DNA of 61,204 bases, the filler included, from Dugesia japonica (lineage: Eukaryota): the NCBI GenBank assembly GCA_001938525.1. It is 6 parts of 6 records of this genome, joined end to end, with 100 filler letters (N's around TTAATTAATTAA, not from the genome) between each part and the next. Parts side by side here need not be neighbours in the genome. Positions count along the whole stretch, not along the records: positions 1 to 12,808 come from MQRL01214339.1; 5 more parts are not named here. The stretch is one strand, 5' to 3'. The first letter of the stretch is position 1, and every line of letters begins with the position of its first letter. Shown here in pieces: positions 1 to 61,204 of this stretch. The translations under genes were made by a program, and so were the position numbers. The notes beneath the pieces were generated by a model. The model did no database searches, was not told the origin of the DNA, and saw nothing but the letters and a program-made list of their open reading frames with translations.

Positions 1-277
1 TTTTAATTTTCTAATTCACATTGAAAATTAGAATAGAAAATAAAAAGTATTCTTTTATTTCAAAATAAAAGAAAAAAAAGGATTTAATTTGTTTAAATTA
101 TTATGTTAATTTAAATGCTTACCATGTGCGAGAAAAAAAGTATTGATTCTCGTCTGATTGATTATAATGATGTAGTTTATACAAATTTGATCAATCAGAT
201 TGAGAATCTAATGAAGAAAATCATCCCAGATATGATAAAATCGAGATTTCAAATATATATATATAGAGATTTTAAAT

Positions 278-590
278 GAAACTAATGTTTCCGATGGACT
301 GAGCAATGCAAATTGCTTCAATGATGGTTCCGAAGCAGTTGTTTCAATGCATCCAATTTCTGACCCAGATGTCGAAATCCACAAAGAAATTAAGTCAAAT
401 ACTGAAGAAATTCAATTAAGGAAGTTTTAATTGAAACTAATGTTTGCGATGGACTGAGCACTGCAAATTGCTTCAATGATGGTTCCGAAGCAGTTGTTTC
501 AATGCATCCAATTTCTGACGAAGATGTCGAAATCCACAAGGAGATTAACTCAAATACTGAAGAGATTTTGAATGAAGTTTTCAATGAAAT
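278..590 (+). repeat. Two-copy tandem duplication, ~155-bp period, inside a degenerate acidic reading frame
   Basis: gaaactaatgttt(c/g)cgatggactgagca... starts at 278 and again at 433. Both copies translate as ETNVxDGLSxANCFNDGSEAVVSMHPISDxDVEIHKEI. Confidence 0.9.
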
Positions 591-2912
591 TCAGTCCAAT
601 ATTGACAATATTTTAAAGCAAATCAAATCAGAAAAATCGGTAATTCCAAGCAGAATTGAGCTCCCAAAGAATAAATAAAAACAAGCTTTATGTCATGAAA
701 TAAATCTTTTAGTAATAGTAGTATTGTTATTATATTGCTAATATTATCATTGTTTTTACTATATTCGCCATCGAATTTAATGAATACTCTTGTTCGTATA
801 TCTAATGACTCTCATAATTTGATTGAACTTCCTATTTTTTCAACCAACGTAATCTCCACTGAAATCACCATAGATTTGAATTAATGATTTAGAAAACCTA
901 AACTAGAATCTGACGGCATTACTCTATATTTAATAAAATATAAAAAATTTATTCAATATTTTTCTTTATAACATAAGTAATGAATGGAGATTATATACTC
1001 TGGAAAATATAACAATGATTTTTCACAGGCTACATAACTCACATAAGCGTGATGCTAGAACTTTGAAAGATAGGCAAAACCTAACCCCACAGGACCAAAT
1101 TAATCAATGTTGCCACAACGTGACCGAGCGTTAGTGGTACCAATATTGGCACTGTACTCATAACCTGTGCACTGAGGTATCTTGATCATCCAGTTTACCC
1201 GAGTTCATGTTGTACCGAGAATTTCGCAAAAAATCGTTTACCTATTTAATACATTTAAATACATTTTTAGTCAGTCAAATGATCCTAGTGATTTCTGACT
1301 AAAATCTAGTCATAAACTAAATAGTTTTTCATTTGTAATTTTGTCCTTGTCTATAAGCTCAGTAGTTTTCGTTAGTAATAAGTTGTAATCTCAATGATAT
1401 ATCATTAAATGTTCAACTTTATTTTCGGTTAATTCATCGTTTATTTTAAGTGAACAATTTACGCGCGAAATCTTCTATTTTGATTAGAAAAGATAAAGAA
1501 GATAGCGACGACCAAGAAATTACATGGGAATTTTATAAGCTAGTGAAACATTAGATGGATGCCAAAGTAGCCAAGGCTCAAGCTAAGATACATCAAAACA
1601 AAAAAAATTGCTGGAAATTCTAAGAGGAAGTGGTCCGTTCCCACAACCAGGAACAATTGTAGAAAAAATAATTGGATATTTTTGCTGAATCATTAAAATA
1701 ATTAGATAAGGACAAAGATTACCTCGTGCAAGAAGTTCATAATGTAAAAGCACGGGTACCAATCAACCCTATTGTAATAGATACATGTACTCAGACCCAT
1801 CTCTGAAATATGATTTTATTGCAAAAAAATTCTTGTTATACTTACAAATTGAACTTGTTTTATTTAACTTAACTTTTATAAGATGAATGATTGACTCTTG
1901 TTCATTTCAGTGCGTGCATACCAGTTGCTGACTCCATAAACAGATGCCATCGTTTGTTACAAGGTCTAGGTCTAGAACGCCATTACTATAAACGACACGC
2001 AAGAATGTTACTTTGTCATATAAAATAAAAGAACTAACCCATTTTGCAGCTAGAGGTCACACGCAAGCGTCAATTATTCTTAGCAAACTCGTCTATAAAT
2101 TGCTTTCTTCATAAGATAGCATTTCTTATGCAACACATCTTTAATCTGACAACGGTTCTTAGCTGTCGATCCGTAGAATAATAACAATGACGCAGCTTCA
2201 TTCAATATTGACGATGAAATCCCACCTAGTCGGTGATCTTGTAGATGTGTTAATAAATGCTAATATCCAAGAGTCTTCTCAAATTATATTTTGTGTTCCT
2301 GTCTCGAGCATAAGTTAGAGGATGATTTTGAACCCGGAAATAAAGGAATAGGAGCATGCACTAAACTAAGGGTTGTGAGTCACCAGTTCTATTCAGAAGA
2401 TTTAGTTAAGAGGCACGATATTTAATTCTTAGCGGAATTTTACTGGGTGACCGACTCACTCACGGTCATTAAATAAAACATTCAACCCAGATGAAACCCC
2501 AACATTGTTTTGTTTTATTATTACTACTTTGTTTATTGGCAAGGTCGTAAGATACCACCCTGTAGTTTGTACAGTCTCCCAATATTTGAATTTGAATTGC
2601 TGATACCAACACTGCATAGAATAGGTATGGTTAGCCTTTAAATGTGTGATATTGACCTCTTCATTCTTATGTCCTATCTTGTAATCTGTTATTGTTCCAT
2701 CGGAAATAAAAGCTATGTAGTAATTGAATGTTGATTCAACCGTTGTTTAATAGAGCATCTGTGATACCATTTACGTAGTATTATTTTCTCCATAGGTACT
2801 GCTTAGGGTTGGAATTCTTTTAAGCACTGACCACATTAAGACAGCTAATTATTGCAATAACGATAAATGTTTATGAATACATTTGTGATCTGAGTGGATA
2901 TCTATTTCTAGA

Positions 2913-3890
2913 TCATTGAGTATTTGTTGAAGGCCTTTTTATCTTTTCCATGACTTTTATCTCATTATCTATATCTTGATCGCTATTTGTATAATATTTT
3001 TTGCATCTATTTGCATGTACTAGTATAGGTTCCGCTGTTCTGTTAGAACACAATTGCATTACCAAATTAGTTTCAGTCGTTTTAAGTACCTCATAAGGTT
3101 CCTTATAATTTCGTATCCACTTTGGTGATAAACCTTTGGTATTATTATGCTCGTCGAGCATTACTAAATCTTGATCTTTGAACTCGTGTGGCTTAGTTTT
3201 TTTATCATATGCCTCTTTCATTTCTTCTTGTGAATATTTAATACTTAAGTTAGCTTTTGGCCAAGCTACCTGCATTCTATCTTTTCGTTCAAACAGATGT
3301 TTATTGAATGTTTCTGTGAACACTAATATATCATCAATGTATACCATTACAAATGGTAAGTCTTCTAAAATTTTATCCAAAGTTCTTTGAAATGTCATGG
3401 GGGCTCTTGCGAGTCCAAACGGCATAACAATATACTCGTAATGACCCATATTTGTTGAAAATGCGGTCATTCCTTTAGTTTCCTCAGTGCCCTCGATTTG
3501 ATAAAAGCCCTTTTGTGCATCTCTTACGAAGTAATTCCATGCTTTTCCTAATTTATCGAATATTCATTCTAGTAATGGTAATAGATAGACTGCCCTTGAC
3601 TGTCACTTTTTTAATTTACGAAAATCGTTGCATAATCGTACCATTCCGTTCTTGTTAGGCACAATTATTAGTGGAGACTGGAATGGTGATTTACTGTGAC
3701 TGATAATTTTATATTTAAGCATCAGTTTAACTTGTTTTTTTACATTTGCTTCCAATTTCTCAGGTATTGGGTATATTCTCAACTCGATCGGTTTATCTGT
3801 TGTGAGAACGATTTTATGCTCCAAGATATTTGTATTTCCGAGATCATATTCGTGTTTGGCGAAAATATGATCGAATTTTCTTAGTAACAT
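2913..3890 (-). pseudogene. pol: Gypsy pol: RT fused in frame to the integrase C-terminal tail (RNase H and IN core deleted)
   Basis: SPFQSPLIIVPNKNGMVRLCNDFRKL, TAFSTNMGHYEYIVMPFGL and YIDD are followed directly by SQEEMKEAYDKK...FKDQDLV...LSPKWIRNYKEPY...VHANRCKKY. Confidence 0.9.
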
Positions 3891-4258
3891 ATTGATGAGA
3901 ATTTTTCTTTTCTATATAAGATTTTACAATCGCAACATGGTGCGTCATAGTATTCAATATCTGGATCTCGTTCTATGACAGATAATGTTGAAGACTTCTC
4001 AACTATCTTATCATCTAGTATATAAATAACTCCCATACTTGGATCTGGATATAATGAAATCGGTCTGATATCTAAATTTCTAATTTTTATCAAAAATCTA
4101 CCATCTTTGACCTGGCTAACGCTACAGATTCTCAGTATACAATATTTTCCCACCAACAGTGAATTTGACTCAAACAGTACTTCTTCTTCCTGCTTGAGTG
4201 AAGTATTGATAGTACATATGGTTTCTATCATTGGATGTATCTGTTTATAGATATAGGC

Positions 4259-4630
4259 TTAATGTTCATTGTATTTCTTTTTACGCTTTCTGTTTAGTTT
4301 TACCAATTGTCCTGTAGCACAATCAAAGACCACATCTTTGAGCTTATTTAACACTTCCATACCCGGTATGCCTTCTACTGGACATCTTCTCATAACTTTA
4401 ATTTTGTGTTTTATATCTTGATCACATAATTCTATATTACAATCTAGATATCCTATTATATCTAATTTTACTCCGTTTGCTGCAATAATATCTGATTGTT
4501 CTTTAACCACATTTTAAGTTTCTGTTTTATTCAGTAGATTGGCTTCTATTATCGTTCTGTCTGATCCTAAATCTATCATAGCGTAGATCACATGTCTATT
4601 AATTCTGATTTTAATCGTTGGCTTGTAAGC
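4259..4630 (-). pseudogene. Retroviral-type aspartic protease
   Basis: TIKIRINRHVIYAMIDLGSDRTII (degenerate D-T/S-G), IIAANGVKLDIIG, and GIPGMEVL at the ILG.D position. Confidence 0.8.
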
Positions 4631-5399
4631 ATAATCTACATTTACCATGAGAGTTGACAAAAATGTTTAAATTCTACATATGTTCTCTCTTTGTGTATCA
4701 AGATTTGGTTCTGTTTGATTATTCATACCATTTCTTTCTTGCAATTGATAGTTTTGATTCATCAAGTTTTGTCTAACCTGCTTTGGGTTCATATTTGATA
4801 AGTTTTTTATTCTAATTTTGCTCTTTTTCCTAGTTTTGAAATGCTTTGTCCAAATCTTCCTGAGTACAATTTGCTGGCAATTGTTGACCAGTTTGTCCAT
4901 CAAATATAGTGCTTACTAAATCTCGTGATCCTGGTTTAGTATTCACATATTCTAGGATTTTTTCCATGTCCCAGTTGTCTATGTGCTATCTTAATTCATC
5001 TAATCCCAAAGTTGGATATATGGGTGGCGGTAACATTGAGCTCATAGTTGGTGCAATCACATACAATAAAGGATTTTGTGTTGTACAAATTGGAGAATTA
5101 TAAGGTCTCCGAGCTTCCCATTTTGTTTGGAGTTTACGTTGTCTATTATATTTGATATTCTGTTTTGTAATTCTATCTTTTTTGGCTTTACTCCGTTTCT
5201 TAGGACACATATCTATCAATTCGACTATCTCAATCTGGATCAGAACAATAACTACTGTCGCTGTTTCGGCTCTCATAATTGTCATCATCATCGCTTCCTT
5301 GGTCATTTTTATCTGGTTGCAACCGTACCACAGTGTGCTTTACTGTTTCTTGTTTGACTTTTAATCTTTTAATTTCATCGGGATGATGTTTAAACAATA

Positions 5400-7240
5400 A
5401 AAAGTTTGTAAAGAATGAAAACAACCAAATAATTAGTCTCTACGTACATCCATCTATTTTAAATATACTACATGTAACATGTGGATAACAATTGAGTGAA
5501 TGCCACTTTGACGATTACACAAATAGCATAAATTCATACTAATCCAGTGACAAATACTTCAAATTCACTAAATTTTCCCCAGATTTTTTGTGCTACATTT
5601 CTAATTTGATCATATCTCATTTTGATGATAAACTGTTCAAATTGTTTCTGATATTCTTCGTTCTCTTGTTTGTGGGAAGAAAATCATTTTCATTGCTTGC
5701 TATATATTTTTAGGAGTGTAGATTCCCATTTTTCTTAAGTCATTGAGAGATTTGAATTCCATATTATCTGTCAGTTTGAAAATATCTAATGTTTGTACTG
5801 GTTTAGATGGTGGTTTACGATCAGGTAATGAAATCCAATGGTTATTCGCCTTGTATAATGGTGATATGTACGGATTACATACTGCTTCCTGAGGTTTCGC
5901 ATTTTTCCATAAAAACATATGAGTTATTGGACTCATAAATCTCAATTTATTCTCATAGATTACCGGCAATTCCATTGTGCTTTGATTTAAATTAGCAAGT
6001 GACACTTCTATAGGTGCACACTGATAACTATAAATGGCTTCGCCAATTATCAGTCCGAAAACACTTTTCTCCAACAACATTACAGTGACCAAATCTGGAT
6101 TTACTACTGAAATTGCCAATCTATGTTTTATAATTTCCGTGTTTAATTTGCAGTTATTCGTAATTACCTCTTCGTACATGTCATTAGACTATAATTGCAA
6201 ATTATGATATACATAATCGACTTTATTATTTATATAGTTTGTCATTTTTATATCTTAAGCATTTATCTGCTTTGCAGTTGGAACACTAGTTTTTGCTAAG
6301 TACAACCCTTTATAGTTAGGTTCATATACCTTGTGAGCACACTTTAATTTCAACTTCTTTCTAATGAACCTTATTGTCTCGTTAGGATCGGTAGATACTA
6401 ATACCACGGGAGTATTTTCCTCCTCTATTTCATCTTTTCCCATCTGTTTCAAGGTGTTTTGAACTTGTTGTTTAGTTATTGTCTGTACTTTGTTGTTATT
6501 GAACAATTTAAATCTTGTCCTTTTAGTTTTGACTCAAGTTCCATTCACTTTTGTAAATTATAAGCCCTTTAGTAACGATAATTCGCCGAAATCTTGCCAT
6601 GTGGCATATATAAGAGTTGCAAATCTAGTTGTACAACTTGAGAATTTTGAACTATACTTGAAATTTCCCACCATTCTACCAGATTTGACCTCGAATACAC
6701 CCTCGTATTCGAGTAATTCCACAGTTTAGTCTTTAATGTCTACTACCCAATTGACAGTAGTACCCTATCTTATTTTTGGATGTCCGACACAATCTCTATC
6801 TGCGTCAATAGGACCACCTATTGTTATGGCTTCTTCCAGCGTTTTCCCGATTTCTGCTTTTAACGAAAATTGATTATTGATTTTTAACTTGCCAGTTATA
6901 AAAGCATCCTGACAGTCTTCTGGTAACACGTTGACTGATCTTGGTATAGGTTTTGCCGACAACACCTTGTACGGCTATGAACTCCACAATAGTATTCAAA
7001 TACTGCTTTCTGTACTTGACACTCTCTCACTTTAGTGCGGTAATACTCGGTTTCTTGATAAATATAATATTTAGCTGGTTGAGCAACCTGCAATCTAGTA
7101 GGATACGCTTCTTTACATTNCATTGCATCTACTAGGGAATAAATTCCTGCTGGGCTAGGATTATGACAATCGTAAGCAATCAGCTCATTAGTTTGCCTTA
7201 ATATTCCGAACATCATTAATAGCTTTAGTATTATTTGAGT
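5400..7240 (-). pseudogene. env: Envelope-like class III viral fusion glycoprotein (chuvirus G / gB-type env), fragmented
   Basis: A hydrophobic signal-like stretch (IILKLLMMFGIL) precedes LIAYDC. Further motifs: REC...YYCGVHS, EDCQDAF, YINNKVDYVY...MYEEVITNNCKL...LAISVVNP...GEAIYSYQCAPIEV...ELPV...FMSP...C...YKANNHW...GIYT, then KIWGKF and a hydrophobic TM segment at ~5480-5580. Cys spacing follows chuvirus-type glycoproteins as recalled. Confidence 0.8.
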
Positions 7241-7349
7241 AGGATTCTCATTTCCTCTTTTAGGAATATTCATTTCCTCTTTATGCACCACATAAGCTTC
7301 TTGATTCTGTACATCCTCAGATACTTCTGGCAATAGCAACATAGTCTAT

Positions 7350-8130
7350 TGGTGATCAGATGGCTCCACCAACAATATATTGATTAGGGTAGTTTTACTG
7401 GGTAAATATCCAACATCAACTAAGTATTCGTCGTCATCAACTTGATTACCCGATATTACTATCAAACATGTTTGTATGTACATGATTCCGATATCCGCTT
7501 TCAGTTTTAACACTCTTGTGAAACATGAATATCTCTTTATTTTGTGGTACTATCTCACCGGGTACTCTTATTTCGACAACAAAATGGGCCTGACTGGCCT
7601 TGTCATCCCTTATGGTTTTCCCATTTTTTTCTAATTAACATTCGAATTTCATTTTGATAACTGCTTGGTTTCTCAACCAATGGTAATATCAGTGGTATTA
7701 CTTCTTTTCAAACTTCAGGTGAGATATGTAATGTCAACATCCAACTTAATATGTTTTTTTTATCCTTAACTTAATATGTGTTTTTATCCCCTCTTAGAAC
7801 TGAAGAAATCTCGATTCCCAAATTCTGTATGATAGATTGAGCGTCTTGTACTTGCTCCAATTCCATATATTCTATAGCAAATGTGCTATCCGGGCTAATA
7901 ATAGCTACTTTCACTACTTTCTCTTTAACCTGTAAATTGGTTTTTAATCCTGGTAAAATCTCGCTTAGCTAAAGAATATTACCCTCTTCTAATTTTTCAT
8001 CGTATAAATATAGATAAAATTCCCTGCGTTTGACCTTTTTCAATTGCGCTATTATTTTAGCGACTGGTTCCTTTACATTTAATTCAAAGTTAACACTGTT
8101 CCCTTTTGGCAGTTGTATTTTTACTTGAGC
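7350..8130 (-). pseudogene. Two to three tandem ubiquitin-like (beta-grasp) domains within the retroelement
   Basis: VKIQLPKGNSVNFELNVKEPVAKIIAQL...FYLYLYDEKLEEGNIL*LSEI (~7955-8130) and FVVEIRVPG.../TRVLKLKADI...LIVISGNQVDDDEYLVDVGY...TLINILL (~7370-7590) parallel ubiquitin's pattern (TIENVKAKI...LIFAGKQLEDGRTLSDYNI). A weaker middle copy lies at ~7740-7920. Confidence 0.55.
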
Positions 8131-8967
8131 ATCTTTTAAATCCCAATTTTTAGAAGAGTTTGGCAAACTCATCGAATCATTAACATTAGAATTCAACTTC
8201 AAAAATTTATTAAATTAAAAACTTTAAGAACATTAATTGTTTAAACAAACAAATTTAAAAATTCATATTTTTAAACAGAAAATACTAAATATTTAATTTT
8301 ATATTTTAATATATTTAAATTATTTTTGATTTTTAAAAAATACATTAAAATAAAAATCTTTTATTCATTTAATTTTATATTTTATTCTATATAAAATATA
8401 TTTTGATTTTAAAAAAAATAACCTAAATAAACATCTTTTATTCATTTAATTTTATATTTTAAAAATCCTTAAATTTTAGTAATTTATTTTATAAATTATT
8501 TTCTTTATACAATTTTTAAAATACTTTTGATTTTAATAAATTCCGTTTTCAAAAATAAAAAATTTAAATCTGTTTTTTAAAAAACTATCTTATACCAATC
8601 ATATAACAGTTTTCCACCAATTTTCCTGCTTATTTCAGCAATTGGTTTGTAATAGGCTTTCTCTTGCCTGATTATGGACAACATTTGTACTATGTCATCT
8701 ACTTTTTCTCCATCTATCATTATAAGTTAATTTTCCTAACTGAACACTTAATTTATCCTGACAATCCGTTCTGGATTCAAATATATTTTTACAACTTTCA
8801 AGAATATTCGATTCTTGATTGTTTTCATTATCCTGTTTTTCCACAGTGTTTTCTGGCCTGATAACTTCTCCAGCCACCACCAGCTCTTCCTCTTCAAGAT
8901 TTGCTCTCCTGGATGGATCAGTAATAACAAAAATCGAATTATTCTTATTAACATCTAATTTTGCGAG

Positions 8968-9720
8968 TCAATTCCTTTCATCTTGAATTTCCAATTTGAA
9001 CTGCTGCAGATAAGTTAAACTCTTTTCTGAGTTGATCATATTCACTGTTGATTGAGAACCTTGGGCTGCTTGGCCATTTCCGTTATGTCTCATGAGACAC
9101 AAACGCTTCACGTGTCCTAAATTTCCACATTCTTGACACTTAATTATTCCATTAGAATTAACTTCATCTCTAACAACAGTGTTTTTCATTTTTGTCTTGC
9201 CAACTGCGGCTACATCGTCCTTTTGTTTGCATTTATCGCATTGTAAATACCTTATTCTGCAGTTTTCTACTGTGTGGTTATTCCTACCACATTTAGTACA
9301 TTGAGTACTCTTATTACTTTCATTATTATTACTATTATTACTAACATATTCATTTTGATTTTGCTGACGATTATAAAATTGTTGGCTGAAGATTCTCCTT
9401 GCATCTTAAGGTAAAATTCGGTTAGTTAATGCTACTCTGCTTCCCATGCTGCTGGTCTATTTGCTGCTTCAACTGAGTTCATGACGTCATTGAACACGTC
9501 TCTTGCTAATCCTTTGAGATATATTGGCAGACGCTGGATCATTATTCCATTCATATGCACATGCTAATTGGTAATATTCCGATATTGAACTCCGGAAACT
9601 CACCTGGATTTCTACTGAATACTTTTAATGATAACGTTGGAAAATTATATTTGATACCACTGCTGCTGGTACTCTATTATTATTATTATTACTATTATTA
9701 TTCACATCAATTTGATAATA
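8968..9720 (-). pseudogene. gag: Gag (capsid N-terminal part plus three zinc knuckles), frameshifted
   Basis: LKVFSRNPGEFPEF and IQRLPIYLKGLARDVF are Gypsy capsid-like. Knuckles: CTKCGRNNHTVENC, degenerate CDKCKQKDDVAAV, and CQECGNLGHVKRLC. Confidence 0.85.
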
Positions 9721-9789
9721 AATCAATTTTCCGTTTCTAAGGATAATTATGAAAAACTGTTTTGTCCCACAGATAATTTTTTATCACAT

Positions 9790-9800
9790 CGGGCTCACCA
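9790..9800 (-). promoter_or_regulatory. tRNA primer-binding site TGGTGAGCCCG
   Basis: The - strand reads ...CTAACA-TT-TGGTGAGCCCGATG, the canonical LTR-end/PBS geometry, just upstream of gag. The cognate tRNA was not identified. Confidence 0.75.
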
Positions 9801-9802
9801 AA

Positions 9803-10236
9803 TGTTAGATCCTAGTGGGTATAGGTACCCAACAAGAAATTATCTGACTTAAAAGTTAAAATAATATTAGGCTTGTAGTTAAATAATTTCTTTATTTATT
9901 ATTAATAACAATATAATAAATAAAGATAGATCAATTAAGATAACACCTTTTGCTTTAAATAAAACTTTATTGAATACGAACAACTTTTACAAAATGGTTT
10001 GATACAAATATTAAGCAAATACAAATTTTAGGGATAACTTTTCGAGCAACCTGCTCCTATATAAATTAATAACAGATCTCAGTAATATCTACTGACCTAA
10101 AGATTATGGTGGCACTAACAAATTGCATCACACCACCTTTACGCAATCAAAACAAGACACGAGATTTTTGGGTCTCGCTAATTTTTAAAATAAATTTTAG
10201 GAAATTTAGGATACCTGCTAACAATTATGTCTAACA
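9803..10236 (-). repeat. Putative 5' LTR of the Gypsy element
   Basis: Bounded by 7-bp inverted termini TGTTAGA...TCTAACA and followed on the - strand, after 2 nt, by a TGG-initiated PBS. The outer boundary could alternatively be 10223. Confidence 0.65.
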
Positions 10237-12342
10237 GTATCCTTCAAATGATATTTTAATTAACTTTTAACTACAAGTCAGTAACTGACTATTTGGAAAT
10301 TAATAAAGCAAAATAATATAAAATAATCAACTAGTGTACAACAGACTTCTAAAACAATTATTGATTTTAATAACTAATCTTTAACAGACTTTAAAATAAT
10401 TTATCAATTAACAATAAAGCTATTCTTTAACAGACTAAAATAAATTATCAATTATAAAAAAAATCAGCTACTAATTATTTTAAATAAAATCCCAGCTATT
10501 AACAAACTGGAAATCGATTAAAAAAAACTGCAATAATTTTACTTTTCTAATATTGAAATAATTCCCACAATTTCCTAATTGAATTTCTTATGTAAGTCTA
10601 ATATAAATTTTTCTGATTTACTTTTTTCGAACTGAAATAGAATTTAATTTGTGCAATGATTAAAAACACGTGTCAGTATTTATATCAATCAACTGCACGT
10701 ATAAATTTTAAATTATTTAATTTAATAAAAAAACTTGCTATTTTTAGCAATTTTAAAATTCTAATTTTAGTAAGTATTTATTTTTGTATTTATTTTTTCT
10801 AATTAAAGTGTTAAAATATTTTTATTTAATTTTCTATTTTTAATTTTAATATTTCTTGCTAAATTTAGTCATTTCGTAATTTATTATTTATAACCTTAAT
10901 TGAGTAAAACAAACTAAATAAATTAAGGATAATTTATTATTTTAATTATTCTTACTTATAATGTAACTTAAAATAAACTAAAGCTACCCCCAATCATCAC
11001 ATTTTGATAACAAATAATTATTTTTTATAAATTTTTGACTTATTTTAAATGAAAGTTTTAATCTAAAATTTTAAATTTATTAAAAAATAATTTCTAATAA
11101 AGCATCAAGTTTTAATTTGCTTGAAAAAACAAATAGTGACGGTTATAGATTATTTTGTGAATAAAACTTTTATAGAAATGAGATTTGACTCAAACTCATC
11201 TAACATGAAATATTAAAAATACATTAAAAATATATTTTTATGACAAACAGAAATTTCAAAATTTTAAGAATACAAAATTATTAATACAAAGTTACAAAAA
11301 CTTTAATTTACATTTATTAATGTATAAATAAGCAAAATTATAATTTACTTTTTTATAAATTATTTTTAAAATACAAATTTAAATATTTACAAATCTGATT
11401 TTAATAAATTTCGCTTTAAAATACAAAAAATTCTAATCTGCTTTTAAAAACTATCTTACAATAAGAATATTATTTCGGCAAAATGTTGCAAATTTTTACA
11501 AAAAATCAACTCGTTTAAATACTTGATCATGCACACAGATAACTTAATTATGCAAATAGAAAACCAATAAGATGCATCAACAAACAAAAGTTGTCAAGCT
11601 GATTTTTGCACTATCATGTTAACCAATAAAATTGTTTTAGCCATACTGATTTTTCATTGGTCGAATTTAAACTTTCGATTTTTCATTATCAGGAAAGGTA
11701 CGGGATCGAGTCCGTAAGATTTTATAAAAACCATCTCTTTTAAAAAAATTGTCAACAACTCACGTTATACTTTATTTGCTATGTTCTATGTATTATAATT
11801 AATTATTTCGTTTGAATTTAATCACTCAAAATTTCATAACATGTATTTTCCACATTATCATTTATTAGAATGATTTCACATCATTTGAGATGATTTGTGG
11901 TTTATACTTCGATATATTTTCTAATCCAGCATATTCATTTTTCTGTCATTATTTTACTGGTTTAATAGATTTACAAGTTACTCAGTTTTACTAAAGTATT
12001 TGTCAACTTTGCACTAATTTTGATTCGTAAAAATGATTGAACCAATTTTGTTCATTTTTTAAAATTCACTTAAGTATTTATCTATATATCTTTACATCAT
12101 TTGAACATTTCACCATTGTGAATTATAAACCCGGATATTTTTTTTACCACCTTTTCAGTCAAAAAATTGTTATAATTAAAGGTGAAAGAATTCGAGCTGA
12201 GAGACTATCTTCAAATGATTAAATGAAATTAATTTCTCTCAAGTTGATAAAAAATAAATTCTTAATGCTTTTTAATGAAATAATTTAATTAAAAGATATT
12301 TCTAACAGTTGGAAAACTTTCAAAACAATACAGTAGTGAGAC

Positions 12343-12720
12343 ATGTCCGCACTTAACCACCACCTTTTCTACCCCACCCGATCCCCCCTCCCCCTGTTAC
12401 TATTTTTAGAAAGTTTTTTTCATCTTTTTAAAATTTTTCTTTAATCTTTTTTTTTATTTTTTTTTAAACTTTTTTTTTAAAATTTTTTTTTTAAAATTTT
12501 TTTTTAAAAATTTTTTTTGCACCATTCGTCCTAAAATTAAAAAGTAAGATAGGAATGTCTCATGAACTTGTATCGTAAAATGCACCAATTTACCGCAAAA
12601 AGTATGTCCGCACTGAACCACCACCTTTTCTACCCCCCCTCCCCCCTGTTACTATTTTTAGAAATTTCTTTACCTTTTTTTTAAAATTTTTTTTTAAAAT
12701 TTTTTTTTAATTTTTTTTTT
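12343..12720. repeat. Two-copy direct repeat with C-rich core, flanking a MITE-related segment
   Basis: atgtccgcact(t/g)aaccaccaccttttctacccc...ccctgttactatttttagaaa occurs at ~12343 and ~12604. Positions 12533-12570 match the TIR of the MITE at 20527-20895. Confidence 0.75.
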
Positions 12721-12908
12721 AATTTATTTATTTTAATTTTTTTTAAGAACAACAAAAGTAACTGATTAAAATTTATTTAATAACAAACTAAAACCTATTA
12801 ATAATACANNNNNNNNNNNNNNNNNNNNNNNNNNNNNNNNNNNNNNNNNNNNTTAATTAATTAANNNNNNNNNNNNNNNNNNNNNNNNNNNNNNNNNNNN
12901 NNNNNNNN

Positions 12909-13240
12909 ATCTGGATGAGTAGAAAATCGCCAACTTTGAATTCTATGTTAGTAATCACGTTATTAGTGTTTTCTTTAGTTCTATCTGAAACATCTGAGTC
13001 ATACTATTTTTCTCTGCTAATTTTCTTTCCAAATATAATATCAGGGGCGTATTTCTAGTCATCTTCTGATTTGTTGCGTTCAGTGTAAATTATATTTCCA
13101 GTAAAAGATCTGCCCAATCTGTTAACTTTCTTTCCTGAAGTTTTACATTAAGAAAATCTCGTATTGTCCTGAACTGTATTTCAATTTGTTTGTTTGTATA
13201 GTGATGATAGGGACTCGAAGCTTTTCCACAATCTAGTCTA
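12909..13240 (-). mobile_element. Gypsy integrase fragment
   Basis: SSPYHHYTNKQIEIQFRTIRDFLN...DWADLLLEI*FTLNAT; closely similar to the copy at ~43500-43700. Confidence 0.8.
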
Positions 13241-15061
13241 GGAAAGTAAGGGGAGGTTCCGGAGGGCGGGGTAAGTGTGTGTTGGAATTGACCAATCAAA
13301 ATAATGAGGTCATGTTGACCAATAAACCGCGAATTTGTTTTAATTAAGTCTATTTGTTGGAAATTCAAATTTCATAAATTTTTTACAAATATTTTTTTCA
13401 ATTTTTTTTTGAAAGATTTTCCAGCGCAAATTTAAAAAATTTTTCTTTTTATGTTCTTTTTATGTCGTCGTTTTTTATATCTTTTATTTTTATATTTTTT
13501 ATTTTTTATTGGGTTTCGATGTTATATTTGAATAGTGTTTTAAAGTCTATATCTAATGACATAGATAAATTTTTAAAAAACTGTTCCTGTTGTTTACAGT
13601 GACGTGTTTCCAGACTTCAGTTAATAGGTTCCAGTGTTGAAATTTTTTGATGCATTTGAATTATTTTTGCTCTGATTGGATGAGTAACATGAGAAACAGG
13701 TGATTGTGAAAAGGTTTAGTAATTCCTATTTGACGGTGCTTATGTGTGGGTAAAAATATAATTTTTTAAAATGAAAATCGCTACAGAATGGGTGACAGCT
13801 GATAATTTTCGGGTTTGATGATATAATTGTGTTTTTTATCAAATTCGGTCTATAGGTTGTCAAAGGTAATTATGCGTAAAAGGATTGTGTGTTGCATGAA
13901 TGCAGCTTTTGTGTTGCAAAAATGACTTTCAAGTATATTTTTAAGGTTTTATGAGCTTAAAAATATGAAATAAATCATTTATTAATTTTTTTTATAAGTT
14001 AATAAGTTAATTCAATAAATTATTAATAATTATAAATTATTTTTATGTATTGCTTCAGTAACAGTCTTGTTTTCCTTCCATACCATTACATTGCCTCCTC
14101 CGTCATACAACAGTCCAACAGATTGAATCCATTAAGGTCAGATAGCATACGATATAGTCCCTTCATAATTGAACTTATCGACCAGCTTGCGTCTATTTAA
14201 CTAGGCAAAGCTCGATTTATGTTATGTACATCTCTGGTAGCAGTGTTTCCGTCCGCAAAATGGTAAGAAATTTCAACGTAAATGTTACTTATTCAATGCA
14301 TGACATATTTTATATAACTTAGCACATATTAGACATCTTTGACAAATTTTTTACCATATTAATGAAAGCTTTAAACTTTATAGATCATTTAATTATTGAA
14401 CCTTTACATATCATAGACCATATAAAATATAATATTTCATTATCATAGACCATATAATAATGGAACCTTTAAACAACATTGACCATAAATAAAATAGAAC
14501 CTTTGACCTAATTTAAATTCAATTAATAATAAATTAACATTTAATTATCATTAAATTAACGTTTAAAAAAATTCATTTTAAATTTAACATATAAAGAAAA
14601 TAATAAACTCAGCATAATTGCAATTATGGTAATTTGAATTAAACAACAATACATATATTGATTGTTTAATTTCATTAACCATAATTGTATATAAAATTAA
14701 AAATTTTAATTTCATATTATAATTTTTAATAAAATACAATTATGCTAATATAAAATTAATCAATAAATATATTTATATATTATATATTTTTTATTTTTAT
14801 TTATTTATTAATTGTAATTATGAAATTTATATAATATTAATTTAAAATATTTTTTATGTATTATATCCATAGTTACGCTATATGGTTTACATAGTTACGC
14901 TGCATTATTAACAGCTTAATTTCATATTATCTTAATTGGAATTATGAAATTTATGTAATATTAATTTAAAAAAGATTGTATGTATTACTTACATAGTAAC
15001 GCGGTATTATTTACATAGTTACGTTGTATTGTTTGTATTATTTACATAGTTACTGTATATT

Positions 15062-15650
15062 GTTTCAAAGAGATGAGTCCATATATATTTACATGATAAA
15101 ATATATGAAATTTATATTCAAAAAAACCAAATGAGAGTCCATGGATAGTTTGTAGTTGTGAAATTTGTCAGAAGACAAAGTAATGATGACATAAACTAAA
15201 GAGAAGACAAAGAGATTAGAATCTACCAATTTGTTTGAAGTGATATTCACAAATATTTGTGGGCTAATACGGGAAACATGTGGACAGAAAAAATACATTT
15301 TTGATTAATCGACCAGTACAGTAAATATCTGTTTCTTATAAAATTGCCTAGACAAGACGAAGAAACAATAAGAATGGGATTTGGATGTCCAAGAGATAAG
15401 ACTAAATTGTAGAAAAGATTTTGAATCCAGAGTTAAATATAAAACTTTGTTTTTTGAGTCTCTTTCATCATAATACAAACGGAAAAATTTAAATACAGGA
15501 AAATTTGATATTTAACTAAGGCAAAACTTCAAGAAGCTAGATTTTTTACTGGAAATATAATTTACAATGAACGCAACAAATCAGATTACGACTGAAATGA
15601 CATCAGACGAGATAGTATTTATAAAGAAAATTAGTAGTGGAATGTGGTAA
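15062..15650 (+). mobile_element. Degenerate Gypsy integrase fragment
   Basis: LFEVIFTNICGL, IDQYSKYLFL, LPRQDEETI, SLFHHNTNGK and EI*FTMNAT. Confidence 0.7.
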
Positions 15651-16499
15651 GAGTCAGACGTTTATCAGCTTAAAATTCATATTATTTAGAATTTAACAGC
15701 TTAAAATTCATGATTTAAAAGTAATCAGCTTGTAATTAATAAGTTAAAAATTGTTAAGCATGAAATTTTAAAGTTTAAAAATCTTAAATTTATACTTAAT
15801 GGATTGATTCTTTGTTTAGCCATGTTTAATTAAAAATATGGCCGACAATAAATTTATTTATTATTATATAGAATCTATTTATTGTGTAGTCGAATTAATT
15901 AAATATTTCTAAAATGAAATAATATGTGCTTCAATTGCATATATAAGTTAGAGGCACATATTATTTCATCACTAATTTTTTAATCAATTAACAAGAACTT
16001 TAATTAATTATATGATTTAATTTTAATTTTATTTTAGATTATTTATAAATCAGTAAATGAAATGAATTCTTGAAAATTATTGAAAATATGAAAACTTATT
16101 ATGAATTTTTTAAGGATCTATTTTTTTTAATTGTATTATTCCTTTGTGATGATTTTTTTAAATAATAATGATTTCATTTTAATTTAATAATTTTTTTGAT
16201 TTTAATTATTTTCGTAGAGTTGTTCGAAAACTTAAGCTTATAACAGTGGAGCTGTTGCGGTTTTTTAAATTGAATCAGTCAAAATTTCCAAACACCACTC
16301 AAATGTAACTCAGGAAGTCAAAAATAATACTCAACCGGTTAAAAATCATAAAATCCAGACAAATTTTTTAACCAAAATTGTCGACCAAAAATGGCTGGCC
16401 GCGAGGAAAAGGATACCGTTCAACTTTAAATTGATGCACTAACCTCCGAATATTAATATTTGCTGTAATATAATTCAAGTATAATAACAAATACTGAAA

Positions 16500-16990
16500 C
16501 ATATATTTATTAATAGCTACAAGTTTCGACAGCATATCTGTAATCTTCAGGGAAACGGTATTAATCTGTGAATATAGTATTTATATTAAAATTCTGTATT
16601 ATGTTATCAATTATGTAACAACTCCAAAAAAATTCAAATTAAATAAAGATATTCAATAAAGATTTAGAAAGACCCGTTTAAACATCAATTTCTGGATAGT
16701 AAGATCTAATCATTAATGCTTCGCACCTGACTCTATCCTAATAATCTTTAAAGTTTCTGCACAAAATTTTGAAATTATTAACATTTATAATTGATTTACA
16801 CTGAATATTATCATGTTCTGCAATATTACTACAAGGAGTCTTAAACTTATGACTGAACGTACTTATAATTTTAAAATTTGGGAGATTTACTGAAAGCTTT
16901 ACAAACCATTTTTAAAATCCTTAAATTAGCCCTCAGAATAAGGAATATTTAAAACATAACTAATTTTATCGAAATTATTAGATTTATCTG
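16500..16990 (-). mobile_element. Penelope-like element 3' relic (GIY-YIG C-terminus)
   Basis: LNIPYSEG ... NNFKILCRNFKDY*DRVRCEALMIRSYYPEIDV, followed by a hammerhead-like core and AATAAA. Confidence 0.65.
16510..16560 (-). ncRNA. Minimal type I hammerhead-ribozyme-like motif (probably degenerate)
   Basis: The - strand reads CUGAAGA-uu-ACAG-auaug-CUGU-c-GAAAC-uu-GUA, giving the conserved core boxes and stem II. Stem I pairing is not evident. Confidence 0.55.
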
Positions 16991-17123
16991 GATCCAGTTT
17001 AACTTTTTCAATAATAACTATTATTAATTATTTAATTTAAAAAATAATTTTAATGAGATTCAATGTTTTGTTTAGTGCTAGCTCCGTAAGTAATCACTCT
17101 GTAAATTAAAAAAATATACTCAC

Positions 17124-17518
17124 TCTAGATAATAATTCCATAAAAATGTATAATGTTTTCGTTAGTTTAACAGCACCGAAATATTTGATAATTCTCGAAT
17201 GATTTAAGGACTCCGTGAAATTGTTTATATTATTTTCAATGGACTTTCTCATACATGTTTTTTGATAAATAATTTTAACAGCAAAGTTTTGACCGGTTAA
17301 TGTTTCCTGACATTTGTAAACTGTTCCATAACTTCCTTCCCCTATTTTTTCTTCTTTATCAATTTTGTTTGTTAGTAGAGATCGAAAGTACCCTGTAATT
17401 TCAGTTTTTGTGAGAATCATTTAAAATTAAATTGAAAATAAGACTTACGTGTATGACAATACGTATGGTCACATTTTTCGACGCATTTTAAATTCATTGC
17501 AGCTGTTATTTTATCCAA
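17124..17518 (-). pseudogene. Ser/Thr protein kinase N-lobe (STE/MAP3K-like), two exons 17449-17518 and 17124-17392; remainder not found
   Basis: IGEGSYGTVYKC, FAVK, LNHSRIIKYFG and LYIFME are present. A 56-bp GT-AG intron (17393-17448) keeps the frame, and there is a donor GTGAGT at 17123. No HRD/DFG exon was recognised. Confidence 0.7.
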
Positions 17519-18053
17519 CTAGAAATAATTATTTCAATATTGAATAAGAAATATGTGTGCATTGCGCGATATTGCGATACATTTATAATTGACAAACACA
17601 ATTGATATTACTGTGCCTTTGTGGAAATCAGTATGAACAGATGAACAGGAAAATAATTGTAGAATATCAAATATATTTACCAATTTTCTGATTGCGAATA
17701 AACAATATAGAAATTATTAAACAATATTATAGTGGAACANTAATCAAGTTTCCCAAACACACAAGATTCATTTAACTTTACATTTTTGAAAATTAAATGA
17801 CTGATATTTCATTGTAAAGCTATAGTTAAGCTCATAGAAAATTATCTTACTTTGCATATTCTTAAACGTATTGGTTCATGTAGTATGGAAACTGCTCACG
17901 ATGTAATAGCTAATGACGGATAAAATATTATCAACATTAAAATATAATGCGTTGAGTGAACTTATTAATGTATTGTCTTCCTTGTCCCAAACGGTAACAA
18001 ACATTACATTGAAAGTAGCAAGCTTAAGTATNACTAATNTTATATACCATTAA

Positions 18054-18900
18054 AGTAGGTNTTTAGGTGTAGACACGANCAGGAAGTGACGCAATCACCG
18101 TTNACACCTCATTGTGTAAAAAACAATAGGTGTGAATTTACACACNTTTGAGGTCAACTTTCAAACCTTTAAATAAACAACAAGATGTGTGAATTTTTAT
18201 ACCTTTAAATAAATAAACAACTTATTGTTTTATTTAGTGAATTTTCAAGCATCTTATTGTTTTTTAATGTTTTTTTAACAATGGTAATTTCAAGCATTGT
18301 GCATTTACCATAAATATCTAAAAAAATACTTTATTTATTGACATATTAAATTTCAAGCCTTATTATTTTTTCATTGACGTGTTGAATTTTACACTTTGTT
18401 AATTTTTATTGACGTATGAATTTTCACACTTCAAAAGAATTTCACACCTTTAATTTGAACTTTCACACCCTAATCTTTTACATGTTTCTATGGAAAAAAT
18501 GATTAGCCTCATATATTACTTTGAACAATATCTTAATTTAATAATATCATATCCAACCTTATTCATTATTATTATTATTATCAATCTATACAAAATAAAA
18601 AAAATATTTATTTACACGATGACAGATAATGTACACACAGTTTTAAACATTTTTTATATGCACAGTAATCTCCATGATTATAATATGGACAAAATATATT
18701 ATCTGGTATATTTAATTGAGGAATTTCATTTGAATTATAATTGACTATTGAAGCAGCCAACAAAATCGGGTAATTCAAAGATGAAGGTCAAGGAAAAGAT
18801 TATGATGAATGGTTTTTTCCGAGACCCAAATGCTATAATATGAAAAGGAAGATGGAACAACATCAATGAAAGCCAAAGTTATTAGTTTAAAGCAAACTAA
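18054..18900. mobile_element. Polinton/Maverick relic: terminus, terminal-ORF fragment and pPolB C-terminal fragment
   Basis: AGTAGG...TTAGGTGTA resembles 34823. Positions 18600-18710 match 35190-35300 (IFCPYYNHGDY). On the + strand, KIG*FKDE...EWFFPRPKCY...MKAK occupies 18760-18880. Confidence 0.65.
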
Positions 18901-20526
18901 TGTCCAACATGTAAATTATTTAATTGTATATAATGGAATATGTGAAGAAGAAGAAGAAAATGAAGAAAAACGTGAAATTTAAGAACATCGCATATAATAA
19001 TGAATGAAAGGGCATACAAAAATATTTGAAAATGATTTTTGGTAAAAATAAATTGTTTGTTTTTGATTGACCATCACCTCATGTAGTTATTGAATATAAT
19101 GAATTTGAAGATGTGTTACTAATAAAAACGATATATGAGTCTATATCTGTGAATGACATGGATTTAAAAGATACATTGTTATATGGGCAAGTAAATGTAG
19201 TTTATGAATTAAGAAAATATTTGGCTGACCCGGCAACTGTACATTTCATTCGTTATTTAAAGATTTAATTATATCGTTTTAACAATATTTAAATCAAAGG
19301 TGGGAATGAAACTTAAACTCAAAAAGCATTGATTGAAATTATTTTCAAATTATAATATCGACAGTAAGAATATTTATCTTACAGCAATTATATATAGAAC
19401 AGAAGCAGGTAGAATAGTTGATTAAATTATCTAAACCACTGTGTATAAGCGTTTCTTGGAATAAAGTATTGTGAATTACCAATAATATTCTTTTCCAGTG
19501 GTTAATATCTACATTCGATCGAAAAGAACAAAGCCTAAATATGTATTCTTGCATACGAAGTTAGACCACACGAGATATACTATAGAGCAAATGATCCTGT
19601 ATATAATAATAATCAAACGGATAAAGATATAGCCTCTAAAGATTATAATTTCTCTGATAAAATAATTAGCAATGTCTCTGACAAATCAACAAGTGATAAG
19701 TAATATTTTGTTTGAGTGAAGTTCTGGTTTTAGAAACTGTTTTGCGTCTAGGATTTGGTCCAATCACTGTGTTGAATACTTGCAATTCTCATACAGAAGT
19801 AATTTTTATCATACTTATTATCAATTCAATTGAGAAATGAATCATTCATGTTATGTAAAAAACGCAACGAGCACGTTTCAAAACATTGATTTTTGGTTTC
19901 TCTCTTAAATCATTTCCACGTGTTTTTGTCTATTACAGATAGATATACACAACCTCTTTTATTTGGTAGGCCATGCCCCTCCCAAAAATGGGTTTTAACC
20001 AAGGTAATCTTAACATTCCTACAATATGTAAGCTACAGACATAACATATAAGTAGCTGCTGTGTGACTGAGCAAGCTAAGACAGTGAAGTGAAGATTATG
20101 CCTCTATATTTCCTCTTTTACATATACAGCTTTCCATTCCCACTTTCAGCGTCAAGGCATACATCATTACTACGATGATTTAAAAAGAAGGCCAAAATAA
20201 TGTCTCTGAGGCTGACAAAGCCTCATATGCTGACATTGTGTTTGTGTTCCTCTAAATAAATCTGCCCGCTGAGAGGACCAGAGCATCATTTAATCAATAC
20301 ATAGTAATATTCTAAACCTAACTATGTCAAGACTAAAGATATTTTGATTCTTCACACCGAACAAGTATAATCAATTCACCAGAAATTATCACAAGAATTA
20401 TTTTTGCACGCAGAATACATTTATCTGCGCTGAGATATCAAACAAGCAGCGAGCACGCAGCTTAGCGGGAACATTGATACTGACCTATCAATTTTACAAA
20501 ATTTGTTATGTCCAACTAGAACTTTC

Positions 20527-20895
20527 CAGGGTATTAGTTAAACATGGGGCAGAAATTTATGGGTTAGATGTAAAATTAAAAAGTAAGATAGAAATGTCTC
20601 ATGAACTTGAAAGGAAAATTTTCAAATTCCAATGTAAACCACTGGAAAAATTTTTTGAAAATTGCATAAAAGTCCCAAAAAACCTTTAAAAACTACATAG
20701 ATGTCACCCAAAAATTTTTAAAATTTGCATAAAAGTACCTAAAAATTTTGGAAAATTATATAGAAGTCGGTGAAATGCTAAATTCATTTGTTCCCATTAT
20801 TCCACCAGGAAGAAGCATTTTAGGATAAAAGTTCATGAGACATTTCTATCTTACTTTTATAATTTTACATCCAACCATGTTTAACTAACACTCTG
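20527..20895. mobile_element. Tc1/mariner-type MITE with long TIRs
   Basis: cagggtattagttaaacatgg...gatgtaaaattaaaaagtaagatagaaatgtctcatgaactt is mirrored at 20830-20895 (...aactaacactctg, followed by TA). Internal ~24-bp subrepeats are present. Confidence 0.85.
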
Positions 20896-21229
20896 TATAA
20901 GTAAATTAGGTTTTTGCATTTTTTAAATTGAAAATATTTAATTTCGGTTTACTTTTGTTTTTATAATTTCTTTCTTCAAAATTTTAGACATATCATCAAA
21001 ATTTTGTTTTCGACAAATTTTCATTGGGGTCTGATTCATCTGATATGATAAATAAAATTATTTTATTGNNNNNNNNNNNNNNNNNNNNNNNNNNNNNNNN
21101 NNNNNNNNNNNNTTAATTAATTAANNNNNNNNNNNNNNNNNNNNNNNNNNNNNNNNNNNNNNNNNNNNTCATATCTATCTACTAAAATATCATAATTTAT
21201 TCATTCATCTGATTCTTATTCAATTTTTT

Positions 21230-23700
21230 TTCAGTGCCCATTATTCATTTCCACACATTCTTGTTTTGTCATCCTCCATTTGTGAAGATCTTGTAACAAT
21301 CTTGTTTTGATCTTACCTGACTTTGCTTCTGTGTGTAGCATTTTACAGTGCACACAATTATAACATCACGACGTGGAAAACATCTGCATTCCCATATAAG
21401 CTACCTTTTTACATGGTCGCCTGGTGATCCCATACAAATAATGCTTGAAGTAATTGCAGAAATAGTACACCACCTACAGTTCTTTCCGTCTAATGCAGTA
21501 ACCCTTCTAATGACTTATCATGTCATGTGATCTGTACGCTTTAACCCTCTTTCTACCGCACTTATTACGCTAAAATAACATGGTTCCGATCGTATCAAAA
21601 CTAGCGTCTGTGTCCAATATTAACTGCTTCCAAATTCGGGAGAACAAAATTGTAGTCAGCATTAGTACAGTTTTTTTAATCTTCGAAAAATGCCTTTAAA
21701 TTCCTTATTCCACACTAATTTCATGTTGCTGAGGCCAATAAATAATTGATCAAATATTTTTGCATTGACCGTATACCCATTGATAAATTTCCTATAATAG
21801 TTTCATTTTCCTAGGAAACTACGCAGTTCACGCAATTCTATCTTCCAAAGCTTTTAATAGCCTCAATCTTCGCCAGATCCGTTCGTATCCCTTCAACACT
21901 AATGATATGGCCCAAAAATTTAATTTCTTGTTTCAAAAATTCGCATACCGTGCTTATAATTCACAATTTCATAATGTAGTTTCTTATCTTTAGGAAACAT
22001 TAAAATTTCTTCCAAGTTCCTTATTGCATCATTTATTGTCAATCACTATTTGCCATCATTTCGTAAAAATTCTCCGGCTTTGCTGGTATTCCGAACGGCA
22101 TTCGAATAAAATAATAATACCAAAGCTTCGTCAAAAACGTCGTTTTATCATGTAATTTTCTCTCTAGCTCTACCTGATAATAGGTGTTGCCCATGTCTAT
22201 CGAACTAAAAAATGCAATAGCATATAACGCGTCTCACATCTCGTTTATGTTAGGCATAGAAAAAGCCTATCCTTTCGTGANNNNNNNNNNNNNNNNNNNN
22301 NNNNNNNNNNNNNNNNNNNNNNNNNNNNNNNNNNNNNNNNNNNNNNNNNNNNNNNNATTCCACACAGAATCTCACTTTCTGATTATGCCATTCTCGAATA
22401 AATTCTGAATCGCCTCCTCAATTTGTTTCTCCAGTTGCTTCACATTGATCGGTTCTCATTTTGTTACAATTCTCTTTTACTAAATAAGTCCATACTACAT
22501 CCCACTTAAGAGCTATTATTACGTTTTTTAGTTTTTGTACAAATTTCTTGCAATTCTTTTTCGTTTCGCATATCTATCGTGCTTACTAATATTTGCCATT
22601 TTTTCACCTTCCCCTATTAGTTTACCAAATTTGACCTCTATGTTATCTATCATTTCCTTTTCATCCCTTTCTTCCCTTGATTTATCTCTCTATGAAACTG
22701 CAATCCAAAAATATTCTGGAAGTTTATTCCGGTGATAATATCTGGAAAAACATTTTCAACTACTACAAATTCAACATTCTTGATCATCTCTCTTAACTGT
22801 ACTTCCAAGCGTACTTAACCCTTCGTTATTAACCCACTACAATTTGCACAACATAATTTATCCTCACTATATTACAAACGGGTTCCCGGTTACTTGCTCA
22901 AACATTTCTCATTCACTTTATTAATACGAGCCCTCGTATCTAAGCAACAATCAATTTCCTTACCTAGAATGCGAACTGTTACACTAGATCTTCCTTGTAG
23001 CCTGTCAAAAACAATGTCTACCAGTTTCCCGTATGTCAATACCCCCAACCCATTCTACTTNNNNNNNNNNNNNNNATTTCCTTTTCTTCAAGAATCGATT
23101 AACTTTCTCAAACACCTTCGCTTAGTGCTCCCACTTTTCTACACCTTGAGGAAATTCTCTACATTCCTCCATCAATAACTGGTCATTACCAATTCCTTTC
23201 TTGGTGTAGTCCTTCCATTTGAATGCATCGTCTTCTCATCAACTTTCAGACTCTCTCCTTCCTCTATCTCTATAGAATTGAAATAATTGTATCGATTTCT
23301 CTGCTCTCTTCCATATCCTATTTTGTTGTTCCCTTTACCTCCTCCCATTTTTGTGACAATTCTTTGGTTTATGTTCCGGCTTATCACAATAAAAACATCT
23401 CCATTTTGTACAACTGCGCTTCTTAAAGCCTGATTCGTCACACTCAAAACATATCACTTGCCTTTGACTGAATAATCCTTGTCCAAATGTCTTATTCTAT
23501 GACACGTCCAACATTCTCTTGTCTCACTTCCTGGGCACTGAATTCTTACATGTCCCTTCTTTCTACAACGACAACACTCAATTTCCCTGTTCGCTTGTGG
23601 TTCTCTTGCTCTGGAACAACAAGCTGAGGTGGCTTCTTCCATTCATTTCCACAACTTTGATATAATTTCTCATCGCATTAACATGTTCTTTTTTCTTTTC
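21230..23700 (-). mobile_element. Degenerate Ty3/Gypsy gag-pol
   Basis: Knuckles CCRCRKKGHVRIQC and CWTCHRIRHLDKDY; protease CLLDTRA; RT remnants (MPNINEM, FFSSIDMG, RMPFGI, FLGHII); RNase H remnants. Confidence 0.8.
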
Positions 23701-24436
23701 TAATATGTCTAATAATATCAAAGTTTCTTTGATTTCTGTCACTGGTCCATTTCCTTATCACAATTTCTTGTAATATTTTTATAATAATAGTAAATTTGAC
23801 TTTTTTATTTGTTAATTATAAATTTATTGATTTGTAAATCAATTAATTCAATTGTAATTTGCAATTGTTATTGGAGTATTGCAAATATTTTTTTAATTGA
23901 AAGCAAAGTAAAAATTTCAGGTTCAGAAAGTTCAATATTGAATAGATCAATTTTAGAAGAATTGAGTATTATATTTATTAAATAAATTTTAGAAAACGCG
24001 AAATATAGTCCAACCGATTTTGTGAATTATTCTAATGGTCAATGTGACCCTAACAATTTTGNNNNNNNNNNNNNNNNNNNNNNNNNNNNNNNNNNNNNNN
24101 NNNNNNNNNNNNNNNNNNNNNNNNNNNNNNNNNNNNNNNNNNNNNNNNNNATCTTATAACTAACACTTGATGGTGTATTAACTACATATTTTAAAATATT
24201 AAATAGAATATCAAAATCATTTAGTTTTATTCGTTGAAATAATAACTAGTTTGCATCAAAATACTTTGCAGTTTGTTAAATTTGTCGAATTTGTTAAATT
24301 TTAATTCCTAGAACATCTAATTCTGTTTTTACGCGATTTGATTTGATTTGAAGTAATGATTTTTTGAATTACGTTAAATCTAATTCGCGTAAAAACACTA
24401 TTAGGTGTATTATTTCAATTGAATTGTTATACACAG

Positions 24437-27400
24437 AATTTTAATGCTGGAAGAACAAATCAGATTATTAGAAACTTCTCAAAATGAAGAATTAAAGAAG
24501 AAAAGGAAAGAACTAAAAGTTACAATGGTAAAACATTTAAATATCATATATGATTTTTAGCTTTAAAAATTTCAGGAAAGCCTTCAACAAAAAAAAGAAA
24601 TGGAACATGAAAAACACAAATATAATGATAAGTACTATATTTTATATCTACTTTATTTTATTCATGAATGACTAATTAAAAAGATGTAATTTTTGGAAAT
24701 TACTTGCAATTTTACATTAACAATCTTGCTTTCAGTGCACATTCTTTTAATAAGAATTAGTTTGAAAATATCTGGAATATAATTTTATTGGTGAGGTGTC
24801 ATTACAATATTTTTAATAAGTAGATAGATAGTAGCGTATGAGCCTACCCCCTCCCCACCGGCAAAACTTGGATAAACTTTGACCTGAGGTCTAATTTTCT
24901 GACTTGACCTTTGACCTATGTAGAAATATACGAGTTTGACCTTTGACCTGGTGCATAAATATCGAAATTTTTGTTTTAATCATAAACTAGGCTGAACCTT
25001 GACCTGGGCTCAAATTTATCTAAATTAATTTAATTTTTTCTTTTAATCAACAAAAATTATTAAAATATACTGGTCTGACCTTTGACCTGGTGCTGATATT
25101 TACTAGTTTGTACTTTTAAATGATGCTGAATTATTGTTAATATTTATAAGTGGCCAAGTAAACTCTATTGTAATTGATTAAATTATGCGAGCGACTTTTA
25201 ATTAAAAACTTAACATTGATTTAATATTTTGTTCGTGAATAAATTAACTACTTACAAATTATAAGTATTAGGTAGTTGCATTAATTCTAGTCGTTTGTTT
25301 TAATTAACTAACTTATTAAATATTTCAGCGGTAATTTAAAAAAATCGGTAAGATTTGTTAAGTATTAATATTTAAATGTTAAAATAATGGTATACTATTT
25401 AGTTAAGTTGTACAGCAAACGAAAACCGATCTATTTAATATGATTAGTTTTATTCCAAAAAATGCACATTTGCGGGAGGCGTTGCTTTTTATGGTTTTCA
25501 TCTCAAAAGAAGTGTTGCAGAAAGTCATAGGATGGTTTCAGAAGTTTATGGCATGCTGTCGAGAATGGTTTCGGCAATTCAAAATGGGTGACTTTGATTT
25601 GCAGGATAAACAACGTCCAGTTCGACCAAAGCGCTTTTCAGATGAAGATTGGAAAAAGGTGTTGATCAAAGATCAATCCGAAACAATTGAAACAATGTCA
25701 GAAATCATTAATGTAAATAAATCTTCCATAAGCAGACGACTAAAAGCCATTGGATACAAAAAAAAGTCGGTAAATGGTTGTCTCATCAATTTAAAGAAGC
25801 AGATATCGCAAAACGATTAGACATTCGTCAGACGCTGCTCAGCAGGCAAAGGAAAAGTCCTTTTTACATCGCATTGTTACTTGTGATGAAAAATGAATTT
25901 CTTATGAAAATCCGAAACTAAGAACACCATGCGTGAAGCCTGGTCAACCAGGAAGATCAACACCAAAACGAGACTTGCATGGAAACAAGGTGATGTTATC
26001 CATTTTTTGGGATCAAAGGGGGATTATTTATTTTGAGCTTCTGAACAAACGTGAAACGTTTTATGGTCGGCATTATCAACAACACTTAATAAAATTGAGG
26101 CAAGCATTGCACGAAAAATGGCCAGACTATTTCAATAGACATGAGACGGTGTTTTTACATCATGATAATGCTCAACCCTACACTTCGATTTTAATGAGGA
26201 ATAAGATAGCAGAATTCGGATGGGAAGTTTTACCTCATCTGCCATACTCACCAGACATCGCACCAAGTGATTACCACCTTTTTCGCTCAGTGCAACATGG
26301 TCTTTGTAAACAGCATTTAAAAAAGGATTATGATGTCCAGAAATAACTTGACTATTGGGTAAATTCCATGAAAGAAAATTTTTTTTATCGTGCAATTCAT
26401 TTTCTGCCAGAAAGGTGAGAAAATGTTGTTAGCAATGATGAATGAATGAGATGTTATGTAAAAATAAATGTATTTGGAGTTTTTATTTACATTTCTTATT
26501 ATTAAAAAACANCGAGCATTAATGCAACTACCTAATAGATAAAATTATTTAGAAATGATTATGAAAAATTTTAAAAATATATTTATGTTGCATTTATGTT
26601 GCACATGTCATATTTACAAATTATAATTAGATAAAATTATTTAAAAAATAAGAAAAAAACATTTTAAAAATGCATTTATGTTGCGAATGCAGTATTTATG
26701 CAATATAACACACATAGTTCCTAGGTATTGATATCTATGTAATTTTAGTCAGCTCTGTAATCAGGGTTAACTTTGATGTTTTTTTAAAAATATTCTTTAT
26801 ATTCTGAATTAATATTTATGTAACCTAAATTTTTTCTATATTTTCCAATGATATCTATGTATGTAATTTCTGAGCAGTTTTTCCCTATGTTTTATGTGGG
26901 AATTTGAAATGACTTCTGTCATTTTGTAAGCATTTTTTTATGTAATTGTAATGCCACTTATATAATATTCATGTTTTGTAATGACTTCTATGCACTTCTT
27001 ACGTATTTTTACGTATTTACAATTGAAATATTTATGTAAAATAGCACACAAAAAGCAATTATGAGAAATTTATTTAAAACATACACGTTTTTTATTACAC
27101 ATAAAAATTCAATCAGCATGTCTTCATCAATCATTTCTTTATCATTTATTTCCTTATTGGACTGCTTATCAATCATTTCATCATCAATCATATCCTTATT
27201 TTTAGGAGTATCAGACATTACTTCATCATTAGTATCATCATTTGGTTGAGTATCACTCATCTCTTCCTATTTCGATGCATCTAATTCAACTATTTCTACA
27301 TCATTTTCTTGAACATCAACTACTATTAAATAATTATTTACATTTTTATGTAAAAAATAGAAAGCTAGGCAAACGACGATCTCCAAAAATTTGTTCCTTA

Positions 27401-30400
27401 TAAAACGATGCACTATTTTTACTAATTGTAAAACCAACAATCTCCTTGATTCGTAATGGATAAATACCATTTTGTTTCCTTAATCCTATTTCATGACGAC
27501 CCAATACCGAGGGTTCGACACGCACACATCTAACCATTAATTTTGATTCCAATAATCGATATTTGGGTTCGTCAATTGCTGATTCCAGCCACCATCTAGA
27601 TGTTTGCATTACATTTCCCAAAGAAGTCATTTTGACTGCTTCAATTTCGTTTAGAAAAGTATTATATTTATTNTGATACAATTTTCTAGAATTTTTCTGA
27701 CTTTGTATACCTGATATGAATCCATTTAATAATAGTTGAATTTACCTACTTTTCCTCTCTGTTTTTGATACATGTATGTGTTATACCTATATTGTCACAA
27801 AGCAGTCAATTATTAAAATTTAAAATTTATTTTATTATTGAATTTTGTAAATTTTAATAATTTAGTAACTAATACTTTAATGTTCAAATTCCCGTTACAA
27901 GTTTAAAAATTTTCATTTCTACACGCATTAGATAAGTTTTATTTGCTCAGTTAACCACCAGTATTACTTTTTATTCTTATGTCTATTCGGTGAAAATGGT
28001 TCTAACAAGTTAAAGAATTATTTATTTTATATTATTTGAGCCCTGAATTTATGAAAGTAATGTCGAATAGAAGTGATTTATTGGAAAAGCTAACTAACAT
28101 AAGTGAAGAGTCCTCCGATATAGAATGAAATGCAATAAGTTTTGATGAAACGTTTCACATCATAAGAGAGATATCTGAAATTGAAGATAGCGATGAAGAA
28201 TCGACAACCGATGATGAAAATGAAAATATTATCAATGTACCCAGAAAAAGATGTAGAATACGAATTATCTCCGATTTTGATGAAGAAGCTGAAAACGCCT
28301 TTCAGGACATCCAAACTGCGGCTGATGGAACTGTTTTATCAAAATTTGAAAAAGGTGATATTCCTGGAAGATCGCCTTATGCATTTTTACGCAGTATTTG
28401 CTTAATAAACCCAATAAATTTGGCATTACACTTTGGCTCGCATCAGATGATAACACCAAATATGTTTTGAATGGTTTTCCTTATTTGGGAAAGAGGAACA
28501 ACGAACCTCGACAATACTGCTACGTGAATTCGTTTTTCTGAAACTTGTCCAGTCATATACAGTTTTTGGAAGAAATATTAGGTTTTTTACTAGCATGTCA
28601 CTCGCGTCAAAATTATTGGCTCAAAAACAACTCTCGTTAGAACTATTAGAGGAAACAAAAAGGAACTACCGAAAGCAGCCAAGCAAAAGAAAGACAAAAT
28701 GCTCGTTTTCTCATCCTGCTATATAAATCAAAGAATTGTGTTCTTAAAATGTATAAAAGTAAGCCAAAGGAAGTTCTAAGCATAAATTTGTGAAAATTGA
28801 TAAAAGTATTAAAAAATGTTACCATAATCTATTAAATTTTGTAATAGCACACAACTTGGTTTTGATATGACCTATCAGATGGCCAAAAAATATACAGTAA
28901 AAGCTAGTTCTCGTAGATGGTCCCTACAAATATTTTTCAATGTTTTAGATTTGGCTGCTATAAATGCTTGTATCCTATATAAAGAACCGACTGGAATACA
29001 AATATAAAGAAAAGAGTTCGATTTTTAATTGGCAGAATAGCTTTCCACCAAATATATAAATGCAAGACAGACAAATTCACCAGAACCTGAACACCAACAA
29101 AGGTTAACTGCAACATCATCAAATATAAGCCATCTTAACAAATACAGAATTTCTCAAGTGTGACTTTGTCATAATAACAAAACAAATAATATTTGTGGAA
29201 AATGTAAATTGAATGTTTTCGGGAAATGTACTCAAATTTCCATTTTTATTAGCAAAAAAATGTATATGAATAATAATAAATAAAGTAATTTTTATTTTCT
29301 AATTTCTAATTAATTTTATTCATTATTTAATATGTACTAAAAACATATTATGTAACTTTAAATAATATAAAATGATATAAAATAGCATTGAAAATTATTT
29401 TAAATACATATCTTTATGCATTAGATATTCTTTCACAAAGTATTTATTTGTCTGCTTTTGGACAATGTAGGTATATGCAAAATTTATGTCTTTCTAGTGT
29501 TAAAAATTTTTAATAATAAGATTTAATAAGACTTAGCTTTATGACATTTAGTTCAAAATGTTGTGATTACATTAATTAATCGATTAAGAAAAATTTTTTG
29601 TATTGTAAAATCAATATTCGTTAGTCTTAGAAGTCTGTCAAAATTAATTGTCGAAGTTTTAATAACTTTTTTAGTATAAAGATATATATATTGTATCTAT
29701 TACATTTATTTTCCTAATTATTTTCTTTTTTTGATAATTAAATGCATTTTATTTTACCGAATTCATGTTATTTTTATTTTAGACTATTTAGACAAGATGT
29801 TATCACCAGGTAAATATTCAATAAAAAATTAATTTTTAATTGCTTTAAGATTAAATGCTCTTGAATCTGAATACAACGCCTCAAGAACGGAATATGACAG
29901 AATGAAACATGAATGTGAAATTCTTTTGAAGGTTAATTCACTTTGAATTTTAAATTTTTTTAAAAACTAAGGCTATTTTCTACATTCTGAAAATTTGTGA
30001 AATACTTAATTTTTTCAGTTTTAAAATTAAAACTAAATTATGACACTAACACGTTACTGCACATTTTCAGTTTTAAAAACTCGTCCGGAAATTTCATTTG
30101 TTATCGCCCTAGGAAATTGAGTTATATCTTCGAAAGTAAAAATTATCATATTTTCACACAATGTTTCCAGGAAAACTCTTGGTGGCTGTAATCGTAATTT
30201 CCTCATTATATCCTTTTTCCGTTATCAAAATAAATGACGTCTGTGACCGTCGTGAATGCTATAGCCAAAATATACTTTATGAATTCAAAAATTATTTGAT
30301 CAAATAATTGTTAAATAAGACTGATAATTCCAAGATTAATTTAAATCAAAACGGAGCTCTTTATTTTTAATATTTAAAAAACATTTAATTAGGTAATTAA

Positions 30401-33400
30401 TTGTTTTACATGTATTCATTTTAAATTATAATAAATGAATATATCACATTCCTCCCTTCAATGACTAATTGTATTTTTAGATTTGGATTTCTAGTATCGC
30501 GAGTTGGATATCTTTTCTCATTAACCGCCTTGTTTGTTCCTCTCCTGCTCTGAATACTTGTACTTCGAGATGTTGTCGTTTTGTCATTATTGCCGACTTG
30601 TGAAATGTCTTTGATCTGATTATAATTCTTTGTATTACTTATTGATATTTTTCAATCTATATTCAAATATACGTCCACTTGTTTTTAATTGAAATAATAA
30701 TAAATGGTTCAATAAATCTTTGACCGAAAATAGTAGGAAAAAAACGTTTTGGAACCACAAATAACCGTCAATAATTTGTTTTGAATCTATTCTTTTTAAC
30801 TGTCTAAGTTAAACGTATTTTGAGAAATAATCAATCACTCCCAGAATATACTTAAACCCATCAATAGTTGAATTATACGGCCCACTTTTATATATATATA
30901 TANNNNNNNNNNNNNNNNNNNNNNNNNNNNNNNNNNNNNNNNNNNNTTAATTAATTAANNNNNNNNNNNNNNNNNNNNNNNNNNNNNNNNNNNNNNNNNN
31001 NNGGTGATACTTTTTATGAATTAGGAAAAAAAACGATGGATTAAAAGAAGAAAATATTGAATTAATTAAAATAGGACATGAATATGGTAAATATGATCCA
31101 GAAGAAATAAAGAAAGCTGTTCAATTAAAACGAACGTATGATAATCAAGACGAAAGAAATGTTTATATAAAGAGCAAAGTTCACGAAATCTTGAATAAAA
31201 CTAAATAAATATCTCAATAATTTGCTATTCCTGTATTTTTTACAAAAATTATAAATATGACAAATATTATAAATATTATAAATATATTAAACGTTAAATT
31301 GGTATTATTATTACCTTTCTTTTCAACGTGAAAATTTGCTATTCTTCGCAATTCTTTGGCTAAATCTATAACAAGCTTTGTTTCTATTAGCCTATTTTAT
31401 TTTTATCATTTTATTTTGCGTAATAATTTTTCACCATTTCTGTGGCCAAATTGGATGATTTATTATTTTTATTATTATTATTTTCTTGAATGTTATCTAA
31501 GTCGAAATTTATTGGTGTATATGGCGATTTAAAAGACTTTAATATTTTTGCATCGTTGTATTTATTTTTAATTTTTTCTAAATAATCTTTACTAAAATTT
31601 TAATCTAAATTCTTTGCAAAATATTGGTCAATTATCTTAATAGTCGTGTTTTGAACTCTATTTTTTTTTTCTGATAATTAGATAATTCATTTATTTTTAT
31701 CTTTCTTTTCTCTGGAGCTAATGGATATTTTCTATTAGCTAATTTTGCTGCGTCATATTTATATTGTAAATCAACTTTAAAAGCATAACCAACGTTAAAC
31801 GTATCATTATGTATTTCTTTTGCTTTATTTAACAAAAATTGTAATGCCTGCATTGAATTTTGATTCACGCAATAGATTACATCTTTTGTCGCTTGTTCAA
31901 AAATACTATAAGGTAAAGATTGACTCATTGAATGTTCACATAAATTATTTGCATCGATATATAATAAATAATTATGTTTTAAGTAAGGTTTATATAATGA
32001 AAGTAGTTCAGATGTTTGATTAATTTTATCATGCATAAATTTCATTGATTTATTTGTATATTTATTATTTTCTTTAACATATCTATCTTCTAACACCATT
32101 TAAACGCCTCCTCTTATTCTTCTTTCAAAGAATTCGAAAACATCTTGGGTTTGTAATAAATCTAATGTAATTCATGTATGTTTTAAACCTTTTTTCCATG
32201 TCAAAGCAGTTGTAGAAACGAAATATGTTTGATCAAATTCTTTTATTGATCTAAATTTTTCTATTGCGTCAGCCATAATATATACGTCATTTTTTGTTAT
32301 ATATAATTGTATAATCAAGGAAATTATAACATTGGAATATCAGAAAAGTATCTTTATATCGCTGATATTCTTTACTTATTCCTTTTCAATGTAATGTTGA
32401 ATAAAACGATTTTATTGGTAAAGGATTAAATCTACAATTTAAATCGCAATGTGTTTCATAATATTTTGTCTGTTTATCAATCTACTCGTGTGGAAACATG
32501 CCTTTTTGTTTAGTTAATTCAAATAATGTATCGGGGAGACTAAATCAAGAATTATTGGTTATATATTTAATTCTTCAGTCACATTATTAGTTGGATCCTC
32601 TAAAATCGTTTGTTTTACATCTTGAGTTAATCTTAAGATGTTAATCTAGCCGATTCTGGATCATAATCAATTACTTCTTCTCATTTCTGTATGTTTCTTT
32701 GAATTGTAATGTGCTTTTGCATGATTCTGTCTTGTAAACTTTAATTTACAAATTTCACAATACAACGGAACTTTCTCTGAATAACCCAATTAGTGGAATT
32801 CAAATGTTCAGTCAAACCCCTCATAGATCTAAAAGTGTTTAGATATTTTGAACAATTAAATCTTGTTCTGTCTTTAACACAACATCGAGATCTAACATGA
32901 GCAGTTAGTCCTGATTTATTTTTAAAAACCTTTTTACAAAGATCATTAGGGACAAATCAACTGATTATTAGACATTTTAAGTATAAACAATTTAATTGAA
33001 TACTTTTTTCTCCTGTTTTAAAGTCGGTTAATTTTATTTTGAATTTCTCATTTTTACCCTTCATAATCCCAAAAGGTCTCATCCCAAAAACTCAAAATAC
33101 AAAAAATCAAACCTGGAGGAGTTCACGAAAAGACATGTAACAAGTAATAGGAAAAAGGTGACTTTAACTCAGTAATTAGCATTATAATGTGCGTCGGCAT
33201 TACTATACCAAAATGACAAATCAAATACAAAAACTCAACTCTTAAATTTATGTATTTTTACTTTTGCCTTATGACTGGAGTAGCCTTTTCCTTTCACTCA
33301 TTTAACTATTATAAGTTAAAGATTACCTTGCTTCAATAACTAGAAAATTAAATAAAAATAGATTAAAAAGACAAATTTGAAAACTATTTTATATTACAAA

Positions 33401-36400
33401 GCATTAATAAAGAAAACTATTTAAAAGAAATAAATTAATATAAGAAAAAAGATTTTTATGACTTATAGTATAATCCAGACTACATGAACTTAAGCATTTT
33501 TACAAAGGATTTCAACATTTTAAATCAGATTAGAACTGATAAATGAAATCATAAGAAACCTTCAAAGAACGTGTGTTTTATCAGTCATGGATATCTTTTT
33601 CAATTATGACATTATTAATTAGTCTAGGTAATGCGGAATTAGAAAATAAAACTAGATAAAGGTGATTTTATCTATTCTAATTTCTTTGTTGATGATCACG
33701 ATACTTGTTTAATATAAAATTTAAATAACATTTATATTAATCAGATATTTCAAAAACGCGCCTCTAAATTAATATTGATTTGTTTGTGATAAACAAGGTT
33801 AATTTTCAAAACAATTCTAATAATAGGTTTTTACAAACACATGTTGCCTAGAAACAGTTCAAACAAAAATAATACAATGCCAAATTTCAACAGAATATCT
33901 ATTNGATATGATAATTGTAAATAGAAATAGAAACAAAACTGTTTAAATTTCTCGTATTATTATTCATATTATATTTGAGGATTTATTTTAATAAATAGAA
34001 TTAAATTTTTTTATTTATTTTAATTGGTCAAAATTGAATCGATTTATATTGTAACAAAATCAAATATGCACCATAATTAAAATATATATTATTTTATATT
34101 AATATTTAATAATTATATAAATTATAAAAATCGAGTGACTTCAGCATGAAGTTAAAAAAATCAACCTAAAACCATATTTTTTTCTCTCTCGGAGAATTAT
34201 CTAAAATATAAAATATTCTGGAAATAAATAGCAACATTTCAGAGGTTAATAAAATTTATATTTGTTTAAGAAGAAATATAAAAAGAATTTATTGAATTAA
34301 TAGAAACCAAGTATTAAAAAATTTTATTCGCTAGAAAATGTGAAAAAATTAGATTTGAAAATCAACAAATCTACAATTTCATTAATTTCAAAAAAATATG
34401 AAATACAATATAAAATTGGAATTTTGTTTTAAAAGAATTTGTTTTAAAATAAAAGTCAAAAATATAATTGAAAAGATTATATTTCAATCCATAAAATAAT
34501 GAGTTTGAACCAAACCGAAACGGAAATAATAAATTCAATTTACAAACGAAAAAAAAAGAAAGAAAACAATGTCTTNGAAAATCACAAAATATTTAGAAAA
34601 ATTTGAAATCAATAAAAAAAAGCTGAAAATCCAAACCATAAGAATCACAAAGCTCGTGTAGTAGAAAAAATAATTATAAAATTCACGGAGTTCGTGTTTG
34701 AAAAAAGATGAAGTCTCTGATGATGAATAAAATATTAATCACAATTGCAAAATGGATAATAATATATATATAAAACTCAGATAATTACAATTATTATGAG
34801 AATAATTCTTGGACATAACCATAGTAGGCGGTTAGGTGTACACCAGACCAGATGATCGACAGGTCACTTCACACCATTAGTTTATAATTAACTGCGAACA
34901 TTTATTGACAATGAATTAATGAAGCATGAGCGTCACTAACAGTTCATATCATTAAATTAATGAAGCGCAAACCCCATTTTTAATTGACTTTCCAAGAAAT
35001 AGATAAAGAATTCTATTAATCAAATATCAGAATATTGATATATACAATGAATCATTCCCGAGATTGCTATTAAACATTAAATAATTGAAATGTAAACGCC
35101 ACACATCTTATTTGACTTAAAAATGATGAGCTTCATTATAATTATTTTATTTATTAATACTATTATTAACCAACAAATAAAAATTCAAAAAAGTCTTTAT
35201 TTACATGATTTCATGTAATGAACACAAAGTATTAAACATTATTTGTAAGCAAAATAATCTCCATGATTATAATATGGACAGAAAATGTTTTCCGGCATAG
35301 ATTTACAATCTCCATCAATCCACCTGAGATGATGACACGAAAGCCGTAAATAATCATTAGTTTGTTGAGTGGCTTTTGATAAACTACCCATTGATTCCGT
35401 CATGGCAAACATGTAATAAAACGGTTGAAGAATATTATCCACATCCATTATACATAATTATGTAATTAAATAGTCGGCATTATTATCCTGAAAGGCTTCA
35501 TAATCAATATAAAACACAGAAATCTCCAATATTTATTGATAATCACATTAAAAATTGTTTATACTGGCTTTTAAGCTATTCAATACAATATTGACTACAT
35601 AGAAATATCAATAAATTCTGATACATTTTTTGATTTTATTCGACACGTTGTTGTATACGCTTCAATTTTGTTACCAGTAATTGTGGATAAAACATACCCA
35701 TTGGATCAAATACACGAATAATATTTGGTTTAACATGAAGAGCAATCCAATTCTCACCATCTAAATTCGAGGTATGTGTATTGATTACATAGGATCCGTT
35801 TAGTAAGAAATCTTGTAATCGTTCCAGTGGATACACTCCATTGAGTCATTTGCTTACCAAATCACGTCTCAATATTTTTTCAATCTGAAAAGTACTATTA
35901 TTCAATAAATTCCTTTTAAAAAAAGCAATTCATACTTCATGCTATGCAATACACATGTATGTATTGTTTATACAACCACTACTCCATTTTTAGTGATATG
36001 ATTTTCCAAATCACAAACTTCATATGCATACATTGTCACTGATTCCGTCAAGGCCTTGTAAAATCCCACATCCAACTTGAGATTTCCAGTTTTTGCTAGT
36101 TGTGGTTGATCAACAACACAGTCGGGAGTCCATACAAAGATGGAAAACGTATTTGAATTTTTAATTCCTTCATTGTAACACCGTTGTTTTGATCAACATT
36201 TAACAGACCTATGTTACGAATAATTGATTGCACATATGCCTCAGTATAATCGGTATCAAAGTCATTAGTACATGTTTCTCGATAATCAACGTTTCTTGCC
36301 AAGCATTTTAACTTTACACCAAAATTTGATAAAGTTGAACAAAATGAACCGTTATGACCACTTGCTTGTTTTGATGATTGGAAGCAATCAAAACAAATTT

Positions 36401-39400
36401 TAGTAATCGTTCACCGGAAAGAGATTATTGTAAATATACAATTTTGTTTTTCTAGAAGGAATTAATTGCATTTCGATGTTCTAATCCTTGACGATGTCCA
36501 ATCATAACCGACTGATCAACACGTACACGTCTCACTACTAATTTTGCTTTTATAATGTACGGTTGGGAATTCTTCTCGACTGTTTCTATACCGATGGTAT
36601 ATTTTTAAATTACCGAATCTACATTTCTCGTCAATTTGATTGTCACATTGAATCCCGGCAATAAATACTTTGGTTGGTCAAAGAAATCTAAATTAAGTGT
36701 ACCACAGAGTATTAGTTTGGAAGACTTTTAATCCAACCTTTTCTCTTGTCATCTTTTTTATGATAACCAATAGCTTCAAGAAAAGTGTTTTCGTATCCGA
36801 TCCAAAATTCAATGCTGCTTCAATTACTGCCTTTGTAATTTGTATCTTCAAGTTTTACATTATTTAGTGTTAATGATGCTTTTTGTATAGGGTTTGAAGC
36901 AAATAATTGGAATGAATCATGCTGTTAGTATTAGTTGATGCAAAATCCGTCCCATCATGCTTTATTTTAATAATTAGTAACATATCATTCATACCCAGTT
37001 ATATAATCTTTTGGGTAGATTTCTTCAAATGTGGAGCTTTCATCAACAATCTGCGGTATATGATGGTCAGTTTTTTCGGCATACATTCTTATTTTGCAAA
37101 GATTGTTCCATATAATCGTCGTCTTTTGTTTATAGTCAATGTTATTTTATTTTTCCGCTTACATATTCCAATGCCATGCTGTCCATCAACAACTTTGCAA
37201 TTGGAATTACGAAAACGTCCAATTCTATGCAACCAATTTTCATTACCTTGTTGTTGAATACCGATAAAGAATGACAAGTCTAGACTCATTTGTGGATGAC
37301 TATTCATTGTAATAATAGCTTGATCAACCATTTCAATAATGAATCAATTTGTAATCAAATTGCTTATACTTGTCGAAAATGTAGAGTTAAACTTGTTTTT
37401 TATCCATATGAAAAATCAATCAATCTTCCCGCATAATCACGTATGTTTACTTAAATTTTGTAGATTTATGATGATGATGTAGGTAAATGCATTGGTTTTT
37501 CAAGTCTTACATGTACAACATCACACAAATGAATGCTTATTACTATCAACCCATATACTCCTCAAAAGTCCCACGCGTACATCACCAACCAGAATTGAAT
37601 CGACTATTGATAATTAAATACTAAATTAAAAATTATCATTTTATTTAAACGAAACTTTACTTGTTTACTTATTTTCTTCAAGTTAAATTAGAAATAACAG
37701 ACATCTTAAATTTTGAAAATATATTTATTTACATTTTAATATACAAACAAAACTTCTAACATGGCATAAATCTCTATAAATTTTGTTCACAAAATTAGTT
37801 ACGCATCTTATGGGAACCGCTATCTTTTGCTCATCATTTGACTCAATTAACTGCATATCGTCTTCATTTAAAATCCTATTCAAATATTTAAAATACTCGG
37901 AGGTCTTTTTACCGTTTTTGATAATTTAATGGATTTGTCCATCAAATGAATTTTGATTTCCTTAAATAATTCGTCTTCTTTAAATTCCTTTATGTAATTG
38001 TGCGAATCACTTCTGGAATTGTTCATAACATTTAAATATTTTACCTTAGACGATTTAGACGTGGCTTTTTCATGTTCAGTCTGGCACTGTGAACAATAAC
38101 TAGACATCAGTCTTGACATACCATCAGCGTTGGAATGATATTTCCCTTTTCTATACTTCAATACGAAATGATATTCTGATAGTTTGTTCATACAAGTCTG
38201 AAACTATGGCGTAATTGGTTTTATTGAATTCTTTATAAACTCTAAAGGTTTGTGATCTGGTCTTAAGACAAAACTTTTCTCATAAAGATAATGCCGAAAA
38301 TTTCGAATAAATTCATAAAGACCCAATAACTCCTTCCTGGCCACACAGTATCCTTTTTCATGTGCATTCAACAACCTTGATCCATATGCTATAACAACTT
38401 CCATACCGTTTTGTGATTGACTCAGTACAGCAACAATTCCCGAAAAACTGGCATCAGTATCCAGAATAAATTGACCTTCTGAATTAGGATACTCCAATAC
38501 TGGAGAATTACACAGAGCTTCCTTGATTTTCTCGAAACTCGTATCGCATTCTTTTTTCCACATTATCTCGTGCTTTTGATCTACTGTAGCAAATATAAAG
38601 GAGTAGCAAGTTGCGAAAAATTCTTTATAAATTTCCTGTAATAATTTGCCATTCCAAGAAAGGATCACAATTGTTTAGTACATTTTGGAATTCCAGCATT
38701 AACAATCTCCTTGACGTTTTCCGAATTTGGTTTTAATCTAAATTTCTTTATTGTATGACCTAAAAACACGAGCTCCTCTTGATAAAGTTTACATTTGNCT
38801 GGATTTACTTTAAGACCAGATGTTTGAATTCTTTGAAATACTTCAAATAGAATGCTATCACTTTTTCGCAAAGATTAGAATATCATTGATATAAACTACA
38901 ACGCTTTTAAATAGAATATCTGACAAAATTGTATGCATTAATTTTTTAAACGTAGCCGGAGAGGTTGATAGGCCGAATGGCATGCGATTATAGCAGTACT
39001 AGCCTTTCTTTGTAAAAAAAGTGGTTTTAATTTTATCCTTCTCTTCTAGTTCGACTTGATAATACGCTTGGCCTATGTCTAGTGTTGAGAATATTTTACA
39101 CTCACTAAGATGATCGAATAACATTTGAGGATCTGANNNNNNNNNNNNNNNNNNNNNNNNNNNNNNNNNNNNNNNNNTGAAATCCTGACACATACGAATA
39201 GCTCCATTCTTTTTATTCACCATAAATATGTTTCACGGGCTACTGCATTCTTTTATGATGCCGCTTTTGACAAGTATTTCAATCATCTCATCAATCTTGC
39301 CTTCTAGATGCATCGGTTGTGGCCTTGGCCGTTGACACGATTGCTCGTTGTTTGGATAGGATGTTTAGCTAGGTGTGTTTTAACCAGATCAAACGTATGC

Positions 39401-42400
39401 GCCATGAATATCGAGGTGAAACGCGTTAAGAATTTTTTGAAGTTGTCATTAATGAATACATTAAATACATTAAAAAATTGTAATTTTTTTAAATTCATTT
39501 TTAATCGAGAATTACTTGTAATATTTATCTATTATTTTTATCTATCAAACAGAAATCCAAATTAATTTATTATTGCCAAGAGTTTCAATTAAAGATTTAA
39601 TATTATAAAATATTTAGGTACCATAATATTATCATTTTATTTTTTGTTATATTAATGTATATGATACGACTTTCTAATTTAAATTAAATTAATTTAATTA
39701 ATAATTTTCTTTGTTGATTACAAAAATAATATATTGTTGTCATTTATTTAAAAAACTTACAATTCAAAATATTTTTCATAATTAATAATTCAAAATCGAT
39801 TAAAAAAATATTTTGATTATTTATTTTACTAAATAAAATACTTTATCCATAATTAGCTTTCATATTATTATTTTCTAATTAAATCAAATAACATTTTATA
39901 TATGTTTAATCTATTGCAATATATTTAAAGATTACTTAATGATTTTACAATCTTAAAAATAATTATTTATGAATTATTTTAATTATCTATCTCATTTAAT
40001 TATAATAAAAAGACATTTTAATTACAAANAAATTGTTATATATTTAGAGATTATTTAATTAAATTTGCAAATTATTAAATCATTTAATAAATAACTTAAA
40101 GGTTATAAAATATTGTAAGTAAATCTTTATATATTTTAATGTAAAAATAAATTTCATACAAACGAAAAAATCAAATCAATAAAATAAACTACCTTGTTAA
40201 TTATTATTTGATTAGATTATTTGAAGGAAAGGTTTTACAAGAGTTGGCTTCAAGATTTCATATTTCGTGGATATTTACATCTCCCCATGAGCATAAGTNA
40301 AATGGTTTAGCAGAGCGCGCAATTAGAACTGTTAGAGATATGATAGTAACATCCTTGAAATCTGGAGGAGAGGAAAAGTGTTGAGATGAAATCCTTTCAA
40401 AAGTTGGGTTTTCATTTAATTACACGATATCAAAACCGACAGGATTCTCTCTGATGGAAGTTATCTATTGAAGGAAAATTAATATTCATTCAACGAAAGA
40501 ATTCAAAAGTAACCGTAAAGAAGTTCTAGAAAAGTCTGAAAGTAACCTAAACGAAGTTTCGAAAAAAATGATGAATCAAGAAGTAAATCAAGTTGAAAGG
40601 GAATTTAAAGTCAGAGATAAAGTTCTGGTAAAGAGAGATCCGGCAAAAGGAAAGAAAAATGATTATATATATGATGGGCCATTCGAAATGATGGAATTCA
40701 TATCACCTCGTCAAGTAAGATTGCAGAATGCAGAAGGTTAAAAATACAGACGTATAGAATGGCTGAAAAGGTGTTAACAATCTAGAAAAGACGGAAAAAT
40801 GGAAATAAATGAGACCTTGAAGTTTTGTTTGTATATTATAATGTAAATAAATATATTTTCAAAATTTAAGATGNNNNNNNNNNNNNNNNNNNNNNNNNNN
40901 NNNNNNNNNNNNNNNNNNNNNNNNNNNNNNNNNNNNNNNNNNNNNNNNNNNNNNNNNNNNNNNNNNNNNNNNNNNNNNNNNNNNNNNNNNNNNNNNNNNN
41001 NNNNNNNNNNNNNNNNNNNNNNNNNNNNNNNNNNNNAGCAATCGTATTTTAAATATTTATTCAACCAATTCAAAGTTAGATTTATTTGTTGTTGAAAATG
41101 AGTTTAATTCCAAAAAATTATGAAAGATTTATTGAATCTATCAAAATTAGTGATTTTACAGAAACAAAATCTAATTTTGTTATTGAGCATTTTAATAAGG
41201 AAGATGTAAATTATAAATTTATTTTATGATGTTTTCATACAAAATGATTTACAAAAATGTTTCATNNNNNNNNNNNNNNNNNNNNNNNNNNNNNNNNNNN
41301 NNNNNNNNNTTAATTAATTAANNNNNNNNNNNNNNNNNNNNNNNNNNNNNNNNNNNNNNNNNNNNCAGAGTTGATCGATTTTGAACAAACGAACATTTAT
41401 CTTTCCATTTATTTAATATATACAGAGTATGAGTGAATAGTACGCAATAATGACACTAATGAAATAATCTCTAAAGTTAAGCTAATATATATTGAATAAT
41501 GGCACCAGTTAAGACAGCTACAGACAAGTAACAACGGCTATTATTGTTGTCACCAAATAAATGTTAGTTAAATTCAATTATATATTCATCTTAATGGTAG
41601 TAATAGTTTATGCTGGGTAACTGTAATCATATGAATATATGTACTAATGATACCAAATTTATTTAAGTAATATAAGTAGTGTCCACAAAACACCATCACT
41701 CAGTGAAAAAATTTTCAACCAATAAAATTCTGAGCCATTTTGTTTGGTGTGGGGAAGAGCGAAGGGTGGCCAGTGTGTACACATCTTCCAACTGCTCGAC
41801 TTTATCGATTGTTGATATAAATCCTAATGAAACCAATTATTTTAAAAGTAAAATAAACTGTGGAATATACATAAGCGGGTTACTCACATTACGACTATCG
41901 CCATTTTGAGTATCAACATTTTAAAGTAGTCTCTATTTTTGTCGTATATCAAATATATATTATCAGTTTACAGCACATATTTGATTTAGATCTACAAAAA
42001 AACGATGATGAAATTCAGAAAATATTAAAGGACAAAATAGGTTTACAAAATGAATGTCAAGGTTAATTTTCTTAATGCCATGTAAAAGTAAAATGTTTAA
42101 TTCAGAATTGAAGAGAACACTTCAAAATACAAATGATAAGCTGGTGTATGAAAATATAATTAATGGTAATTTTTTTTATTGTTTCTAGTACGTAGGGAAT
42201 TTTTGTAATTATTATTTTCTATAAAAGTATGGGAAAATCATGCAAAATGGGTATTTCTGGATGTAAAATTACGATTTCAGTGTTTTGATCTTTAGTTTGA
42301 TGCTTTTAGTAAATAAAATTGTGTTTTCATGTATTTTCTATTCAATTATCATGTTTTCATAGTGGGACATAACGTTTTAACGACCCTTTACTTGTTAATT

Positions 42401-45400
42401 CAAATTAAAAAGAACAATTATTCTAAAACAATCCTCAGCCATCAGCAGAATATTTGTGTCCTAATGAAAACCTATGAAAAAACTTCCTTCAATTTCGCTC
42501 CATGCATTTTTTGAATTTTAATTATCTAAAACATTAAAGTAAGTTGAGAACACTTTTATATTATTAAATAAAACATTTTCAATAATCCTAGAGAAAAATA
42601 CTAGTAGGAAGATTTGTCAAATAATATGGTGCAAAATATTAAGAAATTTTTATAGTTCATACTTTGATATGAATAATAAAATTATAGCGAATCAAATTGG
42701 CGTATCGATAAGAAAATTTAATTAGAGTTTACGCACAAATTATATAAAAGAAATAACCGAAACTTTATTCTAATTGTATCGGAATTTAATTCGAAAAAAA
42801 GAATTATAAATGTTATTGAATATTAAATTAATGAAAAAATAGTTTGAAATTATTGCAGCTTTATGCTCAAATTGAGCTTCAATACCATTTAATGAGAGAT
42901 AAATTATAATTCCAACTCCTAATGCACACGAATCTGAAAATAATAATTGTGAGGATTTGTAGTTAATTATATTATTTTAATTTTTCATAAATTGTAATTA
43001 AATTTGTATTGGTACGTATAGAAAGAGTATTGACAGGTAATTCTTCAATTGATAATTTATCTTCAAAATCCGAACAATTAATTTCAAACAATTTATTTCA
43101 AAAATCACAAGTCAATAAATATTATAAATTTTTCTGAAATGGAAACTAAAAAATCATTTAACTTAATTTCAACAATTTCTAAAGGTTGAAATTTTTTAAT
43201 TATTTAATATTTCCTTATATCTCCGTTTTTAAGAACTTTCTAAGTTTTTCCACATTTCTCTCCAATCTATTTACATTTCCTCCTTGTACTGCATACCGTC
43301 TTTAGTGAATTTTCTCAATTATTTGATAAGGTCCTTCAAATCTGTCTTGAATTTTATTTCTTTTTTCTACATTGATGAGGACATAGTCGTCTACTTTGAA
43401 TTCTCTATTTGCAGTCACTTTTAAAATGTTTTCTTTAGTGCTTCCTGGCTCGTACCACGTTTCTCTGCTAATTTTCTTTCATCTTATGCTATATTGCGTT
43501 CATTGTAAATTATATTTCCGGTTAAAGATCTGCCCAATCTGTTGTCTTTTTTTCCTTAAGTGTTGCATTAATTAAATCGCGAATTTTCCTGAACTGTCTC
43601 TCAATTTTTCCGGTTGCATTATGATGATAAGGACTCGAAAACCCAGCTTAATGTCTAACTTCTGTGTAAACTCTCTCATATCTCTGGATTCGAAGGCGTT
43701 ACTAAAATTTAGTTTTATTTCTCTTGGATATCAAAATCTCAAAATCCACTGCTCCAAAATAGCTTTTCGTATTGTTTCCTCGTCTTGTCTATGTTTAATT
43801 GATCCTCTTTTTCCTTTTCAATTATGTTCAGTATTCTTGTTTTAATCTTCGCTTTCATGGCATCTTCATGTGACATTTGACATTGTACACATACAATTCA
43901 TCTTGGTCCAGATATCATATCTGCATGTTGAATTTATTTTCTATATTCCAACGCCATGTCTAAACTACTCAGTTAATTAATTCATGTCTGGAATTGCGAT
44001 GTAAATGGTTTTGTTTTCGTCATCATTAAAGTTATTGCTTTAAGATTTGTCCTTAGAGTAAATCTTCTATCGTACAAGCAATGTTTGAAATGCATGCATA
44101 AATAATAAACAACCAATAACTCTTTTCATGTGATGCAATATCTCATTTCATTGAGTGTGATCCATAGGTAACAACTCTTTCTCTGCCTTCTTTCTCTCTC
44201 TGTGACAATACTGCGCCAATTGTATCAAAATTGGCATTTATATCTAAAATAAATTCTCTGTTTATGTCTGGAAAACACAATATTGGCGCAGACATTAGAG
44301 CTTTCTTCAAACCCTCAAAAGTTTCGATTATTCCATCTGTCCATTGTTGCTTGGTTCTCTACACAACTGTTCTAAGATCCTTGATTTTCTGTCGTAGTTT
44401 TCTATAAACTTCCTGTAGTAATTACAAATTTCTAAGAAAATTCACAACTTCTTCAAGCAGTTAAGCCTGCCAAAGTTCTTATTGCTTCTATTTTAGACGG
44501 ATCAGTTCTGACACCATTCCTGCTAATTAAGTATCCAAGAAATTTCATTACGTTTTGTAGAAACTTGTAGAATTCTCAAGCCAGTCTTCACTATTTCAGC
44601 CAATACTCTTTTCAATTGGTATATAGAATTAAGTGAATTTGCAATTAAATGGAATTCATATAATATTGATTTTTAGAAAATTGGTTTTCGTTTATTTATT
44701 CAGATTCCTTGGGTGAATTTTTATAAAGACAAGTTACCTATTGTAAATTTATTATTATTTTTAATTTTTATTGAAAATGTATTAAAACATTTTTTATTAA
44801 TCTACAACAGTTTATTTATATAGATTTTATTTTTATTAATAAATCTTTGATTATGGATAATTCGGCATTTGATGTTACACTAGTTTCTAACAATAAAAAA
44901 AGTATTGAAGATCAAAATGAAATAATAGAATTAATTTTTTTAAACTTCAATTGAAAACTAAAAAACTCCAAAAAAAAATTATACTTAAAGTAAAGTTCTA
45001 GAATTATCATTGTAAAAATAAAATGATAGAAGTAAAGCATGTTACTTAACAATGAATATATGCAAATATATACCAAAATTATCAAAAATATATTAATACT
45101 AAAAATATATTTAATAATAACACCATGAAAAAGAAAATGAAGCATTATTGGGTGGCCAAACCACTGCCCACGTAAGCTTGTTAAATATTCTTAAAATAAT
45201 TTGGAAATAACGCTTAAATACATTGTTATGCAGTATTTTCTCTTAATTTCTAAAATCAACCCAGATATTGACAAATTAGTCTCATGTAGCCAAGTTCACA
45301 AGTCTTAAATTGAAAATTTTGCCCGATGAGTTTTTTTTCTAAATTATTTTGCCCGATCTTAAAAAGTCTAGTCACCTCTGTAATAGATTAGTGTATGGAT

Positions 45401-48400
45401 TAAATTAAAAATAATTACATTATAAAAATAGATAATTATAAAAACTAAAATCAGAAAAAAATTATACAATTATACACAAACAAAAACCAATACCAGTTAA
45501 AATGCTTTTGGTATTGGTTTTGTGGTAACACTATTATTATTTTGGCAATAATAATTCTAAATTAACAATTTGGAATAATTTATTATTTACAAACAACTTT
45601 TCGAGCCATAATAATTCAAAATGATAAATCAAGTCGCCCATAGAAAATGAATTTATAGAAAGTAACTACAGCAGAACCCCGGTTGAACGAATTTCTGGGG
45701 AAGCGAAATGTTTTTCGTTAAAGCGGGGCTTTGCTTAAAATGAATGAAAACCCCATAAAATTGTGTTTTATAATAAATATACACTCTTTCAATATGAAAA
45801 TTCTACTTGATAAAAGGCTTGATTCAAATATATTGTTAAAGAATATTTGAAATTGCCTAAATATTCAAGTAACATCTGAATATTAGACATAGTAAATTTA
45901 AACTTCTCGGTGATTGAATTTATTTACATGAAATCAAAACATTGGAATCATTCCATAATTTTTTCAACCACCACTAAAGTATAATTCCACGGCTTTCGAA
46001 TTTCAAAACAACGCTGGCGATAACCAAATATGATACAAATTCATCAACGTTTGACTTAAGACGCATGGCTTGTCTTTTGGGGTGTTACTATGATAGCATG
46101 CTGAACTACAGTTGTATGCCAAATTTCAAAAGAGGATGTAATAAAATATTGCAAAATAGACAAAATAAATAATGTGATTGCATAATTGGTTGATCATTGA
46201 AAAATTATGTTATATAATTTAATCTATCAACGTTTGATGTTTTCTTCAAAACAACAGAATCAGTATTTCAAACAAAGCACAATTTGACTCCAAATAACTT
46301 CATCAAATCCACACCGCCAATAAAATTAAGTTGCAGATTTTTTACAACAAATTTTTCTGCTTTGCAGGTTCTTCCCTTCAAAAAACTGTTTGCTTTGAAC
46401 ATCTCCAAAGATTTTCTCCTCCCGATGCAAACAAACCGTTTATTAATGCTTGAAAATAATTTGTCACTTTGAACTTTTCTCCATGTTTCTTCATTAACTA
46501 CTGTTACTGATGCTCCGGAATCCAACAACAATCTGATCTCCACGTTTAGATTTTCATCAAACTGTATTGCTTACCCTCTGCATTTTAATACATCACAGCA
46601 TCTTTTTTATTCTGATTTTCGAACTTGTTATTGACTGAACTTTACATAGGAAACATATTTTACAGGGTCCGTCTAGTTTTTTCTTTGTTTAAATTCATAG
46701 TTTGAACAATTTTTCTGGTTTATATTATCTGATTATTCGTGAATTCACATCACTTATCTTCACGAGGGCTTTAATGTTGTCTCCAGCAGTGGGCAAAACT
46801 GACAATATTCTCATTTTTACCAAAAATCAATTAATTGATTATCAGTAGTAGGGTTTATTCTCCACCGCAACAGAAACATTGGCCAGATCGAAGAAATTTA
46901 TTTTTAGGTGCTGAAATATTTTTAAAGAACCTTATTAAGTATTAACAGAAAGTTGGTTTAATTACAGGTGAAAGAATTTGAGCTGAGAGACTATCTTCAA
47001 ATAAAAAAACTGATTTCTTTCAAATTGTGAATACAGAAATAAAGGCTACCCAAAATAAAATTTTATCAAAATATTATTCTTCCAATATAAAATATAATAA
47101 AATCTAATCAAAATCAAACCCAGTTTCAAATTCAAACACAATCCAATAATTATTTTCAAAACGCAAGCACCATTGGGCATCCAATTACAGAAACCACGAG
47201 AAACGTTTGTGGCGATTAGTTAAAACGAAAATATTTTATCGCAAAAACATTCAAATTAATATTGCCCACCAGAAATTCCCAGCGAAAAATTCAATATAGA
47301 AAATTAGAATTATTATCAAAAACAATTATTATTAAACTATTATTAACGTAAACCGAAGTCGAGTAATTATTTCTTTACATTAGTAGAAATTGAGTAATTT
47401 TTTCAGTGATTCACTAGATCTCGAAGAAAGTTTTCGAATATTAACGAGATGTCAAAGAAAATTTTCAAACTTAAAATTTATAAGTTTACTTCTTTTTATT
47501 CTTAGAAATATTATCAGTTAAAATTTGTAAACTTAGTTGTAAACTTATTTATTTTTACTTATAAACAATTTTTTCATTTAGTTGAAACGAAAATATTTCG
47601 AAAATACATTAAAATTAATGTTGATCTCCATAGATTCCCGGCAAAAAAATTCAAATTCAAATAACCGGATAAAAATGAAAATTTGCAACTAGCCAAATAT
47701 GATACACCCACACACTTACAGCATCAGACAATAAATGTCTCATCGCTCAATTAAAGATCTACATACATACATGGAAATCATACACATGCATGAATAGAAA
47801 AGCGAATTTTCTTGCATTCTGCATGGTGGATACTATACCACGCGGATCTATTTACTTTTAAATTTTATTTGAATAAATGTTTATTTACTAAATAGTTATA
47901 TGGAAGTAAACGTACAGTGCAAAATATGCTTTCCTTAGAATATACTTGTAAATAATATGATATTTTTACGAGTCAAATGACAGTTCGTGTAAAGCAAGAC
48001 AAAGTACAAACTTTTTGCAGAAAATAACCGAAAAGAAAAGTTCTGAGTATTACATAATGAAATGCAAGTATGTTATAAAGAGTCTATTCAAATTTTGTAT
48101 GTGAAGCAAATTCAATTTTTTTCATTAAAAAGTCATTTGATTGCGCGCGGTAGATTTAGAGTTGTTTTAAATGCATTAAAATTTATTAAACTATTTGTTT
48201 CATCTGGGGTTTTTATTCTCCAGGAGTCTCTCACTTTTTCTATTTATAGAAACATAAAACGATTGTAGCATTCTCTTATTATTTTGTATTCAAATGATAC
48301 AGTATTTAATAGAATTGAATTCAACACATTTACTTTTTTAATATAGTAGTTTCAAATATCCTTGTCACTCCTTCGTTTTATTATCTAATTATTTTCCAAT

Positions 48401-50103
48401 ATAATACCCATAGTTCTAAAAATTACAGTTAACTTTGTAATTCCTATAATAAAAGTAAGATAAATTATACCAATTTTAGTTTTGTTGAATGATCTAATAA
48501 CATTTAACTCACCAGTGCAGATATTTGACTTGGATTACGATTTGATTCTATTACAAATGTAGCCTATTTAAATAGATTTAAGAAGTACTTAAGTTCAAAT
48601 ATAGCAACTAAAATTTTGATTGAGAAATGAAACGATTAGAATTTATTGCTGTTATGCTGTACATTAAAAAAAACGATCCGGCAATTAATAATTCATTTAA
48701 TAATGATTATTAAAATTTACAAAATTTCGATTTCAATTTAATTAAGTATATACACTAAATATATAAATATATACACTAAACTATATTCATAATTTCTTCC
48801 ATATTCAAAGCTTTAGCATACAGCACCTGTTGATGTATAATACAATGATATTGTAAGAAATCGAGAAAATCTTCATCATTTCTACACAGTGTGACAAAAC
48901 CATTACGACAACCTGTCATAGCTGTTGCTCTGTCCGTGGTAATTGACACCATTTTATAGAGTGGCAATTTTACAATATTAGTGAAGGTTTTAAAACTTGT
49001 AATAAATCTTCACCTCTCGTATTACCTTTTATTGGAATGATTATTAATATTTCTTTTTTTCATAAAATCTTTGAAAACCATTCTAATAAAAACAAACATT
49101 TGAGAAATATCAACTGCGTCAGTAGACTCGTCCAACTTGAAAAAGTTTTACAATCGTTAATCTTTCATTAGTTGTTCTTTTAAATTCGAACTTATTTGGT
49201 CCACTCGTATTTTTGCAACTGTATTGTACATCGTTGAAGACAGAAACTATTATTGATTTATTTTTGAAATCAGATAATAAAGAGTCAGCCGCTTCTAAAA
49301 ATGCAGTTTTAAAAATTGCACCATCACTAAATGGTTTCTTATTTTTAATAAGGACATGACATACTCGCAAAGAATCAATTGTAGCTGACTTTGATTTTAA
49401 GGTTTCTTTATTGAAAATTAATTGTTGGGCTGATAGACACGATTTAAGTTCTTTAATTTTAGCATTCCGTAATTCACTTTTCTGGGGATAATTAATTATA
49501 TATGCATCGTTTTGAAATGTGGTTCTAAATTTCCTTTTTTTGGTAACGAAACACTATTGTTACAAATTAAACAACAACATTTGTTGTTTATCATAATAAA
49601 TACATAATCATGCTCCCAATTTTCATTATGGTGATAAATTTTTATCATTTTAGATATATTCATGGTAGATAAAACAATAAAAAAAATAATGTTAAAATTT
49701 GATTATTTAAAAGAATAACTTAACTTTTATTGTAAAAACTTATTTAATATAATATTTAACTTCGATTGTAAAAACTATTTAAAATAATNNNNNNNNNNNN
49801 NNNNNNNNNNNNNNNNNNNNNNNNNNNNNNNNTTAATTAATTAANNNNNNNNNNNNNNNNNNNNNNNNNNNNNNNNNNNNNNNNNNNNTTTTAGACTTAA
49901 AAAATATTTTTAATAAATATAATAAATTTGTTTAAATTTGTTATTTATTCAAAAATATAAATTGGAAAACGCAAGTTTTGAAAGAAGGGTTCAAAAAGAA
50001 AGAAGAATTTCAAAGAAGAATTAATTGTAATTGAAATAAATTATTGAATTAGAAGTCTTGTTTTAATTGATTTAAATGAAGAAGAAATCAAATAAAACTA
50101 ACA

Positions 50104-50157
<54 letters not shown>

Positions 50158-50207
50158 NNNNNNNNNNNNNNNNNNNNNNNNNNNNNNNNNNNNNNNNNNN
50201 NNNNNNN

Positions 50208-50264
<57 letters not shown>

Positions 50265-51803
50265 TTATTATTATTACTATTGTTATTATACTTTTATAAT
50301 TTTCCTTATCAGCCCTCAGAGAAATAAATTGAATTAAACGCTTTGTTGAATAATATAATCATTTGATGATAAGAGGAAAATCTATCTAGTTTAATGCAAT
50401 TTATTCACATAAATCAATTTACTAGAATTGTTGTTATAATTGTTTGAAAATTTTCCCATATTTTATTGAATGTCTCTTGAGCATCTTGACAGGAAAGATA
50501 TAGATTTTTCTAGAAATTTTATGTTACTTTTAATCATTGTTTTCTTCAAACTCCAACAAATTTTCACTACTGAAACAATTTCAATAAAACAATTATTTTT
50601 TAAATATTTTTATTTAATTAAAAAATAATCAAAAAACAAAGGCAATTTTTAAATATAAAGTTTTAAATGCCATTTTAAAATATATTTTACTAAAAGTGTT
50701 ATAACTTAAAACTCTCCTAAAAATCTGATTTTTCATTACCTAATCAATTATGTAATCTCTTCAACAAATTAAATTCAAAGCGTAACATCTACTTAATTAT
50801 TAAAATTTAGAAAGATATCGTCCACATAGATTTTTTATACTACTAGTTTATTTCTAGTAAAAAAATCAATATTTTTTCTTAAGATGCAAAATAAACACAG
50901 AGGCCAAAGTATAAGCAGGAGGTGAACTAACAGATCAATTTTACGAGCTTGTTTTACCATTTATCATTAAACGAAAATGTACATTTTACGTAGTAAAATT
51001 CATTAGTTTCCTAATAACAGTGACACCTAGCAAATCATGCTCAGCCAAGTTTCTTTCCTTTAATTTACCACAAAGATTAATAGTTTCGACTAACAGAACA
51101 TTTGTAAATAAACTGACAATATTCAGCATGACTACCATCTTCAAAATTAGAAATAAAATTACATAAATCAAAACTATACTTAAATTCGTATTTGGAATCA
51201 ATCAAAGACTAAATTATGTTATTTAAAAGTTAGCCAGATTCCACTAAGTTGCGTGAATCATAGATAACGCAGGTCTCATACGAACATTACTCTTATAGAC
51301 ATTAAGGAGACTAACCAACTTAGCTGGCTGCAACTAAATAACTTTAAAACCTTTATAAAATTCAGGGTCAAAATGTTTATTAGTGATTAAATATTTTAAA
51401 GAAGAATTCAAACTTTCTTCGTATTTAATAAGAGGCAAGTTACCATTTTATCGAAATTTATTAACGTTAAAAAATTGCGGTCCTTTCAAAATATCTTCTA
51501 CTCTTGCTTATGTAATGAATATCATTGAAAATTACATTTAACAGATCTTCAAAGTTAATTGTTTTTTTGTAAGATTTTTTATAATATTAAAATCATAATT
51601 ACTTTGTTAAAAATTTTAGTAATTATGATTTTGAGAATTATAATCAACATTTCCATTACCAAATTTAGGAAAATAATAATTCAAAAATGAATCAATTTTA
51701 GATTGAAATTGAAATTTCTCAATTCTTTTCCTAATACAAAATTTAGGTCCAAATTTTATTAACTAATTAAATTTGATATAATAATAATTATAACAATAAT
51801 ACA

Positions 51804-51841
<38 letters not shown>

Positions 51842-52014
51842 NNNNNNNNNNNNNNNNNNNNNNNNNNNNNNNNNNNNNNNNNNNNNNNNNNNNNNNNNNN
51901 NNNNNNNNNNNNNNNNNNNNNNNNNNNNNNNNNNNNNNNNNNNNNNNNNNNNNNNNNNNNNNNNNNNNNNNNNNNNNNNNNNNNNNNNNNNNNNNNNNNN
52001 NNNNNNNNNNNNNN

Positions 52015-52062
<48 letters not shown>

Positions 52063-55000
52063 TTAACAATAATAATAATAATGATAATTTCAGATTGTTT
52101 CTGAAAGACAACGCGGGAAAATTCTTGAGGCGGCTCTCACTAATTCCAACTGTAAACTATTGGACGCAGAAAGTCATATCATCGAATTGAAAAAGCGTCT
52201 TTCTCAAAAATCTAATGAACTCAACAAAGCCATGGAAAGTCTTGAAATTATTAAACGAAATCTTGATCATCAAAATCAAAAATCAATTCATCTTGAGAAA
52301 ACTATTCAGTCATTGAAAATAATTACAAATGAACGCAATAGAGAATGTGAAATAAGAAATCAATCAACTCAGGTAAATTATTTTATTTGTTTTAATTATT
52401 TTATTATTTTAATAATTTTAATAATTATTTTATTTATTTTCAATTTTTTGGAAAAACGAAAGAATAAATTATAAAATTATTTCATAATAAACTTGTTTAA
52501 TTTGATGATTACGTAATAACTGCAAATCATGAGAATATCAAAACATTAAGAAAATATTTATATTTCACAAGTTTGTTACAAATAAGCAATATTGTAAAAA
52601 ACAATATTAATTATTTCTTTTGTTTCTTTTCAATCTGTCACGTAAAATTAACATCGAACTCACTAAAACATGAGACTTGTTATGTGTAACGTGATTTCTC
52701 GTAATATCAAGTATCATAACTTTTAACCTCGAATATTTATCGGTTGAATCTTTAAAATGAATTTCTCATGCTTTTCATTAATCACAAATAATTTTTTTTT
52801 AAATTTTTTTTATATTTTGTTTTAATTTAATTGATTAATTACACTTATTATGATTGATAAAAACTCTACTTTAATAGTATAGTTATTATTAGTATTACTG
52901 TACTAATGAATAACTGACTATCTTTAATTTTATTTCTATTGATCAAATTTTAACATCATTTTCTTGTTGAGAAATGTTTACAGGTTCCCTATTTACCCTG
53001 TTCACCTTTGATGTTTCCCCGCCTTCTTGATCTTTCAACCATGCTGATAAAAACTTTTGTTTATTAGATAAGTTTGGCGTACTCATCGGATTATTCATAT
53101 GAAAATTCAACTACATAGGAACAACCATTTCACGGATATTTCACTGGACTAAGGAGATATAAATGATATAGTTATATAAAAGATAAAATAATAAGAAAAC
53201 ATTTCAAAAGTACACAATTATTATTTATCTATATCTCAATTTTGTAGGTTTTTTATTATTATAAAGTGAAAAATATAAAAGAAATATGAAGTTCCCAACT
53301 TTTGATTTCAAAAATTGGAATTGAAAAAATAAATTAACTAACTTGAAATATTCATTTAAAATAAATGCTTCGATCAAAATCTTTTTATTGATATTTGATA
53401 ACAATTCTAACAATATCGAATTGTTATTAAATATCAATAATAAAAAAACAAAAAATTTTGATCGAAGCTTTTCGTTTAAATGAATTCAATAAAACGATCA
53501 ATGGTTATGCCCAAATATTATTCTCGCAATAATTGCAATTGTATAACTTGAAAAAGATAAATATGGATAGTACACTAGAGAGACATATCCTCACCAGTGT
53601 TCTCTTTAATCTTCTGTTCAAGACCCGTGAAATATTCGATTACCTAAACAAATACTATTAAAATCACAAAGTAGCTCAAAAAATCTTCAGAACAATATTT
53701 ACGGTCGACAAAAAATATTTTGCACACATCTAGTATTATTTTTTAGGGGGAACGTTGGTTGCAATCAAGAATTAAATATAATAAATAATAAATTTTTATT
53801 TCAATTTATTTTTTCTATTAAAGATTTTATTTAAAATGTAAAATAAAATTGTTCTTTAATATTTATTGAATATAAATATCTTGATAATAAATATTTTTTT
53901 ATTTCATCTATAGATATCCTTCAACGGAATAGCCAAGATTGGATGAGAAGGCAGACAAATCGTAAAAAAATAAATTTTCATAGACAGCAAAAATAACATG
54001 TTTTTTTATTAAAATCAGTTGAAATACAATAAAGGTACAAATCAAGACTTCTATTGGATTTGTGAAATTTACCGAGAAACTCGTTGAAATAAACATCGAT
54101 ATCTGTATAAAAACTAAGGAACATAAGACCATCCAATCTATCCTTGCGCGTAGTGTTTCGATCATGGTGTTTAAAGTCATCATTAAATCATGATTAGATA
54201 ACTAGGGCCCACGATTTACCGCGGCGCGCGGAATTCGCTGATTTTACAACGGCGCTGCGGAATTGTGTAATTCAACTTTTTAATTATGTAATACGTGTAA
54301 GAAATTTAGTGATCACTGATCATATAGTTTAATATCAATCTATATATAAATCTGAAATTTCTATTTAATCATTAACCAAGAGTTCCATCTTGTGATTACT
54401 GGAGTCGGTGGCATGATTGCCTTTTCGACATTCATTTGTCGCAGATGATGAAGATATCTAGCACGGTGTTCTGGTGCTTTGCAGAAGATCGCCTTGACAG
54501 AAGCAGTCAGCATATTAGAAAGTTCAAGTGCTTCATGAAACTCTTCTCCAACTAATGACAAAATATGCGCCTAACATGTTTTATGAACGACATTTGGCAC
54601 CATTCTCACAAATGGTGCTGAAAACATTTTTTCACACTCAGTTCACACTCACCTCAATTATAGTTCGGATAACTACCTGTGCTATGCTGGTATTGTTCAC
54701 TTCTGTTAAGAAATTTGTATTAACTAACACTGTTATGCATTCATCTGGTTTAAGAGCGTTGAGTGGTTGAAAAAGCACATTCACAATATAACGTCCAACA
54801 ACATCACTTGTTTCATCAGCTATAATCGCCATTTTCTGTCCGGCTAATTTTATTATTATATTAACGTGATTTTGTTTTTAAATTCTTAGAACATATAATT
54901 CCCTAAGCGTATTTGCTTGTGCTATCCCACCACCGCCCTTTACGTTCTTCTGTATGAAATTGTGCAATATAGGGTTGTTAAGTTTCTCCAGAGGTATATT

Positions 55001-58000
55001 GGCTACCATAAATGCTTCAACCAATTCCATAACTAAAATATCTTTGGCAGCAGTTACATAGCTTGATCTTTCAAAAAATCCTGTTATGGTACTTTGTCGT
55101 TTGGGGTTTGTATAGTCATTCGTGTCATCGTGATGTCCTTTCTTTGCACGCATTGTATGCTTTTTTGTACCCAGATGATCAGTGATAGTCTGTCGTCTAA
55201 TATAATCAGCTGATTCATTGAAGGTCTTACACTACAGTAAACCACCATCAGCGTAAAATTTGTCCTGTCCAAATTCTTTAACTCGTTGTACCGGAGCAAT
55301 ATTCACTGCAGTTTTTTTGCGTTGCTTGTTCATTGCCATACTGAAGGATTAGTATTAGAATTGTATAATAATTTATTTTAACAATTAATAATAATTTATT
55401 TTAACAATTATACCGAAAAGAATTTCAACAATTATTCAATTTTAATATATAATATATTCCAAAATTATAAGTTAATTAAATCAGAAACTTTCAAAAATTT
55501 ACAAAATATTACAAAATATATATTGAATATTNNNNNNNNNNNNNNNNNNNNNNNNNNNNNNNNNNNNNNAATGAGACTTACATAATTAATAATCACAACT
55601 AGAAATTGATATTTAATGATTAAATAGAAATTTCAGATTTATATAGAAATTGATATTAAACTATATTATCAGTGATCACTAAATTTCTTACACGTATTAC
55701 ATAATTAAAAGGTTGAATTACACATTTCCGCGGTGCGGTTGTAAAATTAGAGAATTCCGTGCGCCGCGGTAAATCATGGGCCCTAGTCATTACAAAATGG
55801 CAATTTATAAGGATTGGATTGATATGTATTTTCAGAAAGCCAAATGAGTAAAATCTTATATACAAATGAATTGGACTAAATTTGATTAGATCAAATTTTT
55901 CAAAATGTGAAGATGAATTATTTGCATTAGTCGTTATGAAGAAACGATTATTCGTATAAAATATTTGTTTTTAATTATTGCACAAATTAACAATTAATAT
56001 TTTCGATTTATTCAATNTTGTAAATTCTTAGCCAATTAGAATAATTAAAAGAAATTAAATCGCATTGATTCAAATATGAATATTATTTAGGAACAATGGT
56101 TTCAGATGAAAACTACCGAAATATCGAATAATCTAGTAAACAGAAAGTGAATTGAAGTGTTTTATTACATTAGTACAAAAAGTTTTTTTAAGTTTTGATT
56201 ATGAATTACGGGAAAGCTTTGTTGCTTTTAACAGAAAGATTTAAGAGTTCAATGAAGCTTTTAATAATTTACGTGTAAAACGGGAGTGGGACGTCAAGAA
56301 ATCATTTGGGTCTACTTTGAAATTTTTATATAATACGAACTAAAAAATTGCTTATTATAAAACCTTAATTTATTTACAATTGTTTCATTTATTATTAATT
56401 CTTTATGAATAATATGGAAATTACTTTGTAATCAATAAAAAAAACAAATAAAACAAAGCAATTTAATAAAATATTTATTTGAAATAAATTTCGGTGGAAT
56501 AACCATTGTCAACAGGCAACTAAAAATCATTAAAACACACTATTTAAAAAATTATAAAGATAACGTAATTTCGATTGTGCAATCTCAATAAATAATCAAT
56601 AAAATAATTTTAAGAGCGATACTGAATCCGTTAACTGAACATTAATTTTAGGATTTGAGGTTCTTATCAACAAAGCATCCACATCATTCTCTCTCTCTTA
56701 ATAATTATTAAATGCATTGCACAAGATCTTAAGATCAGAAAACCCTATTGATTTTATACATGTTCTTTGATACTCAACAATAATAATATTTCCTCTATTT
56801 TGACTATGTTCTTGAACTCTNNNNNNGAAATGACGAGAAGTCTCTCTAATGTATGTGGTGTTACACCAATTACAGTTAACTTGATTGACAAGATCAAAAT
56901 ACAAACCTACATGGGTTATAGATTTATTATTGAACATATTTATAACGTTATGATATTTAGATAAACTTTTATATTTAAAATATTCTTCAAGACCTTTCAA
57001 TTAAAATTTTAAAATTTGCAAAGCCTTCANAANAAGGTAATGATTAAANAATTTTAGGATTTTNTTTCTAAAACATCACACACATCCGTCGAAATTAATA
57101 TTTTGTTAAATATAATTTTCTTATTTTTATTTAGCTATATTTGTTCATTTTATTTTGTATTTAAATGAATTTCAATTATTTTTAAATACTTTTATTATTT
57201 GTTAATTTTCTTCGCGTTTTTATAAATTTCCATTCATTATCCATAGTAATGCGTAAATTGGTCGCATTTATGTAAAATTCATCAACATTATAACTTATTA
57301 ATAATTAATTTTTTATGTNGTAAAATTTCAATTTGAAATTATCAAATAAATTTAAATAAAAATTTTACTAATTTATGTATAAATTTTATGTTATTCCGAA
57401 TTAAATAATCAATAAATGCTTAATTTCCAAATAACTGTTTAATTGATCTTATTTATAATTAAATAAGTATTATCATTTATGAGTAGTATTGTGGTTTTAT
57501 TGTTACAACACTCTGGTCAACTGAGCTCAGTGGTGAGAAATTAGGAAATTACTTGCTAATAAACTCATTAACTAACAAACTCTGTCTAATTAATAATTAA
57601 CTAACAATCGTCAAGTAATGCTCGATTTGTCATATAAATTATGGTGTTGTGTCAGCACACTGGTTCATTTGAATCATTATTTCTATTTCCAACGAACATA
57701 AATACTGTCAAATTAAATCGACTATTTCTTGACAAACAAATATTTTATATGATGAATTGTTAACTTATGACCATTGATTCTTTGAGTCAACTGCAAAATA
57801 AAAGAAATTGAAATAATATTATGTTGATATTGATAATATTATAATGAATTTCAATTAATATCCTTATTTTAAAAGAAACTGTTAAGGACACAATTTAATA
57901 TAATCTAGAATATTATTTCGATATATCCGGTAATTATTAAAATGTAATATCCATATTCCCAAAGATTCATTAGATTTGTTTTGTAATTGATATTAGCGAA

Positions 58001-60302
58001 CTGTAACATTTCTCATACTATAAATATTCCTTTTTAATTGAAAAAATTGCTCAATTTAAATAAATTTGTATTTTCAATGGAACATTAATTGAAATATAAT
58101 TTAAAATTTTAATTTAAATCATAGAATCAATATTATTATGATAAAAAATATCAGTAAATTAGTGATAAATTACAGAGAATATTTTCGTAAATTATTACAT
58201 TTTTAAATTATTAATAATAATAGTAATAATAATAATCAATAACATTTAATTTAAAATTATTTTTTTATTTTTGGTTTATTTTATTCTTCTATTAATTTTA
58301 TATTTTACTCATTTCTCATTCTTCAGTGGTTTTATAATTTAATTTCTCACTAAATTACGAGTTTTTAAAGATTGCTATTAACTTGATACTTTCTTCTGTG
58401 GCTATTATTTTCATTTGGTTTCTTACCAAACATTAATATTGTAATAGAATATTGAATGAAAAATAAATAATGTTTCTTTATGGCGAACAACATTTCTGTA
58501 AAAGAATTTGGCCAAGTTTTAAAAAACTAAAAAGATAAGCGTTGGACTTCGTAAATTATTTTTCGATTAAATCGTATTTGATTCTAAAATACCAAATTGG
58601 AATTCGATTATTTTATAATTAAAATTTTTTATTGTTCTTTATATCAAATTTTGTCAAAAAAAAACTTTGTAAAAGAACTTTTTTATTTATTTTAAATAAC
58701 ATTAATTAAAATTATTAATTTTGTGGATCAGATTATTTAGGAAATATTTAATACTAAAAAATTATTCTCTTTATTTTATTAGATTGGTAAATAAGTTCTC
58801 ACGTTTTTTTTATTAAAATGTTTTATAGAAAATACGAATTATTATTTTATTATTCGCAAATAACAAATTAATCAAATGTATAGTCAATATTATTGTTCAA
58901 GACTTTCTAACACTTCTCGACCAATTTGTTGATAATTTTTCGTCTGACATCGTCTGGACGGGTCTCAATGAAATTATTCATCCACACACATGATTGTCTT
59001 CTTCAGATGTATCTCATCTTTCACTTTTGGCTTAGGCGGACTTCCTCAGCTACTCACTTCTTCCACTCCACTATATTGATATAGAGGCACAATTTTCGAT
59101 TTTCATTGTTTTTTCGCTAAATTTGTGACGCGCTCCAGCTCCAATTTTTTGATAAAGATCTATTAAATGCAGATGTTCAAGGATTATTGGATGAATGCAG
59201 TTTATCTTTTCGACATGTTTTCCATGAATATTTGACGGCGATCCTACGTTGAAAGCATTTAAAGACATTCTTCGTCAAATTCAGAAAGTTAACCAAAGCG
59301 GAGCATGACGTTAAGCTCAAAATTTCTATTTTTCAATTATTATGCATATCTTTTGTAGTATTCACAGCTGGCATTATCTCCATGCATGGTACAAATGTCT
59401 CGTTCCGCTGCCGTAGCTATTTAACTACGACGAAGAGCAAAGTAAAGTAAATGTCGAAAATGAACTTTGTCAAACAAAGCAGAAGTAGCTATAAAACACA
59501 AAATAAAAATGCGCGGGAACTTATTTAGCAACCTAATATATTAATATTATTTATATTTATATTAGATTATAATTAATAATGATAATTATTAATTATATAT
59601 GTATAATTCTATTACAAATTACTATTTTGTTATTATATATTAATATTCTTGTTCTTCTTATTCTTGTTCTTGTTCTTTTTGTTCTTGTTCTTGATTTTAT
59701 TCTTCATTTTCTTTGTCTTGTTGTAGTTCTTCTACTTGTTCTTCTTGGTCTTCTTCTTCTTCTTCTTCTTCTTCTTATTCTTATCATTATTTTTATTACT
59801 ATTTTCTTTACAAGTTTATAATTATATTTATAATTAATGCGAATTTCATTGTTAGTAAATGGACAATTAAAATATTGAATTAAATTAATTAATTATGATT
59901 ATAATTTATTTGAATTTAAGCTTGAAATCATTTGTATTAATTAATAATAATAATTTCTTTTATTAGACAGTCCAATTCAATAATGATTTTTCTACCAGTA
60001 AATTATTGGAACAATTTGAAGAAGAACGAAAGATCTGGTTGGAAGAAAAGTTTAAAGTATTAACATATCAAAGACAAATCGAGTTGAATTTTCAACAGCT
60101 GCTTATCAAATGCCGTCGACTTGAATCGCATGTTTTGCAAATGAAATATCAATTGAAAGACAGTCGAAATCGACCTTCTCTTTCTGCCAATCATTCAGAA
60201 GACCATGACAAATCATCAAACAATAGTGTGGATTCATCAAATCGTAGTTATTTCACAAATATCAGTCGTATTGAAGTCACAGAACATCAATCATCATTTT
60301 GA
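24437..60302 (+). CDS. Host gene: LZTS/N4BP3-family (Fez1-type) coiled-coil protein, 5'-partial. Exons: 24437-24527, 24576-24631, 29783-29809, 29850-29931, 41974-42061, 42106-42143, 52094-52372, 59967-60302
   Basis: All junctions are GT-AG with mutually compatible phases, giving one open coiled-coil frame. The last exon, FEEERKIWLEEKFKVLTYQRQIELNFQQLLIKCRRLE, matches the LZTS/N4BP3 motif F.xER..W.EEKEKVI.YQKQLQ.NY..M..RN..LE. The frame ends IEVTEHQSSF*. Confidence 0.8.
24819..25095. repeat. Probable transposon terminus with iterated TTGACCTT motifs (possibly a Polinton TIR)
   Basis: Starts AGTAG, then a C-rich box and several (t)tgacct(t) iterations. A Polinton MCP fragment lies ~2.3 kb downstream. 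Confidence 0.4.
25268..26535 (+). mobile_element. Full-length mariner (DD34D) transposon with frameshifted transposase
   Basis: TA-flanked TIRs ttaggtagttgcattaat / attaatgcaactacctaa; motifs REWFRQFKMGDFDL, IVTCDEK, KVMLSIFWD, HDNAQP and YSPDIAPSDYHLF. Confidence 0.95.
27346..27600 (-). pseudogene. Polinton major capsid protein fragment
   Basis: KYRLLESKLMVRCVRVEPSVLGRHEIGL...IYPL...FTI...IFGDRRLP is homologous to the MCP stretch at ~36480-36560 (KAKLVVRRVRVDQSVMIGHRQGL). Confidence 0.7.
27782..29499 (+). mobile_element. Degenerate piggyBac transposon
   Basis: Acidic N-terminus, KPNKFGITLWLASD...FPYLGK, FFTSMSLA, TIRGNKKELP, RRWSLQIFFNVLDLAAINA and a Cys-rich tail. The right end is CTAGTG-TTAA, with subterminal inverted repeats at 27782-27808 and ~29450-29477. 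Confidence 0.85.
30187..30890 (-). mobile_element. Gypsy 3' end: integrase remnant, PPT and short 3' LTR (~30187-30448)
   Basis: - strand GPYNSTIDGFKYILGVIDYFSKYV; purine tract GAAGGGAGGAA immediately before TGTGATAT at 30448. The far LTR boundary is tentative. Confidence 0.65.
31632..32975 (-). pseudogene. Polinton/adintovirus protein-primed DNA polymerase B fragment preceded by C2H2 zinc fingers
   Basis: KKGMFPHE, IRGG, LLYIDANNL..SMSQSLPY, GYAFKVDLQY and YPLAPEK. Upstream are CP/NDLCKKVFKNKSGLTAHVRSRC and YCEICKLKFTRQNHAKAHYNSKKH. Confidence 0.85.
35205..35530 (-). pseudogene. Polinton terminal ORF with DEDD-exonuclease-like N-terminus
   Basis: VFYIDYEAFQ...YLIT*LCIMD...NDYL...HHLRWIDGD...IFCPYYNHGDY; the C-terminus is also conserved at ~18600-18710. 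Confidence 0.5.
35560..35900 (-). pseudogene. Adenain-like cysteine maturation protease
   Basis: YVINTHTSNLDGENWIAL...VFDPMG (catalytic His position is N) and, in another frame, YQNL..FLCSQYC. Confidence 0.8.
35960..37080 (-). pseudogene. Polinton double-jelly-roll major capsid protein
   Basis: IEAALNFG...FLEAIGY, LNLDFFDQPKYLLPGFNVTIKLTR, KAKLVVRRVRV, YTEAY...GVT and KTGNLKLDVGFYKALTESVT. Confidence 0.85.
37360..37620 (-). pseudogene. Polinton minor capsid (penton) C-terminus
   Basis: IVDSILVGDVRVGLLRSI ... EKPMHLP ... VNIRDYAGRLIDF ... LTLHFR. Confidence 0.75.
37760..39305 (-). mobile_element. Gypsy pol fragment (RT-RNase H)
   Basis: KKNGAIRMCQDF, FSTLDIGQAYYQ, RMPFGL, VYINDIL, FILDTDAS, KELL, DHKPL and YRKGKYHSNADGMSR. 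Confidence 0.92.
40215..40800 (+). mobile_element. Gypsy integrase core/C-terminal fragment
   Basis: SPHEHK.NGLAERAIRTVR, FSFNYT...TGFSLME, FKVRDKVLVK and YDGPF. Confidence 0.8.
43220..44610 (-). mobile_element. Degenerate Gypsy pol (RT end, RNase H, integrase)
   Basis: MKFLGYLI, CNYYRKFI, ALMSAPILCFPD..FILD, NADMISG and SPYHHNATGKIERQFRKIRD. Confidence 0.85.
46268..46700 (-). mobile_element. LTR-retroelement aspartic protease fragment
   Basis: LLLDSGASVTVV ... FIGGVDLM. Confidence 0.75.
48776..49665 (-). mobile_element. hAT (Buster/SPIN/GTF2IRD2-like) transposase, truncated
   Basis: WEHDYVF...CCLICN...KKGNL..HF, KKPFSDG, LDESTD..DISQ...FIR, SITTDRATAMTG and YHCIIHQQ. Confidence 0.88.
50104..50290. 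repeat. (TTA)n microsatellite
   Basis: Pure TTA run spanning an N gap. Confidence 0.95.
51795..52085. repeat. (AAT)n microsatellite abutting a splice acceptor
   Basis: AAT run with a gap, ending ~10 bp before the exon at 52094. Confidence 0.95.
54203..55785 (-). mobile_element. hAT-family element with CGGBP1-like transposase and ~120-bp TIRs
   Basis: TAGGGCCC...GGGCCCTA termini; RVKEFGQDKFYADGG...TITDHLGTKKH (CGGBP1-type finger), IPLEKLNNP, IIADETSD and TRWNSW. Confidence 0.9.
56480..57050 (-). mobile_element. Penelope-like element 3' relic (GIY-YIG endonuclease)
   Basis: CNWCNTTYIRETSRHF..RVQEH, DLKILC and DALLIRTSNPKINVQ, with a degenerate hammerhead core downstream. Confidence 0.8.
58779..59536 (-). 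mobile_element. Internally deleted mariner element
   Basis: TA-flanked imperfect TIRs ttagattggtaaataagttctcacg / ttaggttgctaaataagttcccgcg, with transposase remnants (ILEHLH, HKFSEK, PKVK.EIH.KK). Confidence 0.75.
59645..59790. repeat. Degenerate (CTT/GTT)n microsatellite
   Basis: Iterated tcttgt/tcttct triplets. Confidence 0.9.
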
Positions 60303-61204
60303 ATTGAAATTAATGTTATTAATTTGTTGATTAAATCAATTCTACATCTCACCAAACATCTCAAAATGTTTTTCATTGATTCTGTAAAAGTTGAAAATTT
60401 ATTCAGAGTTTGTGATTTTTTAGAGATTTTTTTATTGCACATCTTTTTTTATCTTTGTATGAAATTCGTCAGTGCTTTATTTCCTTTAGAAAATGTTTGG
60501 CTTTTATTTTCACCCATTAAATTTGCCTTTCAATAATTTGATCACTTCATTATATAAATTCAGATTGAAAAAAATTGAAACCCATTAAAATAAATATTTT
60601 ATTTTAATAGTATATTTTTTTACTGACTTTTGTTTTAAATCATCTTGAAATCCGATAATATTATTTTAAATATTGAAATATTAATAATTTCCCTAAAATA
60701 TTATTATGACAAAATTTTATTGATTNNNNNNNNNNNNNNNNNNNNNNNNNNNNNNNNNNNNNNNNNNNNNNNNNNCAAGATTTTTTAATTTTTCACTATT
60801 TTTTTGTATTGAATTTTTCTCAAAATATGTTACTTACTAACAATAAGTAGAATGGATTTACAAAATAATGTTTAAAAATTATTTTTTTAATGAAAATAAT
60901 CTTTTTATCGTCCGAAAAATTAATAATTATGATACTAATTTATTTCATTCATTTTAATGAGATAAATCAAAACTGTGGTTCTCAACATACTTCTTGGTGA
61001 CCCATTAAAAACTTGCATTTATAACCAATAAAAACGGTGATGTAATTTAGTAATGTGAGTCTTTAAATACTAATTTTATTCCGTAAATTTTTTCATATAT
61101 TTTAGAATACTTTTTAGTTTTTTATGGACATTTTGGGATTTTAGGCTTTAATTGATTTACTGCATCATTACCACCGCTTTTATTTTGCATTCCAATATTA
61201 TTAC

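What the first reader, a model, noticed from the sequence alone, without database searches (positions are those of the whole stretch)
7350..8130. Tandem ubiquitin-like domains directly upstream of, and in frame with, the envelope protein
Seen: two segments reproduce the ubiquitin-fold pattern (YLYLYDEKLEEGNIL*LSEI and TRVLKLKADI...LIVISGNQVDDDEYLVDVGY...TLINILL), with a weaker third between them. The last lies in the same frame as the glycoprotein ORF, separated by a single TAG. Established: cellular ubiquitin insertions act as processing signals in cytopathic pestivirus polyproteins, and Ubl/UBX folds recruit the proteasome or p97. Inference: the element captured a Ubl array for polyprotein processing, budding or host-defence decoying. 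No C-terminal Gly-Gly was seen, so deubiquitinase cleavage is not supported. I know of no description of this module in an LTR element.
Basis: partly seen in the sequence, partly recalled or inferred. Interest (0 to 1): 0.8.

Follow-up and report, generated by a model that had tools for sequence, protein, structure and literature searches.

The report
Ubiquitin-like pair in flatworm enveloped retrotransposon
A broken copy of a many-copy jumping gene, likely from a flatworm, carries two likely ubiquitin-shaped domains between its capsid gene and its envelope gene; a similar layout is already reported for giant planarian elements, so this is likely a compact variant and not a first.

Summary
The quoted peptides are real, and the last lies in the env frame behind one TAG. 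The stretch belongs to a decayed, multi-copy Ty3/gypsy element of GAG-ENV-POL order with a gB/chuvirus-type env (PF24664, E 2e-38), likely planarian. It is the C-terminal extension of Gag: two database homologues carry it right after CCHC knuckles, and a 447-bp high-copy insertion hides that link in this copy. Three of its four stops, including the TAG before env, are missing from most contig depth of other copies, so Gag-Ubl-Env is likely one frame. Layout: helical unit, Ubl-like 1, partial beta-beta-alpha stretch, helical unit, Ubl-like 2, linker, signal-like stretch, env. The ubiquitin fold is likely but not proven: one homologue's Atlas model matches ubiquitin (TM 0.71), while Pfam, PDB sequences, my two low-confidence models and the second homologue's model give nothing. 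There is no Gly-Gly, so env is likely released by signal peptidase and the Ubl domains stay cytosolic on Gag. The novelty claim fails: planarian Burro elements already have a Ubi2/SUMO-like motif upstream of an in-frame env (PMC6431247). New here is a compact family with a tandem helix-plus-Ubl unit.

The parts
9803..10223 (-). Candidate 5' LTR (421 bp, 6-bp inverted ends); no partner copy in the window
   Evidence: multi-copy depth continues to about 10500; LTR status inferred
9783..9800 (-). Primer-binding-site-like stretch starting TGG two bases after the candidate LTR; likeness to a tRNA-Trp site is recalled, not from a call
8968..9405 (-). Gag nucleocapsid piece with CCHC knuckles
   Evidence: Pfam zf-CCHC E 0.013-0.026, below cut-off; tblastn with P0002/P0003 E 4e-19/5e-19 over 9363-8710
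8595..8760 (-). Helical unit A in front of Ubl-like 1 (split over two frames)
   Evidence: matches P0003 201-254 at z 5.7, 1 of 2000 shuffles; helices 180-240 in the P0002 model, pLDDT about 50-66
8148..8594 (.). Secondary AT-rich, very high-copy insertion between 5-bp direct repeats (8143-8147, 8595-8599); not part of the element
   Evidence: depth 3,300-59,000 against about 10-5,200 beside it; joint 8142-8595 in contigs of 4 of 4 runs; pieces recur at 11341-11458 and 53768-53879; flanks
7918..8142 (-). Ubl-like domain 1 (75 aa; stop at 7969-7971 in this copy)
   Evidence: 36% to P0002; Atlas model of P0002 242-322 aligns to a PF00240 cluster, TM 0.71 by target
7765..7917 (-). Middle stretch: predicted beta-beta-alpha, possible half or decayed Ubl; stop at 7771-7773
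   Evidence: model pLDDT 30-37; no similarity to Ubl-like 1 or 2 (z 0.7, -0.9); much shorter in P0003
7627..7764 (-). Helical unit B, three predicted helices (stop at 7708-7710)
   Evidence: z 19.6 to P0003 348-397; pLDDT 50-62
7349..7590 (-). Ubl-like domain 2 (split by a frame change near 7540)
   Evidence: P0002 347-383 matches 7540-7436 at 43%, z 8.0; N-terminal piece z 3.6, 16 of 2000; fold support weaker than for domain 1
7346..7348 (-). TAG between Ubl-like 2 and env; specific to this copy or a few copies
   Evidence: 95-100% of contig depth in 4 of 4 runs differs inside this codon (table 3)
7199..7345 (-). Acidic/polar linker and hydrophobic signal-like stretch (7199-7243)
   Evidence: Kyte-Doolittle 1.68 over 15 aa; cleavage inferred, no signal-peptide predictor available
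5500..7198 (-). gB/chuvirus-type env ectodomain and transmembrane stretch (about 5500-5557); several stops, frame change near 6975
   Evidence: PF24664 E 5.8e-9 and 2.2e-38, BDV_G 2.6e-4, Glycoprotein_B 1e-3; hydropathy 2.37
4337..4627 (-). Aspartic protease
   Evidence: PF09668 E 2.5e-6, RVP 1.5e-5
2545..3911 (-). Reverse transcriptase pieces running straight into an integrase C-terminal-like piece; RNase H and integrase core not seen; multi-copy sequence ends near 2520-2550
   Evidence: RVT_1 E 1.7e-15, MLVIN_C E 0.06; depth step and unique flank contig 1823-2545

Best explanation
The stretch is the C-terminal extension of Gag in a decayed copy of a multi-copy GAG-ENV-POL Ty3/gypsy element, likely of a planarian, and it likely folds as two ubiquitin-like domains that are each preceded by a small helical unit. 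In other copies it is likely made in one frame with Gag upstream and Env downstream. Host signal peptidase would cut at the hydrophobic stretch and send Env into the ER, leaving the Ubl pair on the cytosolic Gag piece, probably tethered to the membrane by the signal remnant. Without Gly-Gly the domains would be neither conjugated nor cut by deubiquitinases; they most likely act as integral docking domains for the host ubiquitin system (p97 adaptors, proteasome receptors or ligases) that handle or turn over the Gag precursor. Shown: membership of the element, link to Gag, copy-specific stops, no Gly-Gly. Inferred: fold, single frame, cleavage, topology. Untested: binding partners.
For: Element anatomy from Pfam. 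DNA depth over the Ubl bins (1834, 1231) is in the range of env and pol bins (631-2185) against 15-26 in four flank bins. Homologues P0002 and P0003 carry zf-CCHC (E 1.5e-5, 2.3e-5) and then the same segments in one protein. The 8148-8594 insertion is skipped by contigs in 4 of 4 runs. 3 of the 4 stops between 7346 and 7971 have rows among the 40 shown, with 95-100% of depth differing inside the codon; length differences are listed at both frame changes. Atlas model of P0002 236-397: 9 of 10 rows are clusters with PF00240, two meet the naming bar (TM 0.71 over 78 residues; TM 0.49/0.39 over 101). My P0002 model, though poor, shows strand-strand-helix at 247-276. Precedent of one Gag-...-Ubi2/SUMO-like-...-Env-Pol frame in Burro (PMC6431247). 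Env closest by eye to Smed_errantivirus_4 among six S. mediterranea rows (51 of 98 positions, hand count).
Against: No Pfam Ubl hit for three frames, three aligned Ubl1 members or the homologues; no ubiquitin-like PDB sequence hit at E 10. The Atlas model of P0003, 95% identical to P0002 over the matched part, gives no Ubl row (TM at most 0.37, pLDDT 0.42). My models have mean pLDDT 35 and 40. Ubl-like 1 and 2 do not resemble each other in sequence (z -1.2 and -0.8). No contig spans the whole stretch; the length differences carry only 2-59% of depth, and the stop at 7771-7773 has no row among those shown. No long protein with env plus this extension was found (weak tests). P0002 and P0003 are predicted proteins and each lacks or garbles part of the stretch. 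RNA reads are few and on both strands.
Confidence: 0.6

Rival explanations
1. The stretch is a conserved accessory part of Gag but has another small alpha/beta fold; the ubiquitin likeness is a pattern coincidence plus one noisy model.
For: No profile or PDB-sequence hit; P0003 Atlas model gives no Ubl; Atlas feature searches blank.
Against: 9 of 10 structure rows for P0002 are ubiquitin clusters with scores 476-576, against 51-98 for the P0003 rows; spacing of strands and helix fits; Burro has a Ubi2/SUMO-like motif in the same region.
Confidence: 0.2
2. The Ubl pair heads a separate env reading frame (own start or spliced RNA) and serves as a cytosolic leader of Env, not as part of Gag.
For: GAG-ENV-POL elements are described as three ORFs (PMC13524379); the TAG before env is missing from most depth.
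Against: P0002 and P0003 hold knuckles, helical unit and Ubl-like 1 in one protein; the only nearby start codon lies in the secondary insertion; no joint was seen in RNA reads, which are few.
Confidence: 0.1
3. The domains are a pestivirus-like processing signal: a host ubiquitin hydrolase cuts after the last Ubl and frees the env N-terminus.
For: Position upstream of env in frame; the mechanism exists in cytopathic BVDV (PMC8310069 passages).
Against: No Gly-Gly in this copy; 64 residues and a signal-like stretch lie between domain and env; no similarity to cellular ubiquitin or its relatives by sequence, whereas the pestivirus inserts are cellular mRNA pieces.
Confidence: 0.06
4. The stretch is a host gene fragment or a passenger inserted in this one copy, not part of the element.
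For: It sits next to an AT-rich, host-like repeat.
Against: Depth equals that of env and pol; contigs run across Ubl2-env and across the insertion site (table 8); a family at 36% identity has the same order.
Confidence: 0.03

Closest known systems
Burro / GYPSM1 giant Ty3/gypsy elements of Schmidtea mediterranea (PMC6431247, section 7 read)
   Same: Gag with CCHC knuckles, then a Ubi2/SUMO-like motif (PF11976), then a mononegavirus-like env in frame between gag and pol; planarian host likely.
   Different: Burro ORF1 is about 4,900 aa with MATH, BIR, BCL2, ankyrin and RING motifs and one Ubl motif is named. Here about 1.7 kb lies between knuckles and env (1.3 kb without the insertion), holding two helix-plus-Ubl units. 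Homology of the two Ubl types was not testable.
GAG-ENV-POL HSV/gB-type errantiviruses, Smed_errantivirus_1-6 (PMC13524379; abstract, passages and rows of two supplementary tables seen)
   Same: Gene order, env class; env about half identical to Smed_errantivirus_4 by hand count.
   Different: A separate family by env divergence. The paper's main text has no occurrence of 'ubiquitin'; whether those six families carry the Ubl pair could not be seen.
Ubiquitin insertions of cytopathic pestiviruses (PMC8310069, passages)
   Same: Ubiquitin-type fold inside a viral polyprotein.
   Different: Those are near-exact cellular sequences cut by ubiquitin hydrolases at the N-terminus of NS3; here diverged domains without Gly-Gly, far from the env start.
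Integral (type II) ubiquitin-like domains such as those of Rad23/Dsk2/Ddi1, UBX proteins, USP7 (recalled, not from a call)
   Same: Non-conjugatable beta-grasp domains inside larger proteins, next to small helical domains.
   Different: No profile match to any of them; the helical unit did not match UBA; binding untested.

Membership tests
GAG-ENV-POL gB-type Ty3/gypsy errantivirus | gB/class III-type env between gag and pol | tested here: met
   PF24664 E 2.2e-38 between knuckles (8968-9405) and protease (4337-4627)
GAG-ENV-POL gB-type Ty3/gypsy errantivirus | Gag with CCHC knuckles | tested here: met
   weak Pfam hits in the window, above cut-off for zf-CCHC in homologues, tblastn E 4e-19
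GAG-ENV-POL gB-type Ty3/gypsy errantivirus | pol in order PR-RT-RH-IN | tested here: inconclusive
   PR then RT found; RNase H and integrase core not seen in this copy; C-terminal piece MLVIN_C E 0.06
GAG-ENV-POL gB-type Ty3/gypsy errantivirus | paired LTRs with primer site | tested here: inconclusive
   one candidate LTR with a TGG-start site behind it, no partner in the window
GAG-ENV-POL gB-type Ty3/gypsy errantivirus | RT groups with Ty3/gypsy in a tree | not tested
   no reference RT set was at hand
Ubiquitin-like (beta-grasp) domain | profile match to PF00240, PF11976 or relatives | tested here: not met
   (HMMER only; HHpred against Pfam/PDB not available)
Ubiquitin-like (beta-grasp) domain | beta-grasp fold in a model | tested here: inconclusive
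   for: Atlas model of P0002; none for P0003; own models too poor
Conjugatable ubiquitin-like modifier / pestivirus-type processing signal | C-terminal Gly-Gly at the cleavage point | tested here: not met
   no GG in the three frame pieces; tested in this copy only; P0002 has one GG inside domain 2, not at its end
Burro | giant ORF1 with MATH, BIR, BCL2, ankyrin motifs; over 25 kb | tested here: not met
   multi-copy span about 7.7-8 kb with a pol gap; no such Pfam hits in the pieces scanned
Burro | Ubl motif and env in one frame after gag | tested here: inconclusive
   inferred from copy comparison and homologues; no single contig or protein spans it

The most novel reading that the evidence does not exclude
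The helix-plus-Ubl unit is an old, duplicated Gag module of flatworm GAG-ENV-POL errantiviruses, shared in origin with the Burro Ubl motif; held at the ER by the env signal remnant, it recruits p97 or proteasome machinery and so links capsid assembly to the envelope in place of a retroviral matrix or late domain.
Probability: 0.15. Interest if true: 0.7.

Novelty: new variant of a known kind. Interest (0 to 1): 0.38.

Why it matters
Planarian env-bearing gypsy elements carry ubiquitin-pathway domains whose role is untested, and Burro is too large to dissect. A compact family with only a helix-plus-Ubl pair between knuckles and env isolates that module, suggests it is not just a Burro oddity, and gives 75-residue domains that can be solved and screened for partners. 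It would also bear on how a Gag-Env polyprotein without a matrix domain couples capsid to membrane.

Full report
Observation. The first lies in a frame piece from 8142 to about 7627, the last in a piece from 7540 to 7349 that shares its frame with the start of env; one TAG at 7346-7348 separates them. Between the two, this copy changes frame twice, near 7625 and near 7540, and has further stops at 7969-7971, 7771-7773 and 7708-7710. There is no Gly-Gly in these pieces.

Setting. The window is AT-rich (GC 0.19-0.35) and full of decayed transposons. The stretch lies in an element that reads, on the minus strand: candidate LTR 9803-10223 with a primer-site-like stretch, gag with CCHC knuckles, the stretch in question, env (PF24664 E 5.8e-9 and 2.2e-38; Glycoprotein_B E 1e-3), protease (E 2.5e-6) and RT (E 1.7e-15). 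RNase H and the integrase core are not seen, and no second LTR is in the window. GAG-ENV-POL order with a gB-type env is described for nematodes, bryozoans and flatworms (PMC13524379, passages). Among the six Schmidtea mediterranea env rows of its supplement the window's env is closest by eye to Smed_errantivirus_4 (51 of 98 positions by hand count). A planarian host is therefore likely; it is inferred, since no genome is held.

It is part of the element. In DNA run X2 the two Ubl bins have depth 1834 and 1231, env and pol bins 631-2185, and four flank bins 15-26 (the tool warns that this is no copy number). Contigs run across the Ubl2-env boundary (for example 7052-7437 in X1).

It belongs to Gag. 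The AT-rich stretch 8148-8594 has depths of thousands to tens of thousands, sits between 5-bp direct repeats and is skipped by contigs in 4 of 4 runs; the start codon that seems to open the Ubl frame at 8172 lies inside it. A full phmmer scan of 1.84 billion representatives gave 2 hits. One is a repeat artefact (Bartonella adhesin). The other, P0002, and its relative P0003 begin with CCHC knuckles and continue in one protein into a helical unit and Ubl-like 1. tblastn maps P0003 254-398 to 8145-7609 (E 4e-18) and P0002 347-383 to 7540-7436 (43%; z 8.0 against 2000 shuffles). So a family at about 30-40% identity has the same parts in the same order, which indicates long-term conservation of the coding sequence.

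The stops are mostly private. Of the four stops, three have rows among the 40 shown (339 not shown), and 95-100% of contig depth in each of four runs differs inside those codons, including the TAG before env (table 3). Length differences are listed at both frame changes, with 3-59% and 2-36% of depth (table 4). One frame from Gag through Env in other copies is thus likely, but no single contig or protein spans it, and two searches for long proteins found none.

Layout. Helical unit A, Ubl-like 1 (7918-8142), a middle stretch predicted as strand-strand-helix, helical unit B (three helices, pLDDT 50-62), Ubl-like 2 (about 7349-7590), a polar linker, a hydrophobic stretch at 7199-7243 (hydropathy 1.68) and env. 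Units A and B resemble each other in P0003 (z 5.4) but only weakly in the window (z 1.7); the two Ubl-like domains do not resemble each other in sequence. The 'third domain' is at most half a domain.

Is it a ubiquitin fold? For: the Atlas model of P0002 236-397 returns ubiquitin-family clusters in 9 of 10 rows; residues 242-322 align with a 92-aa ubiquitin-like protein at TM 0.71 (by target) and meet the naming bar for PF00240. Against: no Pfam or PDB-sequence hit; the Atlas model of P0003 gives no such row; my AlphaFold models, from one and three sequences, have mean pLDDT 35 and 40 and fold searches with the second are noise. I put domain 1 at about 0.75 and domain 2 at about 0.6; domain 2 rests on pattern and on Atlas rows that span both halves.

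Mechanism. Shown: position, link to Gag, no Gly-Gly, a hydrophobic stretch 45 residues behind domain 2, a transmembrane stretch at the env end. Inferred from general knowledge of viral polyproteins (recalled): an internal signal is cut by signal peptidase, Env enters the ER, and what precedes the signal stays cytosolic. The Ubl pair would then be the membrane-near end of Gag. Integral Ubl domains without Gly-Gly usually serve as binding surfaces (recalled), so docking to the host ubiquitin system is the most likely role; no partner is known. The pestivirus mechanism needs a cellular ubiquitin cut by hydrolases right at the released protein (PMC8310069, passages) and does not fit.

Expression. 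Three raw RNA runs gave 30, 275 and 250 reads on 10.5 kb, depth at most 1.15 in the Ubl bins, both orientations. This shows no clear transcript.

Known relatives and novelty. Arkhipova and Yushenova (PMC6431247, section 7 read in full) describe a Ubi2/SUMO-like motif (PF11976) in the Burro polyprotein between gag and an in-frame mononegavirus-like env, and point to ubiquitination-linked domains as a theme. This element is not Burro: it is compact and lacks the other accessory domains in the pieces scanned. My searches found no description of a tandem helix-plus-Ubl unit in a compact errantivirus, and the errantivirus survey does not mention ubiquitin in its main text; Grohme 2018 with supplements, Sacco 2022 and Repbase were not seen. 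PMC11410931 (passages) added only general genome features.

Verdict. A real, conserved accessory region of a planarian-type GAG-ENV-POL errantivirus, likely a Ubl pair on the end of Gag; a new variant of a known kind; interest 0.38.

Noticed in passing
window 21200-23600 (-): A second decayed gypsy-like element (knuckle, protease, RT pieces); P0002's knuckles match it at E 4e-4 but its Ubl-like part does not.
   Followed up: partly
window 2545-2900 (-): Beta-rich coding tail after the integrase C-terminal piece, fibronectin-III-like by eye only; Pfam gave no such hit.
   Followed up: partly
window 4700-5340 (-): About 200 codons between the env transmembrane stretch and the protease with no Pfam hit; role unknown.
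   Followed up: partly
window 7708-9255 and 7760-9274: Single contigs in run X2 skip about 1.5 kb from the knuckle region to helical unit B, which could be copies or relatives with only one helix-plus-Ubl unit (table 5; short sides, weak).
   Followed up: no
window 25407-26343 (+): Mariner-like transposase pieces, by eye from the translation.
   Followed up: no
window 37883-38674 (-): Gypsy-like RNase H region pieces, by eye.
   Followed up: no
window 17106-17420 (-): Protein kinase N-terminal piece, Pkinase E 7e-14, ending like an exon.
   Followed up: partly
window 54198-55790: Element with 201-nt inverted arms, 89% complementary; likely a DNA transposon remnant.
   Followed up: no
window 31635-32099 (-): 155-codon open frame that resembles a family-B DNA polymerase piece (Polinton-like) by eye.
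   Followed up: no
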